DNA from: Macrostomum lignano
Lineage: Eukaryota
Direction: 5' to 3'
DNA length: 64,000 nucleotides
Assembly: GCA_002269645.1 (NCBI GenBank)
Contig: NIVC01000172.1
Coordinates: 582,558-646,557 of the forward strand
Translations under genes and position numbers: made by a program
Shown here: in pieces, positions 1 to 64,000 of the stretch
How positions within the stretch are numbered: the first letter of the stretch is position 1
How the letters are laid out: each line of letters opens with the position of its first letter
Notes under the pieces: generated by a model
The model's input: only the letters and a program-made list of their open reading frames with translations
The model's database searches: none
Told to the model about the DNA's origin: nothing

Positions 1-1027
1 CTCAGCAAGCAATCCAAGCAGAGGTTTGTGGTCACTCACCAGCAGAAATGGGCGGCCGAACAGGTACGCGTTGAACTTCTTGACCGCAAACACTACAGCG
101 AGGGCTTCCTTCTCGAGCTGCGAGTAGTTTTTCTCAGCGTCGTGCAACGTACGCGAGGCAAAGGCCACAGGCCGGACAGCTCCATCGATCCTGTGGCTGA
201 TGACCGCGCCCAGACCGTATGGGGACGCATCGCACTCGAGCAGCAGGTCTTCGCTCGGGTCAAAGTGCGCCAATACCGGAGGCGAAGACAGCAGGGCCTT
301 GCACTTCTCGAAAGCGGCGTTCTGAGCAGCGCCCCAGTTACAGCGGTGTTGCTCGCGCAGCAGCAGGTGCAGCGGTGCCAGGACTTGAGACAAATTAGGC
401 AGGAACTTGCCATAGTAGTTCACCATGCCTAGGAAGCTGCGCAGCTGAGTTGCGTCCTTGGGAGCTGGAGCGCTGACAATTGCCTCGACCTTGTCTTTGA
501 TCGGGTGCAGGCCGTCGGCATCGATGCGGTGACCGAGATAACTGATGCTCGTCTGCATGAACTGGCACTTCTCCAGTTTGCACCGGAGGCCACTCTGGCT
601 CAGCTTCTCCAGAACCTGCTCCAGGGAGTTCAGATGACTGCTGTCGTCCTTCCCGGTGATGATGAGGTCATCGATGAAGCAGGCGGTGCTGGTGATTCCT
701 TGCAGCAAGCAGTCCATCCGGCGCTGAAAAATCCCGACCGCTGGCGAGACACCGAAGGGCAGCCGCGTGTACCGAAGCAGCCCTTTGTGCGTATTGATCG
801 TGCAGACTTCCTGGGAGGCCTCATCGAGTGGCAGCTGCATGTACGCCTGCGACAAGTCGAGCTTAGTGAAGAGCCGCCCACCAGTCAGCTTCGCGAACAG
901 CTCTTCGATCCGCGGCAGAGGATACGAGTCGGGCTCCACGTTCGGGTTGACGGTCTGCTTGAAGTCGGCGCAGACCCTCACAGAGCCGTCGGACTTGAGC
1001 ACTGGCACCACCGGCGGGCTCCGCCAG
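1..1027 (-). mobile_element. Ty3/Gypsy pol fragment (RT-RNase H), open frame running off the window start
   Basis: Manual translation of the minus strand gives PVVPVLKSDGSVRVCADFK..YPLPRIEELF..FTKLDLSQAY..RLPFG..CFIDDLII (RT) in frame with LRSFLGMVNYY..CDASPYGLGAV..AFASRTL..NYSQLEKEAL..SDHKPL (RNase H). Confidence 0.93.
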
Positions 1028-1490
1028 TGAGATCGGGCTCCGCCAGCAGCCGCCGCTGAGCGCTGTCGTTGTTGATTCCCAGCACCAGCCTGTCGCGAAG
1101 CATCGAAGTTAGGCTGTCGCCAAACTTGCAGTCGCGAGCCAGGTCTCGGAGGTCTGCGACAAAGTCCGCGACGCCCTCACCTTCCCTGCAATTTCTGGTG
1201 TGGAATCGGTAACGATGGACGATCTCGGACTCCTCAGGCTCGAAATGGCTCTTCAGTGCTTCGCAAATTTCAATGTAGCTCTTGGCTGATGGCTGTGCAG
1301 GAGACAGAAGACTGAAGGCCAGACGGAAGACTTTCTTGCCACATGAACTCAGCAGAATCGCTCGCTTTTTCGCTTCCTCAGTGACGTCATTGGCAACAAA
1401 ATATTGTTCTAACCTTGCTTGGTACATATGCCACGGCTCAGAGCCTTCTTCGTATGGGCCGACAAGCCCTAGTGCACTTGCACTACTCAT
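1028..1490 (-). mobile_element. Ty3/Gypsy gag N-terminal/capsid region, truncated by an internal deletion
   Basis: ORF 978..1490: WHMYQARLEQYFVAN..LKSHFEP..RYRFHTRN..FVADLRDLARDCKFG..LRDRLVLGI is typical Mag/Gypsy gag. No CCHC knuckle or protease follows. Confidence 0.9.
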
Positions 1491-1510
1491 TTGCGCAGGG
1501 TCGTTTCAGT

Positions 1511-1720
1511 CTCGTCGCCACTGTGAAAACTCCACTTCGGGGGTAAGACCCCCCCAAGGCAGAGAGCTTGTATTTAATATAGCTGGCCAACAATAAAGGT
1601 TGTCTGACAAAGCGTCAGCCAATCACACGCGCGCCAGACAATCACATGTACATTACACTGAGCAGAGCCACTCAACAGACCCACGCTACCACAGTTACCA
1701 CGCTACCACGCTACCACGCT
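1511..1720 (-). mobile_element. Gypsy primer-binding site and probable partial 5' LTR
   Basis: TGGCGACGAG (reverse complement of 1511-1520) lies just after a ..CACA LTR-like end and about 20 nt before the gag ATG. The outer LTR boundary is lost in the (TATC)n array. Confidence 0.65.
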
Positions 1721-1721
1721 A

Positions 1722-3424
<1,703 letters not shown>

Positions 3425-4275
3425 AAAATTACAAACCAATTGAGCTGTGAGTTTACTGTGAGGAGAGCCCAGAGCGCATTATTCATACAGAGGGAGTAGC
3501 TCCAGAGACTCCAGAGGGGGCGGAGGGAGGAACTCCCGCACAGCCATCAGCCAAGCCGGCCCCCAAGCCACAGCTATGGATTGCCCTAGAAAGCAGATCA
3601 AGTCTGCAACTCGCCATTCACTGCTCAGGCTGCTCACCTCATGCCTGAACCTGTCATGAAAAATACGCACAGAAACGAAAATCGGAGGGGGAGCCCTGCA
3701 GTTGGCGCGCTGCCTCAAGAGTGGATTCCTATAATTTTAATGGGGATCGGATTGTCACCGGGGACGGGGGGGGGGCTTGTCAGGTTTTCGTTTTCTTTAA
3801 ACTCGCATTATCGCTGCGGAGACCCTCACTTCGCTCCTCCTTTCCCTGTTCCAGCGGGAGGGCCTGACTAACTAGCCTTAATTCCGGCAGCTGTGCTCAC
3901 AGAATGTCTCAGCGCATAGTCTCTAAGGAGCTGGTCAGCTCACAGGTTTGACTGTTTAACAGCACAGTGCCTGGAGTTCCCCCTCCCCTGAGTACTCGCT
4001 GGCGCAGTCGCGTGTTGCAAGGCCAAATTCACTCCCTAAGACAAACTTCTTACTCAGCAGAACTCCTCAGTTTGATTGACAAGTACAGGCATTGCTGCGA
4101 ACGGCGTGATTTATTGCCAAGTGTTGATCGCCCTGACAGCTGATCAAATCCTCCCCCCACCCGAGTCACCTCCACTCCCGCTGCTTCGGGTTGGTTAAGG
4201 AATGGCTCTGTAGCTCTCAGCCTCCATGACCTCTTTCTCTCACTTCTGAACTTCTTTCTTTACCATCTCCTCAAC

Positions 4276-7200
4276 TCCCTTCCCTACCCTCTCCTAATCT
4301 CCCTTCCCTACCCTCTCCTAATCTCCCTACTGTCTCCTAATCTCCCTTCCCTACCCTCTCCTAATCTCCCTTCCCTACCCTCTCCTAATCTCCCTTCCCT
4401 ACCCTCTCCTAATCTTCCTTCCCTACCCTCTCCCAATCTCATTTCCCTACCCTCTCCTAATCTCCCATCCCTACCCTCTCCCAATCTCCCTTCCCTACCC
4501 TCTCCTAATCTCCCTTCCCTACCCTCTCCTAATCTCCCTACTCTCTCCTAATCTCCCTTCCCTACCCTCTCCTAATCTCCCTTCCCTACCCTCTCCTAAT
4601 CTCCCTTCCCTACCCTCTCCTAATCTCCCTTCCCTACCCTCTCCCAATCTCCCTTCCCTACCCTCTCCCAATCTCCCTACCCTCTCCTAATTTCCCCACT
4701 CTCTCCTAATCTCCCTACCCTCCTAATCTCCCTTCCCTACCCTCTCCTAATCTCCATTCCCTACCCTCTCCTAATCTCCATACCCTCTCCTAATCTCCCT
4801 ACTCTCTCCTAATCTCCCTACCCTCCTAATCTCCCTTCCTTACCCTCTCCCAATCTCCCTTCCCTACCCTCTCCAATCTCCCTTCCCTACCCTCTCCTAA
4901 TCTCCCTTCCCTACCCTCTCCCAATCTCCCTTCTCTACCCTCTCCCAATCTCCCTTCCCTACCCTCTCCTAATCTCCCTTCCCTACCCCTCCTAATCTCC
5001 CTAACCTCTCCTAATCTCCCTACCCTCTACTAATATCCATACCCTCTCCTAATCTTCCCTACTCTCTCCTAATCTCCCTACCCTCCTAATCTCCCTTCCT
5101 TACCCTCTCCTAATCTCCCTTCCCTACCCTCTCCTAATCTCCCTTCCCTACCCTCTCCTAATCTCCATACCCTCTCCTAATCTCCCTACTCTCTCCTAAT
5201 CTCCCTACCCTCCTAATCTCCCTTCCTTACCCTCTCCTAATCTCCCTTCCTTACCTCTCCTAATCTCCTTCCCTACCCTCTCCTAATCTCCATTCCCTAC
5301 CCTCTCCTAATCTCCATACCCTCTCCTAATCTCCCTACTCTCTCCTAATCTCCCTACCCTCCTAATCTCCCTTCCTTACCCTCTCCTAATCTCCCTTCCC
5401 TACCCTCTCCCAATCTCCCTTCCCTACCCTCTCCCAATCTCCCTACCCTCTCCTAATTTCCCCACTCTCTCCTAATCTCCCTACCCTCCTAATCTCCCTT
5501 CCCTACCTCTCCTAATCTCCATTCCCTACCCTCTCCTAACTCCATACCCTCTCCTAATCTCCCTACTCTCTCCTAATCTCCCTACCCTCCTAATCTCCCT
5601 TCCTTACCTCTCCCAATCTCCCTTCCCTACCCTCCCAATCTCCCTTCCCTACCCTCTCCTAGTCTCCCTTCCCTACCCTCTCCCAATCTCCCTTCTCTAC
5701 CCTCTCCCAATCTCCCTTCCCTACCCTCTCCTAATCTCCCTTCCCTATCCTCTCCTAATCTCCCTAACCTCTCCTAATCTCCCTACCTCTACTAATATCC
5801 ATACCCTCTCCTAATCTCCCTACTCTCTCCTAATCTCCCTACCCTCCTAATCTCCCTTCCTTACCCTCTCCTAATCTCCCTTCCCTACCCTCTCCTAATC
5901 TCCCTTCCCTACCTCTCCTAATCTCCATACCCTCTCCTAATCTTCCTACTCTCTCCTAATCTCCCTACCCTCCTAATCTCCCTTCCTTACCCTCTCCTAA
6001 TCTCCCTTCCCTACCCTCTCCCAATCTCCCTTCCCTACCCTCTCCCAATCTCCCTACCCTCTCCTAATTTCCCCACTCTCTCCTAATCTCCCTACCCTCC
6101 TAATCTCCCTTCCCTACCTCTCCAATCTCCCTTCCCTACCCTCTCCCAATCTCCCTTCCCTACCCTCTCCTAATCTCCCTTCCCTACCCTCTCCTAATCT
6201 CCTTCCCTACCCTCTCTCAATCTCCCTTCCCTACCCTCTCCTAATCTCCTTCCCTACCCTCTCCCAATCTCCCTTCCCTACCCTCTCCTAATCTCCCTTC
6301 CTTACCCTCTCCTAATCTCCCTTCCCTACCCTCTCCCAATCTCCCTTCCCTACCTCTCCAATCTCCCTACCCTCTCCTAATTTCCCCACTCTCTCCTAAT
6401 CTCCCTACCCTCCTAATCTCCCTTCCCTACCTCTCCTAATCTCCATTCCCTACCTCTCCTAATCTCCATACCCTCTCCTAATCTCCCTACTCTCTCCTAT
6501 CTCCCTACCCTCCTAATCTCCCTTCCTTACCCTCTCCCAATCTCCCTTCCCTACCCTCTCCCAATCTCCCTTCCCTACCCTCTCCTAATCTCCCTTCCAT
6601 ACCCTCTCCCAATCTCCCTTCTCTACCCTCTCCCAATCTCCCTTCCCTACCCTCTCCTAATCTCCCTTCCCTACCCCCTCCTAATCTCCCTAACCTCTCC
6701 TAATCTCCCTACCCTCTACTAATATCCATACCCTCTCCTAATCTCCCTACTCTCTCCTAATCTCCCTACCCTCCTAATCTCCCTTCCTTACCCTCTCCTA
6801 ATCTCCCTTCCCTACCCTCTCCTAATCTCCCTTCCCTACCCTCTCCTAATCTCCATACCCTCTCCTAATCTCCCTACTCTCTCCTAATCTCCCTACCCTC
6901 CTAATCTCCCTTCCTTACCCTCTCCTAATCTCCCTTCCTTACCCTCTCCTAATCTCCCTTCCCTACCCTCTCCTAATCTCCATTCCCTACCCTCTCCTAA
7001 TCTCCATACCCTCTCCTAATCTCCCTACTCTCTCCTAATCTCCCTACCCTCCTAATCTCCCTTCCTTACCCTCTCCTAATCTCCCTTCCCTACCCTCTCC
7101 CAATCTCCTTCCCTACCCTCTCCCAATCTCCCTACCCTCTCCTAATTTCCCACTCTCTCCTAATCTCCCTACCCTCCTAATCTCCCTTCCCTACCCTCTC

Positions 7201-10200
7201 CTAATCTCCATTCCCTACCCTCTCCTAATCTCCATACCCTCTCCTAATCTCCTACTCTCTCCTAATCTCCCTACCTCCTAATCTCCCTTCCTTACCCTCT
7301 CCCAATCTCCCTTCCCTACCCTCTCCCAATCTCCCTTCCCTACCCTCTCCTAGTCTCCTTCCCTACCCTCCCAATCTCCCTTCTCTACCCTCTCCCAATC
7401 TCCCTTCCCTACCCTCTCCTAATCTCCCTTCCCTATCCTCTCCTAATCTCCCTAACCTCTCCTAATCTCCCTACCCTCTACTAATATCCATACCCTCTCC
7501 TAATCTCCCTACTCTCTCCTAATCTCCCTACCCTCCTAATCTCCCTTCCTTACCTCTCCTAATCTCCCTTCCCTACCTCTCCTAATCTCCCTTCCCTACC
7601 CTCTCCTAATCTCCATACCCTCTCCTAATCTTCCTACTCTCTCCTAATCTCCCTACCCTCCTAATCTCCCTTCCTTACCCTCTCCTAATCTCCCTTCCCT
7701 ACCCTCTCCCAATCTCCCTTCCCTACCCTCTCCCAATCTCCCTACCCTCTCCTAATTTCCCCACTCTCTCCTAATCTCCCTACCCTCCTAATCTCCCTTC
7801 CCTACCCTCTCCCAATCTCCCTTCCCTACCCTCTCCCAATCTCCCTTCCCTACCCTCTCCTAATCTCCCTTCCCTACCCTCTCCTAATCTCCCTTCCCTA
7901 CCCTCTCTCAATCTCCCTTCCCTACCCTCTCCTAATCTCCCTTCCCTACCCTCTCCCAATCTCCCTTCCCTACCCTCTCCTAATCTCCCTTCCCTACCCT
8001 CTCCTAATCTCCCTTCCCTACCCTCTCCTAATCTCCCTACTCTCTCCTAATCTCCCTTCCCTACCCTCTCCTAATCTCCCTTCCCTACCCTCTCCTAATC
8101 TCCCTTCCCTACCCTCTCCTAATCTTCCTTCCCTACCCTCTCCCAATCTCATTTCCCTACCCTCTCCTAATCTCCCTTCCCTACCCTCTCCCAATCTCCC
8201 TTCCCTACCCTCTCCTAATCTCCCTTCCCTACCCTCTCCTAATCTCCCTTCCCTACCCTCTCCCAATCTCCCTTCCCTACCCTCTCCCAATCTCCCTACC
8301 CTCTCCTAATTTCCCCACTCTCTCCTAATCTCCCTACCCTCCTAATCTCCCTTCCCTACCCTCTCCCAATCTCCCTTCCCTACCCTCTCCCAATCTCCCT
8401 TCCCTACCCTCTCCTAATCTCCCTTCCCTACCCTCTCCCAATCTCCCTTCTCTACCCTCTCCCAATCTCCCTTCCCTACCCTCTCCTAATCTCCCTTCCC
8501 TACCCTCTCCTAATCTCCCTAACCTCTCCTAATCTCCCTACCCTCTACTAATATCCATACCCTCTCCTAATCTCCCTACTCTCTCCTAATCTCCCTACCC
8601 TCCTAATCTCCCTTCCTTACCCTCTCCTAATCTCCCTTCCCTACCCTCTCCTAATCTCCCTTCCCTACCCTCTCCTAATCTCCATACCCTCTCCTAATCT
8701 CCCTACTCTCTCCTAATCTCCCTACCCTCCTAATCTCCCTTCCTTACCCTCTCCTAATCTCCCTTCCTTACCCTCTCCTAATCTCCCTTCCCTACCCTCT
8801 CCTAATCTCCATTCCCTACCCTCTCCTAATCTCCATACCCTCTCCTAATCTCCCTACTCTCTCCTAATCTCCCTACCCTCCTAATCTCCCTTCCTTACCC
8901 TCTCCTAATCTCCCTTCCCTACCCTCTCCCAATCTCCCTTCCCTACCCTCTCCCAATCTCCCTACCCTCTCCTAATTTCCCCACTCTCTCCTAATCTCCC
9001 TACCCTCCTAATCTCCCTTCCCTACCCTCTCCTAATCTCCATTCCCTACCCTCTCCTAATCTCCATACCCTCTCCTAATCTCCCTACTCTCTCCTAATCT
9101 CCCTACCCTCCTAATCTCCCTTCCTTACCCTCTCCCAATCTCCCTTCCCTACCCTCTCCCAATCTCCCTTCCCTACCCTCTCCTAGTCTCCCTTCCCTAC
9201 CCTCTCCCAATCTCCCTTCTCTACCCTCTCCCAATCTCCCTTCCCTACCCTCTCCTTATCTCCCTTCCCTACCCTCTCCTAATCTCCCTAACCTCTCCTA
9301 ATCTCCCTACCCTCTACTAATATCCATACCCTCTCCTAATCTCCCTACTCTCTCCTAATCTCCCTACCCTCCTAATCTCCCTTCCTTACCCTCTCCTAAT
9401 CTCCCTTCCCTACCCTCTCCTAATCTCCCTTCCCTACCCTCTCCTAATCTCCATACCCTCTCCTAATCTTCCTACTCTCTCCTAATTTCCCTACCCTCCT
9501 AATCTCCCTTCCTTACCCTCTCCTAATCTCCCTTCCCTACCCTCTCCCAATCTCCCTTCCCTACCCTCTCCCAATCTCCCTACCCTCTCCTAATTTCCCC
9601 ACTCTCTCCTAATCTCCCTACCCTCCTAATCTCCCTTCCCTACCCTCTCCCAATCTCCCTTCCCTACCCTCTCCCAATCTCCCTTCCCTACCCTCTCCTA
9701 ATCTCCCTTCCCTACCCTCTCCTAATCTCCCTTCCCTACCCTCTCTCAATCTCCCTTCCCTACCCTCTCCTAATCTCCCTTCCCTACCCTCTCCCAATCT
9801 CCCTTCCCTACCCTCTCCTAATCTCCCTTCCCTACCCTCTCCTAATCTCCCTTCCCTACCCTCTCCTAATCTCCATACCCTCTCCCAATCTCCCTTCCCT
9901 ACCCTCTCCCAATCTCCCTACCCTCTCCTAATTTCCCCACTCTCTCCTAATCTCCCTACCCTCCTAATCTCCCTTCCCTACCCTCTCCCAATCTCCCTTC
10001 CCTACCCTCTCCCAATCTCCCTTCCCTACCCTCTCCTAATCTCCCTTCCCTACCCTCTCCTAATCTCCCTTCCCTACCCTCTCTCAATCTCCCTTCCCTA
10101 CCCTCTCCTAATCTCCCTTCCCTACCCTCTCCCAATCTCCCTTCCCTACCCTCTCCTAATCTCCCTTCCCTACCCTCTCCTAATCTCCCTTCCCTACCCT

Positions 10201-10470
10201 CTCCTAATCTCCATACCCTCTCCCAATCTCCCTTCCCTACCCTCTCCCAATCTTCCTTCCCTACCCTCTCCCAATCTCCCTTCCCTACCCTCTCCTAATC
10301 TTCCTTCCCTACCCTCTCCCAATCTCCCTACCCTCTCCTAATCTCCCTACTCTCTCCTAATCTCCCTACCCTCCTAATCTCCCTTCCTTACCCTCTCCTA
10401 ATCTCCCTTCCCTACCCTCTCCCAATCTCCCTACCCTCTGCTAATCTCCCTACCCTCTCCCAATCTCCCC
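4276..10470. repeat. 23-bp pyrimidine-rich minisatellite (CTCTCCTAATCTCCCTTCCCTAC-type) with higher-order periodicity
   Basis: About 6.2 kb tandem array with short variant units and recurring marker variants. Confidence 0.98.
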
Positions 10471-11094
10471 CCTTCCTCTTTTCTCGACACTCTGACTTCA
10501 CAATTGCCTCCCATTATCGAGGCCACGAGGGTTCCAAATGTTTATCCAAATACGAATTATAGATTCTCACCACCAGTCCAACCACCAGCAAAGCCTAATT
10601 TATTGCACCTTCCACGCTCCCCAGTTGTAAAAATATTCGCCCAAAAATAGCAGCGTCTTACCCCAGCAACAGGTGGCAACAAATGCCAAAGTTTCCACTG
10701 TCTCCATGCGGAATTACCCACCCACCCCGCCTCCCTCAAGCCGAATTCGAGCGAGGCCTGTCGCCAACCTGCACAAATACGAGCCGCGGACAAAGTTGGC
10801 ATCCCATATTTCCCCTCGATTTTTGCCCCCAACCTGCCAGGTGGCCTCAAAGTCTTCCCGCTTTGTTCGAAATATCGCATAAGCACTTCTGTCGCCTACC
10901 CGATCAACACGAACATCTCACACAGCTGACGACTATCTATATGATAATTGGGAACCCTGGCACCCACAACCCCAGCGCTGAGGCAATTCTGCCCATTCAC
11001 CTGATTTCTGAGCACACACAAGCGCGCCAATACTGCACGCAGGCACGCGCTCACACACACGCTCACACAGGGTCTTAATCATCAGGTGTGTACA

Positions 11095-11165
11095 TAATCG
11101 AACGGAATCGAACCTAGGGTCGTGGGCGCGATAATCGAACGCATTTTCCGTAGAGAGCTGCTCTG
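11095..11165 (-). mobile_element. Degenerate tRNA-derived SINE-like head
   Basis: Perfect B-box GGTTCGATTCC on the minus strand, preceded by a tRNA-like segment (GCGTTCGATTATCGCGCCCACGACCC). A-box is poor and there is no cloverleaf. Confidence 0.35.
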
Positions 11166-11209
11166 AGATGCGATATATAAATGAAGAAGTAGACAGGAAT
11201 AGAAATGGC

Positions 11210-11273
<64 letters not shown>
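11210..11273. repeat. (GA)n microsatellite
   Basis: About 30 GA units. Confidence 0.97.
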
Positions 11274-11275
<2 letters not shown>

Positions 11276-11380
11276 GGCCTCACCGCTCTCAGCGTCCCAT
11301 TTCACGAACAGCGGATATGATGATGACGAAGTCTTGCTGGGACATTTCGACTTCAGAAAATCATCTGAATCAAGATTCAG

Positions 11381-14300
11381 ATGATGCTTGGCAAGATTCT
11401 GCACCTCCACGAAGCGTGCCGTCAACACGCGGTGCCAAGCGGGCAACCGGAGCAACCCGGTTGGCAAAGCAGAATCGGGGGGGGGAGAGAGGCCCGTAGC
11501 CTCGGCGTAACAGCCGCGGTCTATGGGCAAACCTCCTCGCAACAGAGTGGCTTGGACCTAACCGACCCAGGCACCTCTCGAAACAACAGTAAGGTTGAAA
11601 GCTTTGCCGAAAGTGAGAGAGAGAGTGAGGAACTGCTGCGGAAAATATCAAAAAAAAACAAAAAAAAGAAGGAGCATGAAGCGAACAAGGAAGAGAGTAA
11701 TTGCACGTACCCAGAAAGCAAGGAAAGGCGAAGGGCTGAAATCAGCAGAGCGCTCGAGACCATCGAAAAGAACCCAGGACCGAGGCGTCCAGCACAAAAG
11801 ACGGCACGGAAGCTCAGACGAACCACACGACGAAAAAAGGTACGAGATAGGAAAGCGAGAGAGAAGGCCAGGAGGGCAAATGAGAGGTGGCACAATAACG
11901 ACATAAAGCTAGCGACGTGGAATATGCGCAGAGCGAACGTAGGAAGCGGAAGGTTCGGCGAGGTCGTTAAGTACGCGATAGGAAAGGGATGGGACGTCAC
12001 CCTCCTATCCGAACTTGACACACCTGGCGTTGGCATCAGAAGCTACCATCACAGAGAAGCAGAGATGCACCTAGTCCACTCCCAGAAGGTGGGAATGCTT
12101 CTGGGAGAAACAGCCTGGACAATGTGGAACGAAACTGGGAGGAAGATGCACCCGATGAAACGAACACTTGCGCTGGAAATAGGCGGAGTGATCCTGATAG
12201 CCGTATACCAACCGGTCAAGAAGGGTAAAGAGTACGAGGAAGAAGTGGATGAGATCCGAGAAGAAATCGAAAGGATGCTGAACACCTTTGCAAAGAAGGC
12301 TGTACTAATCATCGGTGGAGATTTCAACGCCAGCGTTGGGAGCGGAGTGCACCGTCTCTCGAGCACAGGCCGTTATGGAATCGGACCAACGAACCAACAG
12401 GGTGAAGACCTACTTCTTTGGCTAGAAAGCCTAGGCCTGGCATGGGCGAGCACCTTCTACAGGCAGAAGAAGCAAGGCACCTGGCGGAACCCGAGGTCAC
12501 ACCAATGGTACGAGATTGACGGCTTCATCACCAAGAAAGAGCAGAGACACCGGATCATCGGGAGCATCAGGACCGACCACGATCCGAATCACCATACGAG
12601 GTCCGACCACCTACCGAAGGTCATCACCATGAAGAGAAGATTCGCGGAGAGATGCGCGGAACCAACCAGGAAGTATCCAAAAAACCAAAAAAACGAAATC
12701 GCCTGGGACCGGCTCCGCGATGTCGGCGTACGCGAACTATACAGAAATAAGACGGAGGAAGTGCTAGCTGGAAAGGGCGAGACCGACTGGGAAACGACGA
12801 AACAAACGATGCTTGAAGCCGCGAGAGAAATCTGCGGCCCAAAGACGAGACAGACGAACCCGTGGATGGTAGGGCACGAAGAAGAGCTGGCAGAACTTAA
12901 CAAAGAAGTGGAGCACGCCCTGAGCGCCCGCAACCGAGTTAAGAAGTCACCCGAAGGGACCCTAACAGTAGAAGAGCGGACGGTGGCCTTGACCCGAGCC
13001 ACACAAGGGCTGAAAGAGAAGCGGGGAAAGCAGAAGAAGAAACTCCAAGAGTGGATGGAACAGTGGTGGATGGAGATTGCCGAAGAGTGCAAGCGGAACT
13101 GCGACACGGGAAACGTGGCTGGGATGTACGACTGTTTGCGGAAGATGGGCAGGAACACAAAGCAAAATGAGAACAACAGCAGAACAGTACCACTGTTCAC
13201 GGCGGAAGACTTCAAGGAACACCTGTCAAAGATCCAGGAGCAACGGTTCGAGAACGACCAGGAGGAAATGCTCAATCTAATTAGGTCAGCCCCAAAGCCA
13301 AGCGTAGACAAGGCTACGATAGAGGAAGCCAATGACCGGCTGTCCAGACCACTAACAAACAAAGAGATCGACGACGAAATCAAAAAGATCAAAGACGGGG
13401 CCCCGGGCTTAGACGGCATCCGAATGCGCTACATCACCAGCGCGTGCGCAATGGCCCAAGCGGAGGTCCGGAAAGTAGTGCACTACATCTGGAACAACCC
13501 AGCGGACACCTGGGAGGAGGACCAGAAAGTAGGTGTAATCATGCCACTCCACAAGAAAGGCGATCGGACGAACCTCAATAATTTCAGAGGGATCTGCCTC
13601 CTACCAGTCGCAAGCAGGATACTCGCTCGGATACTGGCGACGAGGCTGAGCTCATGGACGGAGAACATGGGTCTGCTAGACGACAACCAGTTCGGTTTCC
13701 GGAGCGGCCGGTCCACTATGGATGCGACCCAGATCATACTCAGACTGAACGAGGACGCCGAGAAGATCAGAGAGAGCCCAGAATGGGCAGAGTCGATGGA
13801 TACCAGCCTAGTCTTGCTAGACCTTAAGAAGGCCTACCCGCGGGTAAACAAGCCGGCTCTTTGGGAACTGCTGAAACATCAGCACATGCCGGAGCGCACG
13901 ATAAAAAAGCTGGCAGACCTGCACGAGTACACCGCGTACACGGTACGGTGCGGCGCAGAGACAAGTTCCGAATTTTACCCACAACGCGGGCTGAGAGAAG
14001 GCTGCGCCACATCGCCTATCCTCTTCAACATCTATCACCAGACGGCGATACGGATAGCAAAAGAGAGGCGCATGGAAAAAGCGAAGAACACCGGGGCCGA
14101 ATGCGGAATCAAGTGGGTTTGCCGACCGGGCAAATGCTTACCGCCTAAAAAGATGGGAGGTTACAACGAAGAAGCGGCGGAGATAACAATCACAGAAGTA
14201 CTGTTCGCTGACGACACCACTATTGTCGGGGGATCCGAGGAAATCGAGCAAGGGACGAGAACCGTCATCGAGACCATCGGAATCCTAGAAGAACGGACGA

Positions 14301-15508
14301 ACGATGAGAAGGAAGAGCGAGCTAAGCTAGGAACACCTGAGAGTCAGAACATCCGGATACTGGGCACCTGGATCGGCAGAAAGCAGGACACCGCCCAGCG
14401 GCTGCAGAGAGCTGCCAAAGCGTGGGCGGGAGTCAAATGCATGCTACGCAAAACACGACTAAGCAAACGCACCCAAGCTAGGATCATAGAGACCTGTGTT
14501 GAGAGCACGATGCTCTTCAATGCAGGCGCCCGGCCCTTCCACAAGTCGGAAATTAAGCGGATGCAGCAGGCAATGGACCGTCGTTATCGGTACGTGTGGA
14601 GCAGCAAGACCGAACCACCGCTAAAAGAAATGGAGAGAAAAAAAGTGAACATGTGGGACGTGCGGAACGAACTGCGGGTCCGAAGCATCGGCGCCAAAGT
14701 CGAATCGGCCCACTGGCGCAGGCTAGGCCACGTACTCAGACTCCCGGATACCAGCACCGTCAAAAGATGTGTCCTCGGCTGGAGCAAGAAGCTGACTACC
14801 ATCAAGAAAGCGCGGAAGAGAAGGCAGACCATCATCTCGGTATGGAGAAAGCTACTGCGCACGGCAGAAATCGATGAGCTGGAGGTCGAAAGGCTGGTGA
14901 CCGATAGAGAGGCTTGGAGAAAGAAGTTACGCATCAGGGAAAGAGCGCTGGAGGAGAGCGAGAGGAAGAAAGGAAAGAAAGCAGAGACGACTGAGGAAGA
15001 AACAGCACAGGAAAGAGAAGCCGGAGAAGTGGAATCGGAGCTGACCGGGTACAGGTGCAATTACGAGAACTGCGGGAAGGTGTGCGCGTCGAGAGCCGGG
15101 TTAGCCGTACACCAACGGAGGATACACCATCAATTTACGAAGACACCGCTGCCGTGCCTAAAGTGCAACGCTACCTTCTTCACGGAGGCGACAAGAAAAA
15201 ACCACCAGAAGAGGTGCGGAGGAGAGGAGCGATCGGCGAAAGAAGTCCACTGCGGAGAGTGCAACAAGTGGATAAGCAAGTCCAACCACGCGCGGCATAG
15301 GAAACGGTGCAAGGAGAACGGAAGGAAACCAGAGGCGGGCGCGACACCGGACGAGAGGGCAGAAGAAGCAGCAGTACCAACGGGGAGAGGCCAGCAGACG
15401 ACGGGGATTACGGCGCGGATCTACAAGAGCGCCAGAGCTCCGTGCCCGGACTGCGGGAGGATGCTGGCCCGCACGAACATGGCCAGACATCGAAAGACCT
15501 GCCAGTGA
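11381..15508 (+). CDS. RTE-like polyprotein: APE endonuclease, reverse transcriptase, C-terminal zinc fingers
   Basis: APE motifs ATWN, LLSE, GGDFNA, EIDGF, SDH. RT motifs FRGICLL, QFGFRSGRST, DLKKAYPRV, GLREGCATSPILFN, LFADD. RTE-type thumb WRRLGHVLRL. No stops over 1375 codons; the true start is uncertain. Confidence 0.95.
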   Translation: MMLGKILHLHEACRQHAVPSGQPEQPGWQSRIGGGREARSLGVTAAVYGQTSSQQSGLDLTDPGTSRNNSKVESFAESERESEELLRKISKKNKKKKEHEANKEESNCTYPESKERRRAEISRALETIEKNPGPRRPAQKTARKLRRTTRRKKVRDRKAREKARRANERWHNNDIKLATWNMRRANVGSGRFGEVVKYAIGKGWDVTLLSELDTPGVGIRSYHHREAEMHLVHSQKVGMLLGETAWTMWNETGRKMHPMKRTLALEIGGVILIAVYQPVKKGKEYEEEVDEIREEIERMLNTFAKKAVLIIGGDFNASVGSGVHRLSSTGRYGIGPTNQQGEDLLLWLESLGLAWASTFYRQKKQGTWRNPRSHQWYEIDGFITKKEQRHRIIGSIRTDHDPNHHTRSDHLPKVITMKRRFAERCAEPTRKYPKNQKNEIAWDRLRDVGVRELYRNKTEEVLAGKGETDWETTKQTMLEAAREICGPKTRQTNPWMVGHEEELAELNKEVEHALSARNRVKKSPEGTLTVEERTVALTRATQGLKEKRGKQKKKLQEWMEQWWMEIAEECKRNCDTGNVAGMYDCLRKMGRNTKQNENNSRTVPLFTAEDFKEHLSKIQEQRFENDQEEMLNLIRSAPKPSVDKATIEEANDRLSRPLTNKEIDDEIKKIKDGAPGLDGIRMRYITSACAMAQAEVRKVVHYIWNNPADTWEEDQKVGVIMPLHKKGDRTNLNNFRGICLLPVASRILARILATRLSSWTENMGLLDDNQFGFRSGRSTMDATQIILRLNEDAEKIRESPEWAESMDTSLVLLDLKKAYPRVNKPALWELLKHQHMPERTIKKLADLHEYTAYTVRCGAETSSEFYPQRGLREGCATSPILFNIYHQTAIRIAKERRMEKAKNTGAECGIKWVCRPGKCLPPKKMGGYNEEAAEITITEVLFADDTTIVGGSEEIEQGTRTVIETIGILEERTNDEKEERAKLGTPESQNIRILGTWIGRKQDTAQRLQRAAKAWAGVKCMLRKTRLSKRTQARIIETCVESTMLFNAGARPFHKSEIKRMQQAMDRRYRYVWSSKTEPPLKEMERKKVNMWDVRNELRVRSIGAKVESAHWRRLGHVLRLPDTSTVKRCVLGWSKKLTTIKKARKRRQTIISVWRKLLRTAEIDELEVERLVTDREAWRKKLRIRERALEESERKKGKKAETTEEETAQEREAGEVESELTGYRCNYENCGKVCASRAGLAVHQRRIHHQFTKTPLPCLKCNATFFTEATRKNHQKRCGGEERSAKEVHCGECNKWISKSNHARHRKRCKENGRKPEAGATPDERAEEAAVPTGRGQQTTGITARIYKSARAPCPDCGRMLARTNMARHRKTCQ
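11386..11476 (+). ncRNA. HDV-like self-cleaving ribozyme (predicted)
   Basis: P1 GCTTGGC/GCCAAGC (11386-92/11434-40); P2 GATTCTGC/GCAGAATC (11395-402/11469-76); P3 ACC/GGT; P1.1 CC(11407-8)/GG(11441-2); P4 CAACCGG/CCGGTTG; catalytic C11465 followed by AAA. Confidence 0.85.
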
Positions 15509-17647
15509 GTCGGCGGCAGAGCGTCCACGCCGCGAGGCGAGAAAAGGACTGAAGAAGAAGAAGAAGAAGACTTCAGAAAATTTACGCTGGCAATGCAATA
15601 AAAGGAAGGAATTATGAGAATAATAATCATATGTTATTCTCTTCCCTCTTCCTTCCTTCCGTGAGCGCAGAGCCTATGCAGACTTTTTCTCTCCTCCGCA
15701 GGAATCCCTCTCGCACCTTCGCCCTTCATCGGTCGCGCAGCGTGAGGTCCCGGGGAATCCTCTTAATGAGGCTCCCCCCGCCGCCGGCGTCCCTCCCAAC
15801 CTCACAGAGCCGCGGCGGCTGGTGAAGCAGAGGATGAAGGAAGCTGAAGTGGAGACGGCCGCCGGAGTCTCTTCTTGCGGGAGAGACGGTCGCGCTGTGT
15901 TTTGACAGCTTGGAAAGAAAATATTTGAAATGCGCACCAGTTTCTGGCGGGCGGGCAAGTAACCGCGCGGCCGTAATTGCTTTTGTGCCGCATCCGGGAT
16001 GGGAGAAGCCGCTGCCCTTGTTACTATGGAACAGGGGGGGGGGGTGGGAGGTCGAGTTTCAAGGGATGCCATGGGAAAACAGGAACAAGAGCGGAGAGAA
16101 ATTATCCTCTTCCAGCTGGCTTCCCGGCGTAAAAGAACCTTGTTGCACAAAGCTGGGTCTTCCTGCATGGCTCTGCTGCCGGCCCCTCATTGGAGGGGGG
16201 GGGGGTTTAAGCAATTTTCGCTACAAAAAACTGCTGGACAAGGAAGCTGAGGAAGGGGAGGGGGTAAAGACGAGTGTCAAAGCGGCCTCGCTTACCAAAG
16301 TGCGGGACGCCGCTTTCCAGTTCGGCGGACTGGGTAGAATTTACCGACTGCTTTGCAGACAGGAGAGTTACTTAGAAAATATCCCTGGCTTCCATCTCGA
16401 TGAAAGCCGGCCGGGTTTATAGTGCGGCACTGGAATTCCGTGGGTGCAAAATGCAGCTCGTATGGCTGGGCCTGCAGTTCCCCTGCCGAAATTGCTGATC
16501 GCCAGGTCGACTCCGATGACACCTTCAGCTGTTGTTGGGGACTGCGGCGTCCATCAGCCTTGCCCGTCACTTTTCCCTGCCGAACCCAACAAGCCGCTCA
16601 GGGTGCAGCTGCAGTCCATCCCTCTCACCTAGCGCTAAGCCGGGGCAGAGAAGGAAGAGGGTCAAGAGTGCCAAATGAGACAGGACAGTCGATATCGCAT
16701 ATCGTGCGTCTGCTGCGAATCATTTGGGACATTCTATGAGATTAAAGAGGTACGAGTTTCACGATAGCGCGATAGCGGCGGAGCTTCTGGTTAGAATCAA
16801 ACTAAGAAGCAGCTGCAAGCAAAAAAATTTCAAGATGGCAAGCAACAAAGCAGAGGGGGGCGCAGCCCAGTGGTCCATCGCTCTGATGTGCCAGCGGCCC
16901 AGGCTCGATTCCAAGTGCAGTCACATTAATTTGGGGCTGAATTGGAATCTCGGCTTGGCTCTGCTCGTGCAATCAGTGCCCTTGAGGATCAACCCCCAAG
17001 GCGCAGTGAAGTGTACATGTCTAACGATAAAATAAAGTTAGGGCCGCTGTACACTCCTGTGTGAGTGTGTGCCTGTGCGTATGACTGCGTACGTATCCGC
17101 GCGCTTGTGTGCCTGCTCAGGGGAGTCGGCGGAATGGGCAGTAATGCCTCTCGCCGGTTGTGTGACAATGTCGCCAGGGTGCACACAGCCAGGAAGCAAT
17201 ATTGCTTAAGTTCGGAAGCAGTCAGGCTGAGGACTGGAAGCAGGAAGGTTGATGATGGAAACAAAAAGGCTCAAGACTGGAAGTGGACACAACATAAGAA
17301 CGGAAGCAGAAAGAATCTGCATTGACAACCAAATCGAAAAAGTTTCAAGACTAAAATTTCGATACTTTAGCTGAACAAACAATTTCATTAAACTAAGCCC
17401 CATCAAATTTTTGGGCAATTTGACATAACAACTGTAATTTTTATCCCACAGTCGGATGAATGCACCATCGGCTACGCTTAAAAGTTTTTTTTCAAATTCA
17501 CTGCGCAGTTTTGAATTGGGCTCTCTGGACGAACACAACTGCATCAGTGCATGAATTCTGTTGATGCACAGTTCGAAATTTCATGCGAGAGATTGTGATG
17601 ATACTGCGTTTTAGGGGATGGGGAGAATTTTTAGTGCGGTATTTCAA

Positions 17648-19140
17648 GATTCCTAGATGGGGATTATCCAAGATAGGGGATTCCTAGATGGGGATTATCC
17701 AAGAAAGGGGATTTCTAGATGAGGATTATCCAAGAAAGGGGATTTCTAGATGAGAATTATCCAAGAAAGGGGATTTCTAGATGGGGATTATCCAAGAAAG
17801 GGGATTTCTAGATGAGGATTATCCAAGATAGGGGATTTCTAGATGAGGATTATCCAAGAAAGGGGATTTCTAGATGAGGATTATCCAAGAATGGGGATTT
17901 CTAGATGGGGATTATCCAAGAATGGGGATTTCTAGATGGGGATTATCCAAGAATGGGGATTTCTAGATGGGGATTATCCAAGATAGGGGATTTCTAGATG
18001 AGGATTATCCAAGAAAGGGGATTTCTAGATGAAAATTATCCAAGAAAGGGGATTTCTAGATGGGGATTATCCAAGAAAGGGGATTTCTAGATGAGGATTA
18101 TCCAAGAAAGGGGATTTCTAGATGGGGATTATCCAAGATAGGGGATTTCTAGATGGGGATTATCCAAGAATGGGGATTTCTAGATGGGGATTATCCAAGA
18201 AAGGGGATTTCTAGATGAGAATTATCCAAGAAAGGGGATTTCTAGATGGGGATTATCCAAGAAAGGGGATTTCTAGATGAGGATTATCCAAGATAGGGGA
18301 TTCCTAGATGGGGATTATCCAAGAAAGGGGATTTCTAGATGGGGATTATCCAAGAATGGGGATTTCTAGATGAGGATTATCCAAGATAGGGGATTCCTAG
18401 ATGGGGATTATCCAAGAAAGGGGATTTCTAGATGAAAATTATCCAAGAAAGGGGATTTCTAGATGAAAATTATCCAAGAAAGGGGATTTCTAGATGGGGA
18501 TTATCCAAGAAAGGGGATTTCTAGATGAGAATTATCCAAGATAGGGGATTCCTAGATGGGGATTATCCAAGAAAGGGGATTTCTAGATGGGGATTATCCA
18601 AGATAGGGGATTTCTAGATGGGGATTATCCAAGAAAGGGGATTTCTAGATGAGGATTATCCAAGAATGGGGATTTCTAGATGAGGATTATCCAAGATAGG
18701 GGATTCCTAGATGAGGATTATCCAAGAAAGGGGATTTCTAGATGGGGATTATCCAAGAAAGGGGATTTCTAGATGAGGATTATCCAAGATAGGGGATTCC
18801 TAGATGAGGATTATCCAAGAAAGGGGATTTCTAGATGGGGATTATCCAAGAAAGGGGATTTCTAGATGAGGATTATCCAAGAAAAGGGATTTCTAGATGG
18901 GGATTATCCAAGAAAGGGGATTTCTAGATGAGGATTATCCAAGATAGGGGATTCCTAGATGAGGATTATCCAAAAAAAGGGGATTTCTAGATGAGGATTA
19001 TCCAAGATAGGGGATTTCTAGATGAGGATTATCCAAGATAGCGGATTCCTAGATGGGGATTATCCAAGAAAAGGGACAATCTAAGAAAGGGAATTCCTAG
19101 ATAGGGATAATCTAAGAAAGGGAATTCCTAGATGGGGAAC
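17648..19140. repeat. 31-bp minisatellite (GGGGATTTCTAGATGRGGATTATCCAAGAAA)
   Basis: About 48 tandem units, each made of two related 15/16-bp halves. Confidence 0.97.
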
Positions 19141-19765
19141 AATAATTCAAGAGAGGGGATTTTAAGACTTTGGAATTTCTCTTAAAAATGGGGATTTCGA
19201 AAATGAAGACTCGAGATGGAGTCAAGCATGCGGTTCCTCTAGAGTGGTACATGTACAAGTGACATCATTGCTTTCCTCCTTCCTCGCTGCAGTCTCTCGC
19301 TCTCCCTATTCCCAGAGCCGCCAGCTCCATCAGTCTCAGATGTGTGCAGGAATCGATTATCGACAATCGCCCAACGAGGCCAGTTGAAGCGGCGGTATGC
19401 TGGAAATCCCTCCTCTGCTTTCTAGTCTTCGCAGCATCTCAGAGCGGCTGGGGTGGAAGAAGGAAAATCAGGACACTCCCAGATGGGGAAAGACACTTGC
19501 GCCTGTCCCCGTCTCGCCCTCGCCCTCTCTCGAGCGGGGGCGGTAGGGATTTTGAACTCGAGAGTGAATCGACCCTTTTCTTCCGACGCAGTTTTTCTTT
19601 GCTTTGTCGATCTGGAGCGGGGACAGCGGAAGACATTGGGATGGTTAGGAGACAACTGGCTGCCCCTCCTTGCTGACAGCTCGGCGATTCTCAATTGCTG
19701 AGTGCATCAAATTGTTCAATAGCTCTCCGTGTTGCATCATATTTTTTATTTGTGCAGACCCTTGA

Positions 19766-20076
19766 TCTATCCTAGACATCCCCATGTTATCCTAGAGATC
19801 CCTATTCTACCCTAGAGATCCTTATTCTACCCTAGAGACCCTTATTCTATCCTAGAGATCCCCATTCTGTCCTAGAGATCCCTATTCTGTCCTAGAGATC
19901 CCCATTCTGTCCTAGAGATCCCCATTCTGTCCTAGAGATCCCCATTCTGTCCTAGAGATCCCCATTCTGTCCTAGAGATCCCCATTCTGTTCTAGAGATC
20001 CCTATTCTATCTTAGAGATCCCTATTCTATCCTAGAGATTCCTATTTTATCCTAGAGATCCCTATTCTATCCTAGA
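19766..20076. repeat. 20-bp minisatellite (CTAGAGATCCCCATTCTGTC)
   Basis: About 15 tandem units. Confidence 0.95.
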
Positions 20077-20579
20077 GGCCTCCAGAAGAGCCGAATTCTA
20101 TCCAGCAGATCCCAAAGCAGCCCGATGCAATTTGGGCATCCCAGCTTCCTATATAAAGCCTTCCTCATTGGCATTTGGCTGCCCAAGGGTGTAAGTGTAG
20201 CTCTCCACCTCAATACTGCGCATAGCTCAGCGGGGACACTTGCACTATAAATTGCTAGCTGGGATTGCAACCACAGGCACAGCTGGGATGCAAACAACCC
20301 CAGTCCTCTGACTGATGATGCGCCAATGTACTTTTCAGCGTCCCGCCGGCCGAGAGAGAGAGAGTCATAGGCGTGTGAAATTAGATTACAAAGGGCCCGA
20401 GGAAAGGCGAGCGTGAGCATCGGCGAGGGGTCACCGGCGCTGCTCTGAAAGCGCTAATGAATTTCTCTTTTTTGCCCGGAGTTATGACTGACAGGGTTCT
20501 GTTAGAGTGTTGCAATCCTCTTTACAGGTTGCTAGGGTGCTTAGTCTGAGTTTATAGTTCAGAGCTTCTTTCTTGAGCA

Positions 20580-21031
20580 GGGTTTGGACTCATTTCTCAG
20601 TAGAGTTTGGACTCATTCCTGAGTAGAGTTTGGACTCATTCCTGAGTAGAGTTTGGACTCATTTCTGAGTAGAGTTTGGACTCATTCCTGAGTAGAGTTT
20701 GGACTCATTCCTGAGTAGTTTGGACTCATTCCTGAGTAGAGTTTGGACTCATTCCTGAGTAGAGTTTGGACTCATTCCTGAGTACGGTTTGGACTCATTC
20801 CTGAGTAGAGTTTGGACTCATTCCTGAGTAGAGTTTGGACTCATTCCTGAGTAGAGTTTGGACTCATTTCTGAGTAGAGTTTGGACTCATTCCTGAGTAG
20901 AGTTTGGGCTCATTTCTCAGTAGGGTTTGGACTCATTCCTGAGTAGAGTTTGGACTCATTCCTGAGTAGAGTCTGGACTCATTCCTGAGTAGAGTTTGGA
21001 CTCATTCCTGAGTACGGTTTGGACTCATTCC
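20580..21031. repeat. 23-bp minisatellite (TTTGGACTCATTCCTGAGTAGAG)
   Basis: About 19 tandem units. Confidence 0.96.
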
Positions 21032-21110
21032 TCACAGCGCACTCCATCCCAAACAAGGCATTCAAACATCGGATTACCCGAAAGCCCGACAAGCAGTTTC
21101 CGAAGCTCAC

Positions 21111-21304
21111 CGAGCTCGCAGGCTGCCCCCGAGTAGCCGAGCGCGCAGAAGCAGAAGCCGGGCTCGAGCTCGGCGCCGCTCCCCAGCTGCGCCAAGCAGA
21201 CACCGCCGTTCCGACACGAGTGCCGACACGCTGCCGACTGCCGGCGAAGACGGACCCCGTCGCCAACTTCAATGACGCTGGGTGCAAGAAGGCCGCCTTC
21301 GTTG
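21111..21304 (-). CDS. Neurexin-like LamG-EGF protein, exon 3 (EGF domain)
   Basis: CRHSCRNGGVC..CFCALGYSGAACE; acceptor TTCCAG (phase 2 matches exon 2); donor GTGAGC. Confidence 0.82.
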
Positions 21305-21353
21305 CTGGAATTTTGAAATGAGAAGAAATTGTAGGGTCCATCTAATGTCAATA

Positions 21354-21700
21354 GGGATCATCTGACTCAAACAGGGATTCATCTGATTCAAGCAGGGATT
21401 CATCTGACTCAAGCAGGGATTCATCTGACTCAAGCAGGGATTCGTCTGACTCTAACAGGTATTCATCTGACTCAAACAGGGATTCGTCTGACTCTAACAG
21501 GGATTCATCTGACTCAAACAGGGATTCGTCTGACTCTAACAGGGATTCATCTGACTCTAACAGGGATTCATCTGACTCTAACAGGGATTCATCTGACTCG
21601 AACAGGGATTCGTCTGACTCGAACAGGGATTCGTCTGACTCAAACAGGGATTCATCTGACTCAAGCAGGGATTCATCTGACTCAAGCAGGGATTCGTAAG
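21354..21700. repeat. 21-bp intronic minisatellite (GGGATTCATCTGACTCAAACA)
   Basis: About 16 units inside intron 2 of the LamG gene. Confidence 0.95.
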
Positions 21701-21830
21701 ACTCTGTAGGTGCACCATCTGACTGACTTACTATAGGCCATCAGGACAAAGTTCATCTAGCAACCTCATTAAGCCAAAACTCATGGGGTCTCAAGGGGTC
21801 ACCTGCCCCCCTCCCTACCGAGGTCCCCAC

Positions 21831-22056
21831 CTGCCGTCGCAGTCGGTGTACACGGCATTGGCAACCGTGCCCCGGAAGTTGCGCATGACGCCGGCGCCGT
21901 AGAAGGCCAGCGACTGCGCATTCTCGGACAGCCGCGGCGGTAGGCCGCCAACGAAAACTCGGCCAGAGTCGAGCACCCTACCTGCCCGGCCAGATCCGGA
22001 CAGCGGCATCCGCTGGGTGTCCAGAAGAGCTGAGCAATTGGTGACGTTGAGCTGGC
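21831..22056 (-). CDS. Neurexin-like LamG-EGF protein, exon 2 (LamG C-terminal half)
   Basis: RVFVGGLPPRL..NFRGTVAN; acceptor ACGCAG (phase 1), donor GTGGGG (phase 2). Confidence 0.82.
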
Positions 22057-22254
22057 CTGCGTGTTTGGCGAGTCAGTCAGTTTGCTGGGGCTTGGGGTAC
22101 TGAGGTTTTACCATAGACAGTCTCAGCGTGCCTTGGAATCGGTTGAAGGCATAGGACTAAGTGAGGTTTTACCATACTCTCAGACTGTAATACGCTACGC
22201 GTACTGGGGCCCATAGCTTGTCCCATAGTCACAATGCAGAACATGAATGTTTCA

Positions 22255-22858
22255 TTCTCAGTCTCTCAGTCTCAGTCTCTCAGTCTCTCTCAGTCTCTCT
22301 CAGTCTCTCCCAGTGTTTCTCAGTCTCTCTCAGTCTCTCTCAGTCTCTCTCAGTCTCTCCCAGTGTCTCTCAGTCTCTCTCAGTCTGTCTCAGTCTCTCT
22401 CAGTCTCTCTCAGTCTGTCTCAGTCTGTCTCAGTCTGTCTCAGTCTGTCTCAGTCTCTCTCAGTCTCTCTCAGTCTCTCTCAGTCTCTCTCAGTCTCTCT
22501 CAGTCTCACCCAGTGTCTCTCAGTCTCTCTCAGTCTCTCCCAGTGTCTCTCAGTCTCTCCCAGTGTCTCTCAGTCTCTCAGTCTCTCTCAGTCTCTCTCA
22601 GTCTCTCAGTCTCTCTCAGTCTCTCAGTCTCTCTCAGTCTCTCTGAGTCTCTTCCAGTCTCTATCAGTCTCTGAGTGTCTCTTAGTCTCTCAGTCTCTCT
22701 CAGTCTCTCTCAGCCTCTCTCAGTCTCTCTGTCTCTCCCAGTCTCTCTGTCTCTCTCAGTCTCTCTCAGTCTCTCAGTCTCTCTCAGTCTCTCAGTCTCT
22801 CTCAGTCTCTCTCAGTCTCTCAGTCTCTCAGTCTCTCAGTCTCTCCCAGTCTCTCTCA
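22255..22858. repeat. (CAGTCTCTCT)n intronic repeat
   Basis: Decamer/octamer array in intron 1 of the LamG gene. Confidence 0.97.
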
Positions 22859-22870
22859 GGGAATTCGTAC

Positions 22871-23321
22871 CTCTTCGCCTCCTAGAGATGCAATCGTCCA
22901 GTCCTTCGAGCTTCGCCAGTAGAGACTGCCTCTCAAGGGTGAACTTGAATCTCAGAAACTCGTGTTGTCCAGCGGGTTCGCCCAGCGACAAGCTGAGGAG
23001 CGTGAGGGAGGCATTCGGTACTCGGTAAATGTTCAGGCGCAGGTTCAGCCGGCCGTCCACCAACCAGGCATACAGAAACAGCGGCAAACCCGACGATTTC
23101 ACAGCTTCCTCGTCCTTCATTTCGCTATAGACAAGCAGTCCAGCTTCTCCTCGGCTGGGCGCGCTGAAGTCCAACTGCAGCGAGGCATTGGAGCAGGGCT
23201 GCCAGGCCGGCAGGGCCAGGTAGGCACTGCGGCTGCCGTTAAATTCACCAACAAAAGCCGGCGATGCAGCTCCAAAGCAGCTGCGAATTGCCGCAGCCAG
23301 GCAGAGAAGGAACCTCAGCAT
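22871..23321 (-). CDS. Neurexin-like LamG-EGF protein, exon 1 (signal peptide plus LamG N-terminal half)
   Basis: Signal peptide MLRFLLCLAAAIRSCFG; FNGS..LPAWQPC..GLLVY..LVDGRLNL recalls alpha-neurexin LNS1; donor GTACGA at 22870. Confidence 0.82.
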
Positions 23322-23584
23322 CTCCAGCCGGTTTTTAATTGGGCTGTTGGCTCTGGCATGGTGAACATTTGAGTCATCGTGCTCAGCTAGACTGCAGCAG
23401 ATATCCGTCTTTAGTGAATTCTATCTAGGCTAATAGAGCTTACAGAGCTTTGCTGGCTGATATAAATGTAGAACTATAGCTGAATGGGGGAGCAAGTGAG
23501 CGAAGCTGATTGGCTGATGGCTCTGATTGGCTGAGAGGCTGTGGCCTGGCTCTGACATGCTTTCTGCCGCTTTCTTTATAGTGC

Positions 23585-24690
23585 TCATCCAAAGAGTTTA
23601 TGCATGCTAATCCAATGAGTTTATGAATGCTAATCCAATGAGTCTATTAATGCTAATCCAATGAGTTCATGAATGCTAATCCAATGAGTTTATGCATGCT
23701 AATCCAATGAGTTTATGAATGCTAATCCAATGAGTTTATGAATGCTAATCCAATGAGTTAATGAATGCTAATCCAATGAGTTTATGAATGCTAATCCAAT
23801 GAGTTCAGGAATGCTAATCCAATGAGTTTATGAATGCTAATCCAATGAGTTCAGGAATGCTAATCCAATGAGTTTTTGATTGCTAATCCAATGAGTTTAT
23901 GAATGCTAATCCAATGATTTTATGCATGCTAATCCTATGAGTTTTTGATTGCTAATCCAATGAGTTTATGACTCATAATCCAATGACTTTATGACTCATA
24001 ATCCAATGACTTTATGACTTATAATCCAATGAGTTTATGAATGCTAATCCAATGAGTTTATGAATGCTATTCCTATGAGTTTATGAATGCTAATCCAATG
24101 AGTTTATGAATGCTAATCCAATGAGTTTATGCATGCTAATCCTATGAGTTTTTGATTGCTAATCCAATGAGTTTATGACTCATAATCCAATGTCTTTATG
24201 ACTTATAATCCAATGAGTTTATGAATGCTAATCCAAAGACTTTAAAACTCATAATCTAATGAGTTTATAAATGTTAATCCAATGAGTTTATGGATGATAA
24301 ACTAATGAGTCTAGGAATGCTAATCCTATGAGTTTATGAATGCTAATCCTATGAGTTTATGAATGCTAATCCAATGAGTTTATGAATGCTAATCCAATGA
24401 GTTTATGAATGCTAATCCAATGAGTTTATGAATGCTAATCCTGAGTTTTTTATTGCTAATCCAATGAGTTTATGAATGCTATTCCTATGAGTTTTTTATT
24501 GCTAATCCAATGAGTTTATGACTCATAATCCAATGAGCTTATGACTCATAATCCAATGAGTTTATGACTCATAATCCAATGACTTTATCACTGATGATCC
24601 AATGAGTTCATGACTGATAATCTAATGAGTTTATAAATGTTAATCCAATGAGTTTATGGTTGATAAACTAATGAGTCTAGTAATGCTAAT
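23585..24690. repeat. 23-bp minisatellite (GCTAATCCAATGAGTTTATGAAT)
   Basis: About 48 moderately diverged tandem units. Confidence 0.96.
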
Positions 24691-25109
24691 TTGTTTATCT
24701 ATTCCGTCTACCCAGCTCTATTTAATGAAATTCTTTTAAATTAAAGAATTTTAGTTAGTAAATTTTTCGGCTTGCATGGCAGCTACCTGGGTGTCGCCGC
24801 TTGTTTACTTTTAATTAGATCCAGCTTCTTAAAAATATTAGCGCTCGTACCGTATCTTTAGAGCTGAGTGAGAAACAGATACTGTCTGTGAAACTGTTTT
24901 TGCAGTGACTGTCATTCATATTGATACAAATATAACAACAACAGTCCTGTGCGAAGGCAGCTGAGATACTGAAATACGATAGGGCTGCACTGGAAACACT
25001 GTCTTAGAAACAGCTGAGAGTAACAGAGCGAGATACTTTGAGAAACCTGAGAGACACGAAATATATAATGTTGGCAGACCGATGGACTGACCGTTTAGGC
25101 TAATACTTA

Positions 25110-26258
<1,149 letters not shown>

Positions 26259-26481
26259 TGTTGGCTTTTCAAACGCAGTAGTGTAGCTGATCGAGTATAT
26301 TTCTTAGTCAACGAGCAAAAGGGGAAAGTTAAGAGAGGATGGTGCCAGAGGCTGATTTAATAGCTTTAGTCTTAGGCATAGACAAACTTATACAGTATCG
26401 TTCTAGAAAGTTCTAAGACTTGGGAATCTAACGAGAGTTACTATAATTAGCATAGATACAATTTACATTACTTTTTCAACA
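26259..26481 (-). repeat. Copia 3' LTR (223 bp)
   Basis: Direct repeat of 30652-30875, adjacent to the PPT. Confidence 0.97.
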
Positions 26482-26579
26482 CTCCCACTTAATGAAAATT
26501 GTCCATGTATGCGGTTACAAAAATTTGTCCAGTTTTCATAAAGTTCCGATTAAGATGTCAGTAAATTCAAACTCCTCTG

Positions 26580-28379
26580 TTACATTTTAACAACTCCAAG
26601 CATTGTTCGCAGTTGCATGAACTTGTCCTTCGATAACGGCTTAGTAAGCGCATCTGCAACCATATCGCCAGTTGGACAGTAGACCACCCGAATAGTCCCA
26701 TTGCTGACGGCTTCACGAATGAAGTGATGTCTGATATCAATGTGCTTTGTCCGTCGGCTTCCAGCAGAATTCTCAGAAAGAGCAATGGTTCTTTGGTTGT
26801 CCTCGTAGATCACAGTGGGTCGCTCAGATCCTGATCTTTCAAGATCACTTAGTAGCCGCCGTAGCCACATGGCTTCTTGTGCTGCAGAGCTCAGCGCTAC
26901 GTACTCAGCTTCCGTTGTCGAGAGTGAGACAGTTGATTGCTTCTTGCTAAGCCAGCTGATAGCGCCACCAGATAGCTTAAACACGATGCCAGAGGTGGAA
27001 TGTCGATCATCTACGTTACTCGCCCAGTCTGCATCAGAATAGCCGATCAAGTTCTCTACACTAGAGTTGTACTCTAGGCCAAAGTCGATTGTTCCCTTTA
27101 GGTATCGGAAGATTCGTTTTACTGCGGTTAGATGTATCTCTCTTGGTTTGTTGTTGAACTTGGAGACAACTCCCACTGCATACGAGATGTCTGGACGTGT
27201 AGCAGTTGCTGCATAGAGCAAGCTTCCAACCATTGACTGGTAAACTGTAGAGTCAACTAGCTTGCTGCCCTCGTCGTATTTGGCTAGTTTTACGTTGGGA
27301 TCCATCGGAGTTAAGGCTGGGTTCGCCTCTGCAAGTCCATAGCGTTCAAGCAGTTTGGTTATGTACTGCTTCTGATTAAGCTTGATACAGCGGTCCTCCT
27401 TGTTTGCTTGGATGTTGACCCCTAGACAGTAGTGCAACTCGCCCATGTCTTTCATCTTGAACCTTTTGGAAAGTTCATCCTTGATTTGTTGCATTTCCAC
27501 CAGACTCTTCGTAATTAGTATTAGGTCGTCAACGTACACAGCTAGGGCCGTGAGATCCTCCCTTTTCCTAATGAAGACACCGCTGTCGGCTGAGCTTTCC
27601 TCGAAGTTAATTCTGGTTAGGTAGTCACAAAAGGCTTTGTTCCAACAGCGGGGCGCTTGCTTAAGTCCATAAAGCGACTTCTTTAACTTGCAGACCAGCT
27701 CTTCCTCTCCTGGCTTGACGAAACCGGGTGGCTGCTCCATGTAAATTTCTTCGCACAATTCGCCGTTCAAAAAGGCAGTTACAACGTCCATCTGGTGAAC
27801 GTGTAATCCATGTTTAGCCGCTAATGCCAACATTGCACGAACTGATGGGAATTTTACAACTGGCGCGAAAGTCTCTTCATAATCAATGCCGAACTTCTGT
27901 GAATAGCCCTTGGCTACAAGTCTTCCCTTAAAACGATCTACCTTGCCATCACCGTCATACTTGACCTTAAAGATCCATTTACATCCGATTGCCTTGCGTC
28001 CTTCAGGTAGTCGTACCAGATCCCAGGTTTCATTCTCCATCAGGGAATTATATTCTGAGTCAGCGGCAGCTTTCCATTGCTTCGCACAGTCACCTTTCAT
28101 GGCTTCGTCGATCGTTTTCGGTTCGACAATTTCGGTCATTCTGAACGCAAAGTGTTCGGTTTCAGATGCCACTTTTGCACCTTCATATTTGAGACGGTCA
28201 GGGGCTCTCCTTTCACGTTGAGGATATCGCTTCTGATCAGTTTCTGTCGACTGTTCCTGTTCTTGACCTGGTGTCTCTTCTGTCATATTGGGCTCATCAA
28301 GCTCCAAGTTGAACCAGCTCGCGTCCTTGTCTCTTGCTCTATTCTTTGAGGTTCCAAAATCAGTCTCGTTGAACACCAC
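26580..28379 (-). CDS. Copia pol, RT plus RNase H part
   Basis: WKAAADSEYNSL..KGRLVAKGYSQ..QMDVVTAFLNG..LYGLKQAPR..VYVDDL; GYSDADWA..YEDNQ..ADALTK. Confidence 0.95.
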   Translation of the reverse strand: MVFNETDFGTSKNRARDKDASWFNLELDEPNMTEETPGQEQEQSTETDQKRYPQRERRAPDRLKYEGAKVASETEHFAFRMTEIVEPKTIDEAMKGDCAKQWKAAADSEYNSLMENETWDLVRLPEGRKAIGCKWIFKVKYDGDGKVDRFKGRLVAKGYSQKFGIDYEETFAPVVKFPSVRAMLALAAKHGLHVHQMDVVTAFLNGELCEEIYMEQPPGFVKPGEEELVCKLKKSLYGLKQAPRCWNKAFCDYLTRINFEESSADSGVFIRKREDLTALAVYVDDLILITKSLVEMQQIKDELSKRFKMKDMGELHYCLGVNIQANKEDRCIKLNQKQYITKLLERYGLAEANPALTPMDPNVKLAKYDEGSKLVDSTVYQSMVGSLLYAATATRPDISYAVGVVSKFNNKPREIHLTAVKRIFRYLKGTIDFGLEYNSSVENLIGYSDADWASNVDDRHSTSGIVFKLSGGAISWLSKKQSTVSLSTTEAEYVALSSAAQEAMWLRRLLSDLERSGSERPTVIYEDNQRTIALSENSAGSRRTKHIDIRHHFIREAVSNGTIRVVYCPTGDMVADALTKPLSKDKFMQLRTMLGVVKM

Positions 28380-30547
28380 ATCATAGCGGATGACTGTCTG
28401 ACTGTCTTTCTCAACCTTTCATCAAACAGTCTGTAGCTTCTTCCATCCGTATTGTAGCCAACAAACCGTTGCTTTTCGGCCTTCTTGTCTAGCTTCTTTC
28501 GCTTCACATCTGGTATGTGGGCATAGGCTACGCAGCCGAAAACACGAAAGTGCCCAACGTTAGGTTTGCGCCCATACCAACGCTGGTACGGCGTCATTTG
28601 CGGAGTAAGAGCAGTCGTCACGACTCTATTTCGCACATAAGCTGCGGTGTTTACTGCTTCTGCCCAGAACTGGTTGCTTACTCCAGAATGGGCCATCATT
28701 GTGCGGGCTGATTCAACGAGAGTGCGATTAATCCGTTCAGCAACGCCATTTTGCTGAGGTGTATGAGCCACGGTAGTCTCATGCCGAATGCCCTTCTGCT
28801 CCAGGAATTTTGTAAATTGGCTTGATGCATACTCTCCGCCGCCGTCAGTTCGCAGTGATTTGATATTGAGTCCTGTTTCTGTTGTAACCATGGCCTCAAA
28901 CTTCTTAAACTTATCAAGCACTTCTGACCTTTGTCGCATGAAGAAAACCTTAACGCAGCGTGAGTAGTCATCAATAAAGGTGACGAAGTAATTGTTTCCA
29001 CCAAATGACTCTGTTTGCATAGGACCGCATATGTCGCTGTGAATTAGTTGTAGCCTTTCGGTAGAGCGGATTTCGGAAATCGAACTATGAGGCTTGCAGT
29101 GCATTTTGCCCTCGATACATCCTTCACAGAAGTCAACACATGCAGTCTGCAACTTGGAGATGCCACTCACGAGTTGGTCTTTGCTCATTTGATTTAGTTG
29201 GTGTTCGTTGACATGACCAAGGCGCTGGTGCCATAAAGTTGCACTTGTGTCTGGTGAATCAGCATTTGCTACTGCCGCAGTGTTCGCCGGCAATTTTACT
29301 TCACAGTCAAGCTGGTACATTCTGTGAACAACAGATCCCTTTCCAACAAGGAATCCATCCTTGTTGCGAATCCAGCATTTAGAGTGACCGAACTGTATCA
29401 CTTTATCCTTTGCTGCTGCTGCTCGAACACTAAACAGATTGCACGACAGCTGAGGCACTAGAAGTACATCTGTTACAGCTGTCTTGAAACGCTTGCCATG
29501 TGGCAGGAGCATAATGAGTTTTACCTGACCACTGCCGCAGGCCTCGACTGTTCGACTATCACCTAGGCTGACCCGTTCAGGTCGTCCAAACTGCTTATAG
29601 TTGACTAGTAGCTCTCTAGAGTATGTCATGTGGCAGGACGCTCCAGAGTCAATTATCCAGGTGGATATGTCAGAGCTGGTCTTCGCGGGCGACACAAAAA
29701 ATGTCTCGTTGCAGCTACTTTTAGGTCCGTCGTCATCAAGCGAGGTTTCAGCGATGTCCCGGGTCGCGGCACCATCGGCTGTTTTGGTGACATACCGTGC
29801 AGGTCCTTGGTCCTTGAAGAACTTTTTCGCTCCTCCTGAACGACAGTCTCGGGCAAAGTGACCCATCTTTCCGCAATTGAAACATTTGATAGCACGACGT
29901 GGCAGACCTTGGCCTTTTTGGGTCTTCAGTGCAGACTCTCCACCCTGTGTACCACCAGACCCTCGCTCACTTAATTCACTCCGCTTTTGCTCCTCGTTGA
30001 TGAGTGCTTGGTGAACCATCTGCAGTGTAAGATCATCACCGCGAGCTTCCAAGGCAGTAACCAAGGTAGAGTAGCTCTCAGGCAGGCTGCTGAGCAGCAT
30101 GACCACTTGGTCCTCTTCACTGACGGGTGCGTTGATAGAGGCCAGTTTGTCGGTCAGCTCCTTCATATGGCGTATATGATCCTGTACGCGGGTCCCTTCC
30201 CTCATCTGCAGCCGGAAAAGCTGTTTCTTCAAATAGATCTTATTCGCAGTTGATTCTCGTTCGAAGTGCTGTTGGAGAGCTTGCCACATACGATGTGGAT
30301 CTTCGCCACACGAAGTTATTAGATAGATTAACTCTTTCTTGATTGAAAGAACGATCACTGCAGCAGCTCTCTGTTGCTGCTCTCGAAATTCGTTTTCTTG
30401 CTCCTGAGTGGCATCCTCTGCGAGAATTACGGAACCGTCGACGACTCCCCAGAGCTTCCTCGCTATAAGACAGAACTTGATCTGGATCTTCCAGGTAGTC
30501 CAGTTTCCGCTTCCCGGCTTGTCGACTTGAAACTTATCATCCGCCAT
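28283..30547 (-). CDS. Copia gag-protease-integrase part (frameshifted at about 28400)
   Basis: CCHC knuckle CFNCGKMGHFARDC; protease WIIDSGASCHM; HHCC LWHQRLGH..CEGC; DDE HSDICGP..LRTDGGGEY..QQNGVAER. Confidence 0.95.
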   Translation of the reverse strand: MADDKFQVDKPGSGNWTTWKIQIKFCLIARKLWGVVDGSVILAEDATQEQENEFREQQQRAAAVIVLSIKKELIYLITSCGEDPHRMWQALQQHFERESTANKIYLKKQLFRLQMREGTRVQDHIRHMKELTDKLASINAPVSEEDQVVMLLSSLPESYSTLVTALEARGDDLTLQMVHQALINEEQKRSELSERGSGGTQGGESALKTQKGQGLPRRAIKCFNCGKMGHFARDCRSGGAKKFFKDQGPARYVTKTADGAATRDIAETSLDDDGPKSSCNETFFVSPAKTSSDISTWIIDSGASCHMTYSRELLVNYKQFGRPERVSLGDSRTVEACGSGQVKLIMLLPHGKRFKTAVTDVLLVPQLSCNLFSVRAAAAKDKVIQFGHSKCWIRNKDGFLVGKGSVVHRMYQLDCEVKLPANTAAVANADSPDTSATLWHQRLGHVNEHQLNQMSKDQLVSGISKLQTACVDFCEGCIEGKMHCKPHSSISEIRSTERLQLIHSDICGPMQTESFGGNNYFVTFIDDYSRCVKVFFMRQRSEVLDKFKKFEAMVTTETGLNIKSLRTDGGGEYASSQFTKFLEQKGIRHETTVAHTPQQNGVAERINRTLVESARTMMAHSGVSNQFWAEAVNTAAYVRNRVVTTALTPQMTPYQRWYGRKPNVGHFRVFGCVAYAHIPDVKRKKLDKKAEKQRFVGYNTDGRSYRLFDERLRKTVRQSSAMMWCSTRLILEPQRIEQETRTRAGSTWSLMSPI

Positions 30548-30651
30548 TTCTTCGGAAAGTTCGTGTCGAGAACAAGCCTATTTTCCGTCTGAGCGAGGCT
30601 TCTGAATCAGCTACCACTTATGCGCAGTGGAAGCGTGCTGGGCCCATAACC

Positions 30652-30875
30652 TGTTGGCTTTTCAAACGCAGTAGTGTAGCTGATCGAGTATATTTCTTAG
30701 TCAACGAGCAAAAGGGGAAAGTTAAGAGAGGATGGTGCCAGAGGCTGATTTAATAGCTTTAGTCTTAGGCATAGACAAACTTATACAGTATCGTTCTAGA
30801 AAGTTCTAAGACTTGGGGAATCTAACGAGAGTTACTATAATTAGCATAGATACAATTTACATTACTTTTTCAACA
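30652..30875 (-). repeat. Copia 5' LTR (224 bp)
   Basis: Direct repeat of 26259-26481, adjacent to the PBS. Confidence 0.97.
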
Positions 30876-31613
30876 GCAGGCAGGCAGACTGACAGGCAGA
30901 CAGACAGACAGGCAGACAGGCAGACAGGCAGACAGGCAGACAGACAGACAGGCAGACAGGCAGATCATGCACCAGTCCCGCAGACAACAGAAGACTAGCA
31001 ATCTTAGAAGGCTGGTGCAGCTTCAGCCAGAGCGGTGCCTGGACAGCCCTGGAGTGGACTGATAGAGCGTATCTGTGTTTCTGCATTCGGACCGAACAGC
31101 CGACTCCGTGAATGGTTGGTCTGGAAGTCAGCTCTGCCTATTTAGCGAACTTAATACCTGATCGTTTTAAGGAAAGGAACTTGTCCAGCAGGGTGCAGTG
31201 GGCCTGATGTTGCAGGCATCGGTCCAGCACGTGGAATGAATTCAATTCGGTTCCAATTTCAGCAGAGTTTTCAGTCCGACTCTCTGTCACTAACTAAAGT
31301 AGAGCTCTGGGACTATTTAGCATCGCTCTGTACTTGTGTATCTAAACTTTCAGCTTCAAAACTGCTTGCTTGTCTTCTGAATTGCTTCTTTTTGAGATAG
31401 GACTTCGATCGTTTGAGCTCAACGGTTTCTGCAGCCAGTGAGGATGTCCATTTCAAATGCTGCCAGCTCTGCATGACTGCATGTGAGCTCCCCGATTCGC
31501 GCTTGGCCCAGCCTGCTTCTGCTGGCTCGGCTCGACAAAGGGATTTCGGTTGGGAGGATCGCATCCTGTAGATAGGGGAAAGGGAAATGGGATAGGGATA
31601 GGGGGATATGAAG

Positions 31614-33945
31614 GAGACTAAGAGACACTCAGAGACTGATAGAGACTGGAAGAGACTAAGAGAGACTGAGAGAGACTGAGAGACTGAGAGAGACTGAGAG
31701 ACTGAGAGAGACTGAGAGACTGAGAGAGACTGAGAGACTGAGAGAGACTGAGAGACTGAGAGAGACTGAGAGACTGAGAGAGACTGGGAGAGACAGAGAG
31801 ACTGAGAGAGGCTGAGAGAGACTGAGAGAGACTGAGAGACTAAGAGACACTCAGAGACTGATAGAGACTGGAAGAGACTGAGAGAGACTGAGAGAGACTG
31901 AGAGACTGAGAGAGACTGAGAGAGGCTGCGAGAGGCTGAGAGAGACTGAGAGAGACTGAGAGAGGCTGCGAGAGGCTGAGAGAGACTGAGAGAGACTGAG
32001 AGACACTGGGAGAGACTGAGAGAGACTGAGAGAGACTGAGAGAGACTAAGAGAGACTGAGAGAGAGGCTGCGAGAGGCTGAGAGAGACTGAGAGAGACTG
32101 AGAGACACTGGGAGAGACTGAGAGAGACTGAGAGAGACTGAGAGAGACTGAGAGAGACTGAGAGAGGCTGCGAGAGGCTGAGAGAGACTGAGAGAGACTG
32201 AGAGACACTGGGAGAGACTGAGAGAGACTGAGAGAGACTGAGAGAGACTAAGAGAGACTGAGAGAGAGGCTGCGAGAGGCTGAGAGAGACTGAGAGAGAC
32301 TGAGAGACACTGGGAGAGACTGAGAGAGACTGAGAGAGACTGAGAGAGACTGAGAGAGACTGAGAGAGACTGAGAGAGACTGGGAGAGACTGAGAGACTA
32401 GGAGAGACTGGGAGAGACTGAGAGAGACTGAGAGACTGAGAGACACTGAGAGAGACTGAGAGACTGAGAGACACTGAGAGAGACTGAGAGAAGTCTGGGA
32501 GAGACTGAGAGAGACTGAGAGAGACTGAGAGAGACTGAGAGACTGAGAGACTGAGAGAGACTGAGAGACTGAGAGACACTGAGAGAGACTGAGAGAGACT
32601 GAGAGACACTGAGAGAGACTGAGAGAAGTCTGGGAGAGACTGAGAGAGACTGAGAGAGACTGAGAGAGACTGAGAGACTGAGAGACACTGAGAGAGACTG
32701 AGAGACTGAGAGACACTGAGAGAGACTGAGAGAGACTGAGAGACACTGAGAGAGACTGAGAGAGACTGAGAGACTGAGAGACACTGAGAGAGACTGAGAG
32801 AGACTGAGAGACACTGAGAGAGACTGAGAGACTGAGAGATACTGAGAGAGACTGAGAGAGACTGAGAGACACTGAGAGAGACTGAGAGAAGTCTGGGAGA
32901 GACTGAGAGAGACTGAGAGAGACTGAGAGAGACTGAGAGACTGAGAGACACTGAGAGAGACTGAGAGACTGAGAGACACTGAGAGAGACTGAGAGAGACT
33001 GAGAGAGACTGAGAGACTGAGAGACACTGAGAGAGACTGAGAGACTGAGAGACACTGAGAGAGACTGAGAGAGACTGAGAGACACTGAGAGAGACTGAGA
33101 GACTGAGAGACACTGAGAGAGACTGAGAGAGACTGAAAGACACTGAGAGAGACTGAGAGACTGAGAGACACTGAGAGAGACTGAGAGAGACTGAGAGAGA
33201 CTGAGAGACTGAGAGACACTGAGAGAGACTGAGAGACTGAGAGACACTGAGAGAGACTGAGAGAAGTCTGGGAGAGACTGAGAGAGGCTGCGAGAGGCTG
33301 AGAGAGACTGAGAGAGACTGAGAGAGGCTGCGAGAGGCTGAGAGAGACTGAGAGAGACTGAGAGACACTGGGAGAGACTGAGAGAGACTGAGAGAGACTG
33401 AGAGAGACTAAGAGAGACTGAGAGAGAGGCTGCGAGAGGCTGAGAGAGACTGAGAGAGACTGAGAGACACTGGAGAGACTGAGAGAGACTGAGAGAGACT
33501 GAGAGAGACTGAGAGAGACTGAGAGAGGCTGCGAGAGGCTGAGAGAGACTGAGAGAGACTGAGAGACACTGGGAGAGACTGAGAGAGACTGAGAGAGAGG
33601 CTGCGAGAGGCTGAGAGAGACTGAGAGAGACTGAGAGACACTGGGAGAGACTGAGAGAGACTGAGAGAGACTGAGAGAGACTGAGAGAGACTGAGAGAGA
33701 CTGGGAGAGACTGAGAGACTAGGAGAGACTGGGAGAGACTGAGAGAGACTGAGAGACTGAGAGACACTGAGAGAGACTGAGAGACTGAGAGACACTGAGA
33801 GAGACTGAGAGAAGTCTGGGAGAGACTGAGAGAGACTGAGAGAGACTGAGAGAGACTGAGAGAGACTGAGAGACACTGAGAGAGACTGAGAGACTGAGAG
33901 ACACTGAGAGAGACTGAGAGACACTGAGAGAGTCTGAGAGAAGTC
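31614..33945. repeat. (GAGAGACTGA)n compound repeat
   Basis: About 2.3 kb; reverse complement of the 22255-22858 repeat family. Confidence 0.97.
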
Positions 33946-34535
33946 AGACACGAATCCACTTATGTCAGACCTAAATCCACATAAATAAGACACGAATTCA
34001 CATAAATCAGACACGAATCCACATAAGTCAGACACGAATCCACATTAGTCAGACACGAATCCACATTAGTCAGACACGAATCCACATTAGTCAGACACGA
34101 ATCCACATAAGTCAGACACGAATCCACATTAGTCAGACACGAATCCACTTTAGTCAGACACGAATCCACATTAGTCAGACACGAATCCACATTAGTCAGA
34201 CACGAATCCACATATGTCAGACCTAAATCCACATAAATATGACACGAATTCACATAAATCAGACACGAATCCACATAAGTCAGACGCGAATCCACATTAG
34301 TCAGACACGAATCCACATTAGCCAGACACGAATCCACATATGTCAGACCTAAATCCACATAAATAAGACACGAATTCACATAAATCAGACACGAATCCAC
34401 ATAAGTCAGACGCGAATCCACATTAGTCAGACACGAATCCACATTAGCCAGACACGAATCCACATATGTCAGACCTAAATCCACATAAATAAGACACGAA
34501 TCCACATAAGTCAGAAACGAATCCACATAAGCCAG
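33944..34535. repeat. 21-bp minisatellite (AGTCAGACACGAATCCACATT)
   Basis: About 28 units with recurring variant blocks. Confidence 0.95.
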
Positions 34536-35127
34536 ACAGATTTTCAGCAAGAGAAAATATGAGAAATACTGCAGTAATAACTGATACTAAAAAGCGAGCG
34601 AACTGCATTGCTAAATGCGCGGCATTCTGACTCTGTCAGGTTTGTCTGTTTTGATTTTTACGTCGCCGAAGAGCCTGCAGAGCTCCTAGGGGCAGAAATT
34701 TGCAGCCAGGAGGATTCTTCAGATTGCGTGCCGCGGCTCCGCTTTCCTTTCCCTCTATCAATTCTGAATAGTATTTAGCTCTCTAGCCGCATCTTGCACA
34801 GCATCCCGTCCGGCCCACGCAGTCATAAATTAAACTGGATTGCCGTGGCTCCGCCAAGCTGCGTCAGGAGTGCAATGCTTGAAGGGGTTTCAAGTTGACA
34901 GGCGCAGAGATAAGGTATAGAAGCGAAGTCTGCATTATACAGCACGGATCGGCGGAATCAAAGAAGAATTTCGCTTCCCAGAAATCCTCAGATCCCCTCT
35001 TATTGTCTTCAACCCATCCTGGATGGTAAAACATGTTTTCGGTCAGAATTGTAAAGGCGGTAATTACCTTGGCTGAAGACTGTAGCCAACTTGGAGCAAG
35101 CGTATTTAATTTAATCCACTTCCTCCG

Positions 35128-35686
35128 CTAACTCCACTGCCAACTGCCAACTCCACTGCCAACTGCCAATTCCACTGCCAACTGCCAACTCCACTGCCAA
35201 CTGCCAACTCCACCGCCAACTGCCAACTCCACCGCCAACTGCCAACTCCACTGCCAACTGCCAACTCAACTGCCAACTCCACTGCCAACTCCACTGCCAA
35301 CTGCCAACTCAACTGCCAACTGCCAACTCCACTGCCAACTGCCAACTGCCAACTCCACTGCCAACTGCCAACTCAACTGCCAACTGCCAACTCCACTGCC
35401 AACTGCCAACTGCCAACTCCACTGCCAATTCCACTACCAACTCCACTGCCAACTGCCAACTCCACTGCCAATTCCACTGCCAACTGCCAACTCCACTGCC
35501 AACTCCACTGCCAACTGCCAACTCCACTGCCAACTGCCAACTCCACTGCCAACTGCCAACTCCACTGCCAACTGCCAACTCCACTGCCAACTGCCAACTC
35601 CACTGCCAACTGCCAACTCCACTGCCAACTGCCAACTCCACTGCCAACTCCACTGCCAACTTCACTGCCAACTGCCAACTCCACTC
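35128..35686. repeat. ACTGCCA/ACTCC compound repeat
   Basis: Mixed 7/12/19-bp units. Confidence 0.95.
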
Positions 35687-36116
35687 CCACTAGCCTTTGT
35701 CCACTCCAAAATCCTATTCTCATTTTTGCCGAAAATTTCTTGACGATTTTCAAGTTTCGAGCTGGGGGCATTGATTGAGCAGAGCTCAGTGCCATCAAAA
35801 ATGTGTCCCATTGAAGCCTGCCCGTTCTGTTTCCACCTTGGCCGTCTCAGTCCGTATCTCATTACCTGACTAATCGATGGTTTTGATACTTCGAACAGAT
35901 TCTGAGCGGGGATCGCTTGGCCCTCTCGTCCTGTCCACCCACTTGTGTGGTGAGCAGCTCCTCAGCTCCCCAGCCAGGGCTTCATCAGAACTCTACAGCA
36001 CTGGATTACTTATTATCTCTTGGGCTCAGAATCCTGCTCCATTTTCTTGACAGGCGCGGGTCCTCCCTAGCAACTGTAATTCAGTTTTGCACTCTTGATC
36101 AGTGCGTTACAGTGTT

Positions 36117-36383
36117 TATCTATGCTTATCTAAGTTTATCTATGCTTATCTAAGTTTATCTATGCTTATCTAAGTTTATCTATGCTTATCTAAGTTTATC
36201 TATGCTTATCTAAGTTTATCTATGCTTATCTAAGTTTATCTATGCTTATCTAAGTTTATCTATGCTTATCTAAGTTTATCTATGCTTATCTAAGTTTATC
36301 TATGCTTATCTAAGTTTATCTATGCTTATCTAAGTTTATCTATGCTTATCTAAGTTTATCTATGCTTATCTAAGTTTATCTAA
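36117..36383. repeat. 20-bp perfect minisatellite (TATCTATGCTTATCTAAGTT)
   Basis: About 13 identical units. Confidence 0.97.
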
Positions 36384-36437
36384 GATAGACCAAGGTTCTA
36401 GTAAATAGTTTTTTTAAATTAATTTATGAAACACATT

Positions 36438-36803
36438 GGCTAGATTAGCAATCCATTCTATTCCTGCATCCTTGTGGGCTAGATTAGCAATCCATTCTAT
36501 TCCTGCATCCTTGTGGGCTAGATTAGCAATCCATTCTATTACTGCATCTTTGTGGGCTAGATTAGCAATCCATTATATTCCTGCATCCTTGTGGGCTAGA
36601 TTAGCAATCCATTCTATTCCTGCATCTTTGTGGGCTATATTAGCAATCCATTGTATTCCTGCATCATTGTGGGCTAGATTAGCAATCCATTGTATTCCTG
36701 CATCCTTGTGGGCTAGATTAGCAATCCGTTCTATTCCTGCATCCTTGTGGGCTAGATTAGCAATCCATTCTATTCCTGCATCCTTGTGGGCTAGATTAGC
36801 AGT
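36438..36803. repeat. 39-bp minisatellite (GGCTAGATTAGCAATCCATTCTATTCCTGCATCCTTGTG)
   Basis: About 9 units; the same family occurs at 54918-55255. Confidence 0.96.
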
Positions 36804-38039
36804 CCATATCCCACATGCAGAGGTCAGTTCAATCTATAATTTCTAGTGACTTTCTGTCTCGACTGTCTCCTTAACTTGAACTGCTTTGGTTGGAAGCGAA
36901 AGAGCAGTGCCCGTCATATATTGGCGTTTTGGCCGATTGAAGATCCGAATTCACAGGATCAGAGCTCAAGTGAAAAGTCGTGTGACATCTGTGGCAGTTT
37001 TATTTTTTAAATACAGTTGCTAAGCCTTTGGAAGGCCGAAACCGCAGCTAGCGGGATAATTGGTCTCTCGCAGTCGAGCCCAAAGTGCAGCACAGCCGCC
37101 ATCCGCTTGACAAAAAAGGCAAAAACCGCACGGGAAATAAAATTATGACATTTAGCCGCCATCAGGCCCAAGAGAAATTGCCATTGCGTGCAGAAAACAA
37201 GCCCTTATCTATTCCCAAAGTGATGCTCAGTTTCTGTTTTGAGCTGTTTTTTTCAACCCATGTCTGGCTGGGACTCCCGACACTACATGGCATGCATTAT
37301 GTAGCGGTTTTCGGTGTAGCAGTTTCAGCTTGAATTGCCGTCGGCCATTAAGGATGTTGATTGGTACAGCTTCAAAGATTTTGTAACAGTGTATATTTAT
37401 TTTTCAGCTTGCAGAATTTTCAAATAATCATTCTTGTAAATTCGTATTTCGAACTCTACATTTGTCCACCCCCGACTTTGCGACCCTCCCTCCCACTCGC
37501 ATCGGTAAACGCGTGTCCCCAATTCATCAAGGATGATATTGCTGCACACACCGGATATGCATGTGTCGTGCAGTACAGCCTGAATACTGGACTGGTGGTT
37601 GAATGAGACTGACAGACGGCAGTCAGCTGCTTTGCTGAATTGCAGTGTTCCACTACAGCGCCGCTATTGATAAAATTTGATTGATCTGATCGATAGCCGA
37701 GTTCTAATGCTTTAGCATGTTGTTGGAATTTGTACATCCAAATCTTAGAAAGGTCAGTACGGTTCTGGGAAGAATTGGAGATGATTGAATGCGCAGCCAG
37801 ATGAGGCATGCGAGCCGCTGGGCCGATCTTGGGCATGGCGGCAGTTTGATAGCGTTTAAATTGATGCGTCCTGCTTTGAATCAGATTTGTTTAATTTCTA
37901 GGCGCATTGTTTCTACTGATAAGTAGAAAGCTAGGCTGGTAACAATAAATTTTAATTAGTGTAATAAATTTAGCTATTTGTCAGGAAGGGAGTAAAGGTG
38001 GTCATGAAGAAAATATAGTATAGGCCATGGAGGCAGTAA

Positions 38040-38300
38040 GGTCTACAGGAAATTAGGGAGGGTCTACAGGAAATTAGGGAGGGTCTAAAGGAAGTCAGGG
38101 AGGGTCTAAAGGAAGTCAGGGAGGGTCTAAAGGAAGTCAGGAAGGGTAAAAGGAAGTCAGAGAGGGTATAGAGGGGTCAGAGAGTGTTTAAAACGAAGTC
38201 AGGGAGGGTGTAAAGGAAGTCAGGAAGGGTAAAAGGAAGTCAGAGAGGGTATAGAGGGGTCAGAGAGTGTTTAAAACGAAGTCAGGGAGGTGTAAGGGAG
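38040..38300. repeat. About 19-bp purine-rich minisatellite (GGAAGTCAGGGAGGGTCTA-type)
   Basis: Diverged tandem units. Confidence 0.85.
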
Positions 38301-38561
38301 GTCTACCAATTTTTTCTGTAGCGCTTTCCCCGACGGGAAGTGGTGTGTTGCCGCTGACTACTGACTGACTGTTAGATTTTAATTCACCTTGAGCCCTGAA
38401 ATCCGCGCCAAGCGTGCATCCTACTCGCGTACATCATGCACTTTCTATTTCAACTTTCACCAATAGCTCAAAGATCATTTTCAATGAAATATAACAAATC
38501 AGCAAATATAACAGTTCACTGTGTTGTCGCTCTAACTAAAACAAGTCTTCCCGGCGTCGCT

Positions 38562-39455
38562 TCAAGAACAATCGAAGCTCGTGCAAATCGCGTCAAGAAC
38601 AATCGAAGCTCGTGCAAATCGCGTCAAGAACAATCGAAGCTCGTGCAAATCGCGTCAAGAACAATCGAAGCTCGTGCAGCTCGCGTCAAGAACAATTGAA
38701 GCTCGTGCAGCTCGCGTCAAGAACAATTGAAGCTCGTGCAGCTCGCGTCAAGAACAATTGAAGCTCATGCAGATCGCGTCAAGAACAATTGAAGCTCGTG
38801 CAGCTCGCGTCAAGAACAATTGAAGGTCGTGCAGCTCGCGTCAAGAACAATTGAAGCTCGTGCAGCTCGCGTCAAGAACAATTGAAGCTCGTGCAGCTCG
38901 CGTCAAGAACAATTGAAGCTCGTGCAGATCGCGCCAAGAACAATTGAAGCTCGTGCAGCTCGCGTCAAGAACAATTGAAGCTCGTGCAGCTCGCGTCAAG
39001 AACAATTGAAGCTCATGCAGATCGCGTCAAGAACAATTGAAGCTCGTGCAGCTCGCGTCAAGAACAATTGAAGCTCGTGCAGATCGCGTCAAGAACAATT
39101 GAAGCTCGTGCAGATCGCGTCAAGAACAATTGAAGCTCGTGCAAATCGCGTCAAGAACAATCGAAGCTCGTGCAAATCGCGTCAAGAACAATCGAAGCTC
39201 GTGCAAATCGCGTCAAGAACAATTGAAGCTCGTGCAAATCGCGTCAAGAACAATTGAAGCTCGTGCAGATCGCGTCAATAACAATTGAAGCTCGTGCAGA
39301 TCGCGTCAATAACAATTGAAGCTCGTGCAAATCGCGTCAAGAACAATTGAAGCTCGTGCAGATCGCGTCAAGAACAATTGAAGCTCGTGCAGATCGCGTC
39401 AAGAACAATCGAAGCTCGTGCAAATTGCGTCAAGAACAATTGAAGCTCGTGCAGA
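38562..39455. repeat. 31-bp minisatellite (GAAGCTCGTGCAGATCGCGTCAAGAACAATT)
   Basis: About 29 head-to-tail units with no spacers. Confidence 0.97.
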
Positions 39456-40540
39456 TGCGCGCAGAAACTGGACAAGCTTAGCAACCGGCGGTGGGAGGGG
39501 AGCTGTAGAACCGACGTCTGTTTGTCTGTGATGTCTGCAGGAATGCCGGGAGATCCATGTAAGCTGGACGGTGCTGTAAATTGACGTCTGTGCGAGATGA
39601 AGAATTCCTCTGATTAATCAGTTTCAATAAAGTCCTCAACTGGGTAATTACTCTTGCTTCAATTGGTTTCACGCAGAGATTTTAGGTCTATCGAATCTCC
39701 AAAGAGATTCATCCCCAGTTATGTGAGCTGCGGCGCCATCAATAGGCCTGATAACACTATGGCGACATCAATACAGTGCGGCACGTATCCTTGATACTTG
39801 ATTTTCTGTAGGTTGTTCTTGATCTCTTTCCTCCCCCAGCATCTGGTAGCTACCAGATGGGCAGAGCCAACTTAAATATAAGATATGTTGAAGAAATATC
39901 CAACAGTGTAATATCCAACAAAGCCATCCCAGGAACGAATGAGCTATTCTCTAGTGTTGACTAGATTGATTATATTGATAGAATTTTAACGATAGAAAAA
40001 AGTTTTTGACTTATCTAGTGCCACATATGGTAGAGCAGCTCGGAGATGGTTCAAGTGTGTGGGGAGAAAGTTACTCGTACGAGCGTAGAAGAGTCGATGA
40101 ATCTCATCGCAGACAGTTTCAGTTCAAGACATGGACGGATTGTTAGACCAGTTCAACATGCCTCCATATGCGCCACAAGTCATTCCCGATCTGTCTCTCC
40201 GAGTTTCTGCTGAATCTGCTGAAAAGTCAAATCTATTCAAATCTAATGACGTCCGTTTTTTCATTTCTAACTAAATTACCAAAAATGGACCATGAAATTT
40301 GGAAGTTTGCGCAGTTAATTGCTTCTGACCCACGGTAAACGCAGCTGAGCTAGCTCGTATCAAAGCGTGGGACACGTGTTCACTTAGGAAACCAATTAAG
40401 CTACTCTACTAATGACCACGAAATCGCCAAATGGATTTGATCACAGCCGCCTGATTTGGTAAGCAAACATACGTGAGTGGTTGGGGCACTTAGCAACGGC
40501 ACTGCCTATTTTAATTGTTTGAACAGATGAAGCAGAGCAC

Positions 40541-40547
40541 TATAAAT
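40541..40547 (+). promoter_or_regulatory. TATA box of the Tyr/Ser-rich gene
   Basis: TATAAAT 80 nt upstream of ATG 40621. Confidence 0.55.
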
Positions 40548-40620
40548 GAAAGCCTAAAATGCTGTCAAATCTGCTATTTCTTGCGTAGACTTCGACAACC
40601 ATTTGAAAAATTCTCCAGAC

Positions 40621-41202
40621 ATGAAAGCCGCCGCACTGCTTTGCTGCCTGCTAGGCTTCACACTTGTAGCCTCTGGGCAGGGCCGGTACACCAGCTACGT
40701 TTCCTACCTGCCGTCGGCGAGTTGCTATCCGAGCCACTATGGCAGCTCTTATCGGAGCTCTTCTAGCTGGACCACCCACTACAGCTCCTACCGTCCAAGC
40801 TACAGCTCCTACTACCCGAGCTACAGCTCCTACCGTCCAAGCTACAGCTCCTACTACCCGAGCTACAGCTCCTACCGTCCAAGCTACAGCTCTTACTACC
40901 CGAGCTACAGCTCCTACCGTCCAAGCTACAGCTCCTACTACCCGAGCTACAGCTCCTACCGTCCAAGCTACAGCTCCTACTACCCAAGCTACAGCTCCTA
41001 CCGTCCAAGCTACAGCTCCTACTACCCGAGCTACAGCTCCTACCGTCCAAGCTACAGCTCCTACTACCCAAGCTACAGCTCCTACCGTCCAAGCTACAGC
41101 TCCTACTACCCGAGCTACAGCTCCTACCGTCCAAGCTACAGCTCCTACTACCCGAGCTACAGCTCCTACCGTCCAAGCTACAGCTCCTTCCGTCGTTACT
41201 AG
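40621..41202 (+). CDS. Secreted Tyr/Ser/Pro-rich repeat protein (193 aa), single exon
   Basis: Signal peptide MKAAALLCCLLGFTLVASG followed by 9.5 x YSSYRPSYSSYYPS (42-nt unit); clean stop; upstream TATA; variation between units is synonymous. Confidence 0.8.
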   Translation: MKAAALLCCLLGFTLVASGQGRYTSYVSYLPSASCYPSHYGSSYRSSSSWTTHYSSYRPSYSSYYPSYSSYRPSYSSYYPSYSSYRPSYSSYYPSYSSYRPSYSSYYPSYSSYRPSYSSYYPSYSSYRPSYSSYYPSYSSYRPSYSSYYPSYSSYRPSYSSYYPSYSSYRPSYSSYYPSYSSYRPSYSSFRRY

Positions 41203-42068
41203 ACGACTACTGGTAATTCCATCTGCCATGTAAGGATTTCGTCGACTGAACACGGTTAAGGCGGTGTTGGATGAAAAAACTGTCAATCTATCGATAAATA
41301 ACGCTACAATCTTTGCGCTCTGCCACAGAAAGTTCAACCAGGAACCATCAGCAAAAATATAATAAGCTTGTGCGGCCATTGTTTGAGATCAGATAACACT
41401 ACAGATGCATGACACATTTCCTGTCTGATTCTTTTATTCATTCAAGTTGTCATTCAAAATACACTAATACATAAATTCTAATGTATTAGAAGAAATTTAC
41501 AGGATATAGACGAAGAGCTATAAAGCACTTCTGTTTTATCCGCACTGAGATTCCGAGAAACTAAAAAAGATACTAGCCAGGATAAAGTTCCATGATAAAA
41601 GTTATAAAATGTCCACTTAATCTTCAATTGCTCGGGAAAAGCTTAAATTTGAATTTTCCATAGTTCATCAAGACTACTTGCAGTAGAATATTCTAGACCT
41701 CCATACTTTCCTGGTACTCGGGCATTTCGACAGTAAAAAACAATGAATTGAAAAAATCTCTGAATTAAAAAATTCTTGCAAAATAATCTGGGCCTTCTTA
41801 TTTATTTATTTATCGGTGTTTAAATGTAAAATACATTTCTGAGAGGCATGGCCTCACATATTGTGTCACTGCAGCGACATCAAGGAGGTTAGCATTGCAC
41901 AGACACTGGACACTCTACTGCATGAAAAATACGAGTGGGTGATCGACAGTAAAAACTGAGGAGAAACCGAGTGCAGAGGCATTCAAAAGCTGCTACTGTA
42001 TGCCAGAGAGGCTGCTATGGTCGCCTCTCTTCTGTTGGGAAACTCTGCAGGGAAAGAAGTCTCAGGAG

Positions 42069-43010
42069 CTACAGTTGCTCCCGCACGCGACGTCCTGAGC
42101 GACGTCCAGGCGCTACTGAAGTCGGCATCAGCGGCCTGCCGCCGCCAAGGCAGCCTGGCAGGGAGGCCCGAATCACCTGCTGAGCCTGATGCGGCTCCGT
42201 TGTCACCTGGTGATGCATCGAGCCAGCGGAAGCCAGGCAGGACGACTGTTGGCTGGTCTTGGAGCACTGGCACGACTCGCACTGGCCACAGCCGACCAGC
42301 TCCAGCATCAGATTCAGCCGGCTGACCACCACCTGCTGGAAATCGTTGCTGCTGTTGGTGTGGTGCTGCTGGTATTGTTGCTGAGGCTGAGGCTCAGAGA
42401 AGCTGGCATCCTGGCCCTGATCCCCAGACGAGAGCATCGGGATGCTGGAGTTCAACTTAGTGCTTGATGAGAAGACTGTCGGCTGGTATTCAGTCGTCAT
42501 CTTGCCAACGCGCTGGTGCTGCTGAGGTTGCTGCTGCTGACGGCAGAACTCAGCTGCCTCTTGCTGCATCATGGACGGCACCTGCGGCAGTCGCTGCTGC
42601 TGCTGACGACGCAACTGCGGCTTGCCGTCGGCTGTGACGGTGAGGCTGCGGCCGTACAAGGTGCTTTGAGGCTCGTCGAACTGAGCGCTTAGCGCAGTCG
42701 GATCGGCCCGGTGTCTGCCGGTAGTGGTCTGCGGTTGCTGCATGCAGGTGTCTGGAACCGGTACCTTACACGATCGCTGACTCTGCTTGTGTGCGCAACC
42801 CATGCTGGCCTTATTGGGTCTCTGCGGCTTCTGCTGCTGAATTTGCATCTCCATTTGCTGTTGCTGCTGCCTGCTGCGAGACTGTTTGCCGCCAGTGGCT
42901 CTGGGCTGGGGACTCTGATCGTACATGGAAATCTGCTGCTGGTGATGGAGGCGGCTGTTGCCACAGCTTCTGATGGCATCTTCTGAGACATTCGGGTGTC
43001 GCTTCGGAGC
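42069..43010 (-). CDS. Gln-rich low-complexity protein, exon 2
   Basis: Acceptor CTCTGCAG at 43011 joins in phase 0 to ORF 42069..42926; no recognisable domain. Confidence 0.55.
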   Translation of the reverse strand, partial: APKRHPNVSEDAIRSCGNSRLHHQQQISMYDQSPQPRATGGKQSRSRQQQQQMEMQIQQQKPQRPNKASMGCAHKQSQRSCKVPVPDTCMQQPQTTTGRHRADPTALSAQFDEPQSTLYGRSLTVTADGKPQLRRQQQQRLPQVPSMMQQEAAEFCRQQQQPQQHQRVGKMTTEYQPTVFSSSTKLNSSIPMLSSGDQGQDASFSEPQPQQQYQQHHTNSSNDFQQVVVSRLNLMLELVGCGQCESCQCSKTSQQSSCLASAGSMHHQVTTEPHQAQQVIRASLPGCLGGGRPLMPTSVAPGRRSGRRVREQL

Positions 43011-43096
43011 CTGCAGAGGTTAGGTTAGAGGTTAGGAGCACAGATATTTCCCGCTTCAGTGTAAATGCAAACTGCATCTGATTTACACGTACTTAC

Positions 43097-43537
43097 CCGA
43101 ACTTCTAGTGGAGGATTCTCCAATGAGCTGCAGTCGCTCTCTTCATTTGAAGACGGTCCTATTGGGTCATTGGCGCTGACGTACTCGACTGGAACTTTAC
43201 TGCAGGTTCGCTGCGTTTGCTGGGCTTGCATATCGGATGGCTGCTGCTGATGCATCCTTGACAATGCGGTCTGTCTCTGGTGGAACTGCTGCTGCTGCTG
43301 CCACTGCTGAGGCTGTTGCTGTTTCTGCTGCAGATGTTGGCGCCTGCAGCTGGAAGTGACAACTGATGCCGACTTCTTCGATTTGTAGATCTTGTGAGGC
43401 TCCATACTGTGATCGCCGCTATCCATCGGCCTCATCGGAGGCTGGTAGCTGTTGTCTTCGTCATCGTAGGCATCGTCATCCATCGGGCTGGCACAGTGGT
43501 ATTGCTGATGCGTCATCGGCGACATTGATGGCTGCAT
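43097..43537 (-). CDS. Gln-rich low-complexity protein, exon 1
   Basis: ATG 43537; consensus donor GTAAGT at 43096; 86-nt intron. Confidence 0.55.
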
Positions 43538-44979
43538 GGTGAGTTGCGCGATTGGGTGAGTTGCAGCTTTTTTGGAGAAAGACGAAAGCTAGCTATAAAG
43601 GCTATATCCTTTTTTCAAAATATAAGAGTTAACAGTAGATACGAGTACTTCGACGTATTTTCCATAGACATTAATTATTTTCTTGCTTTTGGTTATGTCC
43701 CTATGAATTCATATGTAATGTAAGATCAAGCATTTCTCTATACATGTACTGTTAGAGAACTAATAAAGACGCGACGGGTCTGCAGCTAAGAAGGCTGAAA
43801 CGTCGAGGCACACGTAGCGCCTGAGGAATTGATGGATCGTTTTTGCCCGAATCTGCAGCAAGGACGACTGTAGTATAATAGTGTAGTACATGTTGGTCTT
43901 TTGGTCTGCAGCTGTACATGTACATGTATATTGGTATCATTTCGAACACACTTACTCATATTTCTCCACACATAATTCAGTTTACGCTCAAAGTTTCAGC
44001 TTAAACTAGTTCTCGTTACAAGTATATAGCAGCTAGAAACGTAGAATTTCAAAGCTGACGTACTAGATAAAAGAAGCTTGTAAAATCTGATAAAAGAAGC
44101 TGCTTGCTGCTTCCTAAACAGCTTAACTAAATTTTAATTAATCAAAGCATAACGTCTTTGTATCCAGACAAAGCTACCGCATATTAAATTCTATAGGCCT
44201 CTAACAAATTTCGTTACAATACATAGCTGTATACAGGTAAGAAAAAAGACAACTTTTGTTGTACTTCCATCACTGTTTTTCTGCAGGCGTTCAACTTACA
44301 CTGCTTCTTAGAAAATATGTTTTGTTGTTTAATATTCGATTCGATCGATCGATTTAGGCCTACTCGAATACTCGCTGGCACTAGTGACAGACAATGAATA
44401 TACACAGTTCTAAATACTACGCACACTGGCAACATGTTTATAACTTCATAACCACCGTCCGTCACTTCTATAGTGTGCCAAAATACTTTTGTAGACGTAG
44501 AGGATTGTCTTTTAATAATCAGAACGAATGTACAAAAAATATAATTGGGCCTACTGACCTGTCTACAATAAAATATTAATATAAAAAATAATGTCTGTAA
44601 CAGTAACAGTCTGTTAAGCAGTTAAGCTAGGTTTATTGCCATAAAAATGATACAAAGACCATTGGCTACATTTTTATATTCAATTTGGTAGGCCTATCAT
44701 TCTCAAATTCAGAATGCCAATGTCAATTACAAATCTCAAAGACAATGGCATTACATTAGTAAAAGCAGCATAGTTCTTAGTCCATTTTTTACATAAAACC
44801 AGTTTTTTAATTTTGTTTTTGTCTTTTATAATGTCAATCATAAAATTTATGATAAATAGCAAACTTTATCTCTAAACTAAATATATTGATGATTTGTTAG
44901 AAAATTAATAGTGTTCTAGACCAAATACCATATTCCACTTACTCTAGATCATGTTGAGTCATTTTGAGTAAATGCTAAC

Positions 44980-45382
44980 TAGAGGTCGGATGGGATTGAA
45001 ATCTTTGATCGGGATTGGGAATAATTTTTTTCTTGGGATTGGGATTGGGATCAGGATTCAGGAATTGGGATCAGGTCTTTTAGTGTATTGTAGCTTGTAG
45101 GTCCATATAAAGTTAAACAAAATTGAGCTAAAAATGTCAAGATCAAAAAGTAGAATACAACAAAATTGATGCAAAGTTTTATAACCAACAAATTAATAAT
45201 ATAATAAGTACAAGGTAAAACAAAATACATTCAAGTAATCACTAATTCTATAAATTTTTAATCAAAAGACCTGTTCCCATTTCTCATGTTTTTTAGGGTT
45301 GGGATTCTAGTCCCGCGGGAATCCAATTTTCCTTGGGATCTCAAGATTTTGGGATTGGGATCGGGATCCCATCCAACCTCTA
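44980..45382. mobile_element. hAT-type MITE (403 bp)
   Basis: TIRs TAGAGGT(C/T)GGATGGGAT; perfect 8-bp TSD ATGCTAAC (44972-79 and 45383-90); subterminal GGGATTGGGA repeats. Confidence 0.9.
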
Positions 45383-46769
45383 ATGCTAACACTAAATTCA
45401 TAATATTTACTTAACCAAATGCACACTAGAAACTTCTAGTATGAATGATATCTTTTGATCATTTTAACTAAATATACTAAATTTATATATTATATTTATA
45501 ACAGTGATACTATGGCATTAGGCCCTATGGCCTATAGGCATAAAAATTATACTGTATAATAAAAAGTATAAAACCTTTTGAGATAGATTCCTTTTTAATT
45601 GGTACTTTAAATGCTTATTTTTCTTAATTATAAAATATTAAAAAAAATTATAGATAGTATTTTTATATGGCCATCTTTTTGTTTAAGCCCTCAAAAATAA
45701 CTTTGCTAAAATATTATAATACTTTGCCAAGATGTTGCATAGCCTTATAAAAATACAAATATACAAAATCCCTGATTTATACTAGTTGTGCAACTTACTT
45801 TTTGACCAAAAATATGACTTACCTATGGAAGAAACTCTAAAGAAAATTTATATGCAATTTTGGGTAAACAAAGACTAACTATGATTGTCTTATTAGGCTA
45901 AATGTCTTATTATCTAATTAGTACTATGTCTATTTTCTTGGGTGGGCATTTTTGACTTACCTTGACTAGGCCCCTTGCTAGCTGGCAGATTGGCTAAGTC
46001 AGCTATGTGTTGCACATGTATGATTAAAAATTATAATTTTTATGATTTCTCTATAATTTTATTTACATCTATTAAATTAAACATCTAATTTAATTTTTTT
46101 ACCAAAAGGAATATTGTTGAATAGTATATATTATTATATAGACACCTAGTTACTATTGTTAGCATATATTTATATAAAACTACAAGCCAATCTTGCTGTA
46201 TAAATTATAGTAAATCAGGGGTAACTTCCAAAATTAATACCAACAATAAAAAAACAAAAATATAATATGGCAAAAAGGCAAAACAACAATGAAAGAAAGC
46301 TAGTATAATCTTTGTTGTTGTATACTTCTTGAGCTTTTGCCATAATTTAGTTGTTAAAAACAATAGAATTAATTTTTGTTGTATTTATTAAGCTTTTCTT
46401 TGACAAAGTCTCTAATTTTTTAAGTAGTATTGATAATATGAGCATATCAACTAGTTTTTTAAGTAGTATTGATAATATGAGCATATCAACTAATTTTTAA
46501 AGTAGTATTGATAATATGAGCATATCAACTAATTTTTAGGTTTAAAAATGAGTAGCATAATAGAACTGCCATTTCCACCAAAGCCAACATGCACCTAGAA
46601 GCAACTTGGCTTATCTGTATTGTATAATCTTGCACCACAGCGCAGTGCAGTCTTCTTATATAAACTGACTGCAGAGAGTGCCACTTAGTTTTTGCTTGCA
46701 CTTGTCAACTGGTTAGCTAGTATTAAGCAGTTGCGTGGCTTCTATTTAAGCCTCCAGCCACGCCAACCA

Positions 46770-47413
46770 ATGTCGCGCTCCTGTCGACGCAGTCGCGGCG
46801 GAGGAGGGCCAGCAGGCAGCAGCACTGCTGATAATGTCGGCGGCGGCGGCGGTGGCAGAGGCTCTGTTGTCTTTGCAATGCGCGACTTCTTTCGTCAGAT
46901 TGGCGGCAGCGGCAGCGGAGGCAGCAGAAAGCGGTCCAAAAAGTCAACAGCTTCAGCACTGTCAGGCCCAGCCAGCAGCAGCAGCGTCGCTGTCCCCGGA
47001 CCTTCAGGATTGTCCACGGCCGCCGCTGCCGCTGCCGCTAATTCAGCGTCAAGCGACTCGATCGCATCCGGATGCCCCGAGCAGCGCCGAAGTCCAGCCG
47101 CTGCATTCGCGGACATCGCCGGCCTGGTAGAGTGTCCGGTGTGCACTGAGAGCCTGCCGCTGGCCCAGTTCCCTCCTATGCTGCTGGACTGCGACCACTT
47201 CGCCTGCCACGCCTGCCTGCGCACCAGCATGCGCCTCTGCATCTCCGAGGGCCTGCCGGCCACCTGCCTGTCCTGCAACAACCGGCTGCACCCGGCCGAT
47301 GTCGATTCCATCGTTGACGAGGAGCGGCTCCGGCTGAAGTACGAGCAGTTCACCCTGCGCCGCGTGCTGGCTGCCGATCCTGACTGTCGCTGGTGCCCGG
47401 CGCCCGACTGCAA
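46770..47413 (+). CDS. RNF19: RBR E3 ubiquitin ligase, RNF19 family, exon 1 (RING1, start of IBR)
   Basis: ECPVC..CDHFACHACL..CLSCNNRLHP..KYEQFTLRRVLAADPDCRWCPAPDC; donor GTGAGC (phase 2). Confidence 0.9.
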
Positions 47414-47460
47414 GTGAGCGATGTGGCTGTTTTCTGCCTTCGATCTGCAGAATTTTCCCC

Positions 47461-47597
47461 TCTCAGCCTCAGTTGCTGGGCCACCTCCAGCCTCCCAGAT
47501 CCTTAATTGCTGAGCTAGCCTTATAGATCCTCAGTTGCTGGGCCAGCCTCCCAGATCCTCAGTTGCTGGGCCAGCCTCCCAGATCCTCAGTTGCTCA
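47461..47597. repeat. 28-bp intronic minisatellite (CCCAGATCCTCAGTTGCTGGGCCAGCCT)
   Basis: About 4 units; the same family occurs at 51577-51891. Confidence 0.85.
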
Positions 47598-47660
47598 GTG
47601 CACCTGTAAGCAACCCATTCTCACCGCGGCGGTTCGCACTGGCCTGCTTCCCCATCGCAG

Positions 47661-48213
47661 ATACGCGGTCATCGCCACTGGCTGCGCCAGCTGTCCCCAA
47701 CTCGAGTGCCCGGTTTGCCGCATCCAGTTCTGCTACCACTGCAAGACCGAATGGCATCCCAGCACCACGTGCGAGCAGGCCAGGATCGAGCGCCAGACGG
47801 CCGAGGTGCTGGCGGCCGCCAGGGCTGGCGCGGACATCCTGTCCCTGTCCTCGCGCTCCGAGTCCATCGCTGAAATCAAGCAGTGCCCCCGCTGCGCCAC
47901 CTACATTACTAAGGAGAATGACGGCAGCTGCAACCACATGCGCTGCAAGATGTGCGGCTCGGAGTTCTGCTGGCTATGCCGGAAGGAGATCACGGACCTG
48001 CACTATCTCAGCCCCAGCGGCTGCACCTTCTGGGGCAAGAAACCCTGGTCTAGGAAGAAGAAAATCCTATGGCAGCTGGGAACTCTGATTGGCGCTCCCA
48101 TTGGTATAGCACTGCTGGCCGGCCTGGCTGTGCCAGCCATCACAATGGGTGTCCCGGTCTGGGTTGGTCAGCAGGCTAACAATAGACTGAAGCGGGGCGA
48201 TGGACTGCTTCGG
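47661..48213 (+). CDS. RNF19: RNF19-family ligase, exon 2 (IBR, RING2, first TM segment)
   Basis: [69 protein letters not shown] is RNF19-diagnostic; donor GTGAGT. Confidence 0.93.
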
Positions 48214-48235
48214 GTGAGTGCTGTGGTGTACTTTA

Positions 48236-49335
48236 ATCCCCGATCCTTCAGCTCCGCTTCAACCCCGATCCTTCAGCTCCGCTTCAATCCCCGATCCTTC
48301 AGCTCCGCTTCAATCCCCGATCCTTCAGTTCCGCTTCGATCCCCGATCCTTCAGCTCCGCTTCAGCCACTTAAATCTATTAGCTTCAGTCATCACCTGAA
48401 TCTATCAGCCTCAGTCACCTGAATCTATCAGCCTCAGTCACCTAAATCTACCAGCCTCAGTCACCTGAATCTATCAGCCTCAGTCACCTGAATCAATCAG
48501 CCTCAGTCACCTGAATCAATCAGCCTCAGTCACCTGAATCAATCAGCTTCAGTCACCTGAATCAATCAGCCTCAGTCACCTGAATCAATCAGCCTCAGTC
48601 ACCTGAATCAATCAGCTTCAGTCACCTGAATCAATCAGCCTCAGTCACCGAATCAATCAGCCTCAGTCACCTGAATCAATCAGCCTCAGTCACCGAATCA
48701 ATCAGCCTCAGTCACCTGAATCAATCAGCCTCAGTCACCTGAATCAATCAGCCTCAGTCACCGAATCAATCAGCCTCAGTCACCGAATCAATCAGCCTCA
48801 GTCACCTGAATCAATCAGCCTCAGTCACCTGAATCAATCAGCCTCAGTCACCTGAATCAATCAGCTTCAGTCACCTGAATCAATCAGCTTCAGTCACCTG
48901 AATCATTCAGCCTCAGTCACCTGAATCAATCAGCCTCAGTCACCGAATCAATCAGCCTCAGTCACCTGAATCAATCAGCCTCAGTCACCGAATCAATCAG
49001 CCTCAGTCACCTGAATCAATCAGCCTCAGTCACCTGAATCAATCAGCCTCAGTCACCGAATCAATCAGCCTCAGTCACCTGAATCAATCAGCCTCAGTCA
49101 CCGAATCAATCAGCCTCAGTCACCTGAATCAATCAGCCTCAGTCACCGAATCAATCAGCCTCAGTCACCTGAATCAATCAGCCTCAGTCACCTGAATCAA
49201 TCAGCTTCAGTCACCTGAATCAATCAGCTTCAGTCACCTGAATCAATCAGCTTCAGTCACCTGAATCAATCAGCCTCAGTCACCGAATCAATCAGCCTCA
49301 GTCACCTGAATCAATCAGCCTCAGTCACCCGAATC
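48236..49335. repeat. Intronic minisatellites (25-26-bp unit, then 22-23-bp TCAGCCTCAGTCACCTGAATCAA)
   Basis: Fill intron 2 of RNF19. Confidence 0.95.
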
Positions 49336-49360
49336 CCAGCAACCCCTCTGCCCCAAGCAG

Positions 49361-50320
49361 CGCAGCCGGGCCAGACGGCACTGCCTGGTAACCGTGGCTG
49401 TGTGCGGCAGCGCCCTCCTATCGCCGGTAGTCGCGGTGCTCAGCGTGGGAGTGTCGGTGCCGATCCTGCTGGCCTACGTGTACGGCGTGGTCCCCGTTTC
49501 GCTGTGCCGCGCCAACGGCTGCGGCATCCTGCAGGACGAGGATCCCGAAGACGACGACGAAGACATGGAGCTCCACGGCACTGCGGATGCCGACCAGGGC
49601 CTGTCGTTCAGCAGTCGGAGCGGCTCAAGGCCCGTCGTAGACCTGATGGCGGGGCATCGCGGAGGCGGCGCCGGCGGGAACTCATCCGCCGCCGGCTCGA
49701 CATCAGGCGCCGTGGCCCCGGCGGCATCTGTAGAACGCGATCTGGCCAGCGGCTGCTCGCAGGCGGACGCGCAGACCGAGGAGTCCATTAGCCTGGTGCT
49801 GGTGTCCTCCGGCCGCGAAGCCAAAGTTGCCGCCGCCGGTGCCGCCGCCGGTGCCGCCGCCTCGGCCGCCGCGGTCGCCCTGCAGCAGCAGAAAAAACAG
49901 AATCTGCAACAGAAACTGAAAAAGCAGCAATGGGAGGACGAGTCGCACGGCCCGCTGCTGCTGCCGGACCAGCAGTCCGACGGGTCCAATTCTATCGTAT
50001 CCTTCAGCCTCGTTGCCAGCGGCTGCAGCTCCGGCCGGCAGCGCCATCCCGCATCTTCATCGTCAAGATGTCACCAGCAGCAGCATCATCAGCATCATCA
50101 TCATCAGCAGCAGACGACTCAAGCAGAAGTCCTGGCCTATAATCAGCACTGTTCCAATGCCAACTCGGCAACAGGAGCATCAGCTGCTGCCACTGGCTGT
50201 CGCGTTGGCAGCTTTGAATCGCTGGACGATAAGCGCAGTTGCTCTCTGTCTGTGTACACCGTGGACACTAACGATGCGAGCATGCTGGGACTGACTGGCA
50301 GCATTGCGGGCGGTCGGTGA
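49361..50320 (+). CDS. RNF19: RNF19-family ligase, exon 3 (second TM segment, low-complexity tail)
   Basis: SPVVAVLSVGVSVPILLAYVYGVVPVSLCR matches RNF19 TM2; acceptor AAGCAG in phase 0; a further exon near 51199-51512 is possible. Confidence 0.88.
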   Translation, partial: RSRARRHCLVTVAVCGSALLSPVVAVLSVGVSVPILLAYVYGVVPVSLCRANGCGILQDEDPEDDDEDMELHGTADADQGLSFSSRSGSRPVVDLMAGHRGGGAGGNSSAAGSTSGAVAPAASVERDLASGCSQADAQTEESISLVLVSSGREAKVAAAGAAAGAAASAAAVALQQQKKQNLQQKLKKQQWEDESHGPLLLPDQQSDGSNSIVSFSLVASGCSSGRQRHPASSSSRCHQQQHHQHHHHQQQTTQAEVLAYNQHCSNANSATGASAAATGCRVGSFESLDDKRSCSLSVYTVDTNDASMLGLTGSIAGGR

Positions 50321-50387
50321 GTTGCCGGGCTATCCAAGTATTATTGTTGCGTCGTGGCTGATTTATACGAGTGAAAATATGATATTG

Positions 50388-50640
50388 CTACTATCAGTAG
50401 AGTATTAAAGACATTATGTTTTAGATTTAACGTATTTTCCTTATATTTCTACTATCAGTAGAGTATTGAAGACATCATACTTTAGATTTAACGTATTTTA
50501 CTCATATTTCTACTATCAGTAGAGTATTTAAGACATTAAATTTAGATTCAACGTATTTTTCTTATATTTCTATTATCAGTAGAGTATTGAAGACATGTTT
50601 TTGATTGAATGTTTTTCCTTAAATTTCTACTATCAGAAGG
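50388..50640. repeat. About 61-bp AT-rich tandem repeat
   Basis: Four diverged units starting CTACTATCAGTAGAGTATT. Confidence 0.8.
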
Positions 50641-51576
50641 GTATCAAATCGTTTATAATTATTCATAATATCTGTGTCATATAAATTACTTAGGGTGAAA
50701 TAGGGATAAGCTCGTATTGGCTTGGTATAACAGTTTATCTGCTTTCAGTTCAATAGCAAGGAAGATTGCATGTACATTATCCAGCGCCAATAAGAATTAC
50801 ATAATGGGTAATTAGGCTGGGTCGGAGAGCGGGGGTAGAGATTTTTGTGTGGAAAAACGCGGTTGGCTGGGTCAAGCTAAGGGGGTAAGAGGGCTATAAA
50901 TGAGCGCCTGTCTTTAATAATACGTTAAAATGCTTCCTATTTAACTTACTACTAAACTGACAGTAGCTTACACGCAAATGTGCAGAGTGGCCATATCTAG
51001 TTATTCTGGTATCTACGCTTCTATCATCTTATTTCAATAGTCAGGTTTTTAGTTAAGTTGGATAATCGCCGGCAAAGCAAAGTTAAGCAAAGTTGGTTAT
51101 GGTTAGTACGCAGCTGAATAGGCTGCTTGCATCGTCTCTCTTAAGGTGGGTTGGGTTAATATTTATCAAAGCGATACTTGGCATTTATATGTACGTAGAC
51201 GTCCTAGAAGTCATAAAAGTACATTTCCGATGGCAAATAACCGTCGCACCGTCCAGGGACCCAGACGGCAAGAGCATCAGCATCATTAGCGAGGACCGGC
51301 AGCCGATTGAGCTGCCGACAGCTCAGGCCCAGGCTCACAATCAGTTAGCAAACTGCGATGCTGCAGCTGGCGAACCAGCCATGGCAACTGTTGCTATGGA
51401 CGCCAGCGATTCGGCTTGTCGTCGCTGTTCTTTAAGTGCAGCATCAGCTGGCTATGCGAGAGATCAGGTGGTCGATGAGGCTGCGGAGAGTGAGTTCTCT
51501 GCAAGTGGCTGAGCTGGAGTCCGGGACTGAATAATCTGAATTGATAGTGCGATCTAATGCATGTGATTTACCGAAT

Positions 51577-51891
51577 AGATCCTCAGTTGCTGGGCCAGCC
51601 TCCCAGATCCTCAGTTGCTGGGCCAGCCTCCCAGATCCTCAGTTGCTGGGCCAGCCTCCCAGATCCTCAGTTGCTGGGCCAGCCTCCCAGATCCTCAGTT
51701 GCTGGGCCAGTCTCCCAGATCCTCAGTTTCTGGGCCAGCCTCCCAGATCCTCAGTTGCTGGGCCAGCCTCCTAGATCCTCAGTTGCTGGGCCAGCCTCCC
51801 AGATCCTCAGTTGCTGGGCCAGCCTCCCAGATCCTCAGTTGCTGGGCCAGTCTCCCAGATCCTCAGTTGCTGGGCCAGCCTCCCAGATCCT
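51577..51891. repeat. 28-bp minisatellite (second locus)
   Basis: About 11 units. Confidence 0.95.
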
Positions 51892-52540
51892 TACCCTTGT
51901 CTTACAGCCGCTATCCTCTTAACTCCCAAGCAGAGTTGCACTTGCTTTGTGCTTAGAAAATTTTGTTGCAATAAAAGATTTGGATCTGGTCTGCGGCTGG
52001 GAAGTCCAAGGAAACGATTCTTTTTCAGCCTAATTACGAACAAATTTGTAAGCCACTGAGGTCTGTTGTTATTATTTGTGCAATTTGTAATTAAGTGTAG
52101 CAATTTTTTGCTTGATTTGCATCTTTTCGATGTTTACTATTAGTAGTGTGTGCGTTGTGCGTTGATTAAATAAAGTGCGAGTTAAAATTATATTGCATAT
52201 TGAACAGCGATAATGGTTGGATTGAGTCTTACGCTTCGTATTTGTCTATATTATCACCTGCGTTCTGATTAGCCCATCTAGTTGATCCATCCTTGTTGTG
52301 TCTACAATGTATCCGCAATATCATGCTTATAAACCGTTGAAATTGGATTTTTTCATTTATTCATATTTTCTCGCAAGGTTAACAAGCGGAATTCGGGTAT
52401 ATGTTTATGACTAATATATTTGTATATTTACCTGAGCGAGTAATTCCTGTAAAAACATTTTCTATGCTACAACTGCTTGCTTTTTACAAAGCAATGAGAT
52501 TTTTTCAAATGGATAATTCAGGGTGTCTGCTTTGTCAACC

Positions 52541-53642
52541 TGGTGTCAGTGTCTTTGTGTCTGTCAGTGTGTCTGTGTCTGTCCGTCTTTGTGTCTATCA
52601 GTGTGTCTGTGTTTGTCAGTGTGTCTTTGTGTCTGTCAGTGTGTCTGTGTCTGTCCGTCTTTGTGTCTATCAGTGTGTCTGTGTTTGTCAGTGTGTCTTT
52701 GTGTCTGTCAGTGTGTCTGTGTCTGTCCGTCTTTGTGTCTATCAGTGTGTCTGTGTTTGTCAGTGTGTCTTTGTGTCTGTCAGTGTGTCTGTGTCTGTCC
52801 GTCTATGTGTCTATCAGTGTGTCTGTGTTTGTCAGTGTGTCTTTGTGTCTGTCAGTGTGTCTGTGTCTGTCCGTCTTTGTGTCTATCAGTGTGTCTGTGT
52901 TTGTCAGTGTGTCTTTGTGTCTGTCAGTGTGTCTGTGTCTGTTAGTCTTTGTGTCTATCAGTGTGTCTGTGTTTGTCAGTGTGTCTTTGTGTCTGCTAGT
53001 GTGTCTTTGTGTCTGTCAGTGTGTCTGTGTCTATCAGTGTGTCTGTGTTTGTCAGTGTGTCTTTGTGTCTGTCAGTGTGTCTTTGTGTCTGTCAGTGTGT
53101 CTTTGTGTCTGTCAGTTTGTCTGTGTCTGTCAGTGTGTCTTTGTGTCTGCTAGTGTGTCTTTGTGTCTGTCAGTTTGTCTGTGTGTCTGTCAGTGCGTCT
53201 TTGTGTCTGTCAGTGCGTCTTTGTGTCTGTCAGTGTGTCTTTGTGTCTGTCAGTGTGTCTGTGTCTGTCAGTGTGTCTTTGTCTGTCAGTGTGTCTTTGT
53301 GTCTGCTAGTGTGTCTTTGTGTCTGTCAGTTTGTCTGTGTGTCTGTCAGTGCGTCTTTGTGTCTGTCAGTGCGTCTTTGTGTCTGTCAGTGTGTCTTTGT
53401 GTCTGTCAGTGTGTCTGTGTCTGTCAGTGTGTCTTTGTGTCTGTCAGTGTGTCTTTTTGTCTGTCAGTGTGTCTGTGTCTGTCAGTGTGTCTTTGTGTCT
53501 GTCAGTGTGTCTTTGTGTCTGCTAGTGTGTCTTTGTGTCTGTCAGTGTGTCTTTGTGTCTGTCAGTGTGTCTTTGTGTCTGCTAGTGTGTCTTTGTGTCT
53601 GTCAGTGTGTCTTTGTGTCTGTCAGTGTGTCTTTGTGTCTGT
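52541..53642. repeat. TG-rich compound minisatellite (GTGTCTGTCAGTGTGTCTTT)
   Basis: 18-20-bp units with a 72-bp higher-order unit in the first part. Confidence 0.96.
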
Positions 53643-54247
53643 CGGATAAAGTTTTATCCGGTCTGCTTGTTGCGGTCTTTGCTTTTATTACGCAGAAGCA
53701 AATTCTTAATCAGCAATTCCCTATGCCTATTTACATGCGGATATTATTTGGTCCAATAATGGTCAGTTGTAGCTTCGTACGATTTGCTCAACTGCGCAAT
53801 GCTAACATAAATATATTAAGTCTCATAAAGCCTCAATTTGCAAAATCCACATCAAGAGCATTCGCCTTTATCTTTGCCTGTTTTGTACCTGTCATATCTC
53901 TGTGTTTTTTGGCTAAAGTAGAAATTAATGTTATGTGTATATATATAATACTACACAGCTGTATAAAGCTGCTGCATATATGCTCTATTTAATTAGTGTG
54001 TATAGGGCCTGTTGTATCTTTTAAGTTCTGTCGAATATTTCTCAAATTATTTTTTTCTCTATATTTGTTTTTTTTTGTGGGGTTTGTAAACAAAGTTTTA
54101 TATTTATACACTATACAATACAGATAGTTGGCTAAATTCGATTGCAATGCTGCATAAATTTAATTTTCGCGTCCTACACTACTCATATGCTTTTTGGTCG
54201 TTGTTTCTTTGACTTCCTCATTTCGGCAAGGTATTTTTTCGGTGATT

Positions 54248-54592
54248 GAGTGAGGTGGGTGACTTAGTGAGGGGAGAGTGAGGTTGGTAATTTAGTCGGG
54301 GAAAGAGGTGGGTGATTTAGTTGGGGAGTGAGGTGGCTGATTTAATGGAGAGAGTGAGGTGGGTGATTTAGTAGGGGAGTGAGGTGGGTGATTTAGTAGG
54401 GGAGTGAGGTGGGTGATTTAGTAGGGGAGTGAGGTGGCTGATTTAGTAGGGGAGTGAGGTGGGTGATTTAGTAGGGGAGTGAGGTGGGTGATTTAGTAGG
54501 GGAGTGAGGTGGGTGATTTAGTAGGGGAGTGAGGTGGGTGATTTAGTAGGGGAGTGAGGTGGGTGATTTAGTAGGGGAGTGAGGTGGGTGAT
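54248..54592. repeat. 25-bp minisatellite (GAGGTGGGTGATTTAGTAGGGGAGT)
   Basis: About 13 units. Confidence 0.95.
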
Positions 54593-54917
54593 TCGTGATA
54601 ATTGAGCGTAGCGTAAGTCTATGGAGTCGCATTGAGGAGACTGAAGAAGTCATGATGGTACAGGCCAGCATTGCAGACATTAAGTAGCAATAAGACAATT
54701 TTGCTCATCAAACATTGCTGCATGCGTTTGCTGCCATCGGGCTGCGCGTGGCAACCAGTTTAAATAAGGCGGTCGCCTTAACGACTGTCGTCAGGTGCAA
54801 ATTTGGATCCGCCTCCGTCATACAATGGGATAATCCAGCTTTTGACAAAGGTTGGGAAAGCTTTTTTAGCGCAATTATGCTGGGCCATGCCGTTTTTAGG
54901 TTATCCTGGCTACGAGT

Positions 54918-55255
54918 AGATTAGCAATCCATTATACTGCATCCTTGTGGGCTAGATTAGCAATCCATTCTATTCCTGCATCCTTGTGGGCTAGATTAGC
55001 AATCCATTCTATTCCTGCATCCTCATTGGCTAGATTAGCAATCCATTCTACGAGTATTCGTGCATCCTTGTGGGCTAGATTAGCAATCCATTCTATTCCT
55101 GCATCCTTGTGGGCTAGATTAGCAATCCATTCTATTCCTGCATCCTTGTGGGCTAGATTAGCAATCCATTCTATTCCCGCATCCTCATTGGCTGGATTAG
55201 CAAGCCAGTCTGCTGTATCCTCATTGGCTGGATTAGCAAGCCAGTCTGCTGTATC
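54918..55255. repeat. 39-bp minisatellite (second locus)
   Basis: Same unit as 36438-36803. Confidence 0.94.
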
Positions 55256-55274
55256 TCACCTGTCGTGCTTGCAG

Positions 55275-55525
55275 AGATCAGCTCTTTAGTCCGTGTGACG
55301 GACTTCAGCTGCACCGCGGCATCCAACTTAAGCAGCAACTTCGAAGGAGACGACGGCGCTGAGAGGCGGGCCGAGTCCAAGGAGCCGGACGGCCTCCGGG
55401 TTGTGGAGAGCCGCGACTGTCTGGTGTATCACAGCGAGGCGGCCCAGTGCACGGCCAGTTTAAAGGTGCTGAACAGCGGCCTTCGGGAGCTGACAGCCGC
55501 CGGGTGGAGCTTCGGCTTGGTGCAG
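55275..55525 (+). CDS. Uncharacterised protein, internal exon A
   Basis: GC-rich coding-like island; acceptor TTGCAG; ends CAG|GCGAGT (GC donor); the upstream exon was not found. Confidence 0.5.
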
Positions 55526-55624
55526 GCGAGTTCGCTGTGTATTTTCCGGGTTTATAATTGAGTTTTTGACTGAGGATGACAGTCAGGAGTTCGGACAGGA
55601 TTGTAGGGTGGCTTTTAGGTACAG

Positions 55625-56322
55625 TTATTACAGGTAGTTCAGGGACAGGGTACTTCAGGTACGAGTAGTTTAGGAACAGGCACTTCAGGGACGGGTAGTT
55701 CAGGGACGGGTAGTTCAGGGACGGGTAGTTCGGGGGTAGTTCAGGGACGGGTAGTTCAGGGACGGGTAGTTCGGGGGTAGTTCAGGGAAGGTAGTTCAGG
55801 GACGGCTAGTTCAGGGACGGGTAGTTCAGGGACGGGTAGTTCAGGGACGGGTAGTTCAGAGACGGGTACTTCAGGGACGGGTACTTCAGAGACGGGTACT
55901 TCAGGGACGGGTAGTTCAGGGACGGATAGTTCAGGGACGGGTACTTCAGGGACGGGTACTTCAGGGACGGGTACTTCAGGGACGGGTACTTCAGGGCGGA
56001 TAGTTCAGGGACGGGTACTTCAGGGACGGGTACTTCAGAGACGGGTACTTCAGGGACGGGTACGAGTAGTTCAGGGACGGATAGTTCAGGGACGGGTACT
56101 TCAGGGACGGATAGTTCAGGGACGGGTACTTCAGGGACGGGGTACTTCAGGGACGAGTAGTTCAGGGACAAGCACTTCAGGCACTGGTAGTTCAGGGACA
56201 GGCACCGGTAGTTCAGGGACAGGCACCGGTAGTTCAGGGACAGGCACCGGTAGTTCAGGGACAGGCACCAGTAGTTCAGGGACAGGCACCGGTAGTTCAG
56301 GGACAGGCACCGGTAGTTCAGT
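55625..56322. repeat. 15-bp and 21-bp intronic minisatellites (GTAGTTCAGGGACGG)
   Basis: Fill the GC-AG intron. Confidence 0.94.
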
Positions 56323-56356
56323 GACTTGATTCTTCCATTCCCGCCTGGCACCGCAG

Positions 56357-56607
56357 GCCTGTCGGCAGTCGCGGATCGAGCACCGCTACGGCAGGTCGGG
56401 CAGCGCGCACTGGGTGTTCCCTGAGCTGGCCAGCGGCGCCCGACGTTGGTTGAGCGACAGCGACGGCACCCATTTCCCGTTCTATGGCCGCTACTCCGTT
56501 GCCGGGGCGGCCAGGGGCCAGCGGCTGCCGCGCCAGCGAATCCTGCTCAGCCTGCTGGACTCCTTTCACCCCACCGTGAGCTGGCGGCTCACCTGCGCCA
56601 AGGACAG
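56357..56607 (+). CDS. Uncharacterised protein, exon B
   Basis: Acceptor CCGCAG (phase 0), open frame ACRQSRIEHRYG..SWRLTCAKD, donor AG|GTGCGA. Confidence 0.55.
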
Positions 56608-56626
56608 GTGCGACACGGCAGGACTC

Positions 56627-57420
56627 TAATCTCTCTCCCTGTCTCTCTAATCTCTATCCCTGTCTCTCTAATCTCTCTCCCTGTCTCTCTAATCTCTCTC
56701 CCTGTCTCTCTAATCTCTCTCCCTGTCTCTCTAATCTCTCTCCCTGTCTCTCTAATCTCTCACCCCGTCTCTTTAATCTCTCTCCCTGTCTCTCTAATCT
56801 CTCTCCCTGTCTCTCTAATCTCTCTCCCTGTCTCTCTAATCTATGAGTATCTCATCTCTATCTTTCTCACCTCCTCATTCCTATCCCTCTCTCATCCCCT
56901 ATCCCTCTCTCATCCTCTATCCCTCTCTCATCCCCTATCCCTCTCTCATCCTCTATCCCTCTCTCATCCCCTATCCCTCACTCATCCCCTATCCCTCACT
57001 CATCCTCTATCCCTCACTCATTCTCTATCCCTCTCTCATCACCTATCCCTCACTCATCCTCTATCCCTCACTCATTCTCTATCCCTCACTCATCCCCTAT
57101 CCCTCTCTCATCCCCTATCCCTCTCTCATCCCCTATCCCTCACTCATCCCCTATCTTTCACTCATCCTCTATCCCTCACTCATTCTCTATCCCTCTCTCA
57201 TCCCCTATCCCTCACTCATCCCCTATCCCTCACTCATCCTCTATCCCTCACTCATTCTCTATCCCTCTCTCATCCCCTATCCCTCACTCATCCTCTATCC
57301 CTCACTCATCCTCTATCCCTCTCTCATCCTCTATCCCTCACTCATTCTCTATCCCTCACTCATCCCCTATCCCTCACTCATCCCCTATCCCTCATCTCAT
57401 ATCCCTCACTCCCTATCTCC
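56627..57420. repeat. 21-bp and 18-bp pyrimidine-rich intronic minisatellites
   Basis: CTCTCTAATCTCTCTCCCTGT, then CTATCCCTCTCTCATCCC units. Confidence 0.94.
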
Positions 57421-57496
57421 CTGACGCAAACAAGTATAGCTCACCCTAAACCAACCGCATCATCCCCAGTCTCTGTGAGATCATCCGGCAGCAGAG

Positions 57497-57908
57497 CTTT
57501 CGCATTTGGCTTGTGGCCACTCCGCATTCGCCACGACAAATCCTGGAGCTGCAGCAGAAGCAGCAGCAGCAGCAGCAGCCAACTGACTTTCGAGTTCTAA
57601 CCGACAGTCGAGGTTCTGTCTGCGCAGCCGACTGGCAGTTTGAAATGCTAGCGAAATTCGACTGTGCCAGGCCCGTCGGGCGCAGGCTGGTGTCAGTCAG
57701 GCGGTCGGTGACGGCTGGCCCGGCAGACAGTCGCGAGGATGAGGCTGCCAACCTTCCGCTGCAGGCTGTCACAGGAGTCACCTGCAACGACGCCCAGCAG
57801 CTGGTTTGGCGGGCCGCATCAAAGATTTCTGCGGCTGACGTGCTGCTGATACCCGCCAGGAGGCCGGGTGACTCTGGCCGCACAGAGGACAGTAGAAGCG
57901 GGGGCTGA
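57497..57908 (+). CDS. Uncharacterised protein, last exon C
   Basis: Acceptor CAGAG in phase 2 joins exon B to ORF 57513..57908. Confidence 0.5.
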
Positions 57909-57983
57909 TGTACTGACTGATTGATTGATTGACCTAAGGAGTTTTCTCTCCTTAATCAGAGAGGAGAGACCCCAAGAGATCCC

Positions 57984-58575
57984 AGCCAATCAAAAAGTAG
58001 AGTGAGATAAAAAGCTTCCAGCCAATCAGAGACCAGGGTGAAACAGGAGGTACGATAGCCAATCAGAGCAGAGTGAAACAGAAAAAAAGATATCCCAGCC
58101 AATCAGAGCACAGGTGAGACAGGTGACATATCCTAGCCAATCAGAGCATAGAGTGAAACAGGTAAGATATCCCAGCCAATCAGAGCACAGAGTGAGACAG
58201 GTGAGATATCTAGCCAATCAGAGCACAGAGTGAGACAGGTGATTTATCCCAGCCAATCAGAGCACAGAGTGAGACAGGTGATATATCCCAGCCAATCAGA
58301 GCACAGAGTGAGACAGGTGAGATATCCCAGCCAATCAGAGCACAGAGTGAGACAGGTGAGATATTACAGCCAATCAGAGCACAGAGTGAGACAGGTGATA
58401 TATCCCAGCCAATCAGAGCACAGAGTGAGACAGGTGAGATATCCCAGCCAATCAGAGCACAGAGTGAGACAGGTGAGATATCCCAGCCAATCAGAGCACA
58501 GAGTGAGACAGGTGAGATATTACAGCCAATCAGAGCACAAAGTGAGACAGGTGAGATATTACAGCCAATCAGAGT
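57984..58575. repeat. 39-bp minisatellite with CCAAT in each unit (AGCCAATCAGAGCACAGAGTGAGACAGGTGAGATATCCC)
   Basis: About 14 units. Confidence 0.95.
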
Positions 58576-60464
58576 TGAGTCAGCCGTTATGTTCACTTTG
58601 TAGTCGTGTGAAAGATATCATATTTATATCATAATTATTTAATGAGAATCAGGAATGCCATTTTTTAAATACTCGAGTCGATTGATGTACAGTCATGTGT
58701 ATCGCATATGTAATTTAATTTATTAATTATCATATCGCATCTTTCCAAGTGATGATTTTTAAACAACACTAATGATTTAATATCTTATCTCTTCGATGTA
58801 TTTTTCGGTTTTAAATTTCCATGGTGAATGAAATGATTATAATTTTTGTCGAACAGCATACCCCTTTTGAAGCACCAAATAAATCAGCCCGGCCCGTTCC
58901 AAAGAGTGTAATTCAAAAGAGATCAAGTCAATAACTTTATACTTTTTATTTCGATTTTTTCCGTGTCAACACGCCAATGGAACTCCAATTGAAATCGCAA
59001 TTAATATTGCAGGAAAGTTCACGATGCACAAAAAATCGCGCTTGAATTCAGCAACCGATTAAAATTTTCCGATATGAAATTTGAAAACAAAAAAATCAGA
59101 ACAAAATCACAAATATAAACATGGAATGTCGGACTTGCAAGTTGAAAAAGTAAACTGATAAAAATCAATTATAGAAATTGGTTGGCCCGCGAGAAATTTT
59201 ATGCGTCATATTGTGTCAATGAGTTTGTTTTATTGGTCTGTGCGGCAATGGTCTGTGCGCATTTAAACAAATTGATTAACATTTTAAAAACTGATCTTAA
59301 TTGCTATGCTAATTTAGCAGGAGTTGTAAGCAATTATAATTGCACCGAAGCTGTCAGATAACTGACTGATACTCCTTAGCAGGTGCCATTGCGTGTGTCC
59401 AGCACAATGAAAACATATTGATCTGATAGATAAATGAATTATTTGATATATTCGTTAGTGCATAGTAAATTTATGTTCAACAATATAGTGTAGAGAAAGG
59501 CTTATACATTTGCTATTCAGTCGTTTCGAAATACACGCAAATACATCAAAAGATTTCTAATCAAAGTACAAAACTAAACAAGCCCAATTAAAACAATAAA
59601 AGTACAAAAAGGCGAATAAATACTTGGCAATGGGAAGGCATTGATCATTTGACGCAAAAATATAAACTAATTAATTACCAATTAATTTTTTGTTGCAATC
59701 AAAGGCGCCGTGTTGCAGTCCAATGTGTGCGTAAAAATTAACTGATTGATAAGAATAAAATTTTTTATGACTCATTCTGAGAGCAGATGACAGGTCAAGC
59801 AATCCTGCACACTTACGGTGGCTCATATTTTGCAAAGGTTTGAGTTCCAAAATCGGTCAGCCCCACAGATACTAGAATAACTAGATAGACCACTCAGCAC
59901 ATTTGCGTGCCAGCTACTTTCAGTTCAGTAGTAAGTTTAAACTAAAGCATTTTAATGTATTTTTTAAAGACAAGGCTCATTTATTGGCTCTTTACTCTCA
60001 AGCTTAAACCCTCAAACTCCATGCAGAACTTCTACCCCCGCCCCGCCGCCCAATTTTATTGCCTTTCTTCGGTAATTCCAGCCTAAATCTGCCTTGCACA
60101 TTTCAGTGGCCAATGTACATTATGGCTGAACCAATTAGCAAGCTTTGGCTTCTAAACTTATCAAAGTCATTTCAGCTGGCTTTATTTTTATAAAATAGCT
60201 TATGTGTTCTTCTTTGCTACTGAACTGAAAGTAGAAAGCTATTTTGCTAAGTATTTGTGTCTGAGTGGCCCATTTAGTTATTTTAGTATCTGTGGTCAGC
60301 CCCCCTTTAACATTCCAATATCTCACTGCTGTGTACTGACTACTAATGTATAGAATAAATTAAGACTTTTAGCATCATATCTTCTTGTGAGCTTAATTAT
60401 CTCTACATATAAAAATCAAAACTCTGTCTGTCTGTGTGTCTGTGGACAATTTTGATCGTAATTA

Positions 60465-60727
60465 ATAATAATTGATTTCACAGCAGATGTGCAATCGCAG
60501 CTCAGCCGCAGCTATTGCGCGGCGCATCTGAAGGCTGCGTACGGCTGTTCAGTCCAAGGACTGGGGGGTCGCCACGCACACCCTCAATCAAACCAGCTGG
60601 GTGAAATGAAGCAATGCGAAGTTAACTGTCTTGCTCAAGGCCACAAATTATTCCAAGTGGGTCGAGAATCCAACCCCCGACCTTCCAGTCGCGAGTCCGA
60701 CGCTCTACCCACTAGGCTACAGCCCCC
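60465..60727 (-). mobile_element. tRNA-derived SINE with CORE-like central domain
   Basis: Head GGGGGCTGTAGCCTAGTGGGTAGAGCG..GGTTGGATTCTC (A box, degenerate B box); TGTGGCCTTGAGCAAGACAGTTAAC resembles the SINE core motif; ends in an (ATT)n tail. Confidence 0.75.
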
Positions 60728-60905
60728 TCTTCATTACAAGCGCAATTTGCACTATAGGACATTGAAGTGGTTCGCTGTATTAGTTGGGAATAAAAATAGA
60801 AGGGCCAACCGATTTAAAATTGAAACCATTGCAAAATATGAGCCACCCTACTGCACCCTACACAGGCATTTCGCATTGCCTGACAACGCGTTCGCCTGTG
60901 GGTCT

Positions 60906-61268
60906 TCACGCCTCCGTTTCCCCGGCGCCGCCGCCGCCCGCGTCCTCCAGCAGCCGCAGTGGGATCGGCACCGACTTCAACTGCGTTGCGTCGCGCTGGA
61001 ATGCCAGCCGAATCGGCTGCATCTGCTTGACGTCGATGAACAGAGCTTTGGGATCGCGCTGCTGCTGCTGCCGCTGCTGGTGGAGCTCCCTGATCCGAGC
61101 TTCCACCCTGGCGATGAAGTCCGCGCTCACCTTTTGATCGAAGTCATCGTGCGAATTGTACATCTCTAGCAGCTTCTTCACCTGCCCTGGCGCTAGTAGG
61201 TTCGTTGTGGTTGCTATGGTTACAGCATCCTCCGCTGTCTGCTTGTTGGCCTGGAGCAGCTGGCAGGC
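60906..61268 (-). CDS. MYO5: Myosin V-like tail, last exon (end of DIL domain)
   Basis: ACQLLQANKQT..QVKKLLEMYNSHDDFDQKVSADFIARV..LFIDVK..PIRLAF..VPIP parallels the Myo5 C-terminus; acceptor CACACAG in phase 0. Confidence 0.85.
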   Translation of the reverse strand, partial: ACQLLQANKQTAEDAVTIATTTNLLAPGQVKKLLEMYNSHDDFDQKVSADFIARVEARIRELHQQRQQQQRDPKALFIDVKQMQPIRLAFQRDATQLKSVPIPLRLLEDAGGGGAGETEA

Positions 61269-61399
61269 CTGTGTGCGGAGCGGCGGAATTGCAGGGCTGT
61301 TGATTATGCAATTTGAATTTTCAAATTGAAGTAGGACGGCATATTTGTAGGGAGAAGTTTAGTAGGGGCGGATTTCCTAAAATTAAGCTGGAAGAAGGG

Positions 61400-63230
61400 G
61401 CGGACTTTGTAAGATGAAGCCGGATTGGGGGGCGGATTTTGTAAGATAAAGCCGGATTAGGGGGGGGCGGACTTTGTAAGATGAAGCCGGATTGGGGGGC
61501 GGATTTTGTAGGATAAAGCCGGATTGGGGGGTGGATTTTGTAAGATAAAGGCGGATTGAGGGGGCGGATTTTGTAAGATAGTCGGATTGAGGGGGCGGAT
61601 TTTGTAAGATAAAGCCGGATTAGGGGGGGCGGACTTTGTAAGATGAAGCCGGATTGGGGGGCGGATTTTGTAGGATAAAGCCGGATTGGGGGGTGGATTT
61701 TGTAAGATAAAGGCGGATTGAGGGGGCGGATTTTGTAAGATAAAGCCGGATTGGGGGGGTGGATTTTGTAAGATAAAGGCGGATTGAGGGGGCGGATTTT
61801 GTAAGATAGTCGGATTGAGGGGGCGGATTTTGTAGGATAAAGCCGGATTGGGGGGGTGGATTTTGTAAGATAAAGGCGGATTGAGGGAACGGATTTTGTA
61901 AGACAGTCGGATTGAGGGGGCGGATTTTGTAGGATAAAACCGGATTGGGGGGCGGATTTTGTAAGATGTAGCCGGATTGGGGGGGGCGGATTTTGTAAGA
62001 TAAAGCCGGATTAGGGGGGTGGACTTTGTAAGATGAAGCCGGATTGGGGGGCGGATTTTGTAGGATAAAGCCGGATTGGGGGGTGGATTTTGTAAGATAA
62101 AGGCGGATTGAGGGGGCGGATTTTGTAAGATAGTCGGATTGAGGGGGCGGATTTTGTAAGATAAAGGCGGATTGAGGGGCGGATTTTGTAAGATGTAGCC
62201 GGATTGGGGGGCGGATTTTGTAGGATAAAACCGGATTGGAGGCGGATTTTGTAAGATGAAGCCGGATTGGGGGGCGGATTTTGTAGGATAAAGCCGGATT
62301 GGGGGGGCGGATTTTGTAAGATGAAGCCGGATTTGGAGGGGGCGGATTTTGTAAGATGAAGCCGGATTTGGAGGGGGCGGATTTTGTAAGATGAAGCCGG
62401 ATTTGGAGGGGGCGGATTTTGTAAGATGAAGCCGGATTTGGAGGGGGCGGATTTTGTAAGATGAAGCCGGATTGGGGTGGGGCGGATTTTGTAAGATGAA
62501 GCCGGATTGGAGTGGGGCGGATTTTGTAAGATGAAGCCGGATTGAGGGCGGATTTTGTAGGATAAAGCCGGATTGGGGGGGCGGATTTTGTAAGATGAAG
62601 CCGGATTTGGAGGGGGCGGATTTTGTAAGATGAAGCCGGATTTGGAGGGGGCGGATTTTGTAAGATGAAGCCGGATTTGGAGGGGGCGGATTTTGTAAGA
62701 TGAAGCCGGATTGGGGGCGGATTTTGTAAGATAAAGTCGGATTGGGGGCGGATTTTGTAAGATGAAGCCGGATTTGGAGGGGGCTGATTTTGTAAGATGA
62801 AGCCGGATTGAGGGCGGATTTTGTAAGTTAAAGCTGGATTGGGGGGCGGATTTTGTAAGTTAAAGCTGGATTGGGGGCGGATTTTGTAAGTTAAAGCTGG
62901 ATTGGGGGGCGGATTTTGTAGTGTAAGGAGCGAAGCTGTGCACACGGTAGAGGGCGGATTTTGTAGTGTAAGGAGCGAAGCTGTGCACACGGTAGAGGGC
63001 GGATTTTGTAGTGTAAGGAGCGAAGCTGTGCACACGGTAGAGGGCGGATTTTGTAGTGTAAGGAGCGAAGCTGTGCACACGGTAGAGGGCGGATTTTGTA
63101 GTGTAAGGAGCGAAGCTGTGCACACGGTAGAGGGCGGATTTTGTAGTGTAAGGAGCGAAGCTGTGCACACGGTAGAGGGCGGATTTTGTAGTGTAAGGAG
63201 CGAAGCTGTGCACACGGTAGAGGGCGGATT
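61400..63230. repeat. Intronic minisatellites (about 31-bp GGCGGATTTTGTAAGATGAAGCCGGATTGGG, then 45-bp units)
   Basis: Fill the last intron of the myosin V-like gene. Confidence 0.96.
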
Positions 63231-63236
63231 TATTAC

Positions 63237-63446
63237 CTGGACCAGCGGCTCCAAGGCGGTCAGCGCAGCGGAGACGTCCAGCTCTCGCAGGGCGGACTCC
63301 AGCTGCGACAGGCAGTAGCGCAGCTGCATACCCCGGGACCAATGGCACAGCTCCCGCCGCAGCATCAGCTGATTGAAGCAGTGGCCGCACAGCCAGCGCA
63401 AAGTTTGCTCAACCAGCTGGGCGAGGGCCTCGTCCGGCAGTCCGGC
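63237..63446 (-). CDS. MYO5: Myosin V-like tail, penultimate exon (DIL domain)
   Basis: QLVEQTLRWLCGHCFNQLMLRRELCHWSRGMQLRYCLSQLE..LEPLVQ is the DIL signature; donor GTAATA; the 5' acceptor could be slightly further upstream. Confidence 0.87.
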
Positions 63447-64000
63447 CTGAAATTGCGCAATAGCAGAGATTCTCTGGTGAGCACAGAGATCAGAGACCTG
63501 CACCGGGCAGCTGCCAATGCCCCAATGAGAACGGTACCCAGGCCAAGAAGCGTCCCAGAGTCGCTTGCATCGCCACAGAGTGGTTGCAGGTAACACAGGT
63601 AAGATAGGAAAGAATTGACTCCAGACGACTCTAAAACGACGAGATGTCACGGTAAAGGTCGCCTAAAAAGTCGTCAAAGAGTTGCTTAAGGCGTTTGTCT
63701 GCGTTTCTTTAATTACTCTGGGGCCGTTGAGCCGTATCTGAGGCGTGCTGGAGTCGCTGAGTTGCGTCTGAAGCGCATCTGCGTCACTTTATGAATCAGA
63801 ATCGCATTTCAGATTTTTAACAACTCTGTTTAGTCTACTGGAGTCAGTAGAAAGTTAAGCGCTAACACAACTACTCTTGGGAGACTTTTTCGCGATTCTT
63901 TTAAACCATTCTGCAAGTCACGTGATGCCCTAGTGACTCAACAGTTGCCTTTCCGTCGCATTGCAGTCGTTCGAGTCGTTAAAAACTCACGAGAGTCGCC

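What the first reader, a model, noticed from the sequence alone, without database searches (positions are those of the whole stretch)
11386..11476. HDV-like ribozyme at the LINE 5' end with an extra hairpin inside loop L3
Seen: every element of the nested double pseudoknot pairs perfectly. P1 is 7 bp, P2 8 bp, P3 3 bp and P4 7 bp; P1.1 is CC/GG; GGGCAA follows P1 as in genomic HDV; C11465-A-A-A corresponds to C75-G-A-A. L3 is 25 nt rather than about 7-8. TCCACGAA keeps the U20/C21/C22/G25 positions, then a 5-bp hairpin GCGTG-ccgtcaa-CACGC (11414-11430) is inserted where HDV has the extruded U27. Known: HDV-like ribozymes process R2, RTE and L1Tc transcripts, and their usual insertions are in J1/2, P1 and P4. 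Inference: an L3-insertion variant that length-restricted motif searches would miss; I cannot confirm it is unreported.
Basis: partly seen in the sequence, partly recalled or inferred. Interest (0 to 1): 0.88.

Follow-up and report, generated by a model that had tools for sequence, protein, structure and literature searches.

The report
HDV-like LINE ribozyme with L3 hairpin
A self-cleaving RNA fold of the hepatitis-delta type sits at the start of an intact jumping gene; related jumping genes carry the same fold, but only this copy has a 16-17-base hairpin inside the catalytic loop, and whether it still cuts is untested.

Summary
P1, P2, P3, P1.1 and P4 all pair perfectly at 11386-11476, and the 25-nt L3 holds a 5-bp hairpin.

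It is not chance. A permissive descriptor finds only this site in the window, against 0.013 hits per shuffled window.

It is also homologous to something real. Related LINEs (39-50% protein identity, from public assemblies) carry the same fold at their 5' ends. They show compensatory changes in P1 and P3, and entirely different but still paired P2 and P4. A covariance model built only from those relatives finds one hit in the window, exactly here (30.2 bits, E about 4e-5).

All the relatives have an L3 of 7-9 nt. The hairpin is therefore a 16-17-nt insertion seen only in this copy.

Activity is unknown, and three things argue for caution:
- No sibling copy was available.
- 24 nt lie between the target-site duplication and the cleavage site.
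- The start codon conserved in J1/2 of the relatives is AAG here, so the only in-frame AUGs are upstream of or across the cleavage site.

Verdict: a real HDV-like ribozyme family, with one unusual and possibly crippled L3 variant.

The parts
11349..11361 (+). 5' copy of the target-site duplication, GACTTCAGAAAAT
   Evidence: It is the longest word shared between the two flanks (13 nt). 0 of 500 shuffles reach 13 (sequence).
11362..11385 (+). 24-nt filler or leader between the TSD and the cleavage site. Together with A11360-T11361 it forms a perfect 12-bp palindrome, ATCATCTGAATC-aa-GATTCAGATGAT. It ends in GATGAT and holds the only in-frame AUGs (11381, 11384).
   Evidence: the hairpin is predicted in the MFE fold. 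Relatives have (ATG)n or (GAT)n at the same place.
11386..11392 (+). P1 5' strand, GCTTGGC. The predicted cleavage is 5' of G11386.
   Evidence: Pairs with 11434-11440. Identical to P1 of L023, and covaries in L002, L001 and L147.
11393..11394 (+). J1/2 (AA). The codon AAG at 11393-11395 stands where relatives have the in-frame start codon AUG.
   Evidence: Alignment; ORFs.
11395..11402 (+). P2 5' strand, GATTCTGC
   Evidence: 8 Watson-Crick pairs with 11469-11476.
11403..11405 (+). P3 5' strand, ACC
   Evidence: Pairs with GGT 11431-11433. Compensatory ACT/AGT in L023 and L087, and GCC/GGC in L147.
11406..11413 (+). L3 core, TCCACGAA. C11407-C11408 form P1.1; T11406 and G11411 are the conserved U and G.
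   Evidence: Aligns to the L3 of RF00094 and of model R1. TCCACG is identical in L023.
11414..11430 (+). Inserted hairpin GCGTG-ccgtcaa-CACGC at the 3' end of L3. Its 3' arm runs straight into P3'.
   Evidence: Absent from all relatives, whose L3 is 7-9 nt. Modelled as a 19-versus-2 or 19-versus-3 insert. -6.6 kcal/mol on its own.
11431..11433 (+). P3 3' strand, GGT
11434..11440 (+). P1 3' strand, GCCAAGC
11441..11442 (+). P1.1 3' strand, GG (start of GGGCAA)
   Evidence: GG is invariant in all relatives.
11444..11463 (+). P4 hairpin, CAACCGG-agcaac-CCGGTTG
   Evidence: Relatives have a hairpin of different sequence here.
11464..11468 (+). J4/2, G-C-AAA, with C11465 at the position of the catalytic cytosine
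   Evidence: Aligns with the invariant ACAAAA of the relatives.
11469..11476 (+). P2 3' strand, GCAGAATC
11381..15508 (+). Single intact LINE ORF, 1375 codons, read through the ribozyme. It holds a 2A-like motif IEKNPGP (11762-11782), an APE endonuclease (about 11903-12616), a reverse transcriptase (13550-14368, FADD at 14204-14215), and one C2H2 plus three C2HC fingers (15056-15502).
15509..15568 (+). Short 3' UTR and a (GAA)6 tail (15551-15568)
   Evidence: Relatives end in (GAA)n(GAT)n.
15569..15581 (+). 3' copy of the target-site duplication, GACTTCAGAAAAT

Best explanation
This is a genuine member of an HDV-like self-cleaving ribozyme family that marks the 5' end of a clade of single-ORF LINEs. 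These elements carry a 2A-like motif, an APE endonuclease, a reverse transcriptase, C-terminal zinc fingers and a (GAA)n tail.

In the family, the ribozyme folds as the transcript is made. The J4/2 cytosine (here C11465), held by L3 and P1.1, catalyses cleavage 5' of the first P1 base (here G11386). This frees the element RNA from whatever was transcribed upstream. The ORF starts inside the ribozyme.

The window's copy carries a 16-17-nt quasi-palindromic insertion at the 3' end of L3. By eye it looks like a local duplication of CACG..GTGCC. It folds into its own 5-bp hairpin and leaves the eight core L3 bases, P3, P1.1 and the cytosine unchanged. I judge it most likely that the RNA can still adopt the active fold and cleave, perhaps more slowly, with the hairpin projecting from the spot where canonical ribozymes extrude a base.

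What is shown: the fold, its homology, the covariation in the family, and that the hairpin is an insertion.
What is inferred: the catalysis, the cleavage site, and tolerance of the hairpin.

Separate confidences: about 0.9 that this is a homologous family member carrying an insertion; about 0.5 that this version is active. The score below is for the whole statement, including activity.
For: - All helices are perfect and the core bases are in place.
- The permissive descriptor hits only this site in the window, against 0.013 per shuffled window.
- RF00094 aligns end to end with a single large insert in L3.
- Relatives L023/L082, L087, L002, L148, L001, L025 and L146, plus a tentative match in L147, carry the same architecture at their 5' ends.
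- On the manual structural table there are compensatory changes at P1 positions 1, 3, 4, 6 and 7 and at P3 positions 1 and 3. P2 and P4 have unrelated sequences that still pair.
- On the five-sequence alignment, 100% of cells pair, 4 pairs change on both sides, and pairing falls to 25-43% when partners are slid.
- Model R1, built without the window, finds one hit in 128 kb searched, at 11386-11477: 30.2 bits, E about 4e-5, full length.
- The copy is young: intact 1375-codon ORF and a perfect 13-bp TSD.
- The hairpin is stable on its own (-6.6 kcal/mol). It adds 6.6 kcal/mol to the nested P1+P3+P4 fold without touching core bases.
- Two A residues link the conserved L3 G to the hairpin, which leaves room for it to swing out. 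This last point is my own geometric reasoning, not a computation.
Against: - There is no sibling copy in the window or in any searchable collection. The hairpin therefore has no covariation, and it may be private to this one copy.
- L3 is the catalytic core, and its length is 7-9 nt in every relative.
- The insert also allows a competing 7-bp helix, GUGCCGU/GCGGUGC (-8.7 kcal/mol), that would tie up P3' and the start of P1'.
- The copy contains 24 nt 5' of the cleavage site inside its TSD. This would be simplest if its template RNA had not been cleaved.
- The start codon conserved in J1/2 of the relatives is AAG here. The only in-frame AUGs before the endonuclease lie at 11381 and 11384, so cleavage would cut the ORF off from them.
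- The scores are below Rfam gathering thresholds.
Confidence: 0.5

Rival explanations
1. It is the same homologous ribozyme, but the L3 insertion has crippled or strongly slowed it. This copy, or its small lineage, is propagated and translated from uncleaved RNA. The upstream leader, ending in AUGAUG, supplies the start codon that J1/2 has lost. On this reading the hairpin is a mutational scar from fold-back or duplication, not an adaptation.
For: - 24 nt 5' of the cleavage site are retained inside the TSD.
- The J1/2 AUG conserved in L023, L082, L087, L002, L148 and L001 is AAG here. The only in-frame AUGs are 5' of or across the cleavage site, with none again until codon 182 inside the endonuclease.
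- Every relative has an L3 of 7-9 nt.
- A competing -8.7 kcal/mol helix is created by the insert.
- Both the insert and the leader have a direct-inverted-direct layout, which is typical of template-switch errors (by eye).
Against: - All other ribozyme elements remain perfect in this copy, and all core bases are intact.
- The leader could equally be filler added at the 5' junction after cleavage. Extra bases at such junctions are described for R2 (PMC3774820). Relatives show tail-to-head junctions with (GAT)n directly abutting the cleavage site (L082).
- In-frame near-cognate start codons (CUG 11399, GUG 11432) exist downstream of the cleavage site.
- AAG may be a single copying error private to this copy.
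Confidence: 0.38
2. The true catalytic loop is the hairpin's terminal loop CCGUCAA, closing an extended P3 (ACC/GGU plus GCGUG/CACGC). On this reading TCCACGAA is only an internal bulge.
For: The loop is 7 nt long and starts with CC, which could pair with G11441-G11442.
Against: - TCCACG aligns base for base with the L3 of every relative and of RF00094.
- The terminal loop lacks the conserved U...G pair.
- P3 is 3 bp and directly abuts P2 and P1' in all family members. An 8-bp interrupted P3 would move the loop away from P1 and J4/2.
Confidence: 0.03
3. It is a chance resemblance, or sequence conserved only because it encodes the N-terminus of the ORF, with no RNA structure involved.
For: The region is inside the open reading frame, and Rfam scores are below threshold.
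Against: - Only 2 descriptor hits in 150 shuffles.
- It is the single R1 hit in the window, at E about 4e-5.
- Compensatory double changes keep the pairing, and P2 and P4 are replaced by different paired sequences. Coding constraint does not explain this.
Confidence: 0.01

Closest known systems
L1TcRz / Pr77 HDV-like ribozyme of the L1Tc/ingi LINEs of trypanosomatids (PMC3185411, PMC3383444, PMC4035085)
   Same: An HDV-like ribozyme in the first ~80 nt of a single-ORF APE-type LINE that cleaves at the element's first base. The ORF has a 2A-like sequence just before the endonuclease (PMC3708506). From my memory, it also has C-terminal C2H2 fingers.
   Different: - Clade membership of the window's element was not tested, because no reference LINE set was on hand.
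- The window's ribozyme has a 25-nt L3 with a hairpin.
- In the relatives the start codon lies in J1/2.
- The tails are (GAA)n(GAT)n.
- Promoter activity of the Pr77 kind is unknown here.
R2/R4 retrotransposon ribozymes (PMC3774820)
   Same: - An HDV-like fold at the 5' end that releases the element from a co-transcript.
- P1 of 6-7 bp, P2 of at least 5 bp, a variable P4, and few conserved core bases.
- Extra bases at 5' junctions are described.
- The Nasonia vitripennis R2 ribozyme is noted to have unusual spacing of the conserved L3 bases.
   Different: - R2 uses a restriction-like endonuclease and inserts in 28S rDNA.
- No helix inside L3 is described there.
RTE, Baggins and other drz ribozymes found by structure-based search (Webb 2009; Ruminski 2011; summarised in PMC6765202)
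   Same: They are proposed to process 5' ends and to help cap-independent translation start in promoter-less LINEs.
   Different: Those papers were not readable here. From memory, their descriptors fix L3 at about 7-8 nt, so such a variant would not have been returned.
drz-Agam-2 ribozymes with a structured J1/2 domain, P1.2 (PMC4908430)
   Same: A natural HDV-like ribozyme with an added peripheral helix that leaves the core unchanged.
   Different: That helix sits in J1/2, between the distal ends of P1 and P2, and it speeds up cleavage. Here the helix is inside the catalytic loop L3, and its effect is unknown.
Hepatitis delta virus ribozyme model, Rfam RF00094
   Same: Full-length alignment. 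The P1, P3 and P4 order, the L3 core, the GGGCAA after P1 and the J4/2 C all match.
   Different: 26.4 bits against a gathering score of 50. There are 19 nt where the model has 2 in L3. P4 is short. The context is a retrotransposon, not a viral genome.

Membership tests
HDV-like self-cleaving ribozymes | Nested double pseudoknot in the order P1-P2-P3-L3-P3'-P1'-P1.1'-P4-J4/2-P2' | tested here: met
   All helices are perfect at 11386-11476. It is the only descriptor hit in the window.
HDV-like self-cleaving ribozymes | Cytosine in J4/2 a few bases before P2', and conserved L3 bases (a U, the CC of P1.1, and a G) | tested here: met
   C11465 aligns with the invariant C of ACAAAA in the relatives. 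TCCACG aligns with the L3 of the models.
HDV-like self-cleaving ribozymes | Short L3, about 7-9 nt, closing a 3-bp P3 | tested here: not met
   L3 is 25 nt. Relatives have 7-9 nt, and the Rfam model has 8.
HDV-like self-cleaving ribozymes | Helices supported by covariation among homologues | tested here: met
   P1, P3 and P1.1 pair in 100% of cells, with 4 pairs changed on both sides. P2 and P4 are replaced by other paired sequences. The inserted hairpin itself has no homologue, so it has no covariation.
HDV-like self-cleaving ribozymes | Score at or above the curated Rfam threshold (RF00094, RF02682) | tested here: not met
   26.4 bits against 50, and 22.5 against 44. No hits at gathering scores. 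The canonical-L3 relative L023 is not detected at all, so these models cover this clade poorly.
HDV-like self-cleaving ribozymes | Mg2+-dependent self-cleavage 5' of the first P1 base | not testable with these tools
   This needs a transcription and cleavage assay, or mapping of RNA 5' ends.
5'-end ribozyme family of this LINE clade (model R1, built from L023, L087, L002, L148, L001) | Significant full-length match to a model that excludes the window | tested here: met
   One hit in the window, 11386-11477, 30.2 bits, E about 4e-5, model positions 1-74. Family members score 55-93 bits.
5'-end ribozyme family of this LINE clade (model R1, built from L023, L087, L002, L148, L001) | In-frame AUG in J1/2 that opens the ORF | tested here: not met
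   ATG is invariant in the five relatives, and ORFs run from it. The window has AAG at 11393-11395.
5'-end ribozyme family of this LINE clade (model R1, built from L023, L087, L002, L148, L001) | Location at the 5' end of a homologous APE+RT ORF, sense strand | tested here: met
   The ORF starts within the ribozyme. tblastn shows 39% identity to L023 over residues 106-1373. The TSD lies 24 nt upstream.
Single-ORF APE-type LINEs with an N-terminal 2A-like sequence (Odon et al. 2013, PMC3708506) | An ..IExNPGP motif just upstream of the endonuclease domain, and no ORF1 | tested here: met
   LETIEKNPGP at 11762-11782, with T in place of the usual D. DIEKNPGP is present in L023 and L082. Skipping activity was not tested.
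L1Tc/ingi clade | RT phylogeny places the element inside the clade | not tested
   No reference set of LINE reverse transcriptases was available. The resemblance in architecture is only a lead.

The most novel reading that the evidence does not exclude
The hairpin-bearing RNA is an active ribozyme. That would make it the first natural HDV-like ribozyme with a helix (a "P3.1") inside the catalytic loop L3. Because the only AUGs of the ORF sit just 5' of the cleavage site, the balance between cleaving and not cleaving would decide whether a transcript is translated or becomes a start-codon-less template. In other words, a ribozyme-set switch between the two fates of LINE RNA.
Probability: 0.2. 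Interest if true: 0.78.

Novelty: new variant of a known kind. Interest (0 to 1): 0.55.

Why it matters
L3 is treated as the fixed heart of HDV-like ribozymes, and search descriptors and covariance models penalise any length change there. If a helix is tolerated at its 3' end, three things follow:
- Current surveys undercount these ribozymes.
- There is a new natural site for grafting sensor domains.
- The geometry of the L3 turn is more permissive than thought.

Independently of the hairpin, the work uncovers a LINE clade whose 5' ribozymes are invisible to Rfam. In it, ribozyme, start codon and 2A-like peptide overlap, which is a compact example of how promoter-less retrotransposons organise RNA processing and translation.

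If instead the insert kills activity, the copy is a natural loss-of-function mutant that still retrotransposed. That would be informative about how much these elements need cleavage.

Tried and rejected
- **Rfam at gathering scores:** no hit in the window. Rfam on relatives L002-L004 and on L023: no HDV hit. Rfam is therefore not a useful yardstick for this clade.
- **Sibling copies.** None in the window. The exact ORF product is not on record. A full-ORF protein search was swamped by low-complexity words. The RT search found nothing above 52% identity. An exact L3-plus-hairpin pattern found nothing in metagenome contigs.
- **Loose L3-insert pattern in viral contigs:** 18 hits, none of which fold, so all are chance.
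- **Clade pattern in metagenome contigs.** The scan stopped at 120 rows. Only L082 and L087 are real. L033 is a chance bacterial match.
- **My first descriptor** required P2 to abut P3, so it missed all the relatives, which have 1-2 unpaired bases there. They were found by eye in L023 and then with a relaxed scan.
- **MAFFT misaligned L147**, so it was left out of the model.
- **P2 and P4 covariation** could not be counted formally, because their registers differ between families. It was tabulated by hand instead.
- **The terminal loop as the real L3:** considered and rejected (see the rival explanations).
- **The 24-nt leader copied from elsewhere in the window:** no informative match.
- **Primary papers not held:** Webb 2009, Ruminski 2011, and Webb and Luptak 2011. 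The novelty claim therefore rests on the searchable library and on my memory.
- **Host organism:** not identified. The window is eukaryotic, with a Ty1/copia element and a DIL-domain ORF.
Full report
**1. The observation**

- P1: GCTTGGC (11386-11392) with GCCAAGC (11434-11440).
- P2: GATTCTGC (11395-11402) with GCAGAATC (11469-11476).
- P3: ACC (11403-11405) with GGT (11431-11433).
- P1.1: C11407-C11408 with G11441-G11442.
- P4: CAACCGG (11444-11450) with CCGGTTG (11457-11463).
- J4/2: G-C11465-AAA.
- L3: 25 nt, made of TCCACGAA followed by the hairpin GCGTG-ccgtcaa-CACGC (11414-11430). The 3' arm of the hairpin runs directly into P3'.

Rfam at curated thresholds reports nothing in the whole window. 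A permissive scan of 261 nt aligns RF00094 end to end at 26.4 bits (gathering 50, E 0.047), with 19 nt where the model has 2 in L3. RF02682 aligns at 22.5 bits.

A descriptor of my own required P1 of 7 bp, P2 of at least 6 bp, P3 of 3 bp, CC/GG for P1.1, P4 of at least 4 bp, a C before P2', and L3 of 6-45 nt. It finds only this site on both strands of the window, and 2 sites in 150 dinucleotide-preserving shuffles.

**2. The element around it**

The motif opens a 1375-codon ORF (11381-15508) with an APE-type endonuclease and a reverse transcriptase. The ORF also has a 2A-like motif, LETIEKNPGP, at 11762-11782, and one C2H2 plus three C2HC fingers at its end.

After a 42-nt 3' UTR comes a (GAA)6 tail (15551-15568). 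This is followed at once by GACTTCAGAAAAT (15569-15581). The same 13 bases occur at 11349-11361, and 0 of 500 shuffles reach that length. The insertion is therefore 11362-15568, it is young, and 24 nt (CATCTGAATCAAGATTCAGATGAT) separate the target-site duplication from G11386. With the last AT of the duplication, these 24 nt form a perfect 12-bp palindrome.

There is only one copy in the window.

**3. Relatives**

No close relative is in the searchable collections. The exact protein is not on record, and the best RT homologues are 49-52% identical, from eukaryote-like contigs of ENA and JGI assemblies.

Fetching the DNA of such homologues gave mostly decayed copies. In the best-preserved one, L023 (39% identity over residues 106-1373), the 5' end reads:

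(ATG)n | GCTTGGC tatg GTCTTC c ACT TCCACGCTA AGT GCCAAGT GG a CAAGATG att CATCTTG a C aaaaa GAAGAT

This is the same architecture with a 9-nt L3.

A relaxed scan, a metagenome pattern scan and further look-ups added these members:
- L082, identical to L023 over the ribozyme.
- L087, L002, L148 and L001.
- The decayed L146 and L025.
- A tentative divergent member in L147, found by eye.

**4. Structure is conserved, sequence is not**

The manual structural table shows:
- P1 position 1: GC, GU or AU.
- P1 position 3: UA or CG.
- P1 position 4: UA, CG or GU.
- P1 position 6: GC or UA.
- P1 position 7: CG or UA.
- P3 position 1: AU or GC.
- P3 position 3: CG or UA.
- P2 (for example GATTCTGC, GGTCTTCC, TGACTTC, GAAATTC, TGGTGC) and P4 are unrelated sequences that each pair with their partner.

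On the MAFFT alignment of the window with four relatives, all 60 cells of P1, P3 and P1.1 pair, and 4 pairs change on both sides. Sliding the partners drops pairing to 25-43%.

A covariance model built only from five relatives with canonical L3 (A4, R1) finds exactly one hit in the window. It lies at 11386-11477, scores 30.2 bits with E about 4e-5, and is full length, with 19 nt where the model has 3 in L3.

The window's motif is therefore a homologue of a real, structurally constrained RNA. Coding constraint cannot explain compensatory changes or the swapped helices.

**5. The hairpin is an insertion**

Every relative has an L3 of 7-9 nt: TCCACGCTA, TTCCCGTTG, TTCTCGTTG, TCCTCGCAT, TCCAAGT. 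Only the window has 25 nt.

By eye, CACGAAGCGTGCC (11408-11420) and CACGCGGTGCC (11426-11436) look like a diverged tandem duplication of the near-palindrome CACGCGGTG. That would create the GCGTG/CACGC stem as a by-product. This is an inference.

Energies:
- The hairpin alone is worth -6.6 kcal/mol.
- The nested P1+P3+P4 fold improves from -22.6 to -29.2 kcal/mol when the hairpin is included.
- The insert also permits a competing 7-bp helix, GUGCCGU/GCGGUGC (-8.7 kcal/mol). This helix would sequester P3' and the first bases of P1', and it is the one chosen in the pseudoknot-free MFE fold.

**6. Does this version work?**

In favour:
- The eight core L3 bases, P3, P1.1 and the J4/2 C are untouched.
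- All helices are perfect.
- Two A residues link the conserved L3 G to the hairpin.

Against:
- There is no second copy, so there is no test of selection on the hairpin.
- The copy carries 24 nt 5' of the cleavage site.
- The AUG that is invariant in J1/2 of the relatives, and from which their ORFs run (L023 514 codons, L082 416, L001 590), is AAG here. The frame is open with no stop for 190 codons, while the other two frames have 5 and 11 stops. The only in-frame AUGs before codon 182 are at 11381 and 11384, one upstream of the cleavage site and one across it.

Cleavage would thus orphan the ORF from its AUGs, unless a near-cognate codon (CUG 11399, GUG 11432) or a ribozyme-assisted start of the kind proposed for R2 and L1Tc (PMC6765202) is used.

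The leader does not prove non-cleavage:
- Extra bases at 5' junctions are known when cleavage is at the junction (PMC3774820).
- In relatives, (GAT)n directly abuts the cleavage site.
- The 3' tails are (GAA)n(GAT)n.
- L082 shows a tail-to-head junction.

Together these points suggest either insertion into (GAT)n or template jumps onto tails. I put activity at about even odds.

**7. Comparison with what is known**

HDV-like ribozymes at LINE 5' ends are established for R2/R4, L1Tc/ingi, RTE and Baggins (PMC3774820, PMC3185411, PMC4035085, PMC6765202).

The closest in architecture is L1Tc, which has a ribozyme in the first ~80 nt and a 2A just before the endonuclease (PMC3708506). From memory, it also has C-terminal C2H2 fingers. 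Clade membership was not tested.

Known peripheral additions are in J1/2 (the P1.2 of drz-Agam-2, PMC4908430) and in P4. The R2 survey notes only odd spacing of the L3 bases in one wasp element (PMC3774820). Searches of the held literature for an L3 insertion or hairpin in HDV-like ribozymes found nothing, but the founding descriptor papers could not be read.

**8. Verdict**

The fold and its family are real, and the family is a new member of a known kind. Rfam does not see it; even L023 gives no HDV hit.

The L3 hairpin is a genuine structural oddity, found in one young copy. It is a new variant if active, and a mutational scar if not. Cleavage assays with and without the hairpin, and a survey of sibling copies in the source genome, would settle it.

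Noticed in passing
window 11393-11395, 11381-11386; L023 2125-2127; L001 8001-8003: Relatives have an invariant in-frame AUG in J1/2 of the ribozyme, 8-9 nt after the cleavage site, and their ORFs run from it. The window has AAG there. Its only in-frame AUGs are AUGAUG, lying 5' of and across the cleavage site.
   Followed up: partly
window 11762-11782; L023 and L082 ORFs; P0121-P0134: A 2A-like ribosome-skipping motif (LETIEKNPGP in the window, DIEKNPGP or DVEKNPGP in relatives) lies between a short N-terminal peptide, which begins inside the ribozyme, and the endonuclease. This is known for single-ORF APE LINEs (PMC3708506). The pairing with a 5' HDV-like ribozyme recalls L1Tc.
   Followed up: partly
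window 11360-11385: There is a perfect 12-bp palindrome, ATCATCTGAATC-aa-GATTCAGATGAT, between the TSD and the cleavage site. Its right arm resembles the TSD (GA-TTCAGAtgAT against GACTTCAGAAAAT). The direct-inverted-direct layout suggests fold-back copying at the 5' junction. It could also insulate the ribozyme from upstream sequence.
   Followed up: partly
L023 2070-2116 and 6080-6140; L082 50-88; L002 4170-4225; L148 2215-2274; L146 about 2460-2493; L025 6000-6051 and 15870-15920: (ATG)n or (GAT)n microsatellite directly abuts the predicted cleavage site in nearly every relative. The 3' tails are (GAA)n(GAT)n, and L082 is a tail-to-head junction. This suggests targeting of (GAT)n repeats, or template jumps onto tails.
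   Followed up: partly
L001 5875-9773: In L001 the ribozyme (7993-8060) sits directly before an ORF whose match to the window's protein begins only at about residue 662, in the reverse-transcriptase part, with no endonuclease part matched (P0001). It lies just downstream of ORFs with PIF1-helicase and weak GIY-YIG hits. This is a different element architecture that reuses the same ribozyme.
   Followed up: no
L025 15921-15990: A second, divergent ribozyme-like sequence (R1 22.1 bits) follows another (ATG)n run: ACC-TCCTCGT-GGT, then GGGCAC. I could not find a P2 partner for it.
   Followed up: no
L023 2030-2290: Rfam release 15 gives no HDV-family hit, even at E up to 10, for the canonical-L3 relative. 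This whole LINE-clade ribozyme family is invisible to the current models.
   Followed up: yes
window 26580-30547 (-): A Ty1/copia-type LTR retrotransposon with gag, zinc knuckle, integrase and RVT_2 domains. ORFs up to 754 codons look largely intact.
   Followed up: no
window 9005-10437, 11210-11273, 17648-18000, 21350-21690, 48390-49310: The region is rich in tandem repeats: a 24-bp minisatellite of about 65 copies, (AG)32 just upstream of the LINE, a 31-bp repeat, and two further arrays seen through pattern matches.
   Followed up: no
window 11008-11071 and 17056-17120; 11100-11145: There is an 80% inverted match between the two sides of the LINE region. Just upstream of the (AG)n run lies a stretch ending in GGAATCGAACC, which on the minus strand reads like a tRNA T-arm. 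ARAGORN calls no tRNA. It may be a SINE or tRNA-derived remnant.
   Followed up: no
window 61620-63650 (-): A long intron-free ORF of 676 codons with a DIL domain (the myosin-V or afadin type of cargo-binding region). It is the only host-gene clue seen. The host organism was not identified.
   Followed up: no
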